A stretch of DNA of 64,000 nt from Lingula anatina. Taxonomy: Eukaryota > Animalia > Brachiopoda. The translations under genes and the position numbers were made by a program. The stretch is from the NCBI GenBank assembly GCA_051362555.1, contig CM120645.1, positions 8,432,001 through 8,496,000 on the forward strand, written 5' to 3'. Shown here piece by piece: positions 1 to 64,000 of the stretch; position 1 is the first letter of the stretch; every line of letters begins with the position of its first letter. Below the pieces are notes generated by a model. It did no database searches. It worked only from the letters and a program-made list of their open reading frames with translations, and was not told the origin of the DNA.

Positions 1-1597
1 TCATGCTTCTATTGTTTGCCCATGAATCATTATGACAAATTTGTAGGGTTGCCAGATCACTGGCGCTTCATTCAATTCTCTATATCTGCCCTGCAGCCTG
101 GGATGAGTGATACTTGACTGACCTTTGTTTACATCTGGAGATTTTCTTTATAATTCGATCAGTGTGCATAAATTATGATATTTTCCATCAGGAAAAATAC
201 GTGATAATGTTACGATTCTTATTTTACGGATACATAATTACAAAAATTAATTCCTGATTTAATACCCCCTATTTCAGCGCCTATTCCTGGCTGCGTTAAT
301 TATGGGGGGTTGGAAAGTAATCCGTTAGAACGCAGGAGTGATGATTGCTACTCTTACCAACGGTGCATCACCGATCAACTAATCTCAGCCACCTGAAGCA
401 GAATCACCAACAAAAGACAAATTGGACTACATCTGCCTTCTTGTTGAGACATCTTATGTAAAAAAGGCGATAACGGTCAAAACATACGTGCTTCGTGGTT
501 TATTAAATGTTCATCGTATTTTTTACAATAAGGATGGCTAGTGGCAGCATTTATAAGTTCTTTTATTTAGAAACTTTCCGATCCTTTGTCTGGGACTGCG
601 TCCGAGAAACGGCGATAACGACAGAGACGTCCTCGAACATTTTGGACTCAGTGCAAATAAAAAAAAAATCCGTTAAGAAGTAGCCTTTAAATGTCCTGGC
701 AAATAATTTTGCGATGGCGCAGAGAGTTCTAGAATGAATGACAAGCAACGACATTAGGGTTAATAATAGACTAAAAACTATCAGAGTGTAGGCCTGTCTT
801 ACTTCATTTCTAAGGCCATCTTGTGATACGAGTCATGCTACACTACAAAAGAGGGAGTAGCAGTGGATGATTTAATACAGGGATACCATCGATAGTATAT
901 CAATAGAAAATCGCAATCCTCAAATGTTTTTTAATTCATTAAATATAAACGGTCTTTTCTCGTACAATGGGTCTGGTATAGTTGTATTGGCCTATCAGTT
1001 GGAAACACGTGGTTCGTCTACAATTGCAAATGGCGGAGGTGCCGTGGTAGTTATTGTCTTAAAATTAGCTGGATACGGTGCACGTGAGAAAATTATTCAT
1101 TAAATTTAGTTTTCGAGCGTCAGCTTAATCTGGTAAAATGCGAGACGAAAAAAATGATAGATAGAGCCTTATGACCCACTGTAGAATGATGCCGAATAAT
1201 ACATCAACGACGTAGTTTATCGGCAGATAAACGTGTTTCCATTCTCGGCTGACTGAGGAAAGGTTTGAGAGAGCATTTAAAGAAGAGGCGGTCGAACCAA
1301 TAGTGAGTAGGAAGTGTGCTGCAATCAAGACGAACAATACCGATCATAAGTGGACAGCTAATAACCCCTAATTAACCCCGGGTTACGCGCTGCTGTGTTG
1401 ACTCCTTGCTGGGAAGGGGTAGCGGCCTCCTACTGCTGTGCGTAATCAAACATTGTCTTCTAACATGCGGCTACACGACGGTTGCATTGTATTAATAAAG
1501 TAATACCTATTCATAAGGAAGGGGGCGGATGGTAATCTTACGAGAATTAAATCAGTTATGGATCATACGCGTACCAATAGTCGTGTTTTTTTTTTAG

Positions 1598-4500
1598 CTA
1601 TACGGTAGAACATGATTCTAAGCAACGTTGGATGTAGGGGCATGTCTGAAAATTCCAATATGGCAGCCAATTTCAATATTGCCCCCAAAATACCCTTTCA
1701 AGGTGAAAGTTATTTGTATAGTCTTTTATAAAAATATCATTTAATGGTTAGAAAATACCATTGTATGTATGAAGTATCAGTATCTGCCACTTAAGGTTTT
1801 AAAATTCCAAAATGGCCTCCAAAAGTCAGCAGACCACAACTATTGAATTGTAATCACTCGTGAATAGGCATGTGGGCTTTGCAAACTACCTGTATAATCA
1901 GCATATTCCTACCTGTGCAGGAGCTATTCTACAGAGTTTTTAAAAAACCATCAAGCATGATACATTTATTTTGTACTGAAAACAGTCCTTCTTTTGATAA
2001 ACCAACATAAGTAGTTTGACTTTTTGCTCTGGATTCTCATATAGATCAATTCCCAGTTAGCAATCTTCTTATATGGCACTCATGAGTGACCCCCCCCCCC
2101 CCCCTTTCTAAGAAAAAAAGTATCGTGCAAAATCCATAAAATGTGAAAGAAACACCAGAATAACTTAGCCTTAAACAGGCAAATATAAAAAACTTGGGGT
2201 GTACCAATTTTGTCTGATGGTTATGATTCTTCAGCTAGATCAGTGCATGGCGCTTCATCAAATGCTCATAAATATAACAAAAATGACAGCTAATCAAACA
2301 TACAGGTCTCAACAATTTGATGTTTTTCATTGGTTAAGTACTAAAAGCGGGGCACATTTGCACTCGATAATGTTATGATGTTATCTTGTGCTTCAAAAGT
2401 AAATTAGAAAAGCTTCTTATTTTAAAAATTGGCTTTAGTACATTCGCAGTATTGGCTACCGAGAATTTAGTGAAAATTTATGAGCAAAGAAATACCTGTA
2501 CCCCAAACAGAGGACAGGTGTTGATACGTGCTGTATCCAAGAGTTGCATTGCAGACTTCACACTTCGTGCACTAAAAAAGAAGCACTGATAGGCGCCAAA
2601 CTTTGGTTTTCATTTGATCATTTGGCAACTTGTTTAGTTACAAACTTATACTTTCAAAAAACTGAACATGAAAATAAAAGAATTAAAATCCTCCAGACAG
2701 TTAATACATACAAAACTTCAAAAAACGATGTATTCTGAGGATTACACCAAGAAATTAGTGCAATATGGACTTTGAAAGGTAAAAATTCATGAGATTTCCG
2801 GCATCATTGTCTGTGTGGGACAATCCAGAATGAAGCCATGAGGAGTATTCACTTACCCAGCTTAATCTACCAGGTAGCTCCTACCATATCTGTTTGTAGT
2901 TATGTGTGCAGTTGCTAACTGTGGTGAGGGGAGTCAGAAGCATTGGAAGACTGGTGCTATAAGGGTTCACACTAGTAACCTACATCTACTAATATACCCT
3001 TCCACACTTTCATGTTCCTATGGACCGTCATGCATGTAAACTGAGTCAGAAGCATTGGAAGACTGGTCCTATAAGGGTTCACACTAGTAACCTACATCTA
3101 CTACTATGCCCTACCACACTTTCATATTCCTATTGTCCCTCATGCATGTTAACTGATGCTTTCTGGTGTTAGAAACGACCAATGCCTCTTGGTATTTTGT
3201 TGGGGAAAGTGGATTACATGTAGAAGCTTTAGCTTTAAGGAAATACTGGGAAAGCTGAGGGAAACACAACTACTAGTAAAGCTAGGCACACATTAATGAA
3301 TGAAAATTATTTAACCAAATAAGTAGAAATTTCGGTGTAGCTAGCTGTTATCCTCTGTTGAGATATTGTCCATTTACTAAAGTAAAAGGTTGACCGCCCA
3401 TAAAATGTGCAACACTTACTTGATAAAATAACCTTCGTTAATTTGAAACTTATTTGTGAATATACCTTGACATTTTCATATCCTTGACATTTATAGAATT
3501 GCTGCATGTGGTGTCACAACTAGACCAAAAGGAGTCCTGTTCCATTTTTTATGGTCATTTGGGTCTAAATGTAACTAAAGGAGCGAAAAACCAAAAAAGA
3601 GTAAAGACTGTTGTCAGTCAGATTATATAGTAGTATTTTTTTACTTTAAAAGGGTATTAGTGGCCATATTAGAATATTCAGACATGTCCCTATATAACAA
3701 ATTGCTTAGAATCCTGTTCTGTACAATTGAGCCAATTTTCATGCTTGTAGTTTTAAGTGCATGATGAATTCACCATACTGCTGCTGTGAGTGACCTGTTT
3801 TTCTTATTTTTGGAGGCCATTTTGGATTTCTATACACTTAAAGAATAAAATATTGATACTTCATGCATACCATAGTCCTGTCTAACCATAAAATGTTATC
3901 TTAAGTTATTATAAGATTTTACATACTTGAAGTTTTAATTTGAATGGGTATTTGTGTCGGCTATATTGGATTTGGGGGCCATATATTGAAATTTTTAGAC
4001 ATGCTCATACAACCAAAAGTGCTTGGAATCCTGTTTTACAACTGTACCAAATGCCATGCTTGTAGTTTTTGATGAATTAACCACTCTGCTGGATATCTTG
4101 GATTAGTAGAGTGCTTTTTACTATTGGCGGCCATTTTGGATTTAATACACCTAAAAAAGCAAATATTGATTCTGAATTCATACCGTGGTGTTTTTTAACC
4201 TTTGTATGATATTTACGCCCTTAAAAGACTATATACTTGAAGTTTAAATTAGAAGCCGTATTTTTGGAGGCCATCTTGGATTTGAAGGCCATTTTTAAAT
4301 TTTCGGATATGCTCATACATCCAAACTTGCTCAGAATTTCATTTCCACAAACCTGCCAAATTTTATGCTTGTAGTTTTAAGTGCTTGAAGAATTCCCCAT
4401 TCAAATGGATATCTTGAATAAATGGTCTGCTTTTTTTACTTTTGGCGGCCATTTTGGATTTAATACACCTGAAGGATTCATACCATGGTGTTTTCTAACC

Positions 4501-4718
4501 TTTATATGATATTTTAAGTCATTAGAAGACTATGTACTTGAAGTTTTAATTTGAAAAGGTATTTTGGTGGCCATATTGGATTTGACGGCCATTTTGGAAT
4601 TTTCAGACATGCCCATATATCCAAATTTGCTTAGAATTTTATTGTCCATAAGTGTGCCAAATTTCATGCTTGTAGGTAAAAAATGCACAATTTTTCACCA
4701 ATTTCCTGGACTATACGG
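1598..4718. mobile_element. Degenerate non-autonomous DNA transposon-like element with inverted, internally repeated arms
   Basis: 1610-1830 is the approximate reverse complement of units in 3620-4710, which are ~300-bp tandem subrepeats containing ggcggccattttggattt. The direct repeat ctatacgg occurs at 1598-1605 and 4711-4718. No intact transposase was seen. Confidence 0.55.
2931..3155. repeat. Tandem duplication, 2 x ~112 bp
   Basis: gagtcagaagcattggaagactggt...cacactagtaacctacatctact...catgcatg starts at 2931 and again at 3043. Confidence 0.9.
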
Positions 4719-4780
4719 CCTTGAGTTAAATAAGAGTCAAAAAGGACAACAAATAATAAATAAGGTAGGCTTACTGTATT

Positions 4781-4954
4781 GCCCCATTCAGAATAGGGGA
4801 CTAACTAGTCCGAGGGTCAAATATGGCGACTCACTACAAAGCTTGTTGTCTAATACGCTAATAGGCACTGAATAGATATCCCGTAGGAGATGTATTCAAG
4901 TGGGTCGGCCATATTTGTCCCTCGAACTAGTTAGTCCCCTATTCTGAATGGGGC
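4781..4954. mobile_element. Palindromic MITE (PIF/Harbinger-Tourist-like)
   Basis: Long TIRs gccccattcagaataggggactaactagt... / ...actagttagtcccctattctgaatggggc, followed by tta. Confidence 0.8.
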
Positions 4955-5914
4955 TTATGAGGTTAATCTTGTAGGCTACAGTGATCTTTCACATAATTTT
5001 TTATCCCAAGAAAAAAGGATTTTTGACCTGGGGATATATTATGCCGAGCTTCGGAACTTTCTACAACAAATTTGTGGACAATAATAGCATCTAAAGACAA
5101 GAAGTGTTAAGAGCAGAATTACCTCATGAAATCTTGTCGTCCGATCTCAACGCGTACGTGTAGGCCTAACCCTACTACAGAAACGCAATTAAGTTGACTT
5201 ATTAGTGATGAGTCATAATAACAATAAATTGCACAATAAATTGAACAACTTTTGAAATTCACAAGTTGAAATTACAGCAGATATAGGCCTATAATGAAGC
5301 ACCTCCAATGTTAAGCAAGATAGCCTCAAGATCTGAATATTTGACTTTATGGAAACAGACATCTTTGAAACGCATTTTAGTGCGACTTTTATTGCAGATA
5401 GTGGGTTATTACACAATTAATAGGCGATTTTTAAAATATACTGAAAAAAATTGCAAACTAAATTTTATGAAGTTCCACTAATATTTGACAAAATTACATG
5501 TAGACCTGAATGTTTTAATTCAAAGTTGTAGTCATTTAACAAATTACAAAAAAAAGGGGGGGCCTGAAGAACCCCATATCTTTATCTTTGTGCCTGAAGA
5601 ATCAATTAATGATTTATATTTAATGTATTTACGGTGACATTTTTGTGCTTGATCCATTTTATGTGTCTCTGACATATTTAAATATTAAATAGACGTTTAA
5701 AAACAGATTTCTTGAGTGTTTCAACATTACAAAGTGCCAAATACAGATTGACAATAATTGCCGTGTTCATTTCAGTTAAGGCGTACGTTGCCCAAAAAAT
5801 AACATGTGTGTTTTAAAGTATCGATGTCCTCATGGAAAAACCTAGAAAAATATATTTCTATACTCATGTTCGTCTATTTCGAATAACGTAGCCGTCTCAA
5901 TACTATTTCGATCT

Positions 5915-7102
5915 TTAAATGATCGAATTTAAATATTCGCCGTTTCCTTTCCGTCTAAACATTGCTTTTTCTGTGGGATCGTTTTTACAAACGTATTGTT
6001 TCATTATCTCCAATTCTGCGCTTAGATGTTTCAAACGAGCTCGTAGTTCCTCGTCCTGCAGGGGCGTTTTACGACCGTTTTCAACGCTCCAGGACGAATC
6101 GGATGAGGACATTTCATCTTCCCACTGCGCGTGCGCTCTCACTATGACGGGCCACGGTTTCGGATGAGGTTGATTTATGCCCCTGTTAACTTCACTCTCA
6201 GATTCGGAACACGAAACCTCTTGGGCGGGCGACGAAAAATTGCTCCGACAACTTTCATCGTCGCTGCTGTTTCTCGGGGGAGCCGTGCCTCTGCTCTTGT
6301 AAGATACCTCGATGTTCTTTTTCATTGATCGAAATCCCGCGGAACTAGGCTGGCCTAACATGAAGTCTTCGTGCAACTCTGTGGTCTCCCGTCGTTGCGG
6401 ATCATAAGTGATTAACGCGGGGTAAACTGCCTGCGATGACATATGGTAGCTCCTCTTCAGTAGCACGCTAGCTTCATTATGACCCGCTGATAAAGGCGGA
6501 TAAAAAGGACCATGTCCTTTTTCCGAATACCACAAATAGGGAGTTGAGGGGTGGCGCATGAATCCTTCCTCTTTTGAAGAAACGTGGGCGTGTTTGTCGG
6601 TCCCTCGTGCCTCAGGCTCCGAATTCAGTGCCCTAGTTAGCAGAGATTTCCTCGGGGGTAAACTACACTCCGTAACGACCTCTTGTTCGGTGTGTTCGTG
6701 GGTAATCTCAGGCGATTGATTTTCAGTTTTGATCGAAATGTTTGATGGCGAATGGACAGGGTCTGAGGGGACACACTGATCTACTGGAACGCCATATTTA
6801 GTTTTCAAAATGGCGATTTCTCGGCGAAGCAAGCTGTTTTCGTGTTCCAAAATCTGGACTCTGTCCCGCATCGTTAAGTCCTGCTTGCGTTTGTTCTCGC
6901 GAGATTTGCGCGCAGCCTCGTTGTTTCGCTTTCGTTTTTCCCAATATCGCTCATCTTTCTGATCCTCGGCCACATGTCGCTTCGTTCGCCGACATGGAAT
7001 GGAACTGACTGGGCAGTTTGCAGGCGGTTGGTATTTGGTCGTGTTTGCCCCGTTGCTGCCATTATACATGATGTATGGATGGGGCAAATGCGCGTCGTTC
7101 AT
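5915..7102 (-). CDS. NFIL3: bZIP transcription factor, NFIL3/E4BP4/vrille-like, 395 aa, single coding exon
   Basis: Basic region and zipper KDERYWEKRKRNNEAARKSRENKRKQDLTMRDRVQILEHENSLLRREIAILKTKYGV match the NFIL3/PAR-type signature (YWEKRxxNNEAAxxSRE...KYG). A splice acceptor at 7122-7123 lies 19 nt upstream of the ATG. The bZIP call is firm; orthology among NFIL3/giant/CES-2-like genes is less so. Confidence 0.8.
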   Translation of the reverse strand: MNDAHLPHPYIMYNGSNGANTTKYQPPANCPVSSIPCRRTKRHVAEDQKDERYWEKRKRNNEAARKSRENKRKQDLTMRDRVQILEHENSLLRREIAILKTKYGVPVDQCVPSDPVHSPSNISIKTENQSPEITHEHTEQEVVTECSLPPRKSLLTRALNSEPEARGTDKHAHVSSKEEGFMRHPSTPYLWYSEKGHGPFYPPLSAGHNEASVLLKRSYHMSSQAVYPALITYDPQRRETTELHEDFMLGQPSSAGFRSMKKNIEVSYKSRGTAPPRNSSDDESCRSNFSSPAQEVSCSESESEVNRGINQPHPKPWPVIVRAHAQWEDEMSSSDSSWSVENGRKTPLQDEELRARLKHLSAELEIMKQYVCKNDPTEKAMFRRKGNGEYLNSII

Positions 7103-7158
7103 TTTTGTTGTACTTGGGTAACTGCAATAGAAATGAAGATAAAATAAGTGAAAAACTT

Positions 7159-7214
7159 AGTCCATTTTGGTTTCAGCAAATCTCCAAGTCCATTTTGGTT
7201 TCAGCAAATCTCCA
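7159..7214. repeat. Tandem duplication, 2 x ~28 bp, near the bZIP intron acceptor
   Basis: agtccattttggtttcagcaaatctcca occurs twice in a row. Confidence 0.9.
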
Positions 7215-7364
7215 ACGACTTTAATTGAAAAAAATCCTTTTTTAACATTTTTTTTTACAAAAGTTTGACGTGGCGGTAACTGATACTACTGAGTATCCTA
7301 TATAGGCGACCGTTGAAGCGCGATATAACAGTATTTCATCCATAAACATTTTTGTCTTCAAATT

Positions 7365-7396
<32 letters not shown>

Positions 7397-7494
7397 TGAA
7401 AGTCAAAACAAGTCACATAGTGATGAGAATGGTTAATTATTCGTTGTAAACGTTTTCGCCTCTTTCAGGCTCTCCAGACAAAATGATTCAGACA

Positions 7495-7496
7495 AT

Positions 7497-7553
<57 letters not shown>
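7495..7553. repeat. (TA)n microsatellite
   Basis: Directly visible. Other simple repeats: (CT)n 7370-7396, (TA)n 8610-8662, (TG)n 10136-10183, (CT)n 16544-16594, (GA)n 22741-22776, polyT 37028-37063, (TTTA)n 43447-43488, (CA)n 46740-46773 and 62985-63033. Confidence 0.95.
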
Positions 7554-7554
<1 letters not shown>

Positions 7555-8167
7555 CAAATTATTCAAGAAGAGAATTTGAAAATCAAATAATAAATCTACA
7601 CTCTCAGAGTAAATTGTCTGCCATCTTAACCTTTAACCATTTTCTCAATTTGGGTATGCACTTTCGTCTAATGTCCAGAGAGAATTTTTGCATGGAATTT
7701 GTTTTATCATCAGCTGGTCTTCAGCATAAAGTAAGCTCTAAACACGCATGAGAAAAACATCGCAAATGCACGTAGTGCTGTAGCCGATCAGAGGCCGTCG
7801 TTTAAGCGAGATGCAACACTCGTCACCTATCTGTACGTGAAAACTCATTCCTCTATTTTAGATCCTAGGTGGAAATTACCCGTCTATTGACTCGCCTGCG
7901 GCTCGACAAATACACTCTTAATATTTCCAGCTCGGCGACTCGTATATGGTATCTATCACTAAACGGGGACGTGTCAAATCAACAATTATTTGTGCATAAA
8001 CTTTGATACTAAAATTACATAAGATCCCAACGTAAACGTTCACTGGTCCTTCTAAACAGGAACTTAACACGTTATTAGCTCTGTGCGATGAACTGTTCCG
8101 AGAGGGCGACGACCGATAGCACGCGGGCAGAGCGCTTGACCCTAACCTGACTGGCAATCTCACGCTC

Positions 8168-8281
8168 TTATATAACCCCAATATGATTTAATCAAAGAAT
8201 TATGTAAGTAGGAAGGTATTGCGTGAATACAGACGTGTTGGTCCATATTCAGGGCTCGCAACTAGGTCATTTTGTACGTCA
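8168..8281 (-). promoter_or_regulatory. Putative proximal promoter of the bZIP gene (TATA, D-box, RORE-like, CRE-like)
   Basis: TTATATAA 8168-8175; D-box TTATGTAA 8200-8207; AACTAGGTCA 8260-8269; TACGTCA 8275-8281. The context is CpG-rich and ~1 kb upstream of the coding exon. The TSS (~8140) is inferred. Confidence 0.55.
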
Positions 8282-8606
8282 TAAGAAGACAAATGTACGT
8301 ACGTCTTATGATCAGTGATGTATTAGTGTTATATATTTCCATTTCGTTTGTTACAACTTCTGTCCATCCTTTCTTTGCCGTTTCACACAGTATTTAGCGT
8401 CAATATTTCGCTTTCTGGTAAAGGAAGTGCGTGGATGCATCGAGTACGAAAAACCTATAAAAAACGAAAATGTTGAAAATGTTCTTGGATAATTCTGCTC
8501 AGGGCTGTGTTTCGACGTCGACCTCACTTAATATAAACCCGAAAGTTCATGGGCCAAACCTTCATAAAAACGGAGTTAAATTTGAAACCTATCCGAGTTC
8601 GATCTT

Positions 8607-8665
<59 letters not shown>

Positions 8666-9923
8666 GCTATTAATGCCTTAGACATTTTAATGAATTGTTA
8701 TTTCACTTCACAAATTGGGTCATCTTACAGGTGAGGTAATTGATATCCTGCATTACCTTAATTACTTATATACAAGTACCAACACTACACCTTTGGTCAA
8801 TGGCGAGAAACAGAAACCTTTTGGTAAAATATCAAAGTTCGTCAAACATGCATCGGTGATGGCACATGAAGAATTAAAATTCAATATTCAAATATCCGGA
8901 AATGTCGGTATACCATACCTTTATTGTATTTACTCCGTGAAAAGTTTCAATTCCTTTCAGAGTCAGCTTTGTTATCATATTCATTAACTTCCCAATTACA
9001 TTCATTAACTTTCCAAGGCTTCCTTTTATAATATACCTGCACAGGAAGCCATTAGTAAGTTCATTTCTATTTATATCTTACCCGGGATTTTCTCGCCAAG
9101 TCGAAGTTTCATGGCAAATAAAGCAAATTCTCCTCATCACGAACCATTGCTTAACCCGCCCTAGCACTTTCATACGTTATAGACGTACCATTTCAGCCAT
9201 TTCGAATTAAATAATTTGGTTCTATTATACGACTGGCCCAGTCACATAACGTCGCTGTTTTTTTCCTATACATTAATTTCAGAAGAAAATAACGAGGGGC
9301 GTTATAGGTCTTTAAGATCTGTATTGGAAAAAGGTTTTGGTTTGTAGGATATGCAGATATAAAATTGGGACAATTTTTTACGTGGATGATATACTTTTCA
9401 TTCAGTACATGATGACAATTTCTACACGTCACATGTAACGAAGACAACAAGGTATATCGATGGACCTTGTATATTAGGGGGAAAATATAATCACAAAAAA
9501 TATCCATATCTTTTGTCTCCTTATATTCCGTCTATCCCTAAAGTCAAGACGGAACTTCCATACAAACAACCAGCATAGACCAAAATTGGTTTATTATTTT
9601 AAAAATCATCATTATAATTTTTTTTTATCCATTTGTTGGATTTTTGTTTGTTTGTTTTGGAACTAAACACACTAACCCTGCAATACGCTGTCAAAAATAT
9701 TAAATATAAAGAGAATTTCAAAAAAGATAATATTAAAATAGACAACGCTTTCTTCTGCATTGTGGCTTCGTGGTATCGCAGGCTCGAGATTGCACAAATA
9801 ACTTACGTAATATATTTGCGGGCGACGGAGATGTTTCGTGAGAACCCTGTGCAAAGACTGCCTCTTTGGTTTTACCCACGCTATTTACAGAAACTTCGTC
9901 ACTGTCTGCTTGAGCCTCTTTAA

Positions 9924-10131
9924 CACCTTTCCAAACCCAAACCTAGATCGATCTAGCAGGATCGACGGGACTCAGATGGGGTTCTGAAGCTAAAAGATGG
10001 TTAATTATCCCCTAACAGCTTCAGTTGATGTGCCAGACATCTAACCCGCTTCAGCAGAATGCAATTAAGCGAAAAAACCCTCGGAGATGGGTCGATCCTG
10101 CTAGATCGATCTATGTATGGGAATGGGGTCT
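9924..10131. mobile_element. MITE-like inverted-repeat element
   Basis: tagatcgatctagcaggatcgac (from ~9944) pairs with gtcgatcctgctagatcgatcta (from ~10091). The element ends gggaatggggtc followed by tta. Confidence 0.7.
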
Positions 10132-10184
<53 letters not shown>

Positions 10185-12828
10185 ACATGGTCGCGCTCAA
10201 CACTTTGTGTCGAACTTTTATGTTACATGTTTCAGTCGTAATGATTTCTTCCCGTAACCCTACCTTAACGTTAATGTATCATTTAATACCCAAGTTGCCC
10301 AAAATTGAAAAAAAAAACCCCGCCGATTATTAACGCAGCCTTAAATGGTAGCATCACAGCGACAAAGGGTCATGAGAGTGTTAAGAAACCCATAAATTCA
10401 TAAAAACGCCAATCAATACATCTATATCAGCAGACAGACTAAGATTTGGTTATGGCAGCTACATTGTGGTCATGTAAGAGATTGACGTCGTGGATATTAC
10501 GCCAATCGAGGTGACGGAAAATACAGCAGTCAAACCACAAACCTGGGGAGTCGTACAGGGGGCAATGACCGAAGCTGACCCAGCTGCAAATGAAATTTGG
10601 TGAAAAAAAATCAACGCAATTTCAACGAATCCACCTGAAATGAACAGCTCTATCCATTTTCTCTCTTTTCTGTTTTTATAATTGCTATGAACGGAGAGGA
10701 AGAAATTATTTGCTCGGTTCAATAATTGGTTGATGTTGGCGGCGAGAGTGCGAGAGTGAGGGGAGAAGGGTTTAAAACAGACTTGACTGAAACTGAAAAA
10801 CAGATACGTCAGATACGAAGACTTTCAGATATCTGGCGTGATTAACGTTCTGTTTTACTTTCTTTTACTCTTTTTGTAAGCAGTGTTCAACATCCACGAT
10901 GTTTTTCACTTAGTAGAGTGCATTAAACTACGGATTTAATGCACAGTGCTTACATTGTGAGAAATTGTGAAAATGTATGTGCGCGCGTGTAGTTCTTGTA
11001 TACGTAAAATCCGTGGCACTAATCGGCCCTTAAAATATTATCAAATTAATATTCAAGCTTCAGAAAAACAAATTAAGGGTGCATATTAAGTACAGATTCA
11101 ACCCGTATTGAAAACAAGACAGTCGACAAAAAGACGTGGTAAACAAGTATAATTCTTAGCTATTTTTTTACATCTTCTCAAGAAAAATGGAAACAGCAAA
11201 ATGGTAAATTTAATAAAATTTTAGAACGAAACTGCGAAGGTTTGGCTGTCGTTTGACTGTCTGAAGAGACAGCCATGCCCTCCACAGCCACCCCAAGCAC
11301 AAATTAAAAATAACCCTTATGTGTGTTGGCACTACTGTTAACATTCCTAATATGTGCACTTTTCGTTTCAACACAAATAGTACGTACCAGAAACCGTAAA
11401 CAGGAGTGCTAACGTATGAAAATTCTAAGCACCCCCCCTCCCCCACGCGGTCAACCAACACAATTCGTGCACAACTTTTGTTCCTACTTACCTGATTAAC
11501 TTGTATTGCAGCTTACTTCACACTCGATTGGATATCACCAAGTCTATCTCAAGCGCTCCAGACTGGCACTGATGACTTCCAAGAATCAGTGTCAACACTG
11601 GTTTGAACAGCGCAGTGTTATCACACTCTGTTATTCACATTTCCCCAACACATTTTCCCGTGCCTTTCCACGTGCCTATTAGGTAATATCGACTATTACG
11701 TAACAGCATACGCACGGCGACCACTTTACTTACAGTGTTATACATGTTGATGGGCCAGGGTTAGCGATTTTCTCAGTATCCAGAGTCAATCGCATTAGTG
11801 TTTAGCATCTTGATTTTTTTTATACATTTGTAAGCAGAAATATGGTGGGAATTGCGTATGTTTGTTTGCGTATGTCTATATGTTTGTGTGCGTGTGTCTT
11901 TCGGGTCTTTGGATGGGTTGCAGTGTCAGGTAGCTTACGAAATAGACCTCTCGCCGGAATGTATTGAAGAATACGCAGGGGATTGTCTAATTTCTTAAGA
12001 AAAGTCAAATTGAGATAAGAAGACGTATTTTGTTTTTCATTCAAGATTTTTTTCCTTATCAGCACACCTTTCATGTTTACCTCTTTTTGATGAGATACTG
12101 TTCATATGTTAATCTGGCGCCGCAGACACCGTAGATTGTATATACAGAATACATGTACTTATGGCTGTTACATGGAGTTTATGTAAGATAGTTCATCGAC
12201 ATATTCAATTACATTACAAAACATGCTCAAATGCTGACAACGTACGTGACGGGACATGTGTCTATCACCTTTTAACCCGTTTCGAATTTCACTTGCCATG
12301 TTACATTTATGAAAATGCTGGTTACCCAATGCGATATGTAATATATCTATAGCTTAATCATTTTTCTACCTGTAACAGTTATTAGACAAAGTAGACAAAA
12401 GTGACTTAATGCGTTTGAGATAGTGTGATATAAAACCCACTAATAGAACAGATAAAGACATGCGATAGTACTCAAATAACCCAAGATTCCTCTAAACATA
12501 ATTATACTTGTTTGTCCTAATGCTTGAATGATTTAACAAATGAGTGACTTAAATAATTAAAGATATTTGATAGTAAACTAATTTTTTCCTGAGGCTCGGA
12601 TGATAAATAAAAGTGAGGCATAAAAAAGAAATTTATTTTACAATTTAAAAATACACACCTATAGTTGACTGCCTTGAGGTTTTGAGAAATCACGACTGTC
12701 CCTGTACAAAGTATATTTCTTGTCTATGGTTCCCCATAATAAATGAATAAATAAATAAATAAGAAATGTCGGGGTATTTTGATAAAGAAATGCTCCCAAT
12801 ACTTGGGATTAAGCCTTGAACCTTTCAT

Positions 12829-13050
12829 AGGGCTCATTCCCAATGAACTATCGGTCTTCGTAGATCGATCCAACTCCACCGGGACTCTCGGTGTTGAATA
12901 GAATACAAAAATGCTTGTCAGTATACAACGGATATGGGAACGTTGGAAACAAGAGGAGGCATCTCAGTCTGTTAATTTGATTGCATTTAGCGAGTGTCCC
13001 CTCGAAGTTGGGATCGATCTACGTAGACCGATAGTTTCAATTGGAAGGAT
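12829..13050. mobile_element. MITE-like inverted-repeat element
   Basis: aactatcggtcttcgtagatcgatccaact pairs with agttgggatcgatctacgtagaccgatagtt. Confidence 0.7.
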
Positions 13051-13086
13051 AGTCGGATAGCCGCCTTACAGCGATATAAGTTCAAG

Positions 13087-13370
13087 GGGCCATTCAGAAT
13101 AGTTGATCTGAGTACTAATTGATCCGCCTATTAAATTTGGCCGACCACACTCCAAAAGCGATGCCGCTGATTCTCGATGGTCTCCTCGCCTCCACACGCG
13201 CATCATTAAACGGATTAAATCTCGGTTCTTAATTGCTAGGCCCCTGCAGCGACGGCGCGTGTGGAGACGGAGACACCATCGGGAATCAGCAGCATCGCTT
13301 TTGACGTGTGGTCGGCATATATAGTCGGCGGATCAGTTAGTACTCGGATTATCTATTCTGAATGTTTCTT
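13087..13370. mobile_element. Palindromic MITE with termini related to the 4781 element
   Basis: cattcagaatagttgatctgagtactaattgatccgcc pairs with ggcggatcagttagtactcggattatctattctgaatg, and the internal arms also pair. A diverged relative lies at ~52600-52850. Confidence 0.75.
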
Positions 13371-15077
13371 AAGGGTGTTTTACGAGCAATTGACATCAAT
13401 ATAAGCAGGTGTGCATTTGCAACCTCACTGAACCCTTGCCATCATTCTGAATAAGTGAGCCAGTCAGTATTTTTCACAATTTGTTTCAGGAATCTAGCAA
13501 AAAGAACAAAAAAGTAAACCGCCTTTGCGATTTTTTGTAAATCCTCTTAAACGCTATTTGGACCGTACTCGTACCGTAGACGCCCAATATAAGTCTTTGT
13601 GAACGCATCGCGTTTATCCGCAACTGTTGTCCAAGAATGGCACCGAATAATTACTGGAATCATGTGATAACGAGCTAAATAATTTTCTTTGCAAGTCATC
13701 ATTTTAGTAGTTGTTTTCGTGTTGTTCTTGGTTGAACTGCGGATAAACTGTGGTTGAACTGTGGATAAACATGTACACTAACGTGTACGTACATGTATTT
13801 CATGTGTGCGTTTTTCTTTATTTGTATGCGCAAGAGTGCAAACCTGCTGAAATTCATTTCACAATTAAAAAATTCAACATAGGGAGGGTTTTGAGCCAAA
13901 TGTGCCTGATATTATTTGTATTATCAGCCGAAGCTGACCAGGTCTAATAATGTGACGAAAAGATACAATAATGTACGGGTACTGAAGGAAAAGGCTCAGT
14001 GTGTAACCCTTCGCTTGCTTAAAAGCTAGGTTAGCCTCTTTAAATAAAAATATAATGAGCTTTATAACTAATCTACACATCATCCCGCCAAGCTTAAGTC
14101 TTTCGAACAGGACAAGGATTATAGTATTTCATCTTACCATATCATAAACAAATTATGTCATTCTTTTCTGCCTCCCCCCCCCCAAAAAAAAAAAAAAAAA
14201 TGCCAGTAACTGCATGTGATATAACAGGATGAAAAAACATAGGCTGTATTTCCAAACTAATGTATTTCTTTAAGGCAAAAGTGTGAATTAGAAAAGCCTT
14301 GAAGTTAAAAAGGTGATAATATCCAGGGGAGATGTGGATTTTTCAAAAATGCCAACACCTCTCGGTTTTAATCAGTTAAAATGTTATTATTACTCAAAAT
14401 TTGAAGTAGTTTCTTCCTCCCCTTTTTCTCATGTTTAAGCATCCCTAATCCCATGACCACACATTGTTTAGTAGTTTGACTGAAGATTTGCTGTCAGGAT
14501 TTGTTTTAATTTAGTGAAACCCAGATCAAGTTCAGTAAACTGCAGAATCAGATTATTAAGAATAAGATATTTTGCTTCAATCAACAGCTCAATATTGAAA
14601 TTGTTTGCCTCCAATTTTCCGATGTCTACTGAGTATCAGAGAATCTCCATCGGGGAAAATTGCTTTATTTTTATAACATAACACAGGTGATGTAATTCTT
14701 TAAAATATTTTCACATATTTCTGTTTTTTTCCCCACAGCCATTATTGTTCAATTTGAAATTTACAGGAAGATCTTATATTGTAAAAATGCAAGTCGTGTA
14801 CAAATATTGGCAAAACTTGTCACTTTCCTTTCAACTCTCAATCCTACAGCACTAGCACATTGCTCAGTGACTTCTCTAACACAATCAGTCCAATTGTTTA
14901 AAAATCACTACCACCTTCTCCTGTACAATTGGGTTGTCTGGGATTTTAACCGTTGCAGACACAGTGCTAGCTGATAAACAATTGGTAAACCATTCATGAA
15001 ATACTGTGAATAAAAAAATATACCCCCTCAATAAAAAGGGGGTTATACATTCAGAAATTGCTTTGATTTGTGTATTA

Positions 15078-15350
15078 GCCTAACCAGTGGATAAATTCTC
15101 CTAACGCCCATTAACTAAAAGATGGTTAAAATTGTGTTTCATAAACAATGTTTAAACAGCCAGTTAGTCAACTGGCCAGTGTTTAATTGGATGAAATATA
15201 TAAAGGTAACTTAATATTAACTGGCTGTTTAAACACTGTTTATGAAACACAATTTCAACCTTCGTTTAGTTAATGGGTGTTAGGAGAATTTATCCACTGG
15301 TTAGACTTAAACACTGGTTAGTGCTAAACGTCCTTTATGAAACTGGGCCC
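15078..15350. mobile_element. Foldback/MITE remnant with ~90-bp inverted arms
   Basis: taaccagtggataaattctcctaacgcccattaactaaa...tgtttaaacagccagtta pairs with taactggctgtttaaaca...ttagttaatgggtgttaggagaatttatccactggtta. The right end is tttatgaaactgggccc. Confidence 0.75.
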
Positions 15351-16283
15351 TGACCCTTATCTTTGTCCATTCACCCATCCACCTGTCCACCTTTCAGTCT
15401 GTCATGGTCTCACTTTATCGATGATCAGAAAAGCACCAGGCTATTAATTAACTATAAGCACGTTCACCGTGTTCCAGCACACAAAGATGCTTTGGATTTT
15501 CTTTTGAGACAGAAAAAAAAAATCACATTGCGCTTTCCAATTGGTGAGTTAGATTTTTTATTTAAAAAAGGCAAAATTCCTAGAGAAAATACTTTATTTA
15601 AGTTTAAAAAAAAAGGAGACTGGAGATTGGTTAAGTTAAGTTAATTATAAGGCATACTTAGCTACATCTAGAATGTCACACTGGTGAAAATAACACAAAA
15701 ATAAAATTCAACTAGTGCTTAAAATCTGGATTTCACATTAAGGTACCTACTAGGTTTCACTCTAAGCAAGATACCAATTGGAGATTGAGGTATCCTACAT
15801 AGCCAGCAAAGTTGACAAATATACAGACAGTCAACAGAAAAATATATCTATCATTGTGCTAAAACATGAAAATCACAATTATTGAGAAATGTGTGATGAC
15901 TTGTTAAAATAACTGAACCATGATAATGATCAAACATGAACTTACAATTTAAGTACAAATTTCAGAACTACACCATAATATCTGTATGAACCACTATTTC
16001 ATACAATCTTAGTTTACTAACAGAATGATGCTGGGAAGGTTCAAGTAAATCTACAAGAATGCATTATTAAACACGTCTTCAAGGTTTGCTTTCCAATCCC
16101 ACATTTCATTCTCAATCTTGGATACGTTTTAGTCAATATAGTTAAGTGACATTATCCAACACCCACTGAACATTTTTCACATGATACAGATCACATGATT
16201 TTGGTCACATGCCCTTAGTCACATGACCTGTTTTCGTGTTACCAGTAATAGACTTGCCCCCCCCCCCCCTTTTCTCAAATATG

Positions 16284-22879
<6,596 letters not shown>

Positions 22880-23265
22880 CTCCAATATCTTTTAAAATTT
22901 CTGTAGAATTCTAACATGCAATTTTGTTGCTACAACTGTTTGTAATTATTATTCTTATTCCTAGACGGCAGTAAAATCCAAGGAAAGACAAAAGTAAAAT
23001 AACAATTTGTTTTATGCCAAATTGATTGATGATACTAGATTGTAGTTAAAAACTTAATGATTGCCACTATAAATCATGCAAAATATATTAAAACAGCAAA
23101 TCCAATTTTTGTCGCTTCAGTTCTTTTTACAATGGGTCCTGTCTTACTTCTGCATCTCGAAAGATGGCGCTTCACTGGCGCACGCGGATTCGGTGGACGC
23201 ATGCAAGTCTCTTTTGTGCTTTCACCTGTTAATCGACAAGTTCATCATTTTAAAAACATGTAAAG
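22880..23265. promoter_or_regulatory. Bidirectional promoter and non-coding first exon of the FASTK-family gene
   Basis: The ZMYND10 ATG is at 22879 (minus). A YY1-like AAGATGGCG lies at 23161-23169 in a CpG-rich patch. A strong donor AAG|GTGAGT at 23265/23266 can splice to the acceptor at 24119/24120. Confidence 0.65.
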
Positions 23266-24211
23266 GTGAGTCGGGTCGTTAGTGTCATGAAGTATATGAA
23301 AATAATACAGAATGATAACCGGACCAGACGAGACTGCTGTCGCATGCTACTGTCCTCATACCAGATGATCATATATATATACAGTAAACTCCCCTAGCCT
23401 CAGTAGGTTGTGTATGTCTTCACTCTTCACTAAGTATATTCAGTGCCAACTGAGGCTAAGGGAGTTTATGTACTAGTATATGTTTAGGTTATGTTTTTGG
23501 CAATTTACATCTTTTGCTGCACTATTTCCCTATGTTTTAGGGAGGACGGTCTCCTTGCTGGAATTGTGAGCTTAACCACTCTCTTTTCAAAATCTAGTTA
23601 AACGCACCCCTGCAAACTTGTTAATTCAAAACCTTTGAAATTTGATTAATGTATAGTATAGATATAGAGGATACAACAGTCACACCAGCAAATAAAATAA
23701 TTTACAAAATAATCTAACCAGAATGCTTAGACTTCAAGTGGCTAAGCAAAATAAGATTGATTTGACATGCTTTCATAATATTTTAACCATTCAGACAAAA
23801 AAAAAAAAGTGATGAACAGAACAAGAAGTGATTTGCCTAAGCAGTTAAAAGAAAAAAATGCTAGCACTACCCTAACTTTTCTCCCACTATCTATCTTTCA
23901 AGCATTTGACAGGTAATCACCTTAGCCTAGGCAAGCCAGTAAGCTACTGTACTGTACCTCTGCTATGAGTTCAAGAGCCTGTAAACAAGCCAGGCAGTTA
24001 ACCATTTTAGAACAAATATTCAAATGTTTTTATTGCTGTGGCTAAAATTGCAGACTGGCAGATGTGGGAGATGACACAGTGCTTTGATTCATGAATGATT
24101 AATGTCTTGATTTTTACAGGTTGGAGCAATGGGAGAAACATCCGGGCCACCAATCCTTGAAATGAAACCACACTTAAATGATGCAAACCTTGTGAAACCG
24201 TGCTGTAAAAG

Positions 24212-27200
24212 ATGAGATTCTTGGCTCTTGCAACACTGTTACCCTTCCCAAGGGTCCTTGGTTCTCAACTTGGTTCTAGCAGAACATGTATAGGCAAGGG
24301 AAACAAGTTAGCAAGATATTCCTTCAGCTATCTTTCACCAGATGGCACCAGTAGTATTGTACAGACAAGATGTCACCTCAACATCAGGACCTCGCTGAAT
24401 AAGCAGATATCTAGGCGACGTAAGCAGTACCTCAATAGCAGCTCAGCAGATGATGTCATCAGAAATTTTGAAAGGAACAAAATGTTGATATTTGATCCCA
24501 GGAAATTTTTACAGTATTTGTGGGCTCTAGTGCGGTCAAATTCTGACAGCAACCGCAGCGGTTTTGACTTCCACTTTGTGACATTCCTGGAGATGGAAAG
24601 GCTTGAGATGCTTCAGCCCAATCAAATAAATGACATACTCATCCTTATGTCTCAGTTATCTCCAGATAAGAAAAATCAGAACATTGTTGGTCCATTGGAA
24701 GACTCTGTGTCGGCTAATTGGGCACACTGGCCCATGCTAGACAAACTCACATGTGTTGAAGCTGCCATCTATGTCCGGTACTCTTTCAACAACCAATTCT
24801 TTGAGTCTGAGATGAAACGGTTTTATGGCACTTTAGCCACTGAGGTTAAAGCCATGAAGGAAATATCTCTGGTCAAATTGTGCCGAGTCATTTCCCTTTT
24901 GCACTCCTCCAAGAATATCCTGTGGCTGGACGTGAGCGCTAAAAGATATGCTTGTTTATTATTGGATGCCGTGGAAAGCCAACTCTTTGGAAACCATCAT
25001 GTAAGTGAGACTCTACATCCTCAGGATGTTGGACTGTTCTTACAGGTATGCCATGAAGTAGACAGACCTATCTCGGCTGAGGTTCTGTCCAAAATAGCGA
25101 ACCCCAGTGTTTTGAGACCTGTGATGAATGCTGCTGACAGCAAAATGGATTGGGAATCGGCGTCATATCGATATGTGAAATGTGTGCAGGATTTATTTCG
25201 GGCGTCAAGAAAGCACCCGCCTGAAATTTATGCACTTTTGAAATTCTTTAAGGAGATGGAAGATAATGTTCTCAGTCATGTGTCATTATTGCCTGTCAAA
25301 CATGGCGTGAAAATAGCGTCTGCGTTTACCAAAGAGCGCTACTACTGCCCTAAATTAATTGACTCGCTCCTGGAGCACCAGGACATCAGACGGAATGAAA
25401 TGGGGACTGAAAGTATAGTCCAGTTTTTTCAAGTTGTAAGAGACAGTTCTTATAGGTGCGGAAAGGACTGTGTAATGACTTTAGTACATCTTTTCGAAAA
25501 AGCAGATTTTTCAAAGAGTCCTCCGCAAGAAGAGCTTTCATTTCTTGAATGTGCACTTCATCTTGGAATGAGTAGCTACTGGGGAAAACTGCTTGACCGA
25601 GTGCTGGACGAGGACATTTTCATCATAAAAGCCAGTCAGGACAGTTCCCAGTCCTCAGCTATGTTACAGATGAAGATCAATATTTGTAGTTTTCTAGTGC
25701 AGAAGTGGATAAGTGAGTATGGCAGACAACTTCTAGATATCCATGGACTTCTGTCAGAAAGTCTGCAGCAGATGGAGTTCTTTGGTGATGGTGGAAAGAA
25801 AGCAATAGCTGATGAGCTTTTGATAGTAGATGAGAATGATGATGCTCAGAATGCCCCAAAATCCTTTCAGGTAATATGTATGTATTGAAATTTGTTACCA
25901 TGCAGTTAAAGGAAAAGGAGGCATTTTTTATGTCAGAATTACAGTTTAAATTACAGTATTATCTTTATGTGACTTGCATTTATCATGCTTACAATGTTTA
26001 TTAAAATGAGATGCTATGTTTAAGAATGCTAGAATGCAATACTATGTTTTTCTAATGGTGAGAGACAAATGAGAGCAGGTAAACTACTCACTCATATCAG
26101 TTTGTTAAGGAGTTGATCCAGAAAATTATTTTTGGGCAATCCTTTTTATCGTGACTGCCATCAGAATGTATTTTATTATATTATTTCATTTCAGCCATGT
26201 AGAATCTTTATTTCATAACGAATTTATTTGAGTTTTAAGATATTTAAGTAGTATCGTAGTTTATAGTTCTTACATCCACATTTTAGGCTTTCATTTAAAG
26301 ACTGTGTATGAATTTCAAATGATATACACTGCTAAAAAATCCATTGTAATTTTTTTTTCTTCCAATACTAATTCAGCCTTCAGGGACTTGGAGTAAATGT
26401 AAGTGATTATGTTTATTTAACTATTACTAGGTAACATGTCCTAGTTCTCTAGGTAGGTCGACCAATTCTTTGGATGGATTCGAAATTTTACAAGTAGAGA
26501 GACACTGATGACATGTTCCACAATAAATCACAGCTAAATTTCTCAGATCAGGCCCGTAGCCAGAAATTTCAGAAGGGGGGTTCTTTTTCTAAAAAAAAAA
26601 ACAGACCTTTTACCATGAAACTTTCATGTACCTTAATTAAATTTCACCCAGAGAGGACCTTTTCCCTGCAAAAAGGAGGGTTCTTTCGAACCCCCTGAAC
26701 CCCCCCCCCCCCTGGCTACGGGCCTGCAGATGTTTAGTTTGATTGTCCAGAGATTACATATTCTTTTCAGAAAGTTCAGGTTGATCCTTTAGAGGCTGAT
26801 GAAGAGGTACAGCTAGAAAACCTACCTGATTCAACTGAGCTTGATCATAGAAGGGATTTTGGACTCCCAGATGACATTCTTGAGGATCGTGGCAAGGAGC
26901 AGGGGGAGTTGAGTGAAGGGCTTCAACTTCTCAAATCAGCATTGCTGTTAAAAGGATACCCAAGCAGACCTGTGCATCTCCCGTACATGAACACTAGTTT
27001 CTTGGAAATCTGCCTGGACGAGTCGGGCACACCAAGGGATGTGAATGGGCCTACAGTAGATGCCTTGGGTCTGTCAGTTAGGCATCATCAAGGTGGTTAC
27101 ACCAAGGTTGCCATACTTCCCGTCGAGCCGCAACATTATTTTATCAACTGCTATCCAAAGAAACTCATCGGTAGGTGCAACTTGGAAGGCTTAGGGTAAT

Positions 27201-29470
27201 TTCTTACACATATCAACCACCTTGCATCTTTTACCCGAAAATTCTGTAATTGACTGGTAGATTAAACAATTTCTTGTGCCAGGTTCTAAAAAACCCTGTT
27301 AGGGTTGGTGATTAAACAATATCTTGTGCTGATTTCTAAAATTTTTGTCATGTTTGATAGATAAGACACTTTCTTGTGCCACCATTTTTTAAAAATTCTG
27401 TTATGATTGGTAGATTAAACACTTTCTGATGCCAATTTTCTAATAAATTTATTGTTATAATTGATAGATTTAACCAAAAGTTTTTCAAAAGTTATACTGT
27501 TTTTTTAAAGCATATGTGCAATACAGATACGGTAAAGTCTTGAAAATTTCGTCGTTCTTGAAAATTTCGTCGGCAGACGATTTGCCGCCGACGTAATTTT
27601 TTTCCCTTTGAAAACTTCGTCGACCTTAAAAATGAGGTACTCGATAATTTTTGAAAAGTTCGTCACCAAATATGGCCGCGTTGTCCAGCTCAAACATGAA
27701 GGTAATGCGTCAGTTGATTCAAGACAATGATACGATCAGGATATCATTGCCGATAACACTCTCAATGGGAGATAGGAACAATAGTGCGCCCCTGCAAGCG
27801 GTTACTCACAATATAGATGGTTTAGATGTGAATTCCCGTTCTCAATTGCGGGAACGTCGGCCTTTTGTCTTTAGTTGCATTACTATTACCTGGCTTAAGG
27901 TGCGTTATCAAGCCGGCAAATAGAAGTCACAGGCTGCGGCTTTGTCATTTGTAACGCCGTTATTGTTATCGGCGGCTGTCCTAAATGAGGAAGACACAAT
28001 GAAAAAATCAAGATATTATCTCAAAGTGAAATGTACCCGGATAACACAATGAAAAAGTCAAGATATTATCTCGAAGTGAAATGTACCCGTCACTTCTATT
28101 CATGTCCATGTTCAATTTAGGACCATTTAACGATTACCTGGCTCGTACATGGAGATCGTTCGCAATGCGAATGGGACGAGATGGCAATTTTCATATCTTC
28201 AGCGGAGAATCGTTCCCGTAATATCGTCAACAGATCATTCGCGATCCAAACGAGACGAGAAGATAACTTTCATATATGTAGCGGACTCCGTTCGCATAAG
28301 ATCATCAGCGGGAGATGCGTTTATTATTTTCCAACATACATGAGTGATACGTAAGTCTTACTAAAATACAGGTTGAGTTTGAAGACCAGCATGATCAGAT
28401 TATTTTTTATACACAGACATATCACCTGCGAGGAGAAGCAGCCATTAGATGCTGAAACTGAAATCTTTGTCTAATTCTGGAAGGTTCCATAAATGCTAGG
28501 GACCTCTTGTTTGTTGCATTTCGTAGAGCTTGTCAATCCCAACACATTTAAAGAGTTGTGCTATATCAAAAAATATAATGTCGCAATATACAGTGTTCAA
28601 AATAAAACGTGAAATACTCAAAAATAAGCAGAGATAAGCCCATGGCTACTATTGAACTTGAATAGGAAGTTGGCAATCTAATTGTGACTTTTACTTTTAA
28701 TGACCAACTGCACTTTGCAAATTTTCCATCCCTTATATCTCCAAAACTGGCAGAGATACCACCATAGTTACTATTGAACTCTTATAAAAACTCATATGCT
28801 GGCAATCTTACTGTGACCTTGAAATTGACCTTTTACCTACTTTTCAACATGAACTAAATTTTGCAGTTTTCTGATCATTATGTCTCTAAAGCAGGCAGAG
28901 ATATGTTCTTAGTGAATATTGAAATTGAATAGGAACTCATATACTGGCAATCTAACCATGACCTTGAAATTGACTTTTGACCTACTTTTGATCATGAACG
29001 GCACTTCCCAAATTTCCAAGCTCTTATTTTTACTATTGAACTTGGATTGATTTGACCTTCTACTTTTCCTCATGATTTTGTTATGGATTGTAATTTTCAA
29101 CAAAAGAAATTGGGAACTCTAGTTTACTGCATTTTGTAGAGCTTGTCAAGCACAACAGCGAAGGTGGTGTCATTTTTTTCCCATACATCATGGTTAATGC
29201 AGCTGGTGGTACAATACCCAGAGGTGGTATCGCCTCTCTGATCCTCTATTTACATTTCATTTTGCCCTTTCTTTTTGTATTTCAGGTGAAGAAGAGGCCA
29301 GAGTCAAACATGTCAAGAATATGGGATATGAACATGTTTTGGATGTTCTCACAACACTGCCAATGGATGTTCTGAACAAGTGCCTTGCAGCTAAAATAGA
29401 GGAATGTGTTCAGAAATTTCCTGAGAAAAAGACAGAAAACTGGTGGTCCCCCCTACATAAAGAAGTATGA
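24212..29470 (+). CDS. FAST kinase domain-containing (FASTKD-family, FASTKD5-like) mitochondrial RNA-processing protein, ~747 aa
   Basis: Exons 24212-25870, 26771-27170 and 29286-29470 (intron phases 0 and 1). The protein has an Arg/Ser-rich transit-peptide-like N-terminus, a Leu-rich helical body and a RAP-like C-terminus (EICLDESGTP...KVAILPVEPQHYFINCYPKKLIGEEEARVKHVKNMGYEHV). AATAAA lies at 29983-29988. The paralog identity is uncertain. Confidence 0.8.
26549..26726. mobile_element. hAT-like MITE with perfect 15-bp TIRs and a 5-bp TSD
   Basis: TIRs caggcccgtagccag / ctggctacgggcctg; flanking direct repeat cagat at 26544-26548 and 26727-26731. Confidence 0.9.
27994..28089. repeat. Tandem duplication, 2 x ~50 bp
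   Basis: acacaatgaaaaa(a/g)tcaagatattatctc(a/g)aagtgaaatgtacccg occurs twice. Confidence 0.85.
28600..29250 (+). mobile_element. Helentron/HINE-like element, 3' part, with degenerate satellite units
   Basis: Diverged copies of the 146-bp unit, the subterminal repeat gctggtggtacaa (29202-29214) and the terminal hairpin agaggtggtatcgcctct, all as in the 47291-50784 element. Confidence 0.7.
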
Positions 29471-31314
29471 AATATACCTAAGAAGAAGCAACAAATTGTC
29501 ATAATTATTTCTTTTATGTATAGACACATTGTGTCTGAATTACGCAAATTTTCCATTCTTTATATCATGTCTGCACAAATATCCATCACCTGCGTCTGTC
29601 GTCACAGTCATCATGGTCAGTTCGTAGTTTTTCCTTGGGTAAATACAAGCTGAGTTCAGAGCTATTAAGTCACTCGCTATTAACAGGCAGCTGTTGGCCA
29701 GTGAATGAGATGACATGAAGCACACTCATTGGGATTTTCAAGATGTGACTTTGAACTCCCAAAGGTTTAGCCCTGTGCCAGATACTGTTTCTGAAAGTCC
29801 ATAATATTGAAAGTGTAACATAATTAAGAATTGGTGATAATTTTGCAGGTAAATGTTGCATGATATTGTATATAAATTAATTTAAAAAAAGGACTGTACT
29901 TTTTGTACTGTCAACATTAATAGTTGATGAATAACAGCGGACCTTATATCCTCAAATTCACTGGGGTAATTCTTGGCATATTAATAAAGTTAAATTAAAT
30001 GTTTGAATAGCAGCTTTATTGGAATATCTTTTGATACACATTTTTTGATTATCATTTTCAAGATGTGACTTTTCACCCCCATCCACCTAAAGCCCTGTAC
30101 TAGTAACATTTTCTGTATTACCACATAAGCAATGGTGGTGGTGGTGTTTAAACTGTTAAGCATTATGTTATATTATTCTGTGCAATGTCATCAATATTAG
30201 CATATTGGGATTTTCACAGACATGGCAGAAACTCTGGGGCTTTGCTGGTCCTTTGGACCAGCTGGACAAAAAATCAGGGGGTAAAGATAATTACCCCCTA
30301 ACAGCTTTACTAGGCGTGATAGACATTTAAGCCAGTTAAGTTGATAGCAGTTTAGTGAAACTCCACAGGGAGATAGATCGATCCAAATATCTGTTGGAAT
30401 AGTCCCTTAGTTACATACGCCTGTAATTTGCATTAGACCCTATGTGTGCCAAACTGGTCAAGTTAGCTGAATATGAACAAAAGTGCCCATAGGGGTAGTA
30501 GACATTATATTTATGAGGTATTATACGAAATAATGGATAATATAATATTGAAAAATCAATTTTACCCTTGGAATGTTTAAGTTCCTTTTAAGGTCAGTTG
30601 TTACTATCCTAGTCCTCTGTATGAATACTTTCTCTTGAGGAAGGTGTCAGTCCTCATAATTTAGTGATACTTTGCCCTGGTATTGTTACACATGCTTGGC
30701 AGTGAAACTAGGTCAAGAATAGAATGCACACGTGGTATGTATGTAACGCAATGAATATACAATGACTGTGCGTTATAGTGAAACCAGGGGTATTCCTGAA
30801 ATGAAAAGCATCAAGAAGAGTGGAAATAATGAGAGGCAGCTTTTTTCTTCTGATTCATCTGTAAGAATTAACATTTTATTATAATTCAAGTCAGAATTAT
30901 CCAGAATTAGTTTCACGCTTGTCAGAAAATCTTTATTCGTCCTAGAGACCAATAGCTTACTATTTTCAACCGTCCAACCTCATTTCAATCAGTCGTAATT
31001 GGCAGGACTGACAATTTCCCAATGTCTAGTATGTGAATATAAAATGTTGTGGGCTTGAAGCTGTATTCTTATCGTCTGTGTTACCTGTTGTGTACGATTT
31101 CAATTTGGTGTTGATGGACTGTACTTTTAAGCATTATTTATTATTGCATCAAAATTGACAAAATGACCCGTTTTGTGTATCTTTATTTTGTTCTTTTTGT
31201 CTGTACATTTAACATCTTTGCTGCCTTGTTTATAAGGTGTGCAGATGTTTTAAAGAATTATTTTTATAAGAATTAATATTTAATCAATTATTAAAGAGTT
31301 GATTTTTTTTCTAG

Positions 31315-34300
31315 GGAAGGCCATCACTGGAGCTGTTGAATAGAATGGATTGTATTTATTTCGCTGATCTAGAGAATTTTTCCAAATATGATGAACTGCA
31401 GGAGTTACTCTCTGACGGAACATTTTTATGGGGATTTGGTTCACCTAAATTTCTACCGTAAGTTGGCTAAATAAAAATCCAAATTTATTTGATAATCTCT
31501 TGGTAGTTTTCCACAAATAAAGTGAACTACATTTAACTTGTCACTTTATAACTCAAATTATTGTGCATACAGTTTTCTTCACCAAGTATCGTTATGTCCT
31601 TGTAGTTGTTTCTCAAGAGTTTTATGGGAAAGTAGGGTTGTTATGACCCAATCTTTTCTAAAAGAGAGAAGATTTTAAGTTTTATGTGTTTTTAAAGTAG
31701 TTACAGGACAGAAAGCACTTTATATCTAAGACCTCATTCATCCACATCAGCAGGGATGGATTACAATAAAGAATGGAAATAATTTAAATAAAAGTATCGA
31801 CTATTTTTACATAATAAATGTGTCAAAGGTGTTTCATAGTTTTAGGACAGACATTAGGATCTCTGCCTGCCATCCCCATTGCTGTTGCCAATAAGAATGT
31901 AGTTTTCTTGTACACTATTTTGCTTATTATTCACAGATGTAGTCGTAGATTCATAGACTAAAATTAAGCTTGGATTAGAAAACTGGCCTGATTGAAGCAT
32001 TTAACTTTTGGGGATTTTTTTCAATTTTCACACCTGTCATCTATAATTCCCATACGGACCTGGGGCCCATTTCACGAAGCAGTAGTTAGTTACCGATCGG
32101 TAGTTAGTCTCTTGCTAGTTATGAGTGCAGTTTCACAAAGCTATCGCTAGTTCTCTCACTCGTTATTGTGTCGTTGTTACCTTGGGTATTTAACGACTGG
32201 TCAGACCAGTAGCTAACTCTAGAGTTTCATTGTACGCATGCGTAAGGAATGAAATAGAAAGGTTGCTTAGTTACTGTTGTCTATCATATCCACTATTTGC
32301 GGCTACCTTTCTTGCAAACCGTACAGCCAGACGGCAACATATACCACGATGTTTTCATGATAAGCAGAATCTATTAGCATATACACAGGATGATGCAATT
32401 TACTGAACTTAGCGATGAGTTAACAACTGCTTCGTGAAACACCCCTTAAGTTATCTCGTTAGCGAGATAGTTCAGTAGTTGTTCTAACTAACAACTGCTT
32501 CGTGAAACGGGCCCCTAAAGCCCTATGTTAGTTAGATTCTCTGAAAGACCACATAATACATACATTTTAATTAAAATTTTGTGGTGATAATGCTGTTAAG
32601 CATTATGTAATATTGTCTCTAGTCGTGTATTATCATTGAATTTTGCAATACATTTCAGGAATAAAAAATTTTTCATGCAGCCCAACACTTACTATGAAAT
32701 TGCTACAGACACTGAAAAGGATGCTGCAGACATTTGCCTTATTATAAGGGTAAGCAATGTTACTGGTATGGGTAGTAAATTATTTTAAAACATAGCTGGC
32801 AGGGCTTGACATAAACTTTTTAGGCACTTGCCAGCTGACAAGTAGGTAGGTCTGGGGGGTGTTTTGAGAAAAAATTATAGGCTTTTTTTGTTGTTGTTAT
32901 TGTTGTTGCCAGGGGAGATTTTAAGTATATAATTATTAAATACTATACATTATCCTATAATCTTGACTTTGTTCTAATTAATGATTATTACAAAACACAG
33001 CATATAATGTATTTTTATAATCAATCAATATTTCTTTGTTAATATTGAAATTCAAATCTTACCTTGTCAAATTTTAATATGGCCAAGACAGAATTGAAAT
33101 TTTAATTTGGCCTATACCAATTTAAAATCTGTCTACAAGGTAGATTTATAATATCTGACTTAAATTCATTGTGGACTAACTAAAAACAGACGCATGCACA
33201 TTGCACTTACGCACATATACATACGTATACACACACACTCACCATGATTTGGAAGCTTGTCAGAAAAAATGTCTGGACCTGCCCCTGCTTTTCACCATGA
33301 ATGGTACGTTGCAAGTTATGGGTCCTTGTATTGCCAAAGACATACACCCATAGTTACTATTGAACTTGAAAAACAACTCGTATACTGGCAATCTTAATGT
33401 GACCTTTAATTTATCATTTGACCTACTTTTCATCATGAACTGTACTTTGCAAATTCTAGACCTTATATCTCCCAAACTGGCAGAGATAACCAATTATCTT
33501 AGTAACTGTTGAAATTGAATAGAAAATATTATATTGACTATTTATGTGTCATTTAATATGACCTTTGACTTAATATTTCATCATGAATTGCACTTTGCAT
33601 GTTTTTTCAGGTGGCACAGATGGGTGAGAAGATCTCTAAACACGTCGCATTTGAGGTCTGGTCGTCAGATAAAATATTCGAGATGTTACCTAAGATGATA
33701 AGAAGGGATTCAGATAGAGAGATTGAAATAGTCAAACCCCACCAGAAAAAACAAAATGGCAAAGTTACTGTAAAAAAATTCAATGTAAGTCTGATCACAG
33801 TGCTTAAGCCCTTTTTGCACTGGATGGTGTCCTTTCTATGTCCCGCAGTACGGCCTCGTTTGAGAGTTTAGTAAGAAAAATACTTAAGCATTCATTCTGC
33901 AACAAAGCAATGCTTGTGTCTCTTTTCTATGACCACGGCGATGCCAGTTTTATGGTCACACAAAAGACGCAGAAATGACGCCGTCCAGTGTTAAGGGGGT
34001 TTTAGTTATTACAATTGCACCACCAACGTAGGCGCTGGTGGTACACATGGTTTTAGTCCCGACCCGCCTGTTTCGCCGGCTCCACCGCCATGTCACCGTT
34101 ACAGCTTCTCCTCCTAGACTACAAGGGCCTGCATACCCATCTCTTGGATTTAGTATATATTTTTAATCTGCAGTCTAGAATATCCACGGATCAGCTGGTT
34201 CTGAATGTGCCCATTGCCATTAAACTAAGTCCTGACTATATTATGCTTTGTTTGATGAAACCTTAATATAACATGTCTGCACTTTCAGAGAAAAAAAATT

Positions 34301-37026
34301 GGAAAACCAACTTTGGAGCAAAATTGCAAGTTGCAGGGTGCCCGGGTAGAGGACAATGTTTCTGTTGGATCCCACATTTGGAAAAGTATGTATATATGTT
34401 AAGAGAAATGATTATCCCTATTTTCAAAGAATATGCCTGTTAGTCAGCAGTTACATGAAATAAGAATATATGAATGAGGAGTTATTATTATTATTGTACC
34501 ACCAGCATAGGTGGTGGCGGTACACATGGTTGTAGTCCCGACTGTAACGAAACTGAGGGTCTGTCTAACAGAAAGTCCGCCCTCCATATAGTTATAATGG
34601 TCAGGGTTAGTTGGTCAAAATCTAGGACGAGGCTCACCTGTACAAATGAATGGGAAGCGGACTCTCTCTTATGGGGGACTCTCTGTCACGTTACATCGAC
34701 CATCTCATCTGCTGGTTGTCACCGTTACAGCTTCTCCTCCTAGACTACGAGAGCCTGTATACCCTTCTCTTGGATTTAGGTCACATATAATCTCAACTCA
34801 ATCCACATAAATTTTGGACTTTGTCAGTTGTAGTCCCGACCCATCTCATCTGCTCGTTCCTCTGCCTTGTCACCGTTACAGCTTCTCCTCCTAGACTACA
34901 AGAGCCTGCATACCCATCTCTTCAATTTAGGTCACACATAATCTCAACTCAATCCACAAAAATTTTGTACTTTGTCAGTGCACATGCCTAGGTGTGGCAC
35001 ACATTGAAACACACCCTTGTCAAAATGTTTGTTGCCCTACATATATCAAAGAGTACAACCTCACAATATTCAGTGGCGAAAATAATGTGAAATAATCCCA
35101 AAATTAGCAGAGATATACCCATAGTGACTTTTGAACTTCAATAGGGTGTCATATATTGGTAATCGTACTGTGACCTGGAACTTTGATCAACTTTTCACCA
35201 TGAACTGCACTTTGCAAATTTTTTTACCTTTATATAATATCCAAAACTGGCAGAGATATGCCCATAGTTACTATTAAACTGGAAAAGGAAATCATATATT
35301 TGCAAACTAACTGACCTTGAATATGACTTTTGATCAACTTTTCACCATGAAGTCCACTTTGCAAAATTCCAACCCTTTTATCTCCGTAAATGGCAGAGAT
35401 ACACCCATAGTTACTATTGAACTTAAATAGGAAATCATAGTTTGGCAATCTTTGACCTTGAATTTTACCTTTGACCTACTTATCACAATGAACTGGACCT
35501 TACAAATCTCCGACCCTTATATCTCCAAAACTGGCAGGGATATGCCTATTTGAACTTGAATAGGAAGTCACATATGCACATATTGGCTATCACCTTAAAT
35601 TTGACATTTGACAAACTTTTTACCATGAACTTCACTTTGCAAATATTTCAACCCTTATAACTCCAAAACTGGCAGAGATACACCCATAGTTGTTAATGAA
35701 CTGGAAAAGTGAGTCATATCTTGGCAATCTTACTTTGACCTTGAATTGACTTTGACATACTTTTCATTTCATCTTGAATTTAACCATCACAAATATTTCA
35801 ATATGTTCAAACAGACTACCAGTGCCAAAAAAGAATTCCACTATAAACAACATTTCCTCTAAGTGCCAATGCTTTTACATGTCCACTTCTCCTACCCCCC
35901 CCCTCTTTCAAGTTACTGCCTCAAAATCTAAAAACCCAATCTCTATAAATTCCCTAATTACACATTTCAGTGTTTTGTCAATTACTCTTAACTAACATCA
36001 ATCAACATACTCCAACAAACCACAACTACTCAAAACTCAGCAATCACAATTCCAAACACTAAATTAAATACATTCAAACATTTTTTGTCACCATTAAAAA
36101 AAATATATTGATTATTCCCACTTCCACCTTATGCAATATAAACCATCTACCTTCAATGAACAAAATGGACAAAACTATAGCCTGTATACATTTACTACTG
36201 TTACAAAAAGTTGCATATGTATTAAAAACAATCATACATTAAATGCCTTTATCTACACGTGAATTTAAACTATTCTACTTCTCCCCATAAAGCACTGTAC
36301 CCACTTCCAACCCTACTTCAAAACTTATACACACAAATCCATACCTTCCCTTCGATTTAAATACACTTACTTCCACTGGTGGTACATTATCAGGAGGCAG
36401 TATCACCTCTCTGGTTTTTTAAGTATGTCCACACCTCATAGTATAAAGAGGAGTGTGATCCATTGATTTGAGTGAGAAAAGTAAGGAAATGACTCCTATT
36501 TGGAAAATATTGTGCACAGCAAATATTGTGGCATTGTTACTATTTCAACATCGTGTTTACCCCTTTTGGGGATGATATTGGGTATTCCCCCCAGGTCGGG
36601 ATATCAGTTGGATTATTCACTAGGGCCTGGTATGTACGTGTTCAGAAATGTTAATCTCTGCATTAAAAGTACACCCCTATTAAAGTTAATTATAGGGGTT
36701 TAAAACTTAAATCGTTGGGACTCAGCAGGGATAAATACTACTCTTACTCGGCCTAAATCTACTCAGCTCACTTTTACCCACCCACTGTGAGCAGGACATC
36801 ATCATCAATAGAAAAGTGCTCCTGTACTTTCATTTAAATAAACAGGGTAATGCACCTGATAAACAGGGTGAAAATGCCGACCTTTGTGAGTCGGAACAAT
36901 AGCAGCTCGCAGATGGCGTTGCTTATTTCTTAGTTAAATGCTCTCAAATTGCCTTATACTGTTCAAGAACCATGAAGAAAAAGACAATTACAGAGATTCC
37001 TTGAATATTCCCTCTTTTTACAATAC

Positions 37027-37063
<37 letters not shown>

Positions 37064-40000
37064 CTATAATTTCAAATGATGAACATGCTAGTAAAAATCA
37101 CACACCGTCTTTCCCAACTCGGGTTTATTCAATTTGATGCACTATAAATGTCAGAAGTTAAACAGTGATAATTTTTATTGTCAAAGGTAATTAAGTTTAA
37201 TTTTGAAATAAATAATATATGTATCACAGTTGCATAAATTTTCTTAATTTGTCAACTCATACACGATGATACACTGCAGTAAGGTTATAGGATTGCAGTC
37301 ATTTTAATTATTATGTACAGACACAGATGTGTCTGTACATATTGCCATCACCTGCGTCTGTCGTCGCCGTTGCCGATGCCGGCGCCGTGCACTTTCCTTG
37401 TAAACATGATAAGTGGAGGGCAGTTTTACTTTTTGGCTTAATATTTACAGAGCTGATGAATATTCATAAAACGCAGGTCAAGTTCGAAAACCAGCATGAT
37501 CGGGCCATTATTGTAGAAGTTATGTTGTTTTTTCACTTTTCAGCATATATGCAACCCTGTAAACACATTTAAAGGAAAACCGTTAGGCCTGTTGTCATGA
37601 AACTCACAGGAGTAATCAATCTTACTAAAATGCAAGTCAAGTTCGAAAATCGGCATGATCGGGCCACTATTTTAGTAGTTATGCTTTTTTTTCATTTTTC
37701 AGCATATATGCAACACTGTAAACACAATATAAGAAAAACAGATAGGCCAATTGTCATTTAACTCACAGGATAGGTCAATCTTACTAAAACGCAGGTTGAG
37801 TTCGAAAATCAGCATAATCGGGCCATTATTTTAGAAGTTATGCTGTTTTTTCAAATTTCCTCAGATTCAACTCTTAGGCATGTTAACAGTCTCATTAATG
37901 AACTAATAAGATACGTAAAAGTGTTTGTTTGACATTTCCTGCATCTTTACAACATTGTTAGTTGATTATGTAAAAATGATGGTAAACTTGTTATCGTGTA
38001 TTGTGTAATAAAGTTTCAAAAATGGAAATAAACTCATATCATTGCAGTTTGTCAGATTCAATCATTCACTATGTTCAGAATCTCAGAATGGAGGAAATTG
38101 GACATTTAACACTGTTGTATTGATATTTTTCCCATCTCATCAATTTTCTTAGTTGATCGTATAAAAATGGCAGTAACCTGTTAATTTTGTTTTATGTTAA
38201 AAAAAGTGTTAAAAATGGGAAAAAAAAAACATTTCAGAACAGTGCTGTCTTGTTTACATTCTGGCATTTTCAAGTTGTGACTTGGAAGTTCCATGGGCCT
38301 GAAGACCTTTGCTAGTCACATTTTCTGAATATCCATGATTCTTATATTTTATTATTAAAAATTGATGGTCATTATGCTGTTAAACATTATGTAATATTGC
38401 ATCAAAATTTGAAAAAAACCTATTTTGGGCACTGCTCCCATGATGACCATTTAAGAAAAACCATGTCACTTACTGTTCTCAAACAGTACAGTAAATATGT
38501 ACAGATGTGTCTATACATATTGCCATCACCTGCGTCTGTCGTCGCCGTCGTCGCCGGTGCCAACACCGTGCACTTTCATTGTAAACATGATAAGTGGAAG
38601 GCAGTTTTACTTTTTGGCTGTATATTTACAGAGCTGATGAATATTCATAAAACGCAGGTCAAGTTAAAAAATCAGCATGATCAAGCCATTATTGTAGAAG
38701 TTATGCTGTTTTTTCACTTTTCAGCATATATGCAACACTGTAAACACATTTTAAGGAAAACCGATAGGCCTGTTGTCATGAAAATCACAGGAGTAATTGA
38801 TCTTACTATAACACAGGTCAAGTTCGAAAATCGGCATGTTCCACGGGCTTGAAGACCCATGCTAGTCACATTTTCTGAAAATCCATGATACATGTATTTT
38901 ATTATTAAAAATTAACGGTCATTTTGCTGTTAACCATTATGTAATATTGCATCAGAATAGAAGAAAACAATTTTGGGTGCTGCTGCCAAGATGACCATTA
39001 TGGGAAAACCATGTTACTTATGATTGTCAAACTTTCAAAAAAGAAATACAGGACTAAAATGCAGAGTAATTGATCTTACTAAAACGCAGGTCAAGTTCAA
39101 AAATCGGCATGATCGGGCCACTATTTTAGTAGTTATGCTTTTTTTTTTCACTTTTCAGCATATATGCAACACTGTAAACACAATATAAGAAAAACAGATA
39201 GGCCTATTGTCATTAAACTCACAGGAGTGGTCATTCCTGCTAAATCGCAGGTTGAGTTCAAAAATCAGCATAATCGGGCCATTATTTTAAAGAAATGCCG
39301 TTTTTATGTACAGAGACAGATGTATTTTACCTGTTGAGCATAATTAAAATTTGATGTTGAATTTGCAGTTTAACATAATGTACTTTTGCATCAGAATTGA
39401 CAGTAGCCTTTTTTGTTATTTCCTGCTTTTTGTCTGTACATTTGACAGCTTTGCTGCCTTGTTCGTATGACAATCAATCTCGTAACTAGCATCTTTAGAG
39501 GAAAAGTTCAGGTAAAACATCTTTTTACAATAAAAACAACACAAAATTTACCAAAGATATTATAAAAATAGTCAAAAAGATAGAAAGAAAATTTGGTCAC
39601 CAATTTACAGGGAGTCCACTTACAAATATACCCTCGTTCCCCAAAAAATTTCTTAAGCTGTCCAGCTGTCATTTAAAATATGGGTCGTCTTTCGAGCCCA
39701 GTAGCTGTCCAAATGAAAGGTGGAAGGCTCTCTGGGAAACACCTTGCTTCAGATATAACAAAAAAGGATGCCTAAAATTTATATTCGGTGTAGACATAAG
39801 TAGGTTTTTTTATAACAGGAACCAATATATTCCTGCAATAAGAATTATGATGTCGGGCTCTACCTGCTGCTGCATAAAACTTTTTGAGTGCCTGCTATGA
39901 TTATTTGACCAAAGTCAGGGTAATACTTAATCTTATGTAATGTTAAAGTTGAATTGTTATTTTTATCTTAATCTGGTGTTGTACTATCATGGTAGGTGAA

Positions 40001-43000
40001 TCGCAACCTGGTGGGGGGGAAAAGAAGAAGACACCAGAAACAAAATATCCTGTCGATATTCTTGACAGGCAGCGTCCAGGACTGAAATATAAGCTTGTCG
40101 CTGAAATTGGAAAGGGCAAAGCTAAGAATTTTATTATGGAGGTGACGGTGGACGGAGAGACATTTCAGGGTTCAGGGAGGAGAAAAATAGATGCCAAGAG
40201 ACGTGCGGCTAAAGCCGCCCTCAGCAAGATCTTCAACTGGGAAATCTCTGAGGTTCCAGGTAGAGCTACAGCACAGGCATTCTTCACAACAGGGGGCTCT
40301 GTTCTCACTCATTTCAGCTTTTATTGTCACTCTGCCTGGCATCTTTTCTCTTTTGGTTCTTGTTCTGTTTGTTGCAGACAATTTAAACAAAAAAATCTAA
40401 CACTGGTGAAGATAACATCTTGACACAAAAAGAAAAACAAGGGTGTTAGAGAAAATTTGCCAAATACTGGTATCTTAAGATGAGATCTTGTTTCCTCAGG
40501 GCTTTTGTTTGAAGCTTTAGTCAGCCATCTTTCCTTAAGAACGGCTCCCCCTGGTGTGCAGAATGTTGACAACAGGAAGACTTATATGCAGTGTAGTTTG
40601 GTGTAACACTTCTGTCTGAGGATCTTATTGAATGTTTTTGTTTTTCTGGAAGACCTGCACGAGTTTTTTTCTTTAAGCATCACTATTTTACCACACCTAG
40701 CATAGATGCTTTTACTGACTCTTTTTTTAGATTTTCTCGGTCATGACCGATTGGACCGACAGTTTCAGCATGTCTGGTTGTGGACCACATATAATGCACA
40801 TATCAATTAATTCCTTTCATTTTGAAGAAAAAAAATTTATGGAGACTTTACAATGAAAAATTTTCAGACTTGAATATGACACTCTCCATATTTATCCAGA
40901 TTTTGCAGTATATTAAATATGTTGTATTTTATGTTGTGCTGCTTGTTCTCCAGTGTATATAGTGTATTTACAGAGAGCTAGTCTTGAGTTTGACCTTTTT
41001 TTTTTCACCACAAACTGCATTTTGCATATTTTCTGCCCCTCTTATCTTCAAATCTCGCAGAGATATGCCCAGTGTTTCCCCTGGGTTTCTTTTTATTCAG
41101 CATTTATGCAACACTGATAACACATTTCAAGGAAAACCATATGCCTACTGTCTTGAAAATCACAGGAGTGATCAATATTACAAAAATACAGGTTAATTCG
41201 AAAATTATAGTTATGCTGTTTTTTCACTTCTTTTTGCATTTTTTGATAACTTATTTATTGCATTTTATAGAGCTTGTCAGGCTGAACAATGGTGGTGGTA
41301 GTGGTGGTGACCCCTTTTTTTGGTTTTCCATATGAATGCACTTACTCCAGTTGGTGGTACAATGCTCAGAAGCGGTATCACCTCTCTGATCCTTTAGTTA
41401 GCTGACTTTCATATTTTATTCATATTGAGTTTCAACGAGCCATGCGTCCTTTACCTGATTACATAATATTCAAAGATAAAGTGATGTTTGCGTCCCCCGC
41501 TGTGGCGTCAACAGCTTATTTTGACAAGGCTCGCACTACAGACTGGCTCAAGAAAAACATTGTTTTACCTTGATGACGATGAGTCTATTACTTATGGTCA
41601 TTTTCCCCACGGCAACCATTCATAAAAAGGGGGGCGTAGTTAGGTATTAGACAATTTTTCTGATCACTTAATGCGTTAGCAGTGCGTTGTCTTCAAATTA
41701 AATCCGTTAACTGTACCTGTCAGTCACATGAAATAAGAACATAATGAGGACATAGCTAGTGATGGTTATTATTAATAAAAGATCTTCTTACAACTTATGG
41801 TTTGAAGACTGGTCTACTCCAAAGATGCCTTTTTGGGGAAATATTTAATAGCAATATTACAGTGTCATTGTGATTGATTAAAGATGGGGGTTACCCCTTT
41901 TTGGGATTAAATTGGGCAGGAGCTCCCTCCCTTCCTCCTTCATGATCCTAAATGCAACTGTTAAAGATGGAAGAATAGTATGGCATGCCCTTGTCAGTAG
42001 GGAGATCTTACATTGTTGTCAATTATTTTTATGTTTATCTTTTGATATTATTTATTTTGTATATTTATTAAGTAAATAAAGAATTTAGTTTTTTCATTGC
42101 AGGTTGGGCGGAAAAATATTTGGAGGCTAAAGCAAAAGCTACAAGAAAAATCATTAGAGATATCAACAAGTTGCAAGGTGGCAAGATATCCATGATAGAC
42201 TTGAGTGAAGAAAAGAGGTGTGTGCGTGTGTGTAAGAGAGAGAAACCAAAAAGAGAGGGAGGGAGAGAGATAAGGGGGGGGGGAGAGCTGGCATGCATCA
42301 ACTTTGAGCTGTACAAAAAATTTTTATTACAATGATTTAGTTTAATGTCTCACTTTTATGGAAATTTACCTGTTCAGATATCTTATTTGGTCAGTGTGCA
42401 TTGTAAGATCCCACGGATCTTAAGTGAAAACAATAAGGTGTTGATTAATATTCTGTATGTTTATTTCAGTAACCAGCATCAGAAACGCATGTACTTGTAG
42501 TCCCATGGTTCTGACTAAAACGAAAACAAAAAGAACATAAATAAGTCTTCTTAAAACAGTGTTACAAACAATTTTAACTGCATTAAGAAAGTTTAACTTA
42601 TACAACAGAACAATCATAAAAACTCACATTGCTGGCTTTCGTGGATGTCAATTATTCCTTTTTATCCTGGAAAGCTGAATTTCCTCTACAAAATCACTGA
42701 ACATCTATAAGTAACTTGACGTTATTATACTATGTGGTGTCTGAACTGTCATAAAAGCACAAAGGAGTGTCGCAAAAATGTCTATTCCTACAGAATGCTA
42801 ACTGCAAAACAGCCACGCTGCTGAAGTGTCAATCAATTCTCCCTGCAGTCCTACCTCCTCACATAAAAGATCACGCAAATGGGCCGCTTAAGTTTACATT
42901 AATCAAAATAAACAAGTAATCGGGTTATTCGATTCTTACATGCATGCCACTAACATGATTAATAAAAAATTTTAAAAACATCCTTGGAGTTTTTGGGCAG

Positions 43001-43447
43001 GATTGATCTTTTGAGTATATATATTTTATTGTCTAAAAATTATTTACTTGCAGTGAAATAGATTTTTCTCCAGAAGAAGAGAAGTCTATATATATGCCTC
43101 AAAGGGATTCTCTTCCCCAAGCTAGAGGACAATTTAGAAAACTTGAAAGAGAGTATGACCTAGACTCTTTGAATTCTGAGGATGATTATAAGGAGGAGGA
43201 AGAAAAGTTTATGGTCATAGCTCCTGATGTGCTGTTGGAGGAGAATGGTATGTGTGCCTTTAAAAAAATGTGTATTTCTTAACTGATAAAAAGATTAACA
43301 TGTGCCTTATCATCAACAGTTGGTATGAATGAGAAAAGAGATTTTTTGTTAATCAGAAATTATTTTCACATCTGGTGGTATAAAAACCCTTTGAAGGAAG
43401 GGTTATGAATGCAACTGCAACAAATTGGACAATAAAACTAATAACAT

Positions 43448-43486
<39 letters not shown>

Positions 43487-45365
43487 TTGCAGGTTTTGGA
43501 GAAACGGAGGCACATTCTGAAGATATCGATGTGTATGCAGATTGTTTGATAGATGCGCTTAATCAGGATCAGCTCTGTGATGGCAGTGCTGATGAGGATG
43601 AAGATGAAGATGAGGATGAGGACAGCTCAGAGATGGGGGAGAGCACAAGCAGTCTCCAAGATGAAAGAGAGAAGAGACTAGAAACCACAAAGAGATTGCA
43701 CAAAACAGTGGAATACTTGTCTTTCGATGAAGACAACACTACCTGTACATCGAATGTGACTGCTGCTCTGTTACCACAGGTTAGTTGATTTATAGACGTT
43801 AATGAGGGAGTAAACTTTCGGGGGTCTTTAAATTAAATATAATTCATACCGTTCTTCAAAGATCTGTCTGTCACGTTTTACCCACTGTAAGCGTAACATT
43901 GACTGTAATATTTAGGGTGTTATGTACTGGTTAAGCATTGACATATTGATGACAGTGCTGTGGAAAATGCCTTTGTGTTCCTTTTTTTTTTATTTATTTT
44001 TCTATGAGAGGTTAATACAACACAACCATGCAAAGGCGATACTGCCTCCTGGTATTGTACCACCAGCAGTAGTAAGCGCATTTGTATGGGAAACAAAAAA
44101 AAAAAAAAAAGGGACACCACCTCCAGTGTTGTGTTTGACAAGCTCTACAAAATGGAGTAAACAAGAGTTCTCAATTTATTTATTTAAAATGATAATTTAT
44201 TATAACAAAATCTTTTGAAAAAGTAAAACTGTAATCAATATGTCAATGCTTTAGCAGTGCTGGTGGTGACGTTGCATTGGGTATATGACTCCTTTTTTTA
44301 ACCAAGTGAAATAATACTGTGAAATAAGTCAATTAAGTGTGCTTGTCCTGTCATATTGGATAACCTTCTGGTTATGTGTATCATTATTTATTTCAGGAAT
44401 CTAGCCAATTAGAAGTTACAGAAAAGAAAAGCAAAAAAAATGGCAGTCAACGGAAATGTAGTTATTGCAAGGGTAAGTGCTTGCATTTCCCTTAAATTTA
44501 TTCATTTGACTTTATTGTTATCGAATGATTTTGCACCACAGTAAGACTTGGATAAATACATAGAAACAGTGGCAAAATCAGATAAATATACCAATTGATA
44601 AGGATATATAAATAATGGATAATAATGGATATATAAATAATGGATATTAAAATCCAACATGAAATTCCATTATATGAATTAAAACAAATTAGACAACATA
44701 AACGATAAAAAAGTTTGCAAGTCTATGTGTTCTGAAAGAAAGTTATGTTCATATGTTGTGCTACAGGACTCGCTTCAATAATATGTATGAGCTGATTAAC
44801 AGAAAGTGATTAAGGCTATCTGGAGAAAAACAATGCATTTTTCCTCTAATTAGGCATTGATGCAATACTGTGTTAGTAAAGGAAAAAAATTGTAGTTGGC
44901 GTAATGATTTCTTTTTGTTCAAATAACGTAGACATACCACTGCCTTGATTTTTGTACTATGTTCACCTAGTCAAAGATGTAGGTAGTATCATAGATAATA
45001 TGTCCGGGCACTTGTTTTGCAAGAGGTTTAACTTATTTTAGCAGGACTGGTTAAACTCCCAAGTAGTAGAAGATTCACCAAAATTCTAATAGCAATCTAT
45101 TTTCTTGGCTTAAAAATTTTTATAATGTTTTATTTCTTTGCTTTATCATCTTCAAAAACAATTTTCTCTGTTTGTCCTTTATTTCGTATAAATTATTTAC
45201 TCTATAGGTTCTATTCTTAAACTAAGCACTAATACTTAATCAAAATGAAATTTTAAGAAGTAAGATGTCTCATTTGATGTATAATTTTTAGGTTTGGGCC
45301 ACATCAACAGAGTGACCAAGGGGATCCCTACCTGCCCAAAGAGAAGAGCAGATGAAGGTCACTAA
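31315..45365 (+). CDS. Uncharacterised multidomain protein: ZNF451-type PIN/NYN-like domain + dsRBD + acidic tract + variant CCHC zinc knuckle (>=504 aa; 5' exon uncertain)
   Basis: Exons 31315-31457, 32659-32749, 33611-33784, 34289-34385, 39996-40259, 42103-42217, 43054-43247, 43493-43779, 44397-44472, 45292-45365. All nine introns are GT-AG with matching phases (2,0,0,1,1,2,1,0,1), giving 1515 nt of open frame ending in TAA. A candidate first coding exon is 30762-30860 (phase-0 donor gtaaga). AATAAA lies at 46119-46124. Confidence 0.85.
32062..32515. mobile_element. MITE (Harbinger-like termini) in an intron of the PIN-dsRBD gene
   Basis: TIRs ggggcccatttcacgaagcagtagttagt / actaacaactgcttcgtgaaacgggcccc, with internal subrepeats of the TIR. 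Confidence 0.85.
33806..34001. mobile_element. MITE-like inverted-repeat element
   Basis: ccctttttgcactggatggtgtcctttct pairs imperfectly with agaaatgacgccgtccagtgttaagggg. Confidence 0.6.
34490..36420 (+). mobile_element. Helentron/HINE-like element with degenerate internal tandem array
   Basis: 5' ttgtaccaccagc at 34494-34506; a duplicated gtcaccgttacagcttctcctcctagact block; several diverged satellite units at 35100-35770; 3' ctggtggtaca plus hairpin ggaggcagtatcacctct. An extra 5' fragment lies at 34010-34155. Confidence 0.75.
37320..39290 (+). mobile_element. Second interspersed repeat family, locally duplicated (~37320-37860 and ~38500-39290), with internal tandem subrepeats
   Basis: Both copies start cagatgtgtct...atcacctgcgtctgtcgtcgccgt and carry repeated caggtcaagttcgaaaatcggcatgatcgggcca units. 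A fragment lies at ~29585. Confidence 0.75.
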
Positions 45366-46483
45366 AGGTCACTGATGATTGGAATCAAGATTGTTTACGA
45401 TTTTTGTCGGAATACATTGCTATCTTTGCATAGACCATGTCCTGGCTTCAGAAACCAGCCCCTTTTGGAGTTTAAAACAGGGATGCCAAGTGTTTTTGTT
45501 CCAGGGTGCATTTTCCGGTGGAGATAGATTAGGCTAACTTGTTATTATAATTACCCATCAACTGACCAGGTGGTTGGAATTAGCTCACCAAATGACTGTG
45601 GATCAAACTATGTATCAGACTTTGTATTACGTACCCTAGTAGCAAGGCAGCATTGGATACTGCTAAGGATTATCACAATCGAAAATGGGGAGATTGTAAG
45701 AGATTAAAATTTATTTTTTAAGGTTTACCTTTTTCCGAGACAAGTGAAGTCTCAACCTTATCAGATTATATGATATTGTGTGCTGAAGTGAAGAACACTT
45801 TAACATATCTAAAAAAAAAAAATTTTTTTTTCCTTATTATGAGCATTGTCATATGAAGATCGTCATTTTCAACCATTACTGTGACATGCGCCATGGATTT
45901 GTTGCTAGAAAAATATTTTGCCACAGTTTTAGCATTACTATGCTATTTGTCATGGTGAAATAGTTACATCGGATAAAACAATGTATATAATTGCATTAAC
46001 AGGAATAAGGTATATGAAATAGTCTGAAAAATTAAGTTTTATTAAACTGATCATACGAAAAAGTTTACATGATGCATTTGTACACCTATTGGTATGCTGT
46101 TTATGAAATTTGTTAGTTAATAAAAAAATAAGACAGACCATCATTTTGTAAATAGTTTTTATTGAACTTAAAGGGACGGGATGCCAGAAGCATTAAACAA
46201 ATAGAAAAAATATTTCCTTTAAAACAAAAACCTTAAGGTATATAATATAGAAATACACATTTACTACATAAACACTCATAGTTGGGACGGAATGCTCTTA
46301 GAGAACTTAAGTAAACTTATTTTCAGTTTCCAAGTATTTACTTTGTAAACCCTTAAAGCAAATCTAGTGGTATCACTTCTAGGCACAAAATAAGAAATTG
46401 TGTATCAATTGTTTGGTAATTTGGACTCTTATTGGCAAACTCTACATGTCTGGACAAACTAATCGCCTTCACCTGTTGTCACA

Positions 46484-46723
46484 CAGTGGGGGATTTACAG
46501 GGGGTCCTGACCTCCCCCCCCCTTCAGTTTCTGAAAAATATATCACACCAAAATTCCCCTCTCAACATTAAAATTTTGACCAGCTAATTCATAATTTGAA
46601 ACTGAACCAAAGGGCACCATTTGCCTTCCAAAACACCAAGACACCTTGAGCAGGTCTTGAACCCCATGCCAAGAGGGGGAATGATCAGCTTCATATCTGA
46701 GCTTTGTCTTTCCGGACCCCCCC

Positions 46724-46775
<52 letters not shown>

Positions 46776-46813
46776 ACCACCACCCTTTTCAAATAATCCT
46801 GGATCTGCCCCTG
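46484..46813. mobile_element. hAT-like MITE
   Basis: Imperfect TIRs cagtgggggattt / ggatctgcccctg; flanks gtcaca / gtcacc (degenerate TSD); internal polyC and (CA)n. Confidence 0.6.
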
Positions 46814-47290
46814 GTCACCATAAACGGAAAACCATGTGACTTATTATTCTCAAACTTAGAATGATGATTCTTCAGACTGAAATGCAGTTTTAGTTCCAAA
46901 ACCAAATAATCCTCAATACCCAGTAGTCGTATTTAACACAAAACATATGAAAAGTATCTTCCTTACTTACAGTATCCTTTCATAAAATATTCTGAAACAT
47001 GTGGCAATGTATTTAATACACTGCCTAGCTGAAATAAGTACTAACATAAACCGTTAGAAGTTTACCAAAAAAAGTTAAGCATTAAATGAGAAACTGTAAG
47101 TTGGTTTACATTTTGAAAATGCTACCCAGATGATGCCAAAAAAAAGAAATAAAAAAAAATAGAAAAACTTGAAAAACTGCTGCCTAGGTTACTGAATTAC
47201 GAAAATGAGCATGTTGCATTCCTTTTTTTGTACAAATACTGTAAGTGATAGCACATCTTCAACTGAATGGATATTGAATGTGAGGAGTGA

Positions 47291-50200
47291 TTATTGTACC
47301 ACCAGCGTAGGCGCTGGCGGTACCCATGGTTTTAGTCCCGACCCGTATGTTCCGCCGGCTCCTGCGGCTCCTGCGGCTCCTGCGGCTCCGCCGCCAAGTC
47401 ACCGTTACCGCTTCTCCTCCTAGACGGTAAGGGCCCCTGTATCCATCTCTTGGATTTAGGTCACCTATAATCTCAACTCGTTCCACGTAAAATTTGGGCT
47501 TTGTCGGTATTGGGGTCTAGGTGTGGCACTCATTGCAATGCACCCTTGTCTAAAAATGGCAAAATTAAATGCTAATTATCTACCCTACGGAAGGAGTTAT
47601 GGGAAAAATTTCTACAGACAGCTTTCCAAAAGTCATATGTGTAGATTTCAAATATGCCCTTGGATTTGACCTTTGACCTTTATTTCAAGGTCAAACGGGC
47701 CAAAATTTTCAAAAAAATGAAATTTTTTACGAAAAAAAATTTTTTTGCCCTGTTATTCAGATACCACACAGACTTAACCAATAATATTATTAGAAAGTGT
47801 AACCCTTCGGGTCATCTTTCATCTCCCTGAATTTGGGGTCAATCGGTGCATTTTCACAGGAGTAGCGGCCATAAAGTACCGAAACTGAAAACTGTCTCTA
47901 ATTCGGGAACCGTTAATGCTAGAGACCCATTCTTTTTTGCATTTTGTAGAGCATGTAAAGCCCAACACTGGAAGTGGTCTCCGTTTTTTTGTATTCCAAA
48001 CGGTTTTCAAGTTACGCTGTGTCAAAAAGTACATATTGGTGGTGAAAGCAAAATGTGCAGTACGGTAATGGATAATAAATTTTGAACTCTGGAAAAATAA
48101 TACATAAGGCTTGGCAAAGCAGACAACTTGTGGTCAAAAATGACATTATTTCATCAAATTTGAACTTCTGGAACTTCAGAGCACCTCCTATTTTAAGAAT
48201 TTTGACCAAAATGATGTTTTCTTTATTTTAATTAATCTTTTCTGTAAGAAATTTATGGCACATTATGGTAACTCCAAAATTATAACATTTAGTCCCTTAT
48301 ATCTCCAAAACTGGCAGAGATAGGTCCATAGTTACTATTGAAGTTGAATAGGAAGTCACATACTGGCAATCCAAATGTGACCTTTGACCTACTTTTCACC
48401 ATGAACTGAACTTTGCAAATTTTGCTTCCCTTTTATCTCCAAAACTGGCAGAGATATGTCCATAGTTACTATTGAAGTTGAATGGGAAGTCATATACTGG
48501 CAATCTAAATGTGACCTTAAAATTGACCTTTGACCTACTTTTCACCACGAACTGAACTTTGCAAATTTTGCTTCCCTTATATCTCCAAAACTGGCAGAGA
48601 TAGGTCCATAGTTTTTATTGAACTTGAATGGGAAGTCATATACTGGCAATCTAAGTGTGACCTCAAAATTGACCTTTGACCTATTTTTCACCAAGAACTG
48701 AACTTTGCAAATTTTGCTTCCCTTTTATCTCCAAAACTGGCAGAGATAGGTCCATAGTTTCTATTGAACTTGATTAGGAAGTCATATACTGGCAATCTAA
48801 ATGTGAACTTAAAATTGACCTTTGACCTACTTTTCACCATGAACTGAACTTTGCAAATTTTGCTTCCCTTTTATCTCCAAAACTGGCACAGATTGGTCCA
48901 TGGTTACTGTTGAACTTGAATAGGAAGTCATATACTGGTAATCTAAATGTGACCTTAAAATTGACCTTTGACCTACTTTTCACCATGAACTGAACTTTGC
49001 AAATTTTGCTTCCCTTATATCTCCAAAACTGGCAGAGATAGGTCCATAGTTACTATTGAAGTTGAATGGGAAGTCATATACTGGCAGTCTTAATGTGACC
49101 GTAAAATTGACCTTTGACCTACTTTTCACCATGAACTGAACTTTGCAAATTTTGCTTCCCTTTTATCTCCAAAACTGGCAGAGATAGGTCCATAGTTACT
49201 ATTGAACTTGAAAAGGAAGTCATATACTGGCAATCTGAATGTGACCTTAAAATTGACCTTTGACCTACTTTTCACCATGAACTAAACTTTACAAATTTTG
49301 CTTCCCTTTTATCTCCAAAACTGGCAGAGATAGGTCCATAGTTACTATTGAACTTGAATAGGAAGTCATATACTGGCAGTCTTAATGTGACCGTAAAATT
49401 GACCTTTGACCTACTTTTCACCATGAACTAAACTTTACAAATTTTGCTTCCCTTTTATCTCCAAAACTGGCAGAGATAGGTCCATAGTTACTATTGAACT
49501 TGAATAGGAAGTCATATACTGGCAGTCTTAATGTGACCGTAAAATTGACCTTTGACCTACTTTTCACCATGAACTGAACTTTGCAAATTTTGCTTCCCTT
49601 TTATCTCCAAAACTGGCAGAGATAGGTCCATAGTTACTATTGAACTTGAATAGGAAGTCATATACTGGCAATCTAAATGTGACCTTAAAATTGACCTTTG
49701 ACCTACTTTTCACCATGAACTGAACTTTACAAATTTTGCTTCCCTTTTATCTCCAAAACTGGCAGAGATAGGTCCATAGCTACTCTTGAACTTGAATAGA
49801 AAGTCATATACTGGCAATCTAAATGTGACCTTAAAATTGACCTTTGACCTACCTTTCACTATGAACTGAACTTTGCAAATTTTGCTTCCCTTTTATCTCT
49901 AAAGTTACACTGTATCAAAAAATACATATTGGTGGTGAAAGCAAAATGTGCAGTACGGTAATGGATAATAAATTTTGAACTCCGGAAAAATAATACATAA
50001 GGCTTGGCAAAGCAGACAACTTGACATTATTTCATCAAATTTGAACTTCTGGAACTTCAGAGCACCTCCTATTTTAAGAATTTTGACCAAAATGATGTTT
50101 TCTTTATTTTAATTAATCTTTTCTGTAGGAAATTTATGGCACATTATGGTAACTCCAAAATTATAACATTTAGTCCCTTTTATCTGCAAAACTAGCAGAG

Positions 50201-50784
50201 ATAGGTCCATAGATACTATTGAACTTGAATAGAAAGTCATATACTGGCAATCTTACTGTGACCTTGAAATTGACATTTGACCTATTTTTCACCATGAACT
50301 GAACTTTGCAAATTTTGCTTCCCTTTTATCTCCAAAACTGGCAGAGATAGGTCCATAGTTACTATTGAACTTGAATAGGAAGTCATATACTGGCAATCTA
50401 AGTGTGACCTTGAAATTGACCTTTGATCTACTTATTATCATTAACTGAACTCAGCTAATTTCTTTCTCTTTTAACTCCAAACCTGGCAGAGATAGGTCCA
50501 TAGTTACTATTGAACTTGAATAGGAAGTCATATACAGGCAATTTACCTTGAAAATGACCTTTCACCTACCTTACGATGAACTTAAATTTGATTGTACCAT
50601 TTTTAGTTTCATATATTTTTTGCATATATTGAAAATTCTTGTTGATTGCATGTTTACAGCTTGTCAAGCACAAGACTGGTGACTGTGTCCCTTATTTTGT
50701 GTATGTGGGGGTCTATACGAATGCGCTTGCTCCAGCTGGTGGTACAATATTCGGAGGCGGTATCGCCTCTCTGATCCTCTAGTT
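47291..50784 (+). mobile_element. Non-autonomous Helentron/HINE-like rolling-circle element, apparently full length, carrying a satellite array
   Basis: 5' ttgtaccaccagc (47294-47306) and its exact inverse gctggtggtacaa (50735-50747); hairpin gaggcg-gtat-cgcctc (50754-50769); CTAGTT end; short (gcggctcct)n repeat near the 5' end; central tandem array. Confidence 0.8.
48296..49902. repeat. Tandem array: one 134-bp unit plus ten 146-bp units, with ~3 more units at 50175-50580
   Basis: The core atctccaaaactggca recurs at 48301, 48435, 48581, 48727, 48873, 49019, 49165, 49311, 49457, 49603 and 49749, with a truncated start at 49895. Confidence 0.97.
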
Positions 50785-51553
50785 AAAAAAGACATTTAAA
50801 AATCTGTAATAAAGAAGTATCACATACATACTAAAATTTCATCACAGCACTCTCAAAATAAAAAATGATATATGAACAAAGAACAGACAATACACCAGGC
50901 CTAAGAGAACGGTAATTACTCAATCTTTTCAATGGGGGAAAATTGTTAATTTTACAGTTACTGTATTTTTAAGTAATATTTTTTTTGAAAATTAGAACAT
51001 TCATATTGAGTGGTAGCAACAAAACTATATAGCAGGCTACTCGCTTCCATCCAGTAAAAGCAACACAAATGATAAACAGAAATATAATTTTTTGTAATTA
51101 TGAAATTATGCATCTGAAAGTTTGATTTTTTTTCCCATTGAAAAAAAGGGGTTAATTATTGTACACATGCAAAGAGACATTTGAAATTATTGCAACCTGA
51201 AGACTAAATATTAATATTCAGTAAGTTCTGTATGACTTGGTCTTGTACATAATATACTGGTTGAATACACAACCTGCAAAACATAAACAAAGTCACAGAC
51301 AAAGCTCCTTCACAGAAGTGTTTTCAAAACTTGAAAATAATTACAAGTTATATCAATAAGAAAAAGTTTAATTTTCTACTCTAATTTGGTTCAGTATTCT
51401 CAATTTTATATGCTCCCTGCAGGAAAAAATCATCAAAATCAATTGTAATCAAATTTTTATATCCATAATCACCTGCAGAGAGAGGAAAACAGTAAAATAA
51501 GATCCACATCTGTCATATATTTTCATAACGGCCCTTGCTCAGGCAAAAACCTT

Positions 51554-54500
51554 CTAAATATCAAACTTTGTTTTTCCCATGTTTTCAAGATCACTCCTCC
51601 TTTGGTCATTCTCCCCTGTACTTTCACTTTCTGTTTGTACAGCATCCAGTAGGTTCCAGAAATACTGCACAATCTTAGGAACTGAGCTCTCTCCAATTTC
51701 GTTCAAGGAGGCGAAGCTGCTAAAACTGGACACTGTGGACAAGCTGCGACGCAGTGTCTGATGGTGAAGGTCACTGATGTCCGTCTCCATGATGACCGGC
51801 TGATGGGTCAGTCCTGAGATTAAATGTTGTAGGAGGTTGCGTTCTTGTTCCTCGTTCAGCGGCCGTAGTCTAGTGACAACTTTGGCCAAGTACTCTAAAG
51901 TGTGCTTTGGCCCCTTAAATAATTATAATTTTAAAAATGTATGGAAGGAATATAATGTTAGTTTTTAGCTAGTTTTAAGTTAGTGATTTTTTTCCCAAAT
52001 TGTGCCATGCAGTAGATGGGCCTACAGGCCCCTTAACTCCTTTCCAAAGTAAATAGAAATTTCAAAGGGTGCTATGCGGCTGATGCGCCTAAAGGCCTCT
52101 TTACTCCTTTACAAAATAAAAAAGATGGAAAATTCAAAAAGTTATGTTTATTTACATGCATCTTTTCTTACCTTTTCTAATGTGGTAAGCCCTTTTAAAG
52201 GTTCCTCTACATACTGTAACATCAATTTTAAGTCTTGGATTCGTAGAATGGGTTCCTTAAAAATTTCAAAATGGAATGCATTCAGTCAAAAAAAAAAATG
52301 CTTATTCAACAACCATCTGCAATACATACAAACATAACAGTCAAAAGGTCACAAGTGGCTACGTCCACTGTTTAATGTAATGCTTCAATTCAATGACTTA
52401 ATTCGACCAGTTTATCAATGAAAATTGTTGATAACTGTGAATGATAGCCCAAGAATCTGGTCCAACTTGAATCAGCTGCTTCTTCATTCTCAAACCTCCA
52501 TGGGTGCATGTTTTTTCATACTCTGACCATCAGCAGCAGTAAATTTGTATTAAGTTTGATGTACCACAGATATGCACCTAGCCATCCAAATAATGTCACA
52601 GTGGTTTCCTAGAGCCCATTTAAAACAGATGAGCCATCTACTGATCTGCAGATCAAATATGGCGGACTCTACATGAAACCAGGGTCTGCTAAATCCCATA
52701 AAGAGCTCCCTGCCTCCACACGCGCCATTAAATGGATTAAAGCTCAGCTCTGAGGTTTAATTGTAAGTCCCTGCCATGGCGCATGTGGAGCTTGGAGGCG
52801 GGGAGACCAATACAGGATTTAGCGGTCTTACTTTAATGTATGTTCCATGCCCGTGAATTGAGTTTACTTGGCAGCCACTTTTTCAATTAAAAGAAGAATG
52901 TTATAGAAGCCGAAGCATTTTTTGTGGAAAGAAGAAAAAGGAACCCTTTTCTATTTCCTTGTTCTAACAGAGTAAACTTCCATCAAATGCTGCTGAAGTT
53001 CAGGTACGACTAGCGTGAAAGTATGGAAATTTGTGAATGAGGAGTCTGGCCCTTGTTAGGTTCAATACTGAAACCCACACAGGCTATAAACAACACACTT
53101 AATTATCTTGTTATACCTTGAGGTGGTCTATCCAGCTCCACAGCATGTGCCCTAGTACATAGGGGTTGGACTCTTTGTAAACATTTTCCCAACCTGTATC
53201 CACTGTGTTCAGTTGGTGCTGGAAAAATAAAGAAATAAATATATAAATATATGTAAAGTCGCATATAAGTTATTTACATATGTAAATGCGTATCAAACAA
53301 AACTTTTCACTAACTATAAATAAAAAAAAACCATGTTACTTTTATTTTAAGCATTTATGACTACTGGCCTCCTGTAAAATTTTTTGGCAAAACAATTTTC
53401 AATGAAAAAATATAGAAGTATATTATTTGTGTTAAATTATGAATTCTTATTGGCGGTTTAAAGTAAAACTAATAGCATAATACTAAAAATTAATTTGATG
53501 ATTTTATCTATAACCAAAATATACACTAGGCTATTTGCATGCAAAAGTGTAAACTGTTTTTAAAAACATGACTGTACTAGTATGTGTCTATGACATAACA
53601 CCTTAAGAATTTTACATACCTGATATTCCTCGGAACTTGTAACATCCGTCTGCTGGTGTTCCGCTACTGTCATGGCGTCCACAACTTTTGTAACACTTCC
53701 CTCCTCCTGTGGCTCATTACTCAAACTCTCGGCCCCCGATGTAGGGCTCAAACTGCCACTACGATTTTCATCACTCTGTGACAAACTGCATTCCAGACTA
53801 GCATCTAGGCTATTATCAGAGTTATTTGCTTGCAACTTGGTGTCTCTTTCATTGACGAATGCTTCTGATGCCGTCTCCTTGATCACGTCTAAATTTTCAA
53901 TGTGGTGTGTCTTGGTACAAGCTTCCTCCAGGTGGCGCTTGCGTTTGTTTGCCAACTCCAGGAGTCGCTCACATAAAACATAGATAGGCTGAAGAAAATT
54001 AGGTATATTTAAATTATTAATAAAATATTATACTAATGTCTTGTTTTTCATTCCAGAAGTTAGTTGCAAATCACAACAAAAACTTGGTAAAACAATTTCT
54101 TCAATTCTAATATAATATAATATAATATTATTATAATAGTTAGTATGTTATTTCTTATTAGGCACTAAAACTTGAAGTATGGTAAATGTCAGTAAAATAC
54201 AAAAGAAGTTTCATATGTATATTTTTGATGGAGTTGCATATTTGTGGCCATATCAGAATGACATTATCTCCCAAAACATAATTAAAATTTATTAAACACC
54301 GGTGTTTATCTCTTAAGGTTTCTTGAGGGAACTGCGTGAATACTTGGTTGTATATATAATATGCATGCTTTTAAAAATACTGGGGGTTTGAAAAATTGAG
54401 GAAATTTTTTGATTTTGCCTCCCAGAAAAAGAGTTATTTTTTAATGCATACAAATTTAAGATTCACATGAAAAGTTACTTACCCTCAAAACAAAGTCATT

Positions 54501-57500
54501 AAACAACAATAAACAAAAATTATAATCTATATAAAACTTGAATGGGTCAAGTCTAAGAAAATTAACCTCCTTCTGTGACAGTTCATCTTTTTCTTATTTA
54601 AATCTATTCATCTTCATTAATTATTTATTTTATTTATCTATTTCAGTAGCAAAATGGTACCTTTGGAATGTGTTTCAGTTTTCTTGCCTCGTATCCATGT
54701 AACATCTGTTTTTGCCTCACGAGGTACTTTGCCAGGGTGAACTCTGTTGCCTCTGACCCCCTGGATACAAAAACATTTACAAGTGGACACAATCAGAAAT
54801 AACAAATATTTAGATTTCCTATGAACTTTCAATCATTCAATTAGATTTTCTGTACATTGTCACCAGTTTTTTTTCCCTTGGTGAAATAACCCTGGTAAAT
54901 CTATTTCATCAAATAACCAGTAAACTGTAATTTGTGTTCAAACCACTAGAATTTTTCAATGTAATTACAGTGACCAGTAAACCTGATGCATATTCATTTA
55001 ATAACCAAAATTTCCTGTATACTCACAGGGTTGCATAAATTATTCTTCTGGGTACTAAGTAATCAGCAAATTCTTGAATACACTTTATCTGGCCGGAAGT
55101 TTGAATGGCATTGGGACTGGAAGACAAAAATTTGCTGTAAATTATTAAATTGTTTAAAATGACATTAAGTATGTTGCATTCTTAGTTAATTGTGTATTTC
55201 TTCAGTCTGGTTGATGTCATTTATTTCACCAGTTAGTGTTCACTGAAAATGTCAGTTTACCACCAAAATGGTTCTGGGAATATTAAAAAATTTAGATTGA
55301 AACAAAAAAAAGTTGCAATCTAATTAATTCTGTAGTCTGTAACAGATACAGATTCATAAGTCACAGGGAATAGGACAGGAACAGGAGCCCCCCCCCCGAC
55401 CCACTTGTGGGTCAAGTTTTCCTCTATATTATACACAATAACATGCATTGTATAGAGTCTTGTGTGCATGCACTGCATCATCATATATAATATCCATAGG
55501 ATATCACCATATGTATGAAGTTATGATATACTTGTACACTTTATATGCAATGTTTATATGGAGAGCCTGCAAAGCACATGTCACTTTCAATAAGTAATTT
55601 CTGGTTGGCGAAGTTTCAGAAGATGTGAGGGATTTTTCATTCTGCCTTCACTCTGAGAGAAGCCAGAATGCCAATCACATTCTGAATGTCATTACGTGTG
55701 TCATTAGGAAGGCCTGTAAGCCATATTTGCTACAGTCTGCTAAGAATAGAGCATACACTGCTTACCGTTTTAATCTTACAAACTGGATGGCTTCGTCAGC
55801 CTCTATTCTGTTGTTAAAGACCAGAAAACAGGCTATCAGCACTCCAGTGCGCCCTGAAATAACAAAACACATACTGTGTGAGAAAAGCACTGAACCCAAA
55901 TACTTTTTAAAGTAATACTTTTTAAATACAAATTTTAAAGTTTTAAAAAACTGAAATGTTGTCTTAAACATCAAAGCAATAGTTACCACTACTTAAACAA
56001 CAACCTTAAAAGTGAGGCAATTCTTGCAAAAAGCACATGACAATAAAACAAAACATCTTTCACATGTGCCACCTAAGTACACAGGGGCTCTCACTGAATG
56101 CAATTAGGTTATTTAACATACAAATACACCTCCCTCTGGCATTGAGTAATATACACAAAAGCTGCAAATTATTTGTCAACGACTACATTGGAAACAAGTG
56201 GAGAGTACAGGTATCTGACTTCGAACAGCAGTTTTGTTTAACTCCTTTATTCTTTGAGGCCAAACATGTTCATTTGTTCTGTTTAATTGTAATATACAGT
56301 GGGTATTAAAATGGGCCACAGGTTTATACAAACATATTTATTCTGCATACCTAGCCCTGCGTGGCAGTGTATGGACACCTTGCCTTGGGAAACTGCAAAC
56401 TGCATCACCTTCACCATGTCCAAGATGGTAGACATGGAGGCCACACCATAGTCCTTCCTATTGAATTTTGAATGGGCAGGTAAAATTAAAATTTTTATTC
56501 CATAAGGTTTAAGTATTTCAAAATTGCTGAAATAGTTCTGATTGAGTAGTTCAATATAATAATTACTGTGAATTATCTAAAACAAAATTTTCACAAAAAA
56601 AGACCAAATTTAATATTGATTGAAACATCCAACAGTTCTTAAATGACAAAAATTAAGTACTGCTTGTTATTTTGCAAGGATAACATCTCTTAATATTCAT
56701 TATTATTGGGAAATTTTTAAAATTATATACTTGAGAACATAAAACACATTAGAAAATTGAAGTTACGCAGAAAAGTGAATTCTGTTATTTGATGCATATA
56801 TTAGGCCTGTGAATTAATACCTTTAAGACAAACTTACCATCCAAAGTTGTAAAAGAAAACTGAAAAAAAAAGAAATAGAATGTTAATTAATAAGTTTTGA
56901 TTTACTTTGAAATTTTTCCTTTGACTGTCTCAACCAGTTAACTGTTGCCCAAAATTTATTCATATTGTACGACAAAATAAATTAATAAATATACAAGTTA
57001 ATGAAGGATGCTATACTAAATTAAATTTTCTTCTTGTGATACTAATTCTAATACTTCACAGGATTCAAAAGTCACAATTCACATAAATGCACCACTTTTG
57101 TCCCTGAATCATTATGGACAACCTTGAATGAGAAATGCTCAGATTTTAGATTAATTCACATACCTGATCAGAACAACATATCATTCACAAATTGAGTTTC
57201 AATCCTTTTGAGAAATAAAAAAAATCCCAGATTTTATAAACTGATTCACATACAACACACAATTCACAATTCAGGTTTCACATACTGCCTTTGTCCATGA
57301 ACTCCTGTGGGTCGTATGAAAATCCCAGACTATGCAACCCATATCCGCAGCTTGCATGTTCCCCAGGCTTCTGTAGATTGATAATGGACTTGATGCCAGC
57401 ACTGTTTAATATAAATATTAAGTACACCAATTATACATATGTTATATCTATTAAATAATTATAACTGAATATATGATAATTATAATATTTGGACTAATTA

Positions 57501-60500
57501 TTCACTCATATAAAAGAAAGGTGTGTCTAATGTCCTTACCAATTTCATATCAGATTCCGTAAAAACTTTAATTTTAACTAGACTGCAACTGGCTGAAGCC
57601 AGTGGCGGAGGATTCCCCTGCAAAATAGGGGTGGAATGACCTTGAAGAAAAGGATCAATTACAAGGCCATGTGCTAAATCTGATGCCATATCCTGAAAGG
57701 GGGGCAACAAAACATCACTTTTAGCCCACTTCAATATTTCTCCATGAAATAGCCGAATGACCTTGAAAATGAGGGTCAAGGTCAAATTTGACACTTGATT
57801 TGGGGGTGTTGGGTATATGTTTGGGGTAGTTTACCATAGCATGTTATCACAAAAAATCAATATTTCATGAAGAAATTGACAAAGTCACTATTTCTGTGAA
57901 ATTATTAATATTTAAAAATCTATATTAAAAAAACTAATCAGTCAATTGTCAATATTATTAGATACTGCACTGGATAGATATCTAGGGCAACTTTTTACAT
58001 CAACCTTGTGGCTCTGTGACATCTGGTTTACCCCCTGCCGAGTGTCAACCTCCTGGAGCATATTTTGCAATAGGTTGACCTTGACCTGACCTACTTTCCT
58101 AAAATTACATCACTTGATATAGAATTATTGTGTGACCTCACCTGTGAAAGGATTTGTCAAAATGTTGAAAATTCTAGGAGATATTGCATTTTGAAATTTG
58201 CAAAAATTTCACTTTAAAAGGCTCTGTGACCTTGAAAATTAGGTCAAGGTCAAAAAATTGGGTGGACCGGAATAACTTTTCATAGGCTATCAGTATGAAT
58301 TTTTTCAGAATTTTAGAAAGAAATTTTTTTGACGAAAAATAAGAAGAAGAAGAAGAAGAACAGGAAAAACAATAGTATCCTAATAAGTTAAACATAAAAA
58401 TATGATACCCACTCATTAAACTTTTCAAGAAGATCATGCTTCTGCATATTAGTGCTGTTAGGGCGAGCCATGGCAAGAATATTTTCTGTCACCCTGTAAT
58501 AAAAAGAAAAGTTCTTAATCTACACAGTGACTCAAAAAGTAAGATATATTCAAAATCTCATTTTCAAGCTTGTTTAATAATTGAAACATGATTATAAAAA
58601 TAAATAAATATTATTAAGTAAATAAAATGAAATAATTGCCACCTCTTTTTCTGTCCCAATATTCAATTATAAGACAAATGTACAAGTGATATGCACAACT
58701 ACCGGTAGCATTTCTTGACAGTCTTGTTGAACATTTGAGGTCGTTGAAATGATGAAACAAAATATCCTGAAATTATTGGCATCATAATACTTAATTCACA
58801 TTAAATTACTTGAGTTGTAGACATATAAAAGTTAAAATAATAATAATAATAAATTCATCCCACAAAACAACAGGTGAAAGTTATGTTATTACTATGCATC
58901 TATTAATTTTTTTCATGATGTCACAGTGTTTTGTTTTTCATTATGTGTTTTTCTTATGTGAACATGATCAACACAGACATTGTGACAATTCTTTGATGAT
59001 TCATCTACCATATAGAAAACAATATCAAAACTGTCGAGAAATGTTTCATGTTTAACCCTGCAGAATTTTCACCACTCAACAAGCAAACAAAAAACCAAGG
59101 CAACCACATACCCTATTACTTGGCTTCAATCAGAAAGAATTTATATATATTGATTTTTCCATCTTAACCTTACACAGGGATCATTTCTTTGGTTATCTAG
59201 AAATTCCAAGTTGTGTTTGTGTAAGGACAGAATCTAAAATCATTTATCAAAACTTAATCAAGAATGTAATTATTAATTAAAGAGACAGAAAAACACTTTA
59301 CACCTCTGGCCGTATGTTATTGATTTTCTTGCCCATTTGATACATTGGTACAGCCTTATGTAACTGTAACTGAGCATAAAAGTACCCTTTAAATAGTACC
59401 TTTTAGTAAAATAAACAGAAAATCAAGAAAAACAATCATATCATTGGCTGTCAAGTACCATTCTGTACCAATGAATTTTCTCATTATAAATATATTTCTA
59501 GGTTCTAGATTCCGGTATTGCCAGCTCGATCTTGATTTCATATATAACCCATAGTAGCGAGTCCACCACAAGGTATATTTAGCAAGCTAGCTTTTACGTT
59601 GCTCTGACACTCAGGGTAATACCGGTATATATGGGACTCGCTCAAAAAGATTCATTTTTGTTTTGCTGTGAAAAAATATTGTTTCCTGTTTGGTACATGT
59701 ACCTTTAATAGTCAGTAAACAAACCCAATTATCTCCCAAAACAGAAAACACCCAAAGAACACAGACCTCTGACAAGAAAAAAAGCAACAAAGAGTTATTT
59801 ACGAAAAATCAGACTTGGTTTAAGTTGAAAAAAGTAATTTCGCCTCTATCCCTCTTGAATATAATTGTCTATCCTTAAAATTGCACCAAATCTTGCAAAC
59901 GAAGTAGTTTTTACAACCACATCAATAATCATCTCTAAAAGCCAAACTGATAAAGATGAATACATAACCCCCTTTGTTGGTAGACAAAGGTACAAAATGT
60001 AACTTCCTTTATGACAGGTAACAGCATTTTGTGCTGACAACATTATTGATTTTTTGTCCCTGGGCCCATGTTGTGTTTCAGTATATGTGGAACCATTTGA
60101 TTTAGTTACCATATATGTCACATGTTCATGCTGACAATCAGACTATTCAAACTGACTGACAGAAAATTAATAGATCAACCAATCTGCCAATCAATCAATT
60201 AATTAATCAATCATCAAGCCATCCAACAATGGATCAGTTGGTTAATCAAACAAACAATAGGGGAGTCAGGACTAGTTGGACCCCGGGGTAAGTAGCCCCC
60301 CCCCCCCCCCCAATCAATTTATGACAAAGTAACTATGGAGTAAAAGAATTGATCACATCCTTTTGTAAAGTGACCATATCCAATAGTGCTAAGAAAGCGT
60401 CGGCAGCCAGTCCAAATGAAATAATTTAGCATCTTTAAGTAACTTCATTAAAGAGACTTGATGGGGGGCCAACTTACCCCGGGGTCCAACTAGCCCCAGT

Positions 60501-60710
60501 CTCCCTTACCAAATAAAGGTACAAGGGCAGAGATTACTATTTACCAGTGAGAAAAGAGCCCTGTGATTGCCATCTCGTCCTCTTTCCAGAATGTGTCCGA
60601 TTCGTACTTGCACTTCTGTCCTCCACAGAACATGGAGCACATCTTCTCCTCCGAGATCGTGCCACGGATTTTGTTAGAAAAGAAACCATACTTGGATTTT
60701 GGTTTCAGTG
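51554..60710 (-). CDS. PTPDC1: Protein tyrosine phosphatase domain-containing protein 1 (start exon not identified)
   Basis: Exons 60545-60710, 58413-58493, 57286-57401, 56838-56859, 56351-56457, 55766-55853, 55027-55116, 54661-54760, 53620-53988, 53117-53218, 52172-52255, 51554-51913, all phase-compatible. Motifs: CSMFCGGQKCKYE, WVTENILAMARP, GIKSIINLQKPGEHASCG, FYNFGWKDYGVAS, catalytic HCHAGLGRTG, RPNAIQT, QKQMLHGYEARKLKHIPK. Confidence 0.95.
57574..58382 (-). mobile_element. Helentron/HINE-like element of a different family in a PTPDC1 intron
   Basis: Begins aactag followed by the hairpin actggc-tgaa-gccagt (a 3' terminus read in reverse). It has tgaccttgaa/ggtcaaggtca motifs and a (gaa)n tract near the other end. 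Confidence 0.55.
60260..60506. mobile_element. Tc1/mariner-type MITE with TA target site
   Basis: ta|ggggagtcaggactagttggaccccggggtaagt...acttaccccggggtccaactagccccagtctccct|ta; ~40-bp imperfect TIRs. Confidence 0.8.
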
Positions 60711-63107
60711 CTAGAGGATAAAGCAAATAATAATGATAATAATGATAATAATAATAATAAAAAGAAATAATAATAATAATCCAATCGCAATGTTTTTAAC
60801 AGAAATGTGTTTTAATGCTGTAAACTATTCTTATAAATCTTAAAATAATAAGTAAGATATTTTCCCAATGTAGTGCTTTATTAAAATAAGAAAAGTGCAC
60901 CAGAATGGCAATGGCAGTAGCACACGAGTATTATGGCTTAATATGTCTAGACACATATAGCGCCTCTCCAGAAGAATATTTGAACACAATTTTAATTAAT
61001 ATCTTTTTCATTGAATCACAAATAAGAGGAAATATGCCTTTGTTAAAAATCTAGGTTACATATCAAAAGACAAACAAACATGACCTAATTTGCACTTTCG
61101 TTTCCCTCTCTAGAAGAAAAAAACCAATGTAACTGTTGTATCAAAACGTAAATATTAAGGAAAGACAAACATGCCACATTTCTGAAATGAAAAGTCAATT
61201 TGAAAGTAAAAAATCTAACATGACCTTGCTGAAATAAACTGCATGTTTCACATTTTGCTAGGGAATTTCTACAAAATAAGCACACCTTATGAGTACAGTA
61301 ATAATAGGACATGCTTTTAAATAATTAAATCAACAAATGCAATGATTAATGCATAATATATTATTTATATACATAAACAATTACACCCTACCACTTCCAA
61401 CAGCAACTCCCATGTTTCAACATGTAGCTCAGACCGTTGCCTTTCCATATAACTCACAAATCAACATGTCTACATGCTCAGTTCACCTGCTAAAACCAAG
61501 GAAGCTTGAAGCTACCTATTTATCAAAATGAAGGACAACTACATTAAACATGACCTTTAGTTTACAACCGGGACTGTCTCAAGAAATTGATTTGTTTGTT
61601 TATTTGACTGTGCGATATTGAAAGTACCGGGAACATGTAGGTATGCTCACTGTTCTATAATTAATGTTACACTAATAAAATAATAATTAATTACAATAAT
61701 TTGGAAATGAGTACAATCAATAAACAGGGATTGACATTAAGGGTTGGGTGGTTGTGTTTTACAACTCAGGCAACCAAATCTTGACCAGCAGCTGCCCGAC
61801 AATGCATCCGATTCCATTTTGAATATTTTTTTTATTTATTGTACTAAATGTAGGTTTTACAGCGTGTTTTATGGGATTGGCTCCTCTGGACAATGTGTGC
61901 AGTAGTTTTTTGTGTTGATTATAAGATAGCATACAGAGTATATATTAAATTTTCTGTACTCTTTTTGTAAAAAAAGCAGAGAAACTGGCAAAACCTTTTA
62001 TTTGGCATTCTTTTTGAATCTGAGATACCAGTTAAAATAAAGTTTTTTCATTGCATGCTAGGTAACCTCCCTCCCCAGGGGAATTTTTTTTAAATCTGGT
62101 ACAGCAACCAAACCGCTGGACCTGGTTGCATTCAGTAGCTACTAACTGAAAAAATAATGTCCAGCACTGCATAAGGGTCTGCAATAGACTTCATACCAAT
62201 AAAATACATGACTGTTCTGTTAAATAAACATTAATCATTGCCTGATAACTTGGATTATCATTTATCTTAAACAATCCTTATGAAATGGATTTTTTCTTTG
62301 ATATTAGATGAAATTAACTCAAATCTTGGAACTATGAACAAATTTTTAGTTCTCAGAGTGTCAGAGTATTGCATATACATGTAAGCCTGTTGTACTTGCA
62401 TATACTAAACGTAATATACTACATGTAAACATTCACAGACCATATCATACTAACTATGGATCGATCTATCTTCCAGGAGATTCTCACTAGATTGCAATCA
62501 ACTTAAGCAGCTTAGATGCCTGTCATACCTACTAAAGCTGATAGGGGGTAATTATTTATCATTCAGCAGCTTCAACAGGCTTGTCAGACATTTTAAGTTG
62601 CTTAAGCTGAAAGCTATTTAGCAAGAGACCCCTCGGTGATGGATTGATCCTGTGAGATATATCTAGATATGGGAACCCAGTCATAGAGTTAAGTACATAT
62701 TCTTACTTGAAGCTGGAGTCCAATGGTTAAGAAGAATAGTTAAGTGCAGTGAAGGATATTTGGATCACAATAAATTAATAATCAACCTCTTTTACGCATA
62801 TCCTTTTCTGGTTGTTTCAAAAAATCAATTTCCAGGAAAAACAACGTAGTTTTTCTTTAGGCCAAAGAACTGTCTTCACTATGGCAACAGCCCGTTAATA
62901 TCGGCAGTGCTAGGTGACCTGCACTAATGGTATAAGTCCTGAATATACTAATTGCCTGAAATAACCCTGTTACAGTTCAGTATACACACATACACACACA
63001 CACACACACACTCACACACACACACACACACACGTTACAGAAATGGTTCTAATGTGTATTTATTTTTCTTTTCATGTAATGGAAGTTTTCTCCTGCAGAG
63101 ATGCCTG

Positions 63108-64000
63108 TGTACCATGAAAATCTGACTCCCCTAAAATGTGACTCCCCAGTCAGATTTTCATTATGAAAATCTGACTCCCCAGTCAGATTTTCATAATGAA
63201 AATGTGACTCTCCCTATGAAATTTTGACTCCCCCCAAAAAAACATCCATTAATCTTATTTTATTTGAGTAAATGACTATGATTTTGTAGTATGCATAATG
63301 GATGATACATTGGCACTTTTTTGTAGTTTGAAGGTGAAAATTTTCATTAAAAAAAAAGAAAAATTAAAAATGTGCACATAATGAAAATGTGGTTCCCCTA
63401 TGAAAATTTGACTCCCCCTCCACAAAACTTCATAAATCTTATTTTATTTTGAGTATATGACTGTGATCTTGTATTATGTAAAATGGTTGATACATCAGCA
63501 CATTTTTTGTAGTTTGCACATAAAATTTTAATGAAAAAATGAGAAAATTAAAAATGTGCACATAATGAAAATCTGACTCCCCCATGAAAATAGGTCCTTT
63601 TCCCCATGGGAGTCCAAATCTCATGGGTGTAAAAATAAAGATTTTCATGATTTCTGTTCATGCTTTCACTATTTTATCATCAAACCTTTAAATGTTTCCA
63701 ATATATTTTTCATAAAGTATCCTAAAAGAAAAGGTGTCATCAAATATTAAATAACTTTTTCATCGGGGAGACAATAGGCGATTAAGTGGACATTTTTAAT
63801 TTCCTTATTTTTTCATGAAAATTTTCACCTGCAAATTACAAAAAAGCGCCAATGTATCCTCCATTTCACATACTACAAGATCACAGTCACATACTCAAAA
63901 TAAAATAAGATTTATGAAGTTTTGTGGAGGGGCAGTCATATTTTGATGGGGGAGTCAGATTTTCATTATGTGCTCATTTTTAATTTTCTTATTTTTTCAT
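63108..64000. mobile_element. DNA transposon-like repeat with multiple aaatctgactcccc subrepeats and large inverted arms, running off the window
   Basis: Many direct and inverted copies of tgaaaatctgactcccc. 63860-64000 is the reverse complement of ~63350-63490. Confidence 0.7.

What the first reader, a model, noticed from the sequence alone, without database searches (positions are those of the whole stretch)
31315..45365. Hidden 10-exon gene fusing a PIN/NYN-like nuclease, a dsRBD and a zinc knuckle: candidate dsRNA-directed RNase
Seen: ten short exons over 14 kb join through canonical GT-AG sites with all nine phases matching, giving one open frame of 504 codons plus stop. The ORF track shows only fragments. 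The domain order is PIN-like (exons 1-3), basic linker, dsRBD (exon 5), basic helix, D/E-rich tract, then Cx2Cx4Hx10C knuckle. Known: this PIN type is, to my knowledge, found at the C-terminus of ZNF451 behind C2H2 fingers, while dsRBDs usually partner RNase III, deaminase, kinase, helicase or DZF domains. I do not recall a characterised PIN+dsRBD+knuckle protein. Inference: a lineage-specific RNase recruited to dsRNA, for antiviral defence, transposon or inverted-repeat RNA surveillance, or small-RNA processing.
Basis: partly seen in the sequence, partly recalled or inferred. Interest (0 to 1): 0.92.

Follow-up and report, generated by a model that had tools for sequence, protein, structure and literature searches.

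The report
Chimeric FASTK-PIN-dsRBD mitochondrial RNA enzyme
The ten exons are real but are most likely the back part of a longer lamp-shell (brachiopod) gene that joins a predicted mitochondrial RNA-binding protein of the FASTK type to a probable RNA-cutting domain and an optional double-stranded-RNA-binding domain, a combination our searches found in no other organism and which likely processes or clears mitochondrial RNA.

Summary
The frame is open at its 5' end. Three upstream exons (24212-25870, 26771-27170, 29286-29464) extend it to 1250 aa, matching RefSeq LOC106170647 X1 of Lingula anatina at 1238 of 1250 residues; isoform X2 skips exactly the dsRBD exon. The missed 746 aa have a presequence-like start, a helical solenoid, and a domain whose best fold match is human FASTKD4 FAST2-RAP (Z 11.6, next 8.1), all without Pfam hits. 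Then come PIN_11 (three family Asp kept, long branch), an ADAR2-type dsRBD, an acidic tract and an atypical CCHC motif. RNA reads show 5 of 12 junctions, but not the RAP-PIN or PIN-dsRBD joins. No other protein with the fusion was found among 1.84 billion representatives. PIN plus dsRBD alone probably has a giant-virus precedent. Best reading: a lineage-specific FASTK derivative that gained a nuclease and an optional duplex-binding module for mitochondrial RNA processing or decay (0.45). Location and activity are untested.

The parts
24120..25870 (+). First coding exon (acceptor 24120, ATG 24212; aa 1-553): basic, acid-free presequence-like N-terminus (aa 1-75) and alpha-helical solenoid (about aa 76-525)
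   Evidence: frame; net +12 and 1% D/E in aa 1-75; helical repeat; top folds are mitoribosomal and RESC repeat proteins; same start Met in RefSeq X1 and X2; junction to next exon in 11 reads from 4 of 4 runs
26771..27170 (+). Coding exon 2 (aa 554-686): acidic linker and first part of the FAST2-RAP-like domain (domain aa 596-737, from about 26897)
   Evidence: (fold); junction to 29286 in 14 reads from 3 of 4 runs
29286..29464 (+). Coding exon 3 (aa 687-746): end of the RAP-like domain. Its donor GTATGA holds an in-frame stop, so an unspliced form would end as a stand-alone 747-aa FASTK-like protein
   Evidence: paralogs P0008, P0021 and P0027 end at the same aligned point. The junction to 31315 is in RefSeq X1 and X2 but was not among the joints displayed
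31315..31457 (+).
   Evidence: (PIN_11 E 0.003 alone); junction to 32659 in 11 reads from 3 of 4 runs
32659..32749 (+). PIN_11 middle exon (aa 794-824), KDAAD motif with D818
33611..33784 (+). PIN_11 end (D844, PH 867-868) and start of basic linker (aa 825-882)
   Evidence: NYN fold match to MARF1 5yaa for aa 752-869, Z 8.3, rmsd 3.1, 110 aligned
34289..34385 (+). Basic linker exon (aa 883-914)
39996..40259 (+). Cassette exon, phase 1-1, 88 codons (aa 916-1003): dsRBD most like ADAR2 dsRBD2
   Evidence: Pfam dsrm E 1.7e-10; ADAR2 dsRBD2 i-E 3.9e-17; skipped in X2; strand-specific depth about 2.0-2.9x in 4 of 4 runs
42103..42217 (+). Basic helix exon (aa 1003-1040)
43054..43247 (+). Acidic, predicted disordered exon (aa 1041-1105)
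43493..43779 (+). D/E-rich tract exon (aa 1106-1201); aa 1036-1180 are 34% D/E, net charge -34
   Evidence: junction to 44397 in 21 reads from 4 of 4 runs
44397..44472 (+). Basic stretch and Cx2C of the knuckle-like motif (C1222, C1225)
   Evidence: junction to 45292 in 12 reads from 4 of 4 runs
45292..45365 (+). Last coding exon: H1230 and C1241 of Cx2Cx4Hx10C, then stop TAA (TGA in some reads)
23140..23265 (+). Predicted non-coding first exon (donor GTGAGT at 23266; start approximate), head-to-head with a minus-strand gene
   Evidence: Sequence only; not covered by the read lays

Best explanation
This is most likely one 13-coding-exon gene for a 1250-aa chimera in which a diverged FASTK-type protein (helical repeats plus a RAP-fold domain) is joined to a PIN_11 domain and an alternatively spliced dsRBD, and it is predicted to enter mitochondria and likely cuts or clears structured mitochondrial RNA. 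Shown: the open frame, the domains and their order, the cassette dsRBD in RefSeq isoforms, expression of both halves, and the FASTKD4-like fold of aa 596-737. Inferred: (1) the basic N-terminus is a matrix presequence; (2) the repeats and RAP domain pick a mitochondrial transcript, as FASTK proteins do; (3) the PIN supplies metal-dependent endonucleolytic cleavage of nearby single-stranded RNA through D764, D818, D844 and possibly E766; (4) the long isoform's dsRBD docks on an adjacent stem or duplex and the short isoform works without it; (5) the acidic tail and CCHC motif modulate RNA binding. Candidate substrates are the tRNA-less mRNA junctions (cox2-nd2, nd1-nd3, nd4-cox3) and the long repeat-rich spacers of the Lingula mitogenome. 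Origin (inferred): a duplicated FASTK-like gene recruited a splice donor at its old stop and captured a ZNF451-derived PIN, and an ADAR2-type dsRBD came in as a symmetric exon.
For: One frame of 1250 aa with 12 of 12 GT-AG introns in phase. RefSeq X1 has the same length and 12 substitutions; X1 and X2 both cross RAP into PIN. Sequence before the PIN's first Met is conserved, so the PIN exon needs an upstream coding exon. Estimated depth is of the same order across both halves (sum of 4 runs 7-20x per exon group). The RAP model (pLDDT 72) ranks FASTKD4 9gek first of 350,542 chains in Foldseek (prob 0.99, TM 0.61, E 0.051) and first of 48,161 in VIA (Z 11.6, rmsd 4.0, 134 aligned; next Z 8.1). 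The solenoid's top matches are organellar RNA-binding repeat proteins in three searches. Two Lingula paralog clusters match only the N-terminal part, have basic N-termini and end where the PIN begins. PIN_11 passes Pfam's cut-off and matches the MARF1 NYN fold, an ssRNA endoribonuclease that uses a cluster of Asp residues (PMC6294520, passages). All six human FASTK-family proteins carry a mitochondrial targeting sequence (PMC5737537, passages). FASTKD5 cuts tRNA-less junctions (PMC12242768, passages); FASTKD4 appears nuclease-dead (PMC11879112, passages). The Lingula mitogenome table shows three tRNA-less mRNA junctions and long spacers (PMC8146825, passages and Table 1).
Against: The RAP-to-PIN (29464>31315) and PIN-to-dsRBD (34385>39996) joints were not among the 15 of 20 joints displayed, so the key fusion rests on the RefSeq model and indirect evidence. 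The donor at 29465 reads through to a stop and there is an AATAAA at 29983, so the front part could stand alone. No targeting predictor was available; the tail has several basic NLS-like runs, and ZNF451 is nuclear (PMC5499597, passages). No Pfam FAST_1, FAST_2 or RAP hit at E up to 10. The solenoid's best Z of 12.9 is at the level the tool calls unspecific for helical repeats. The PIN keeps only 17 of 26 near-invariant family positions (D766E, D829G, E849M, SGD to SSD) and sits on a branch of 3.07 against a median of 0.28. The dsRBD has KIDAK for KKxAK and Lys for the loop-2 His of ADAR2. All Lingula mitochondrial genes in the table are on one strand, which weakens a need for clearing antisense duplexes. 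No ortholog was found in any other species, so selection on the fusion could not be measured.
Confidence: 0.45

Rival explanations
1. The chimera is real and mitochondrial, but the captured PIN is a decaying or catalytically dead domain. The protein then works as a FASTK-type RNA-binding adaptor or stabiliser, like FASTKD4, and the PIN, dsRBD and acidic tail serve as scaffold or are nearly neutral baggage.
For: The PIN branch is about ten times the median. Identity to family members is 34% against 51% among them, and 9 of 26 near-invariant positions have changed, including three acidic ones. Pfam score 41 bits against 79-247 for the 22 homologs. The dsRBD is skippable and its motifs are altered. 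PIN_11 has never been shown to cut RNA; it is 'function unknown' with a p300-binding role in ZNF451 (PMC5499597, passages).
Against: D764, N767, K814, D818, S842, D844 and the PH motif are kept despite the long branch. None of the 12 differences between the window and RefSeq alleles falls in the PIN. The frame is intact in both alleles, and reads carry a stop-preserving variant.
Confidence: 0.25
2. One reading: the protein, or an isoform starting downstream of the presequence, acts in the nucleus or cytosol as a dsRNA-guided RNase against viral, transposon or inverted-repeat RNA.
For: PIN_11 and the dsRBD come from families of nuclear proteins (ZNF451; ADAR2 and ILF3). Several basic runs resemble nuclear signals (resemblance recalled). 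FASTK itself has cytoplasmic and nuclear forms (PMC12871924, search listing only). Giant viruses appear to pair the same two domain types. Repeats inside intron 34386-39995 are heavily represented in RNA reads.
Against: Both RefSeq isoforms begin with the acid-free basic N-terminus and carry the whole FASTK-like part. No immune-type domain or paralog expansion of the PIN-dsRBD part was seen.
Confidence: 0.15
3. There are two neighbouring genes, a stand-alone FASTK-like gene ending near 29470 and a PIN-dsRBD-knuckle gene with an unseen first exon, and the fused model reflects minor read-through splicing or an annotation merge.
For: In-frame stop in the donor at 29465 and AATAAA at 29983; paralogs end at that point; the joining reads were not displayed.
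Against: Phase 0 meets phase 0 at canonical sites. The PIN exon is coding from its acceptor, and no other upstream coding exon was seen in 29465-31314. Both RefSeq isoforms have the join and the protein cluster holds no shorter member (2 of 2 members). Depth in the bin holding exon 29286-29464 and 219 nt of the intron fits the exon alone, with no sign of a covered 3' UTR.
Confidence: 0.12

Closest known systems
FASTK family (human FASTK, FASTKD1-5; FASTKD4 structure 9gek)
   Same: Presequence-like start, long helical region, then a Vsr-like FAST2-RAP fold (Z 11.6 to 9gek); the stand-alone paralogs are of ordinary FASTK length (688-710 aa).
   Different: No Pfam FAST_1, FAST_2 or RAP hit; the RAP domain is internal, followed by about 510 aa with PIN_11, dsRBD, acidic tract and CCHC motif. 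About 91% of RAP domains are C-terminal (PMC8190603, passages).
ZNF451 / PIN_11 (PF18479), NYN group; solved relative MARF1 NYN (5yaa)
   Same: PIN_11 above the curated cut-off; D764, D818, D844 kept; NYN fold (Z 8.3, rmsd 3.1).
   Different: Internal instead of C-terminal; no C2H2 fingers; D766E, D829G, E849M; conserved Cys lost (T810; C in 16 of 20); long branch. None of the 22 PIN_11 homologs found has dsrm, FAST or RAP hits at E up to 0.01.
ADAR2 (ADARB1) dsRBD2 and ILF3/NF90 dsRBD2
   Same: Closest solved sequences (i-E 3.9e-17 and 2.8e-12).
   Different: Single, optional domain with no deaminase or DZF partner; KKxAK reads KIDAK, loop-2 His is Lys, helix-1 Glu is Arg.
PRORP (protein-only RNase P)
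   Same: Works-like analogy: an organellar helical-repeat RNA-recognition module joined to a PIN-like metallonuclease (PRORP as a PIN-like organellar pre-tRNA endonuclease: PMC5499597, passages; its PPR repeats are recalled).
   Different: Different nuclease group (NYN/PIN_11, not PRORP), different repeat type, extra RAP domain and dsRBD; no PRORP Pfam hit. Not a member.
Giant-virus dsRBM-NYN/PIN proteins (e.g. Pithovirus A0A481YND2; uncharacterised)
   Same: Probably the same two domain types in one chain: the model lacking the dsRBD still matched this 213-aa 'double-stranded RNA binding motif-containing protein' over 115 columns at rmsd 3.6 (E 2e-3).
   Different: The matched range was not given, so the PIN match is inferred. 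Both modules here have animal closest relatives, so convergence is more likely than transfer. The viral proteins are short (213-362 aa) and too small to hold a FASTK part.

Membership tests
Canonical FASTK family | [quoted passage not shown] | tested here: not met
   No such Pfam hit for the protein, its upstream exons or three paralogs at E up to 5-10. Filed as FASTK-derived, not as a canonical member.
Canonical FASTK family | RAP region adopts the Vsr-like PD-(D/E)XK fold of FASTKD4 | tested here: met
   Model of aa 596-737, pLDDT 72: 9gek ranks first in Foldseek and VIA (Z 11.6, rmsd 4.0, 134 aligned), followed by 3r3p, a Toxoplasma mitoribosome chain and Vsr.
Canonical FASTK family | HPR/OPR-type helical repeats upstream | tested here: inconclusive
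   All-helical solenoid; best matches are mitoribosomal and RESC repeat proteins and FAST_1/RESC6 clusters at score 0.82 or less, but Z 12.9 and these scores are within the unspecific range.
Canonical FASTK family | N-terminal mitochondrial targeting sequence | tested here: inconclusive
   Composition only: aa 1-75 net +12, one acidic residue, amphipathic moment 0.45. No dedicated predictor or experiment.
Canonical FASTK family | RAP domain at the C-terminus | tested here: not met
   About 510 aa follow it.
Canonical FASTK family | Conserved RAP Asp (FASTKD4 D523 or D531) | tested here: inconclusive
   No residue-level alignment to FASTKD4 was obtained. The strand has E632 (4 of 4 Lingula proteins) and D636 (3 of 4). 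From a recalled FASTK motif the D523 position would be F630, i.e. lost.
PIN_11 domain (PF18479) | Profile match above curated cut-off and NYN fold | tested here: met
   41.1 bits against 26.6; MARF1 NYN match.
PIN_11 domain (PF18479) | At least four conserved active-site Asp (PMC5499597) | tested here: not met
   D764, D818 and D844 kept; D766 is Glu (Asp in 20 of 20) and D829 is Gly (Asp in 19 of 20). Activity is possible but unproven.
ZNF451 | C2H2 zinc-finger array before a C-terminal PIN_11 | tested here: not met
   No significant C2H2 hits; PIN is internal.
Type A (RNA-binding) dsRBD | dsrm fold with conserved contacts, including two lysines of the KKxAK region (PMC5716075; bioRxiv 10.1101/466763) | tested here: inconclusive
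   dsrm passes the cut-off. The motif reads KIDAK with two Arg just before it, so two of three Lys are kept; loop-2 His is Lys. Binding not tested.
Zinc knuckle zf-CCHC | Cx2Cx4Hx4C spacing (recalled) and profile match | tested here: not met
   Spacing is Cx2Cx4Hx10C; only zf-C2H2_10 at E 0.18.
PRORP | PRORP-type nuclease domain (PF16953) with PPR repeats | tested here: not met
   The nuclease is PIN_11; no PRORP or PPR Pfam hit.

The most novel reading that the evidence does not exclude
A brachiopod has built a new mitochondrial RNA endonuclease by exon shuffling: a probably nuclease-dead FASTK RNA reader was given a working PIN from nuclear ZNF451 and a switchable dsRBD from ADAR2. The result is a PRORP-like design reached independently, and splicing toggles whether it targets duplex RNA in an unusually expanded, repeat-rich mitochondrial transcriptome.
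Probability: 0.3. Interest if true: 0.85.

Novelty: new variant of a known kind. Interest (0 to 1): 0.6.

Why it matters
How animal mitochondria cut transcripts where no tRNA punctuates them, and which FASTK proteins are catalytic, are live questions. A FASTK derivative with a second nuclease fold and an optional dsRBD would be a natural solution not described in the papers searched. It also offers a direct test of whether PIN_11, listed as function unknown, is an RNase. The three stand-alone Lingula paralogs have no FASTK Pfam hit, so profile-based counts of FASTK genes in invertebrates may be too low. The limit is that the fusion is so far known from one species.

Tried and rejected
No whole genome is held for this window, so paralogs, a canonical Lingula ZNF451 and the Lingula ADAR2 gene could not be searched directly. 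No RNA holder was listed by index; nine raw-read runs with the same species label were offered, of which six were laid. The first lay (92% likeness) was swamped by intronic repeats and displayed no exon junction (15 of 222 joints shown). The second (98%) displayed 15 of 20 joints. Word-seeded homolog searches found only the protein itself (1 of 5300 candidates, 1 of 2254) or one paralog (1 of 7993), so they are weak evidence of absence. Sequence searches of the PDB with the paralog alignments, single paralogs and a PIN_11 profile gave no FASTK or MARF1 hit. NCBIfam gave only the dsRBD. Viral contig scans with PIN_11 patterns confirmed 0 of 160 and 0 of 135 stretches, so the giant-virus proteins could not be fetched. 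None of 19 metagenome loci with a PIN-like match carried the dsRBD, RAP, solenoid or knuckle (short contigs). The full-length model is low-confidence (mean pLDDT 49) and lacks the dsRBD; only its better parts were used. Literature searches returned 0 papers for FASTKD+dsRBD+PIN domain, LOC106170647 and NYN domain+double-stranded RNA binding domain+domain architecture+fused, 1 for ZNF451+PIN domain, and 7 listings for pithovirus/dsRNA binding/PIN domain, none on this pairing by title. The library lacks most subscription papers; no supplements were read, and the domain-architecture supplements of PMC5499597 could bear on novelty. Rejected: a free-standing start at Met757 (upstream residues are conserved); viral origin of the PIN or dsRBD (closest relatives are animal proteins); membership of ZNF451 or PRORP.

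Full report
Observation. Ten exons between 31315 and 45365 join through nine GT-AG introns into 504 codons and a stop. Pfam on single exons gave PIN_11 for the first (E 0.003) and dsrm for the fifth (E 1.7e-10). Three of the nine junctions are seen in stranded RNA reads: 31457>32659 (11 reads, 3 of 4 runs), 43779>44397 (21, 4 of 4) and 44472>45292 (12, 4 of 4). All have the first mate on the minus strand, which fits a plus-strand RNA in most stranded libraries. That table showed 15 of 20 joints.

The gene is longer. Position 31315 follows an acceptor and is in phase 0. Residues before the first Met (M757) align with PIN_11 homologs (L754 in 20 of 20), so the exon is coding from its first base. 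Upstream lie three plus-strand exons: 24212-25870, 26771-27170 and 29286-29464. With them the frame is 1250 aa, with 12 of 12 introns GT-AG and in phase. Reads show 25870>26771 (11 reads, 4 of 4 runs) and 27170>29286 (14, 3 of 4); 29464>31315 was not displayed. A search with the first exon returned one protein, RefSeq LOC106170647 isoform X2 of Lingula anatina, 1162 aa. Its cluster holds one other member, X1, 1250 aa. X1 differs from my model at 12 of 1250 positions, and X2 equals X1 minus residues 916-1003, the dsRBD exon. Estimated depth per exon group, summed over four runs, is 7-20x across both halves, with 9.5x on the dsRBD exon. One caution: the donor after exon 29286-29464 contains an in-frame stop and an AATAAA lies 520 nt further on, so a stand-alone 747-aa form is possible.

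The missed N-terminal part. Pfam and NCBIfam see nothing significant in aa 1-746. phmmer of X2 against 1.84 billion representatives gave 25 hits at E up to 0.001: itself, 22 PIN_11 proteins and two proteins matching only the front part. Those two are Lingula proteins of 688 and 710 aa, without significant Pfam hits, that align from the start and end where the PIN begins. Aa 1-75 carry net charge +12 with one acidic residue, and the paralogs are similarly basic; this is presequence-like but was not tested with a predictor. AlphaFold on X2 (8 sequences, mean pLDDT 49) gives a helical solenoid from about aa 76 to 525. Its best matches are trypanosome RESC subunits and Toxoplasma, Polytomella and Chlamydomonas mitoribosomal repeat proteins (Foldseek E 4.7e-5 to 2.1e-4 for the top four; VIA Z 12.9, rmsd 6.3, 314 aligned), a level the tool calls unspecific for helical repeats. 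The atlas gave RESC6 and FAST_1 clusters at 0.82 or less, a lead only. Aa 596-737 folded alone reach pLDDT 72. Human FASTKD4 FAST1-FAST2-RAP (9gek) is the first hit in both Foldseek (prob 0.99, TM 0.61, E 0.051) and VIA (Z 11.6, rmsd 4.0, 134 aligned; next 8.1), with I-Bth0305I and Vsr behind it, the same neighbours reported for FASTKD4 (PMC11879112, passages). The front part is therefore FASTK-derived, though it fails the profile definition of the canonical family (PMC5737537, passages). Whether its RAP keeps a catalytic Asp could not be settled; a recalled motif suggests not.

The appended modules. PIN_11 spans aa 757-865 (41.1 bits, cut-off 26.6) and matches the MARF1 NYN structure (Z 8.3, rmsd 3.1, 110 aligned). 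Against 20 of the 22 homologs (the two longest, P0012 and P0019, were left out of the alignment) it keeps D764, N767, K814, D818, S842, D844 and PH, but only 17 of 26 near-invariant columns; D766 is Glu, D829 is Gly, E849 is Met and the conserved Cys is Thr. Its identity to them is 34% against 51% among themselves, and its branch is 3.07 against a median of 0.28. PIN_11 is described as a potential nuclease with at least four conserved Asp and unknown function (PMC5499597, passages). The dsRBD is closest to ADAR2 dsRBD2, then ILF3. Its KKxAK reads KIDAK with two Arg just before, and the loop-2 His is Lys, so RNA binding is likely but not canonical (criteria from PMC5716075 and bioRxiv 10.1101/466763, passages). 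Aa 1036-1180 are 34% Asp/Glu and predicted disordered. The Cx2Cx4Hx10C motif at 1222-1241 has no significant profile match.

Mechanism. The best-supported reading (0.45) is a mitochondrial RNA-processing or decay factor. Inferred steps: import by the N-terminus; transcript selection by the repeats and RAP domain; cleavage by the PIN; docking on a nearby stem by the optional dsRBD. FASTKD5 cuts junctions not flanked by tRNAs (PMC12242768, passages) and FASTKD4 binds without cutting (PMC11879112), so a nuclease added to a non-cutting FASTK reader is a coherent design. It resembles PRORP in logic but not in ancestry. The Lingula mitogenome has all listed genes on one strand, 27-34 tRNA genes in complete records, long repeat-rich spacers, and three mRNA-mRNA junctions without a tRNA (PMC8146825, passages and tables); these are candidate substrates, nothing more.

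Novelty. None of the 22 PIN_11 homologs has a dsrm, FAST or RAP hit at E up to 0.01, and of the 20 whose names were looked up none is labelled Lingula (several have no name). No paper in the library held FASTKD, dsRBD and PIN domain together, or the locus name. The PIN+dsRBD pairing alone is probably not new. The model lacking the dsRBD matched a 213-aa Pithovirus protein named as a dsRNA-binding-motif protein over 115 columns at rmsd 3.6 (E 2e-3; range not given). The atlas's only shown hit for aa 590-880 was a giant-virus cluster with dsrm in 82% of members, at a score of 0.77, below the chance level. An earlier unchecked note of this scan describes such a viral family. I could not fetch those proteins. 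The FASTK-PIN-dsRBD fusion itself was found only in this species.

Verdict. This is an annotated but uncharacterised chimeric gene and a new variant of the FASTK/RAP kind. Interest 0.6, limited by one-species distribution, an unseen key junction, and untested location and activity.

Noticed in passing
Proteins P0008, P0021, P0027 (Lingula LOC106178723, LOC106154132, LOC106152743): Stand-alone 688-710 aa paralogs of the N-terminal part with no significant Pfam hit; they look like a diverged, unannotated FASTK-like set in Lingula.
   Followed up: partly
window 5915-7156 (-): Single open frame of 413 aa with a bZIP domain (bZIP_2 E 7.8e-11); NFIL3/giant-like by recall.
   Followed up: partly
window about 20255-22856 (-): Multi-exon minus-strand gene head-to-head with this gene; ZMYND10/BLU-like by recall only (translations; the one exon scanned had no Pfam hit).
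   Followed up: partly
window 37124-39779: Interspersed repeats inside the 5.6-kb intron before the dsRBD exon, covered by RNA reads at hundreds-fold depth from copies elsewhere, mostly on one strand in the stranded runs.
   Followed up: no
window about 48290-49900, with dispersed copies near 28640-29000, 33330-33600 and 35100-35760: Tandem array of a unit of roughly 115 bases, seen by eye; not measured with a repeat tool.
   Followed up: no
window 39780-40443 and 41772-42435 in run X7: Run X7 has zero depth on the dsRBD exon and the next exon but covers 43100-43763. Exon skipping, 3' bias or a diverged population could explain it.
   Followed up: no
window 45364: Reads carry A>G in the stop codon (TAA to TGA), which keeps the stop.
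   Followed up: yes
window 23140-24211: The predicted 5' UTR holds seven upstream ATGs with short frames of 1-28 codons; not tested with reads.
   Followed up: no
window about 51580-55850 (-): Exons of an unidentified minus-strand gene downstream; the 155-aa frame at 53560-54027 has no significant Pfam hit.
   Followed up: no
L005 574-981: PIN_11-like domain in an uninterrupted frame of a metagenome contig with long frames on both strands; it might extend PIN_11 beyond the animals to which PMC5499597 confines it.
   Followed up: no
Protein P0003 (Dreissena polymorpha, 523 aa): Two tandem PIN_11 domains with no zinc-finger hits.
   Followed up: no
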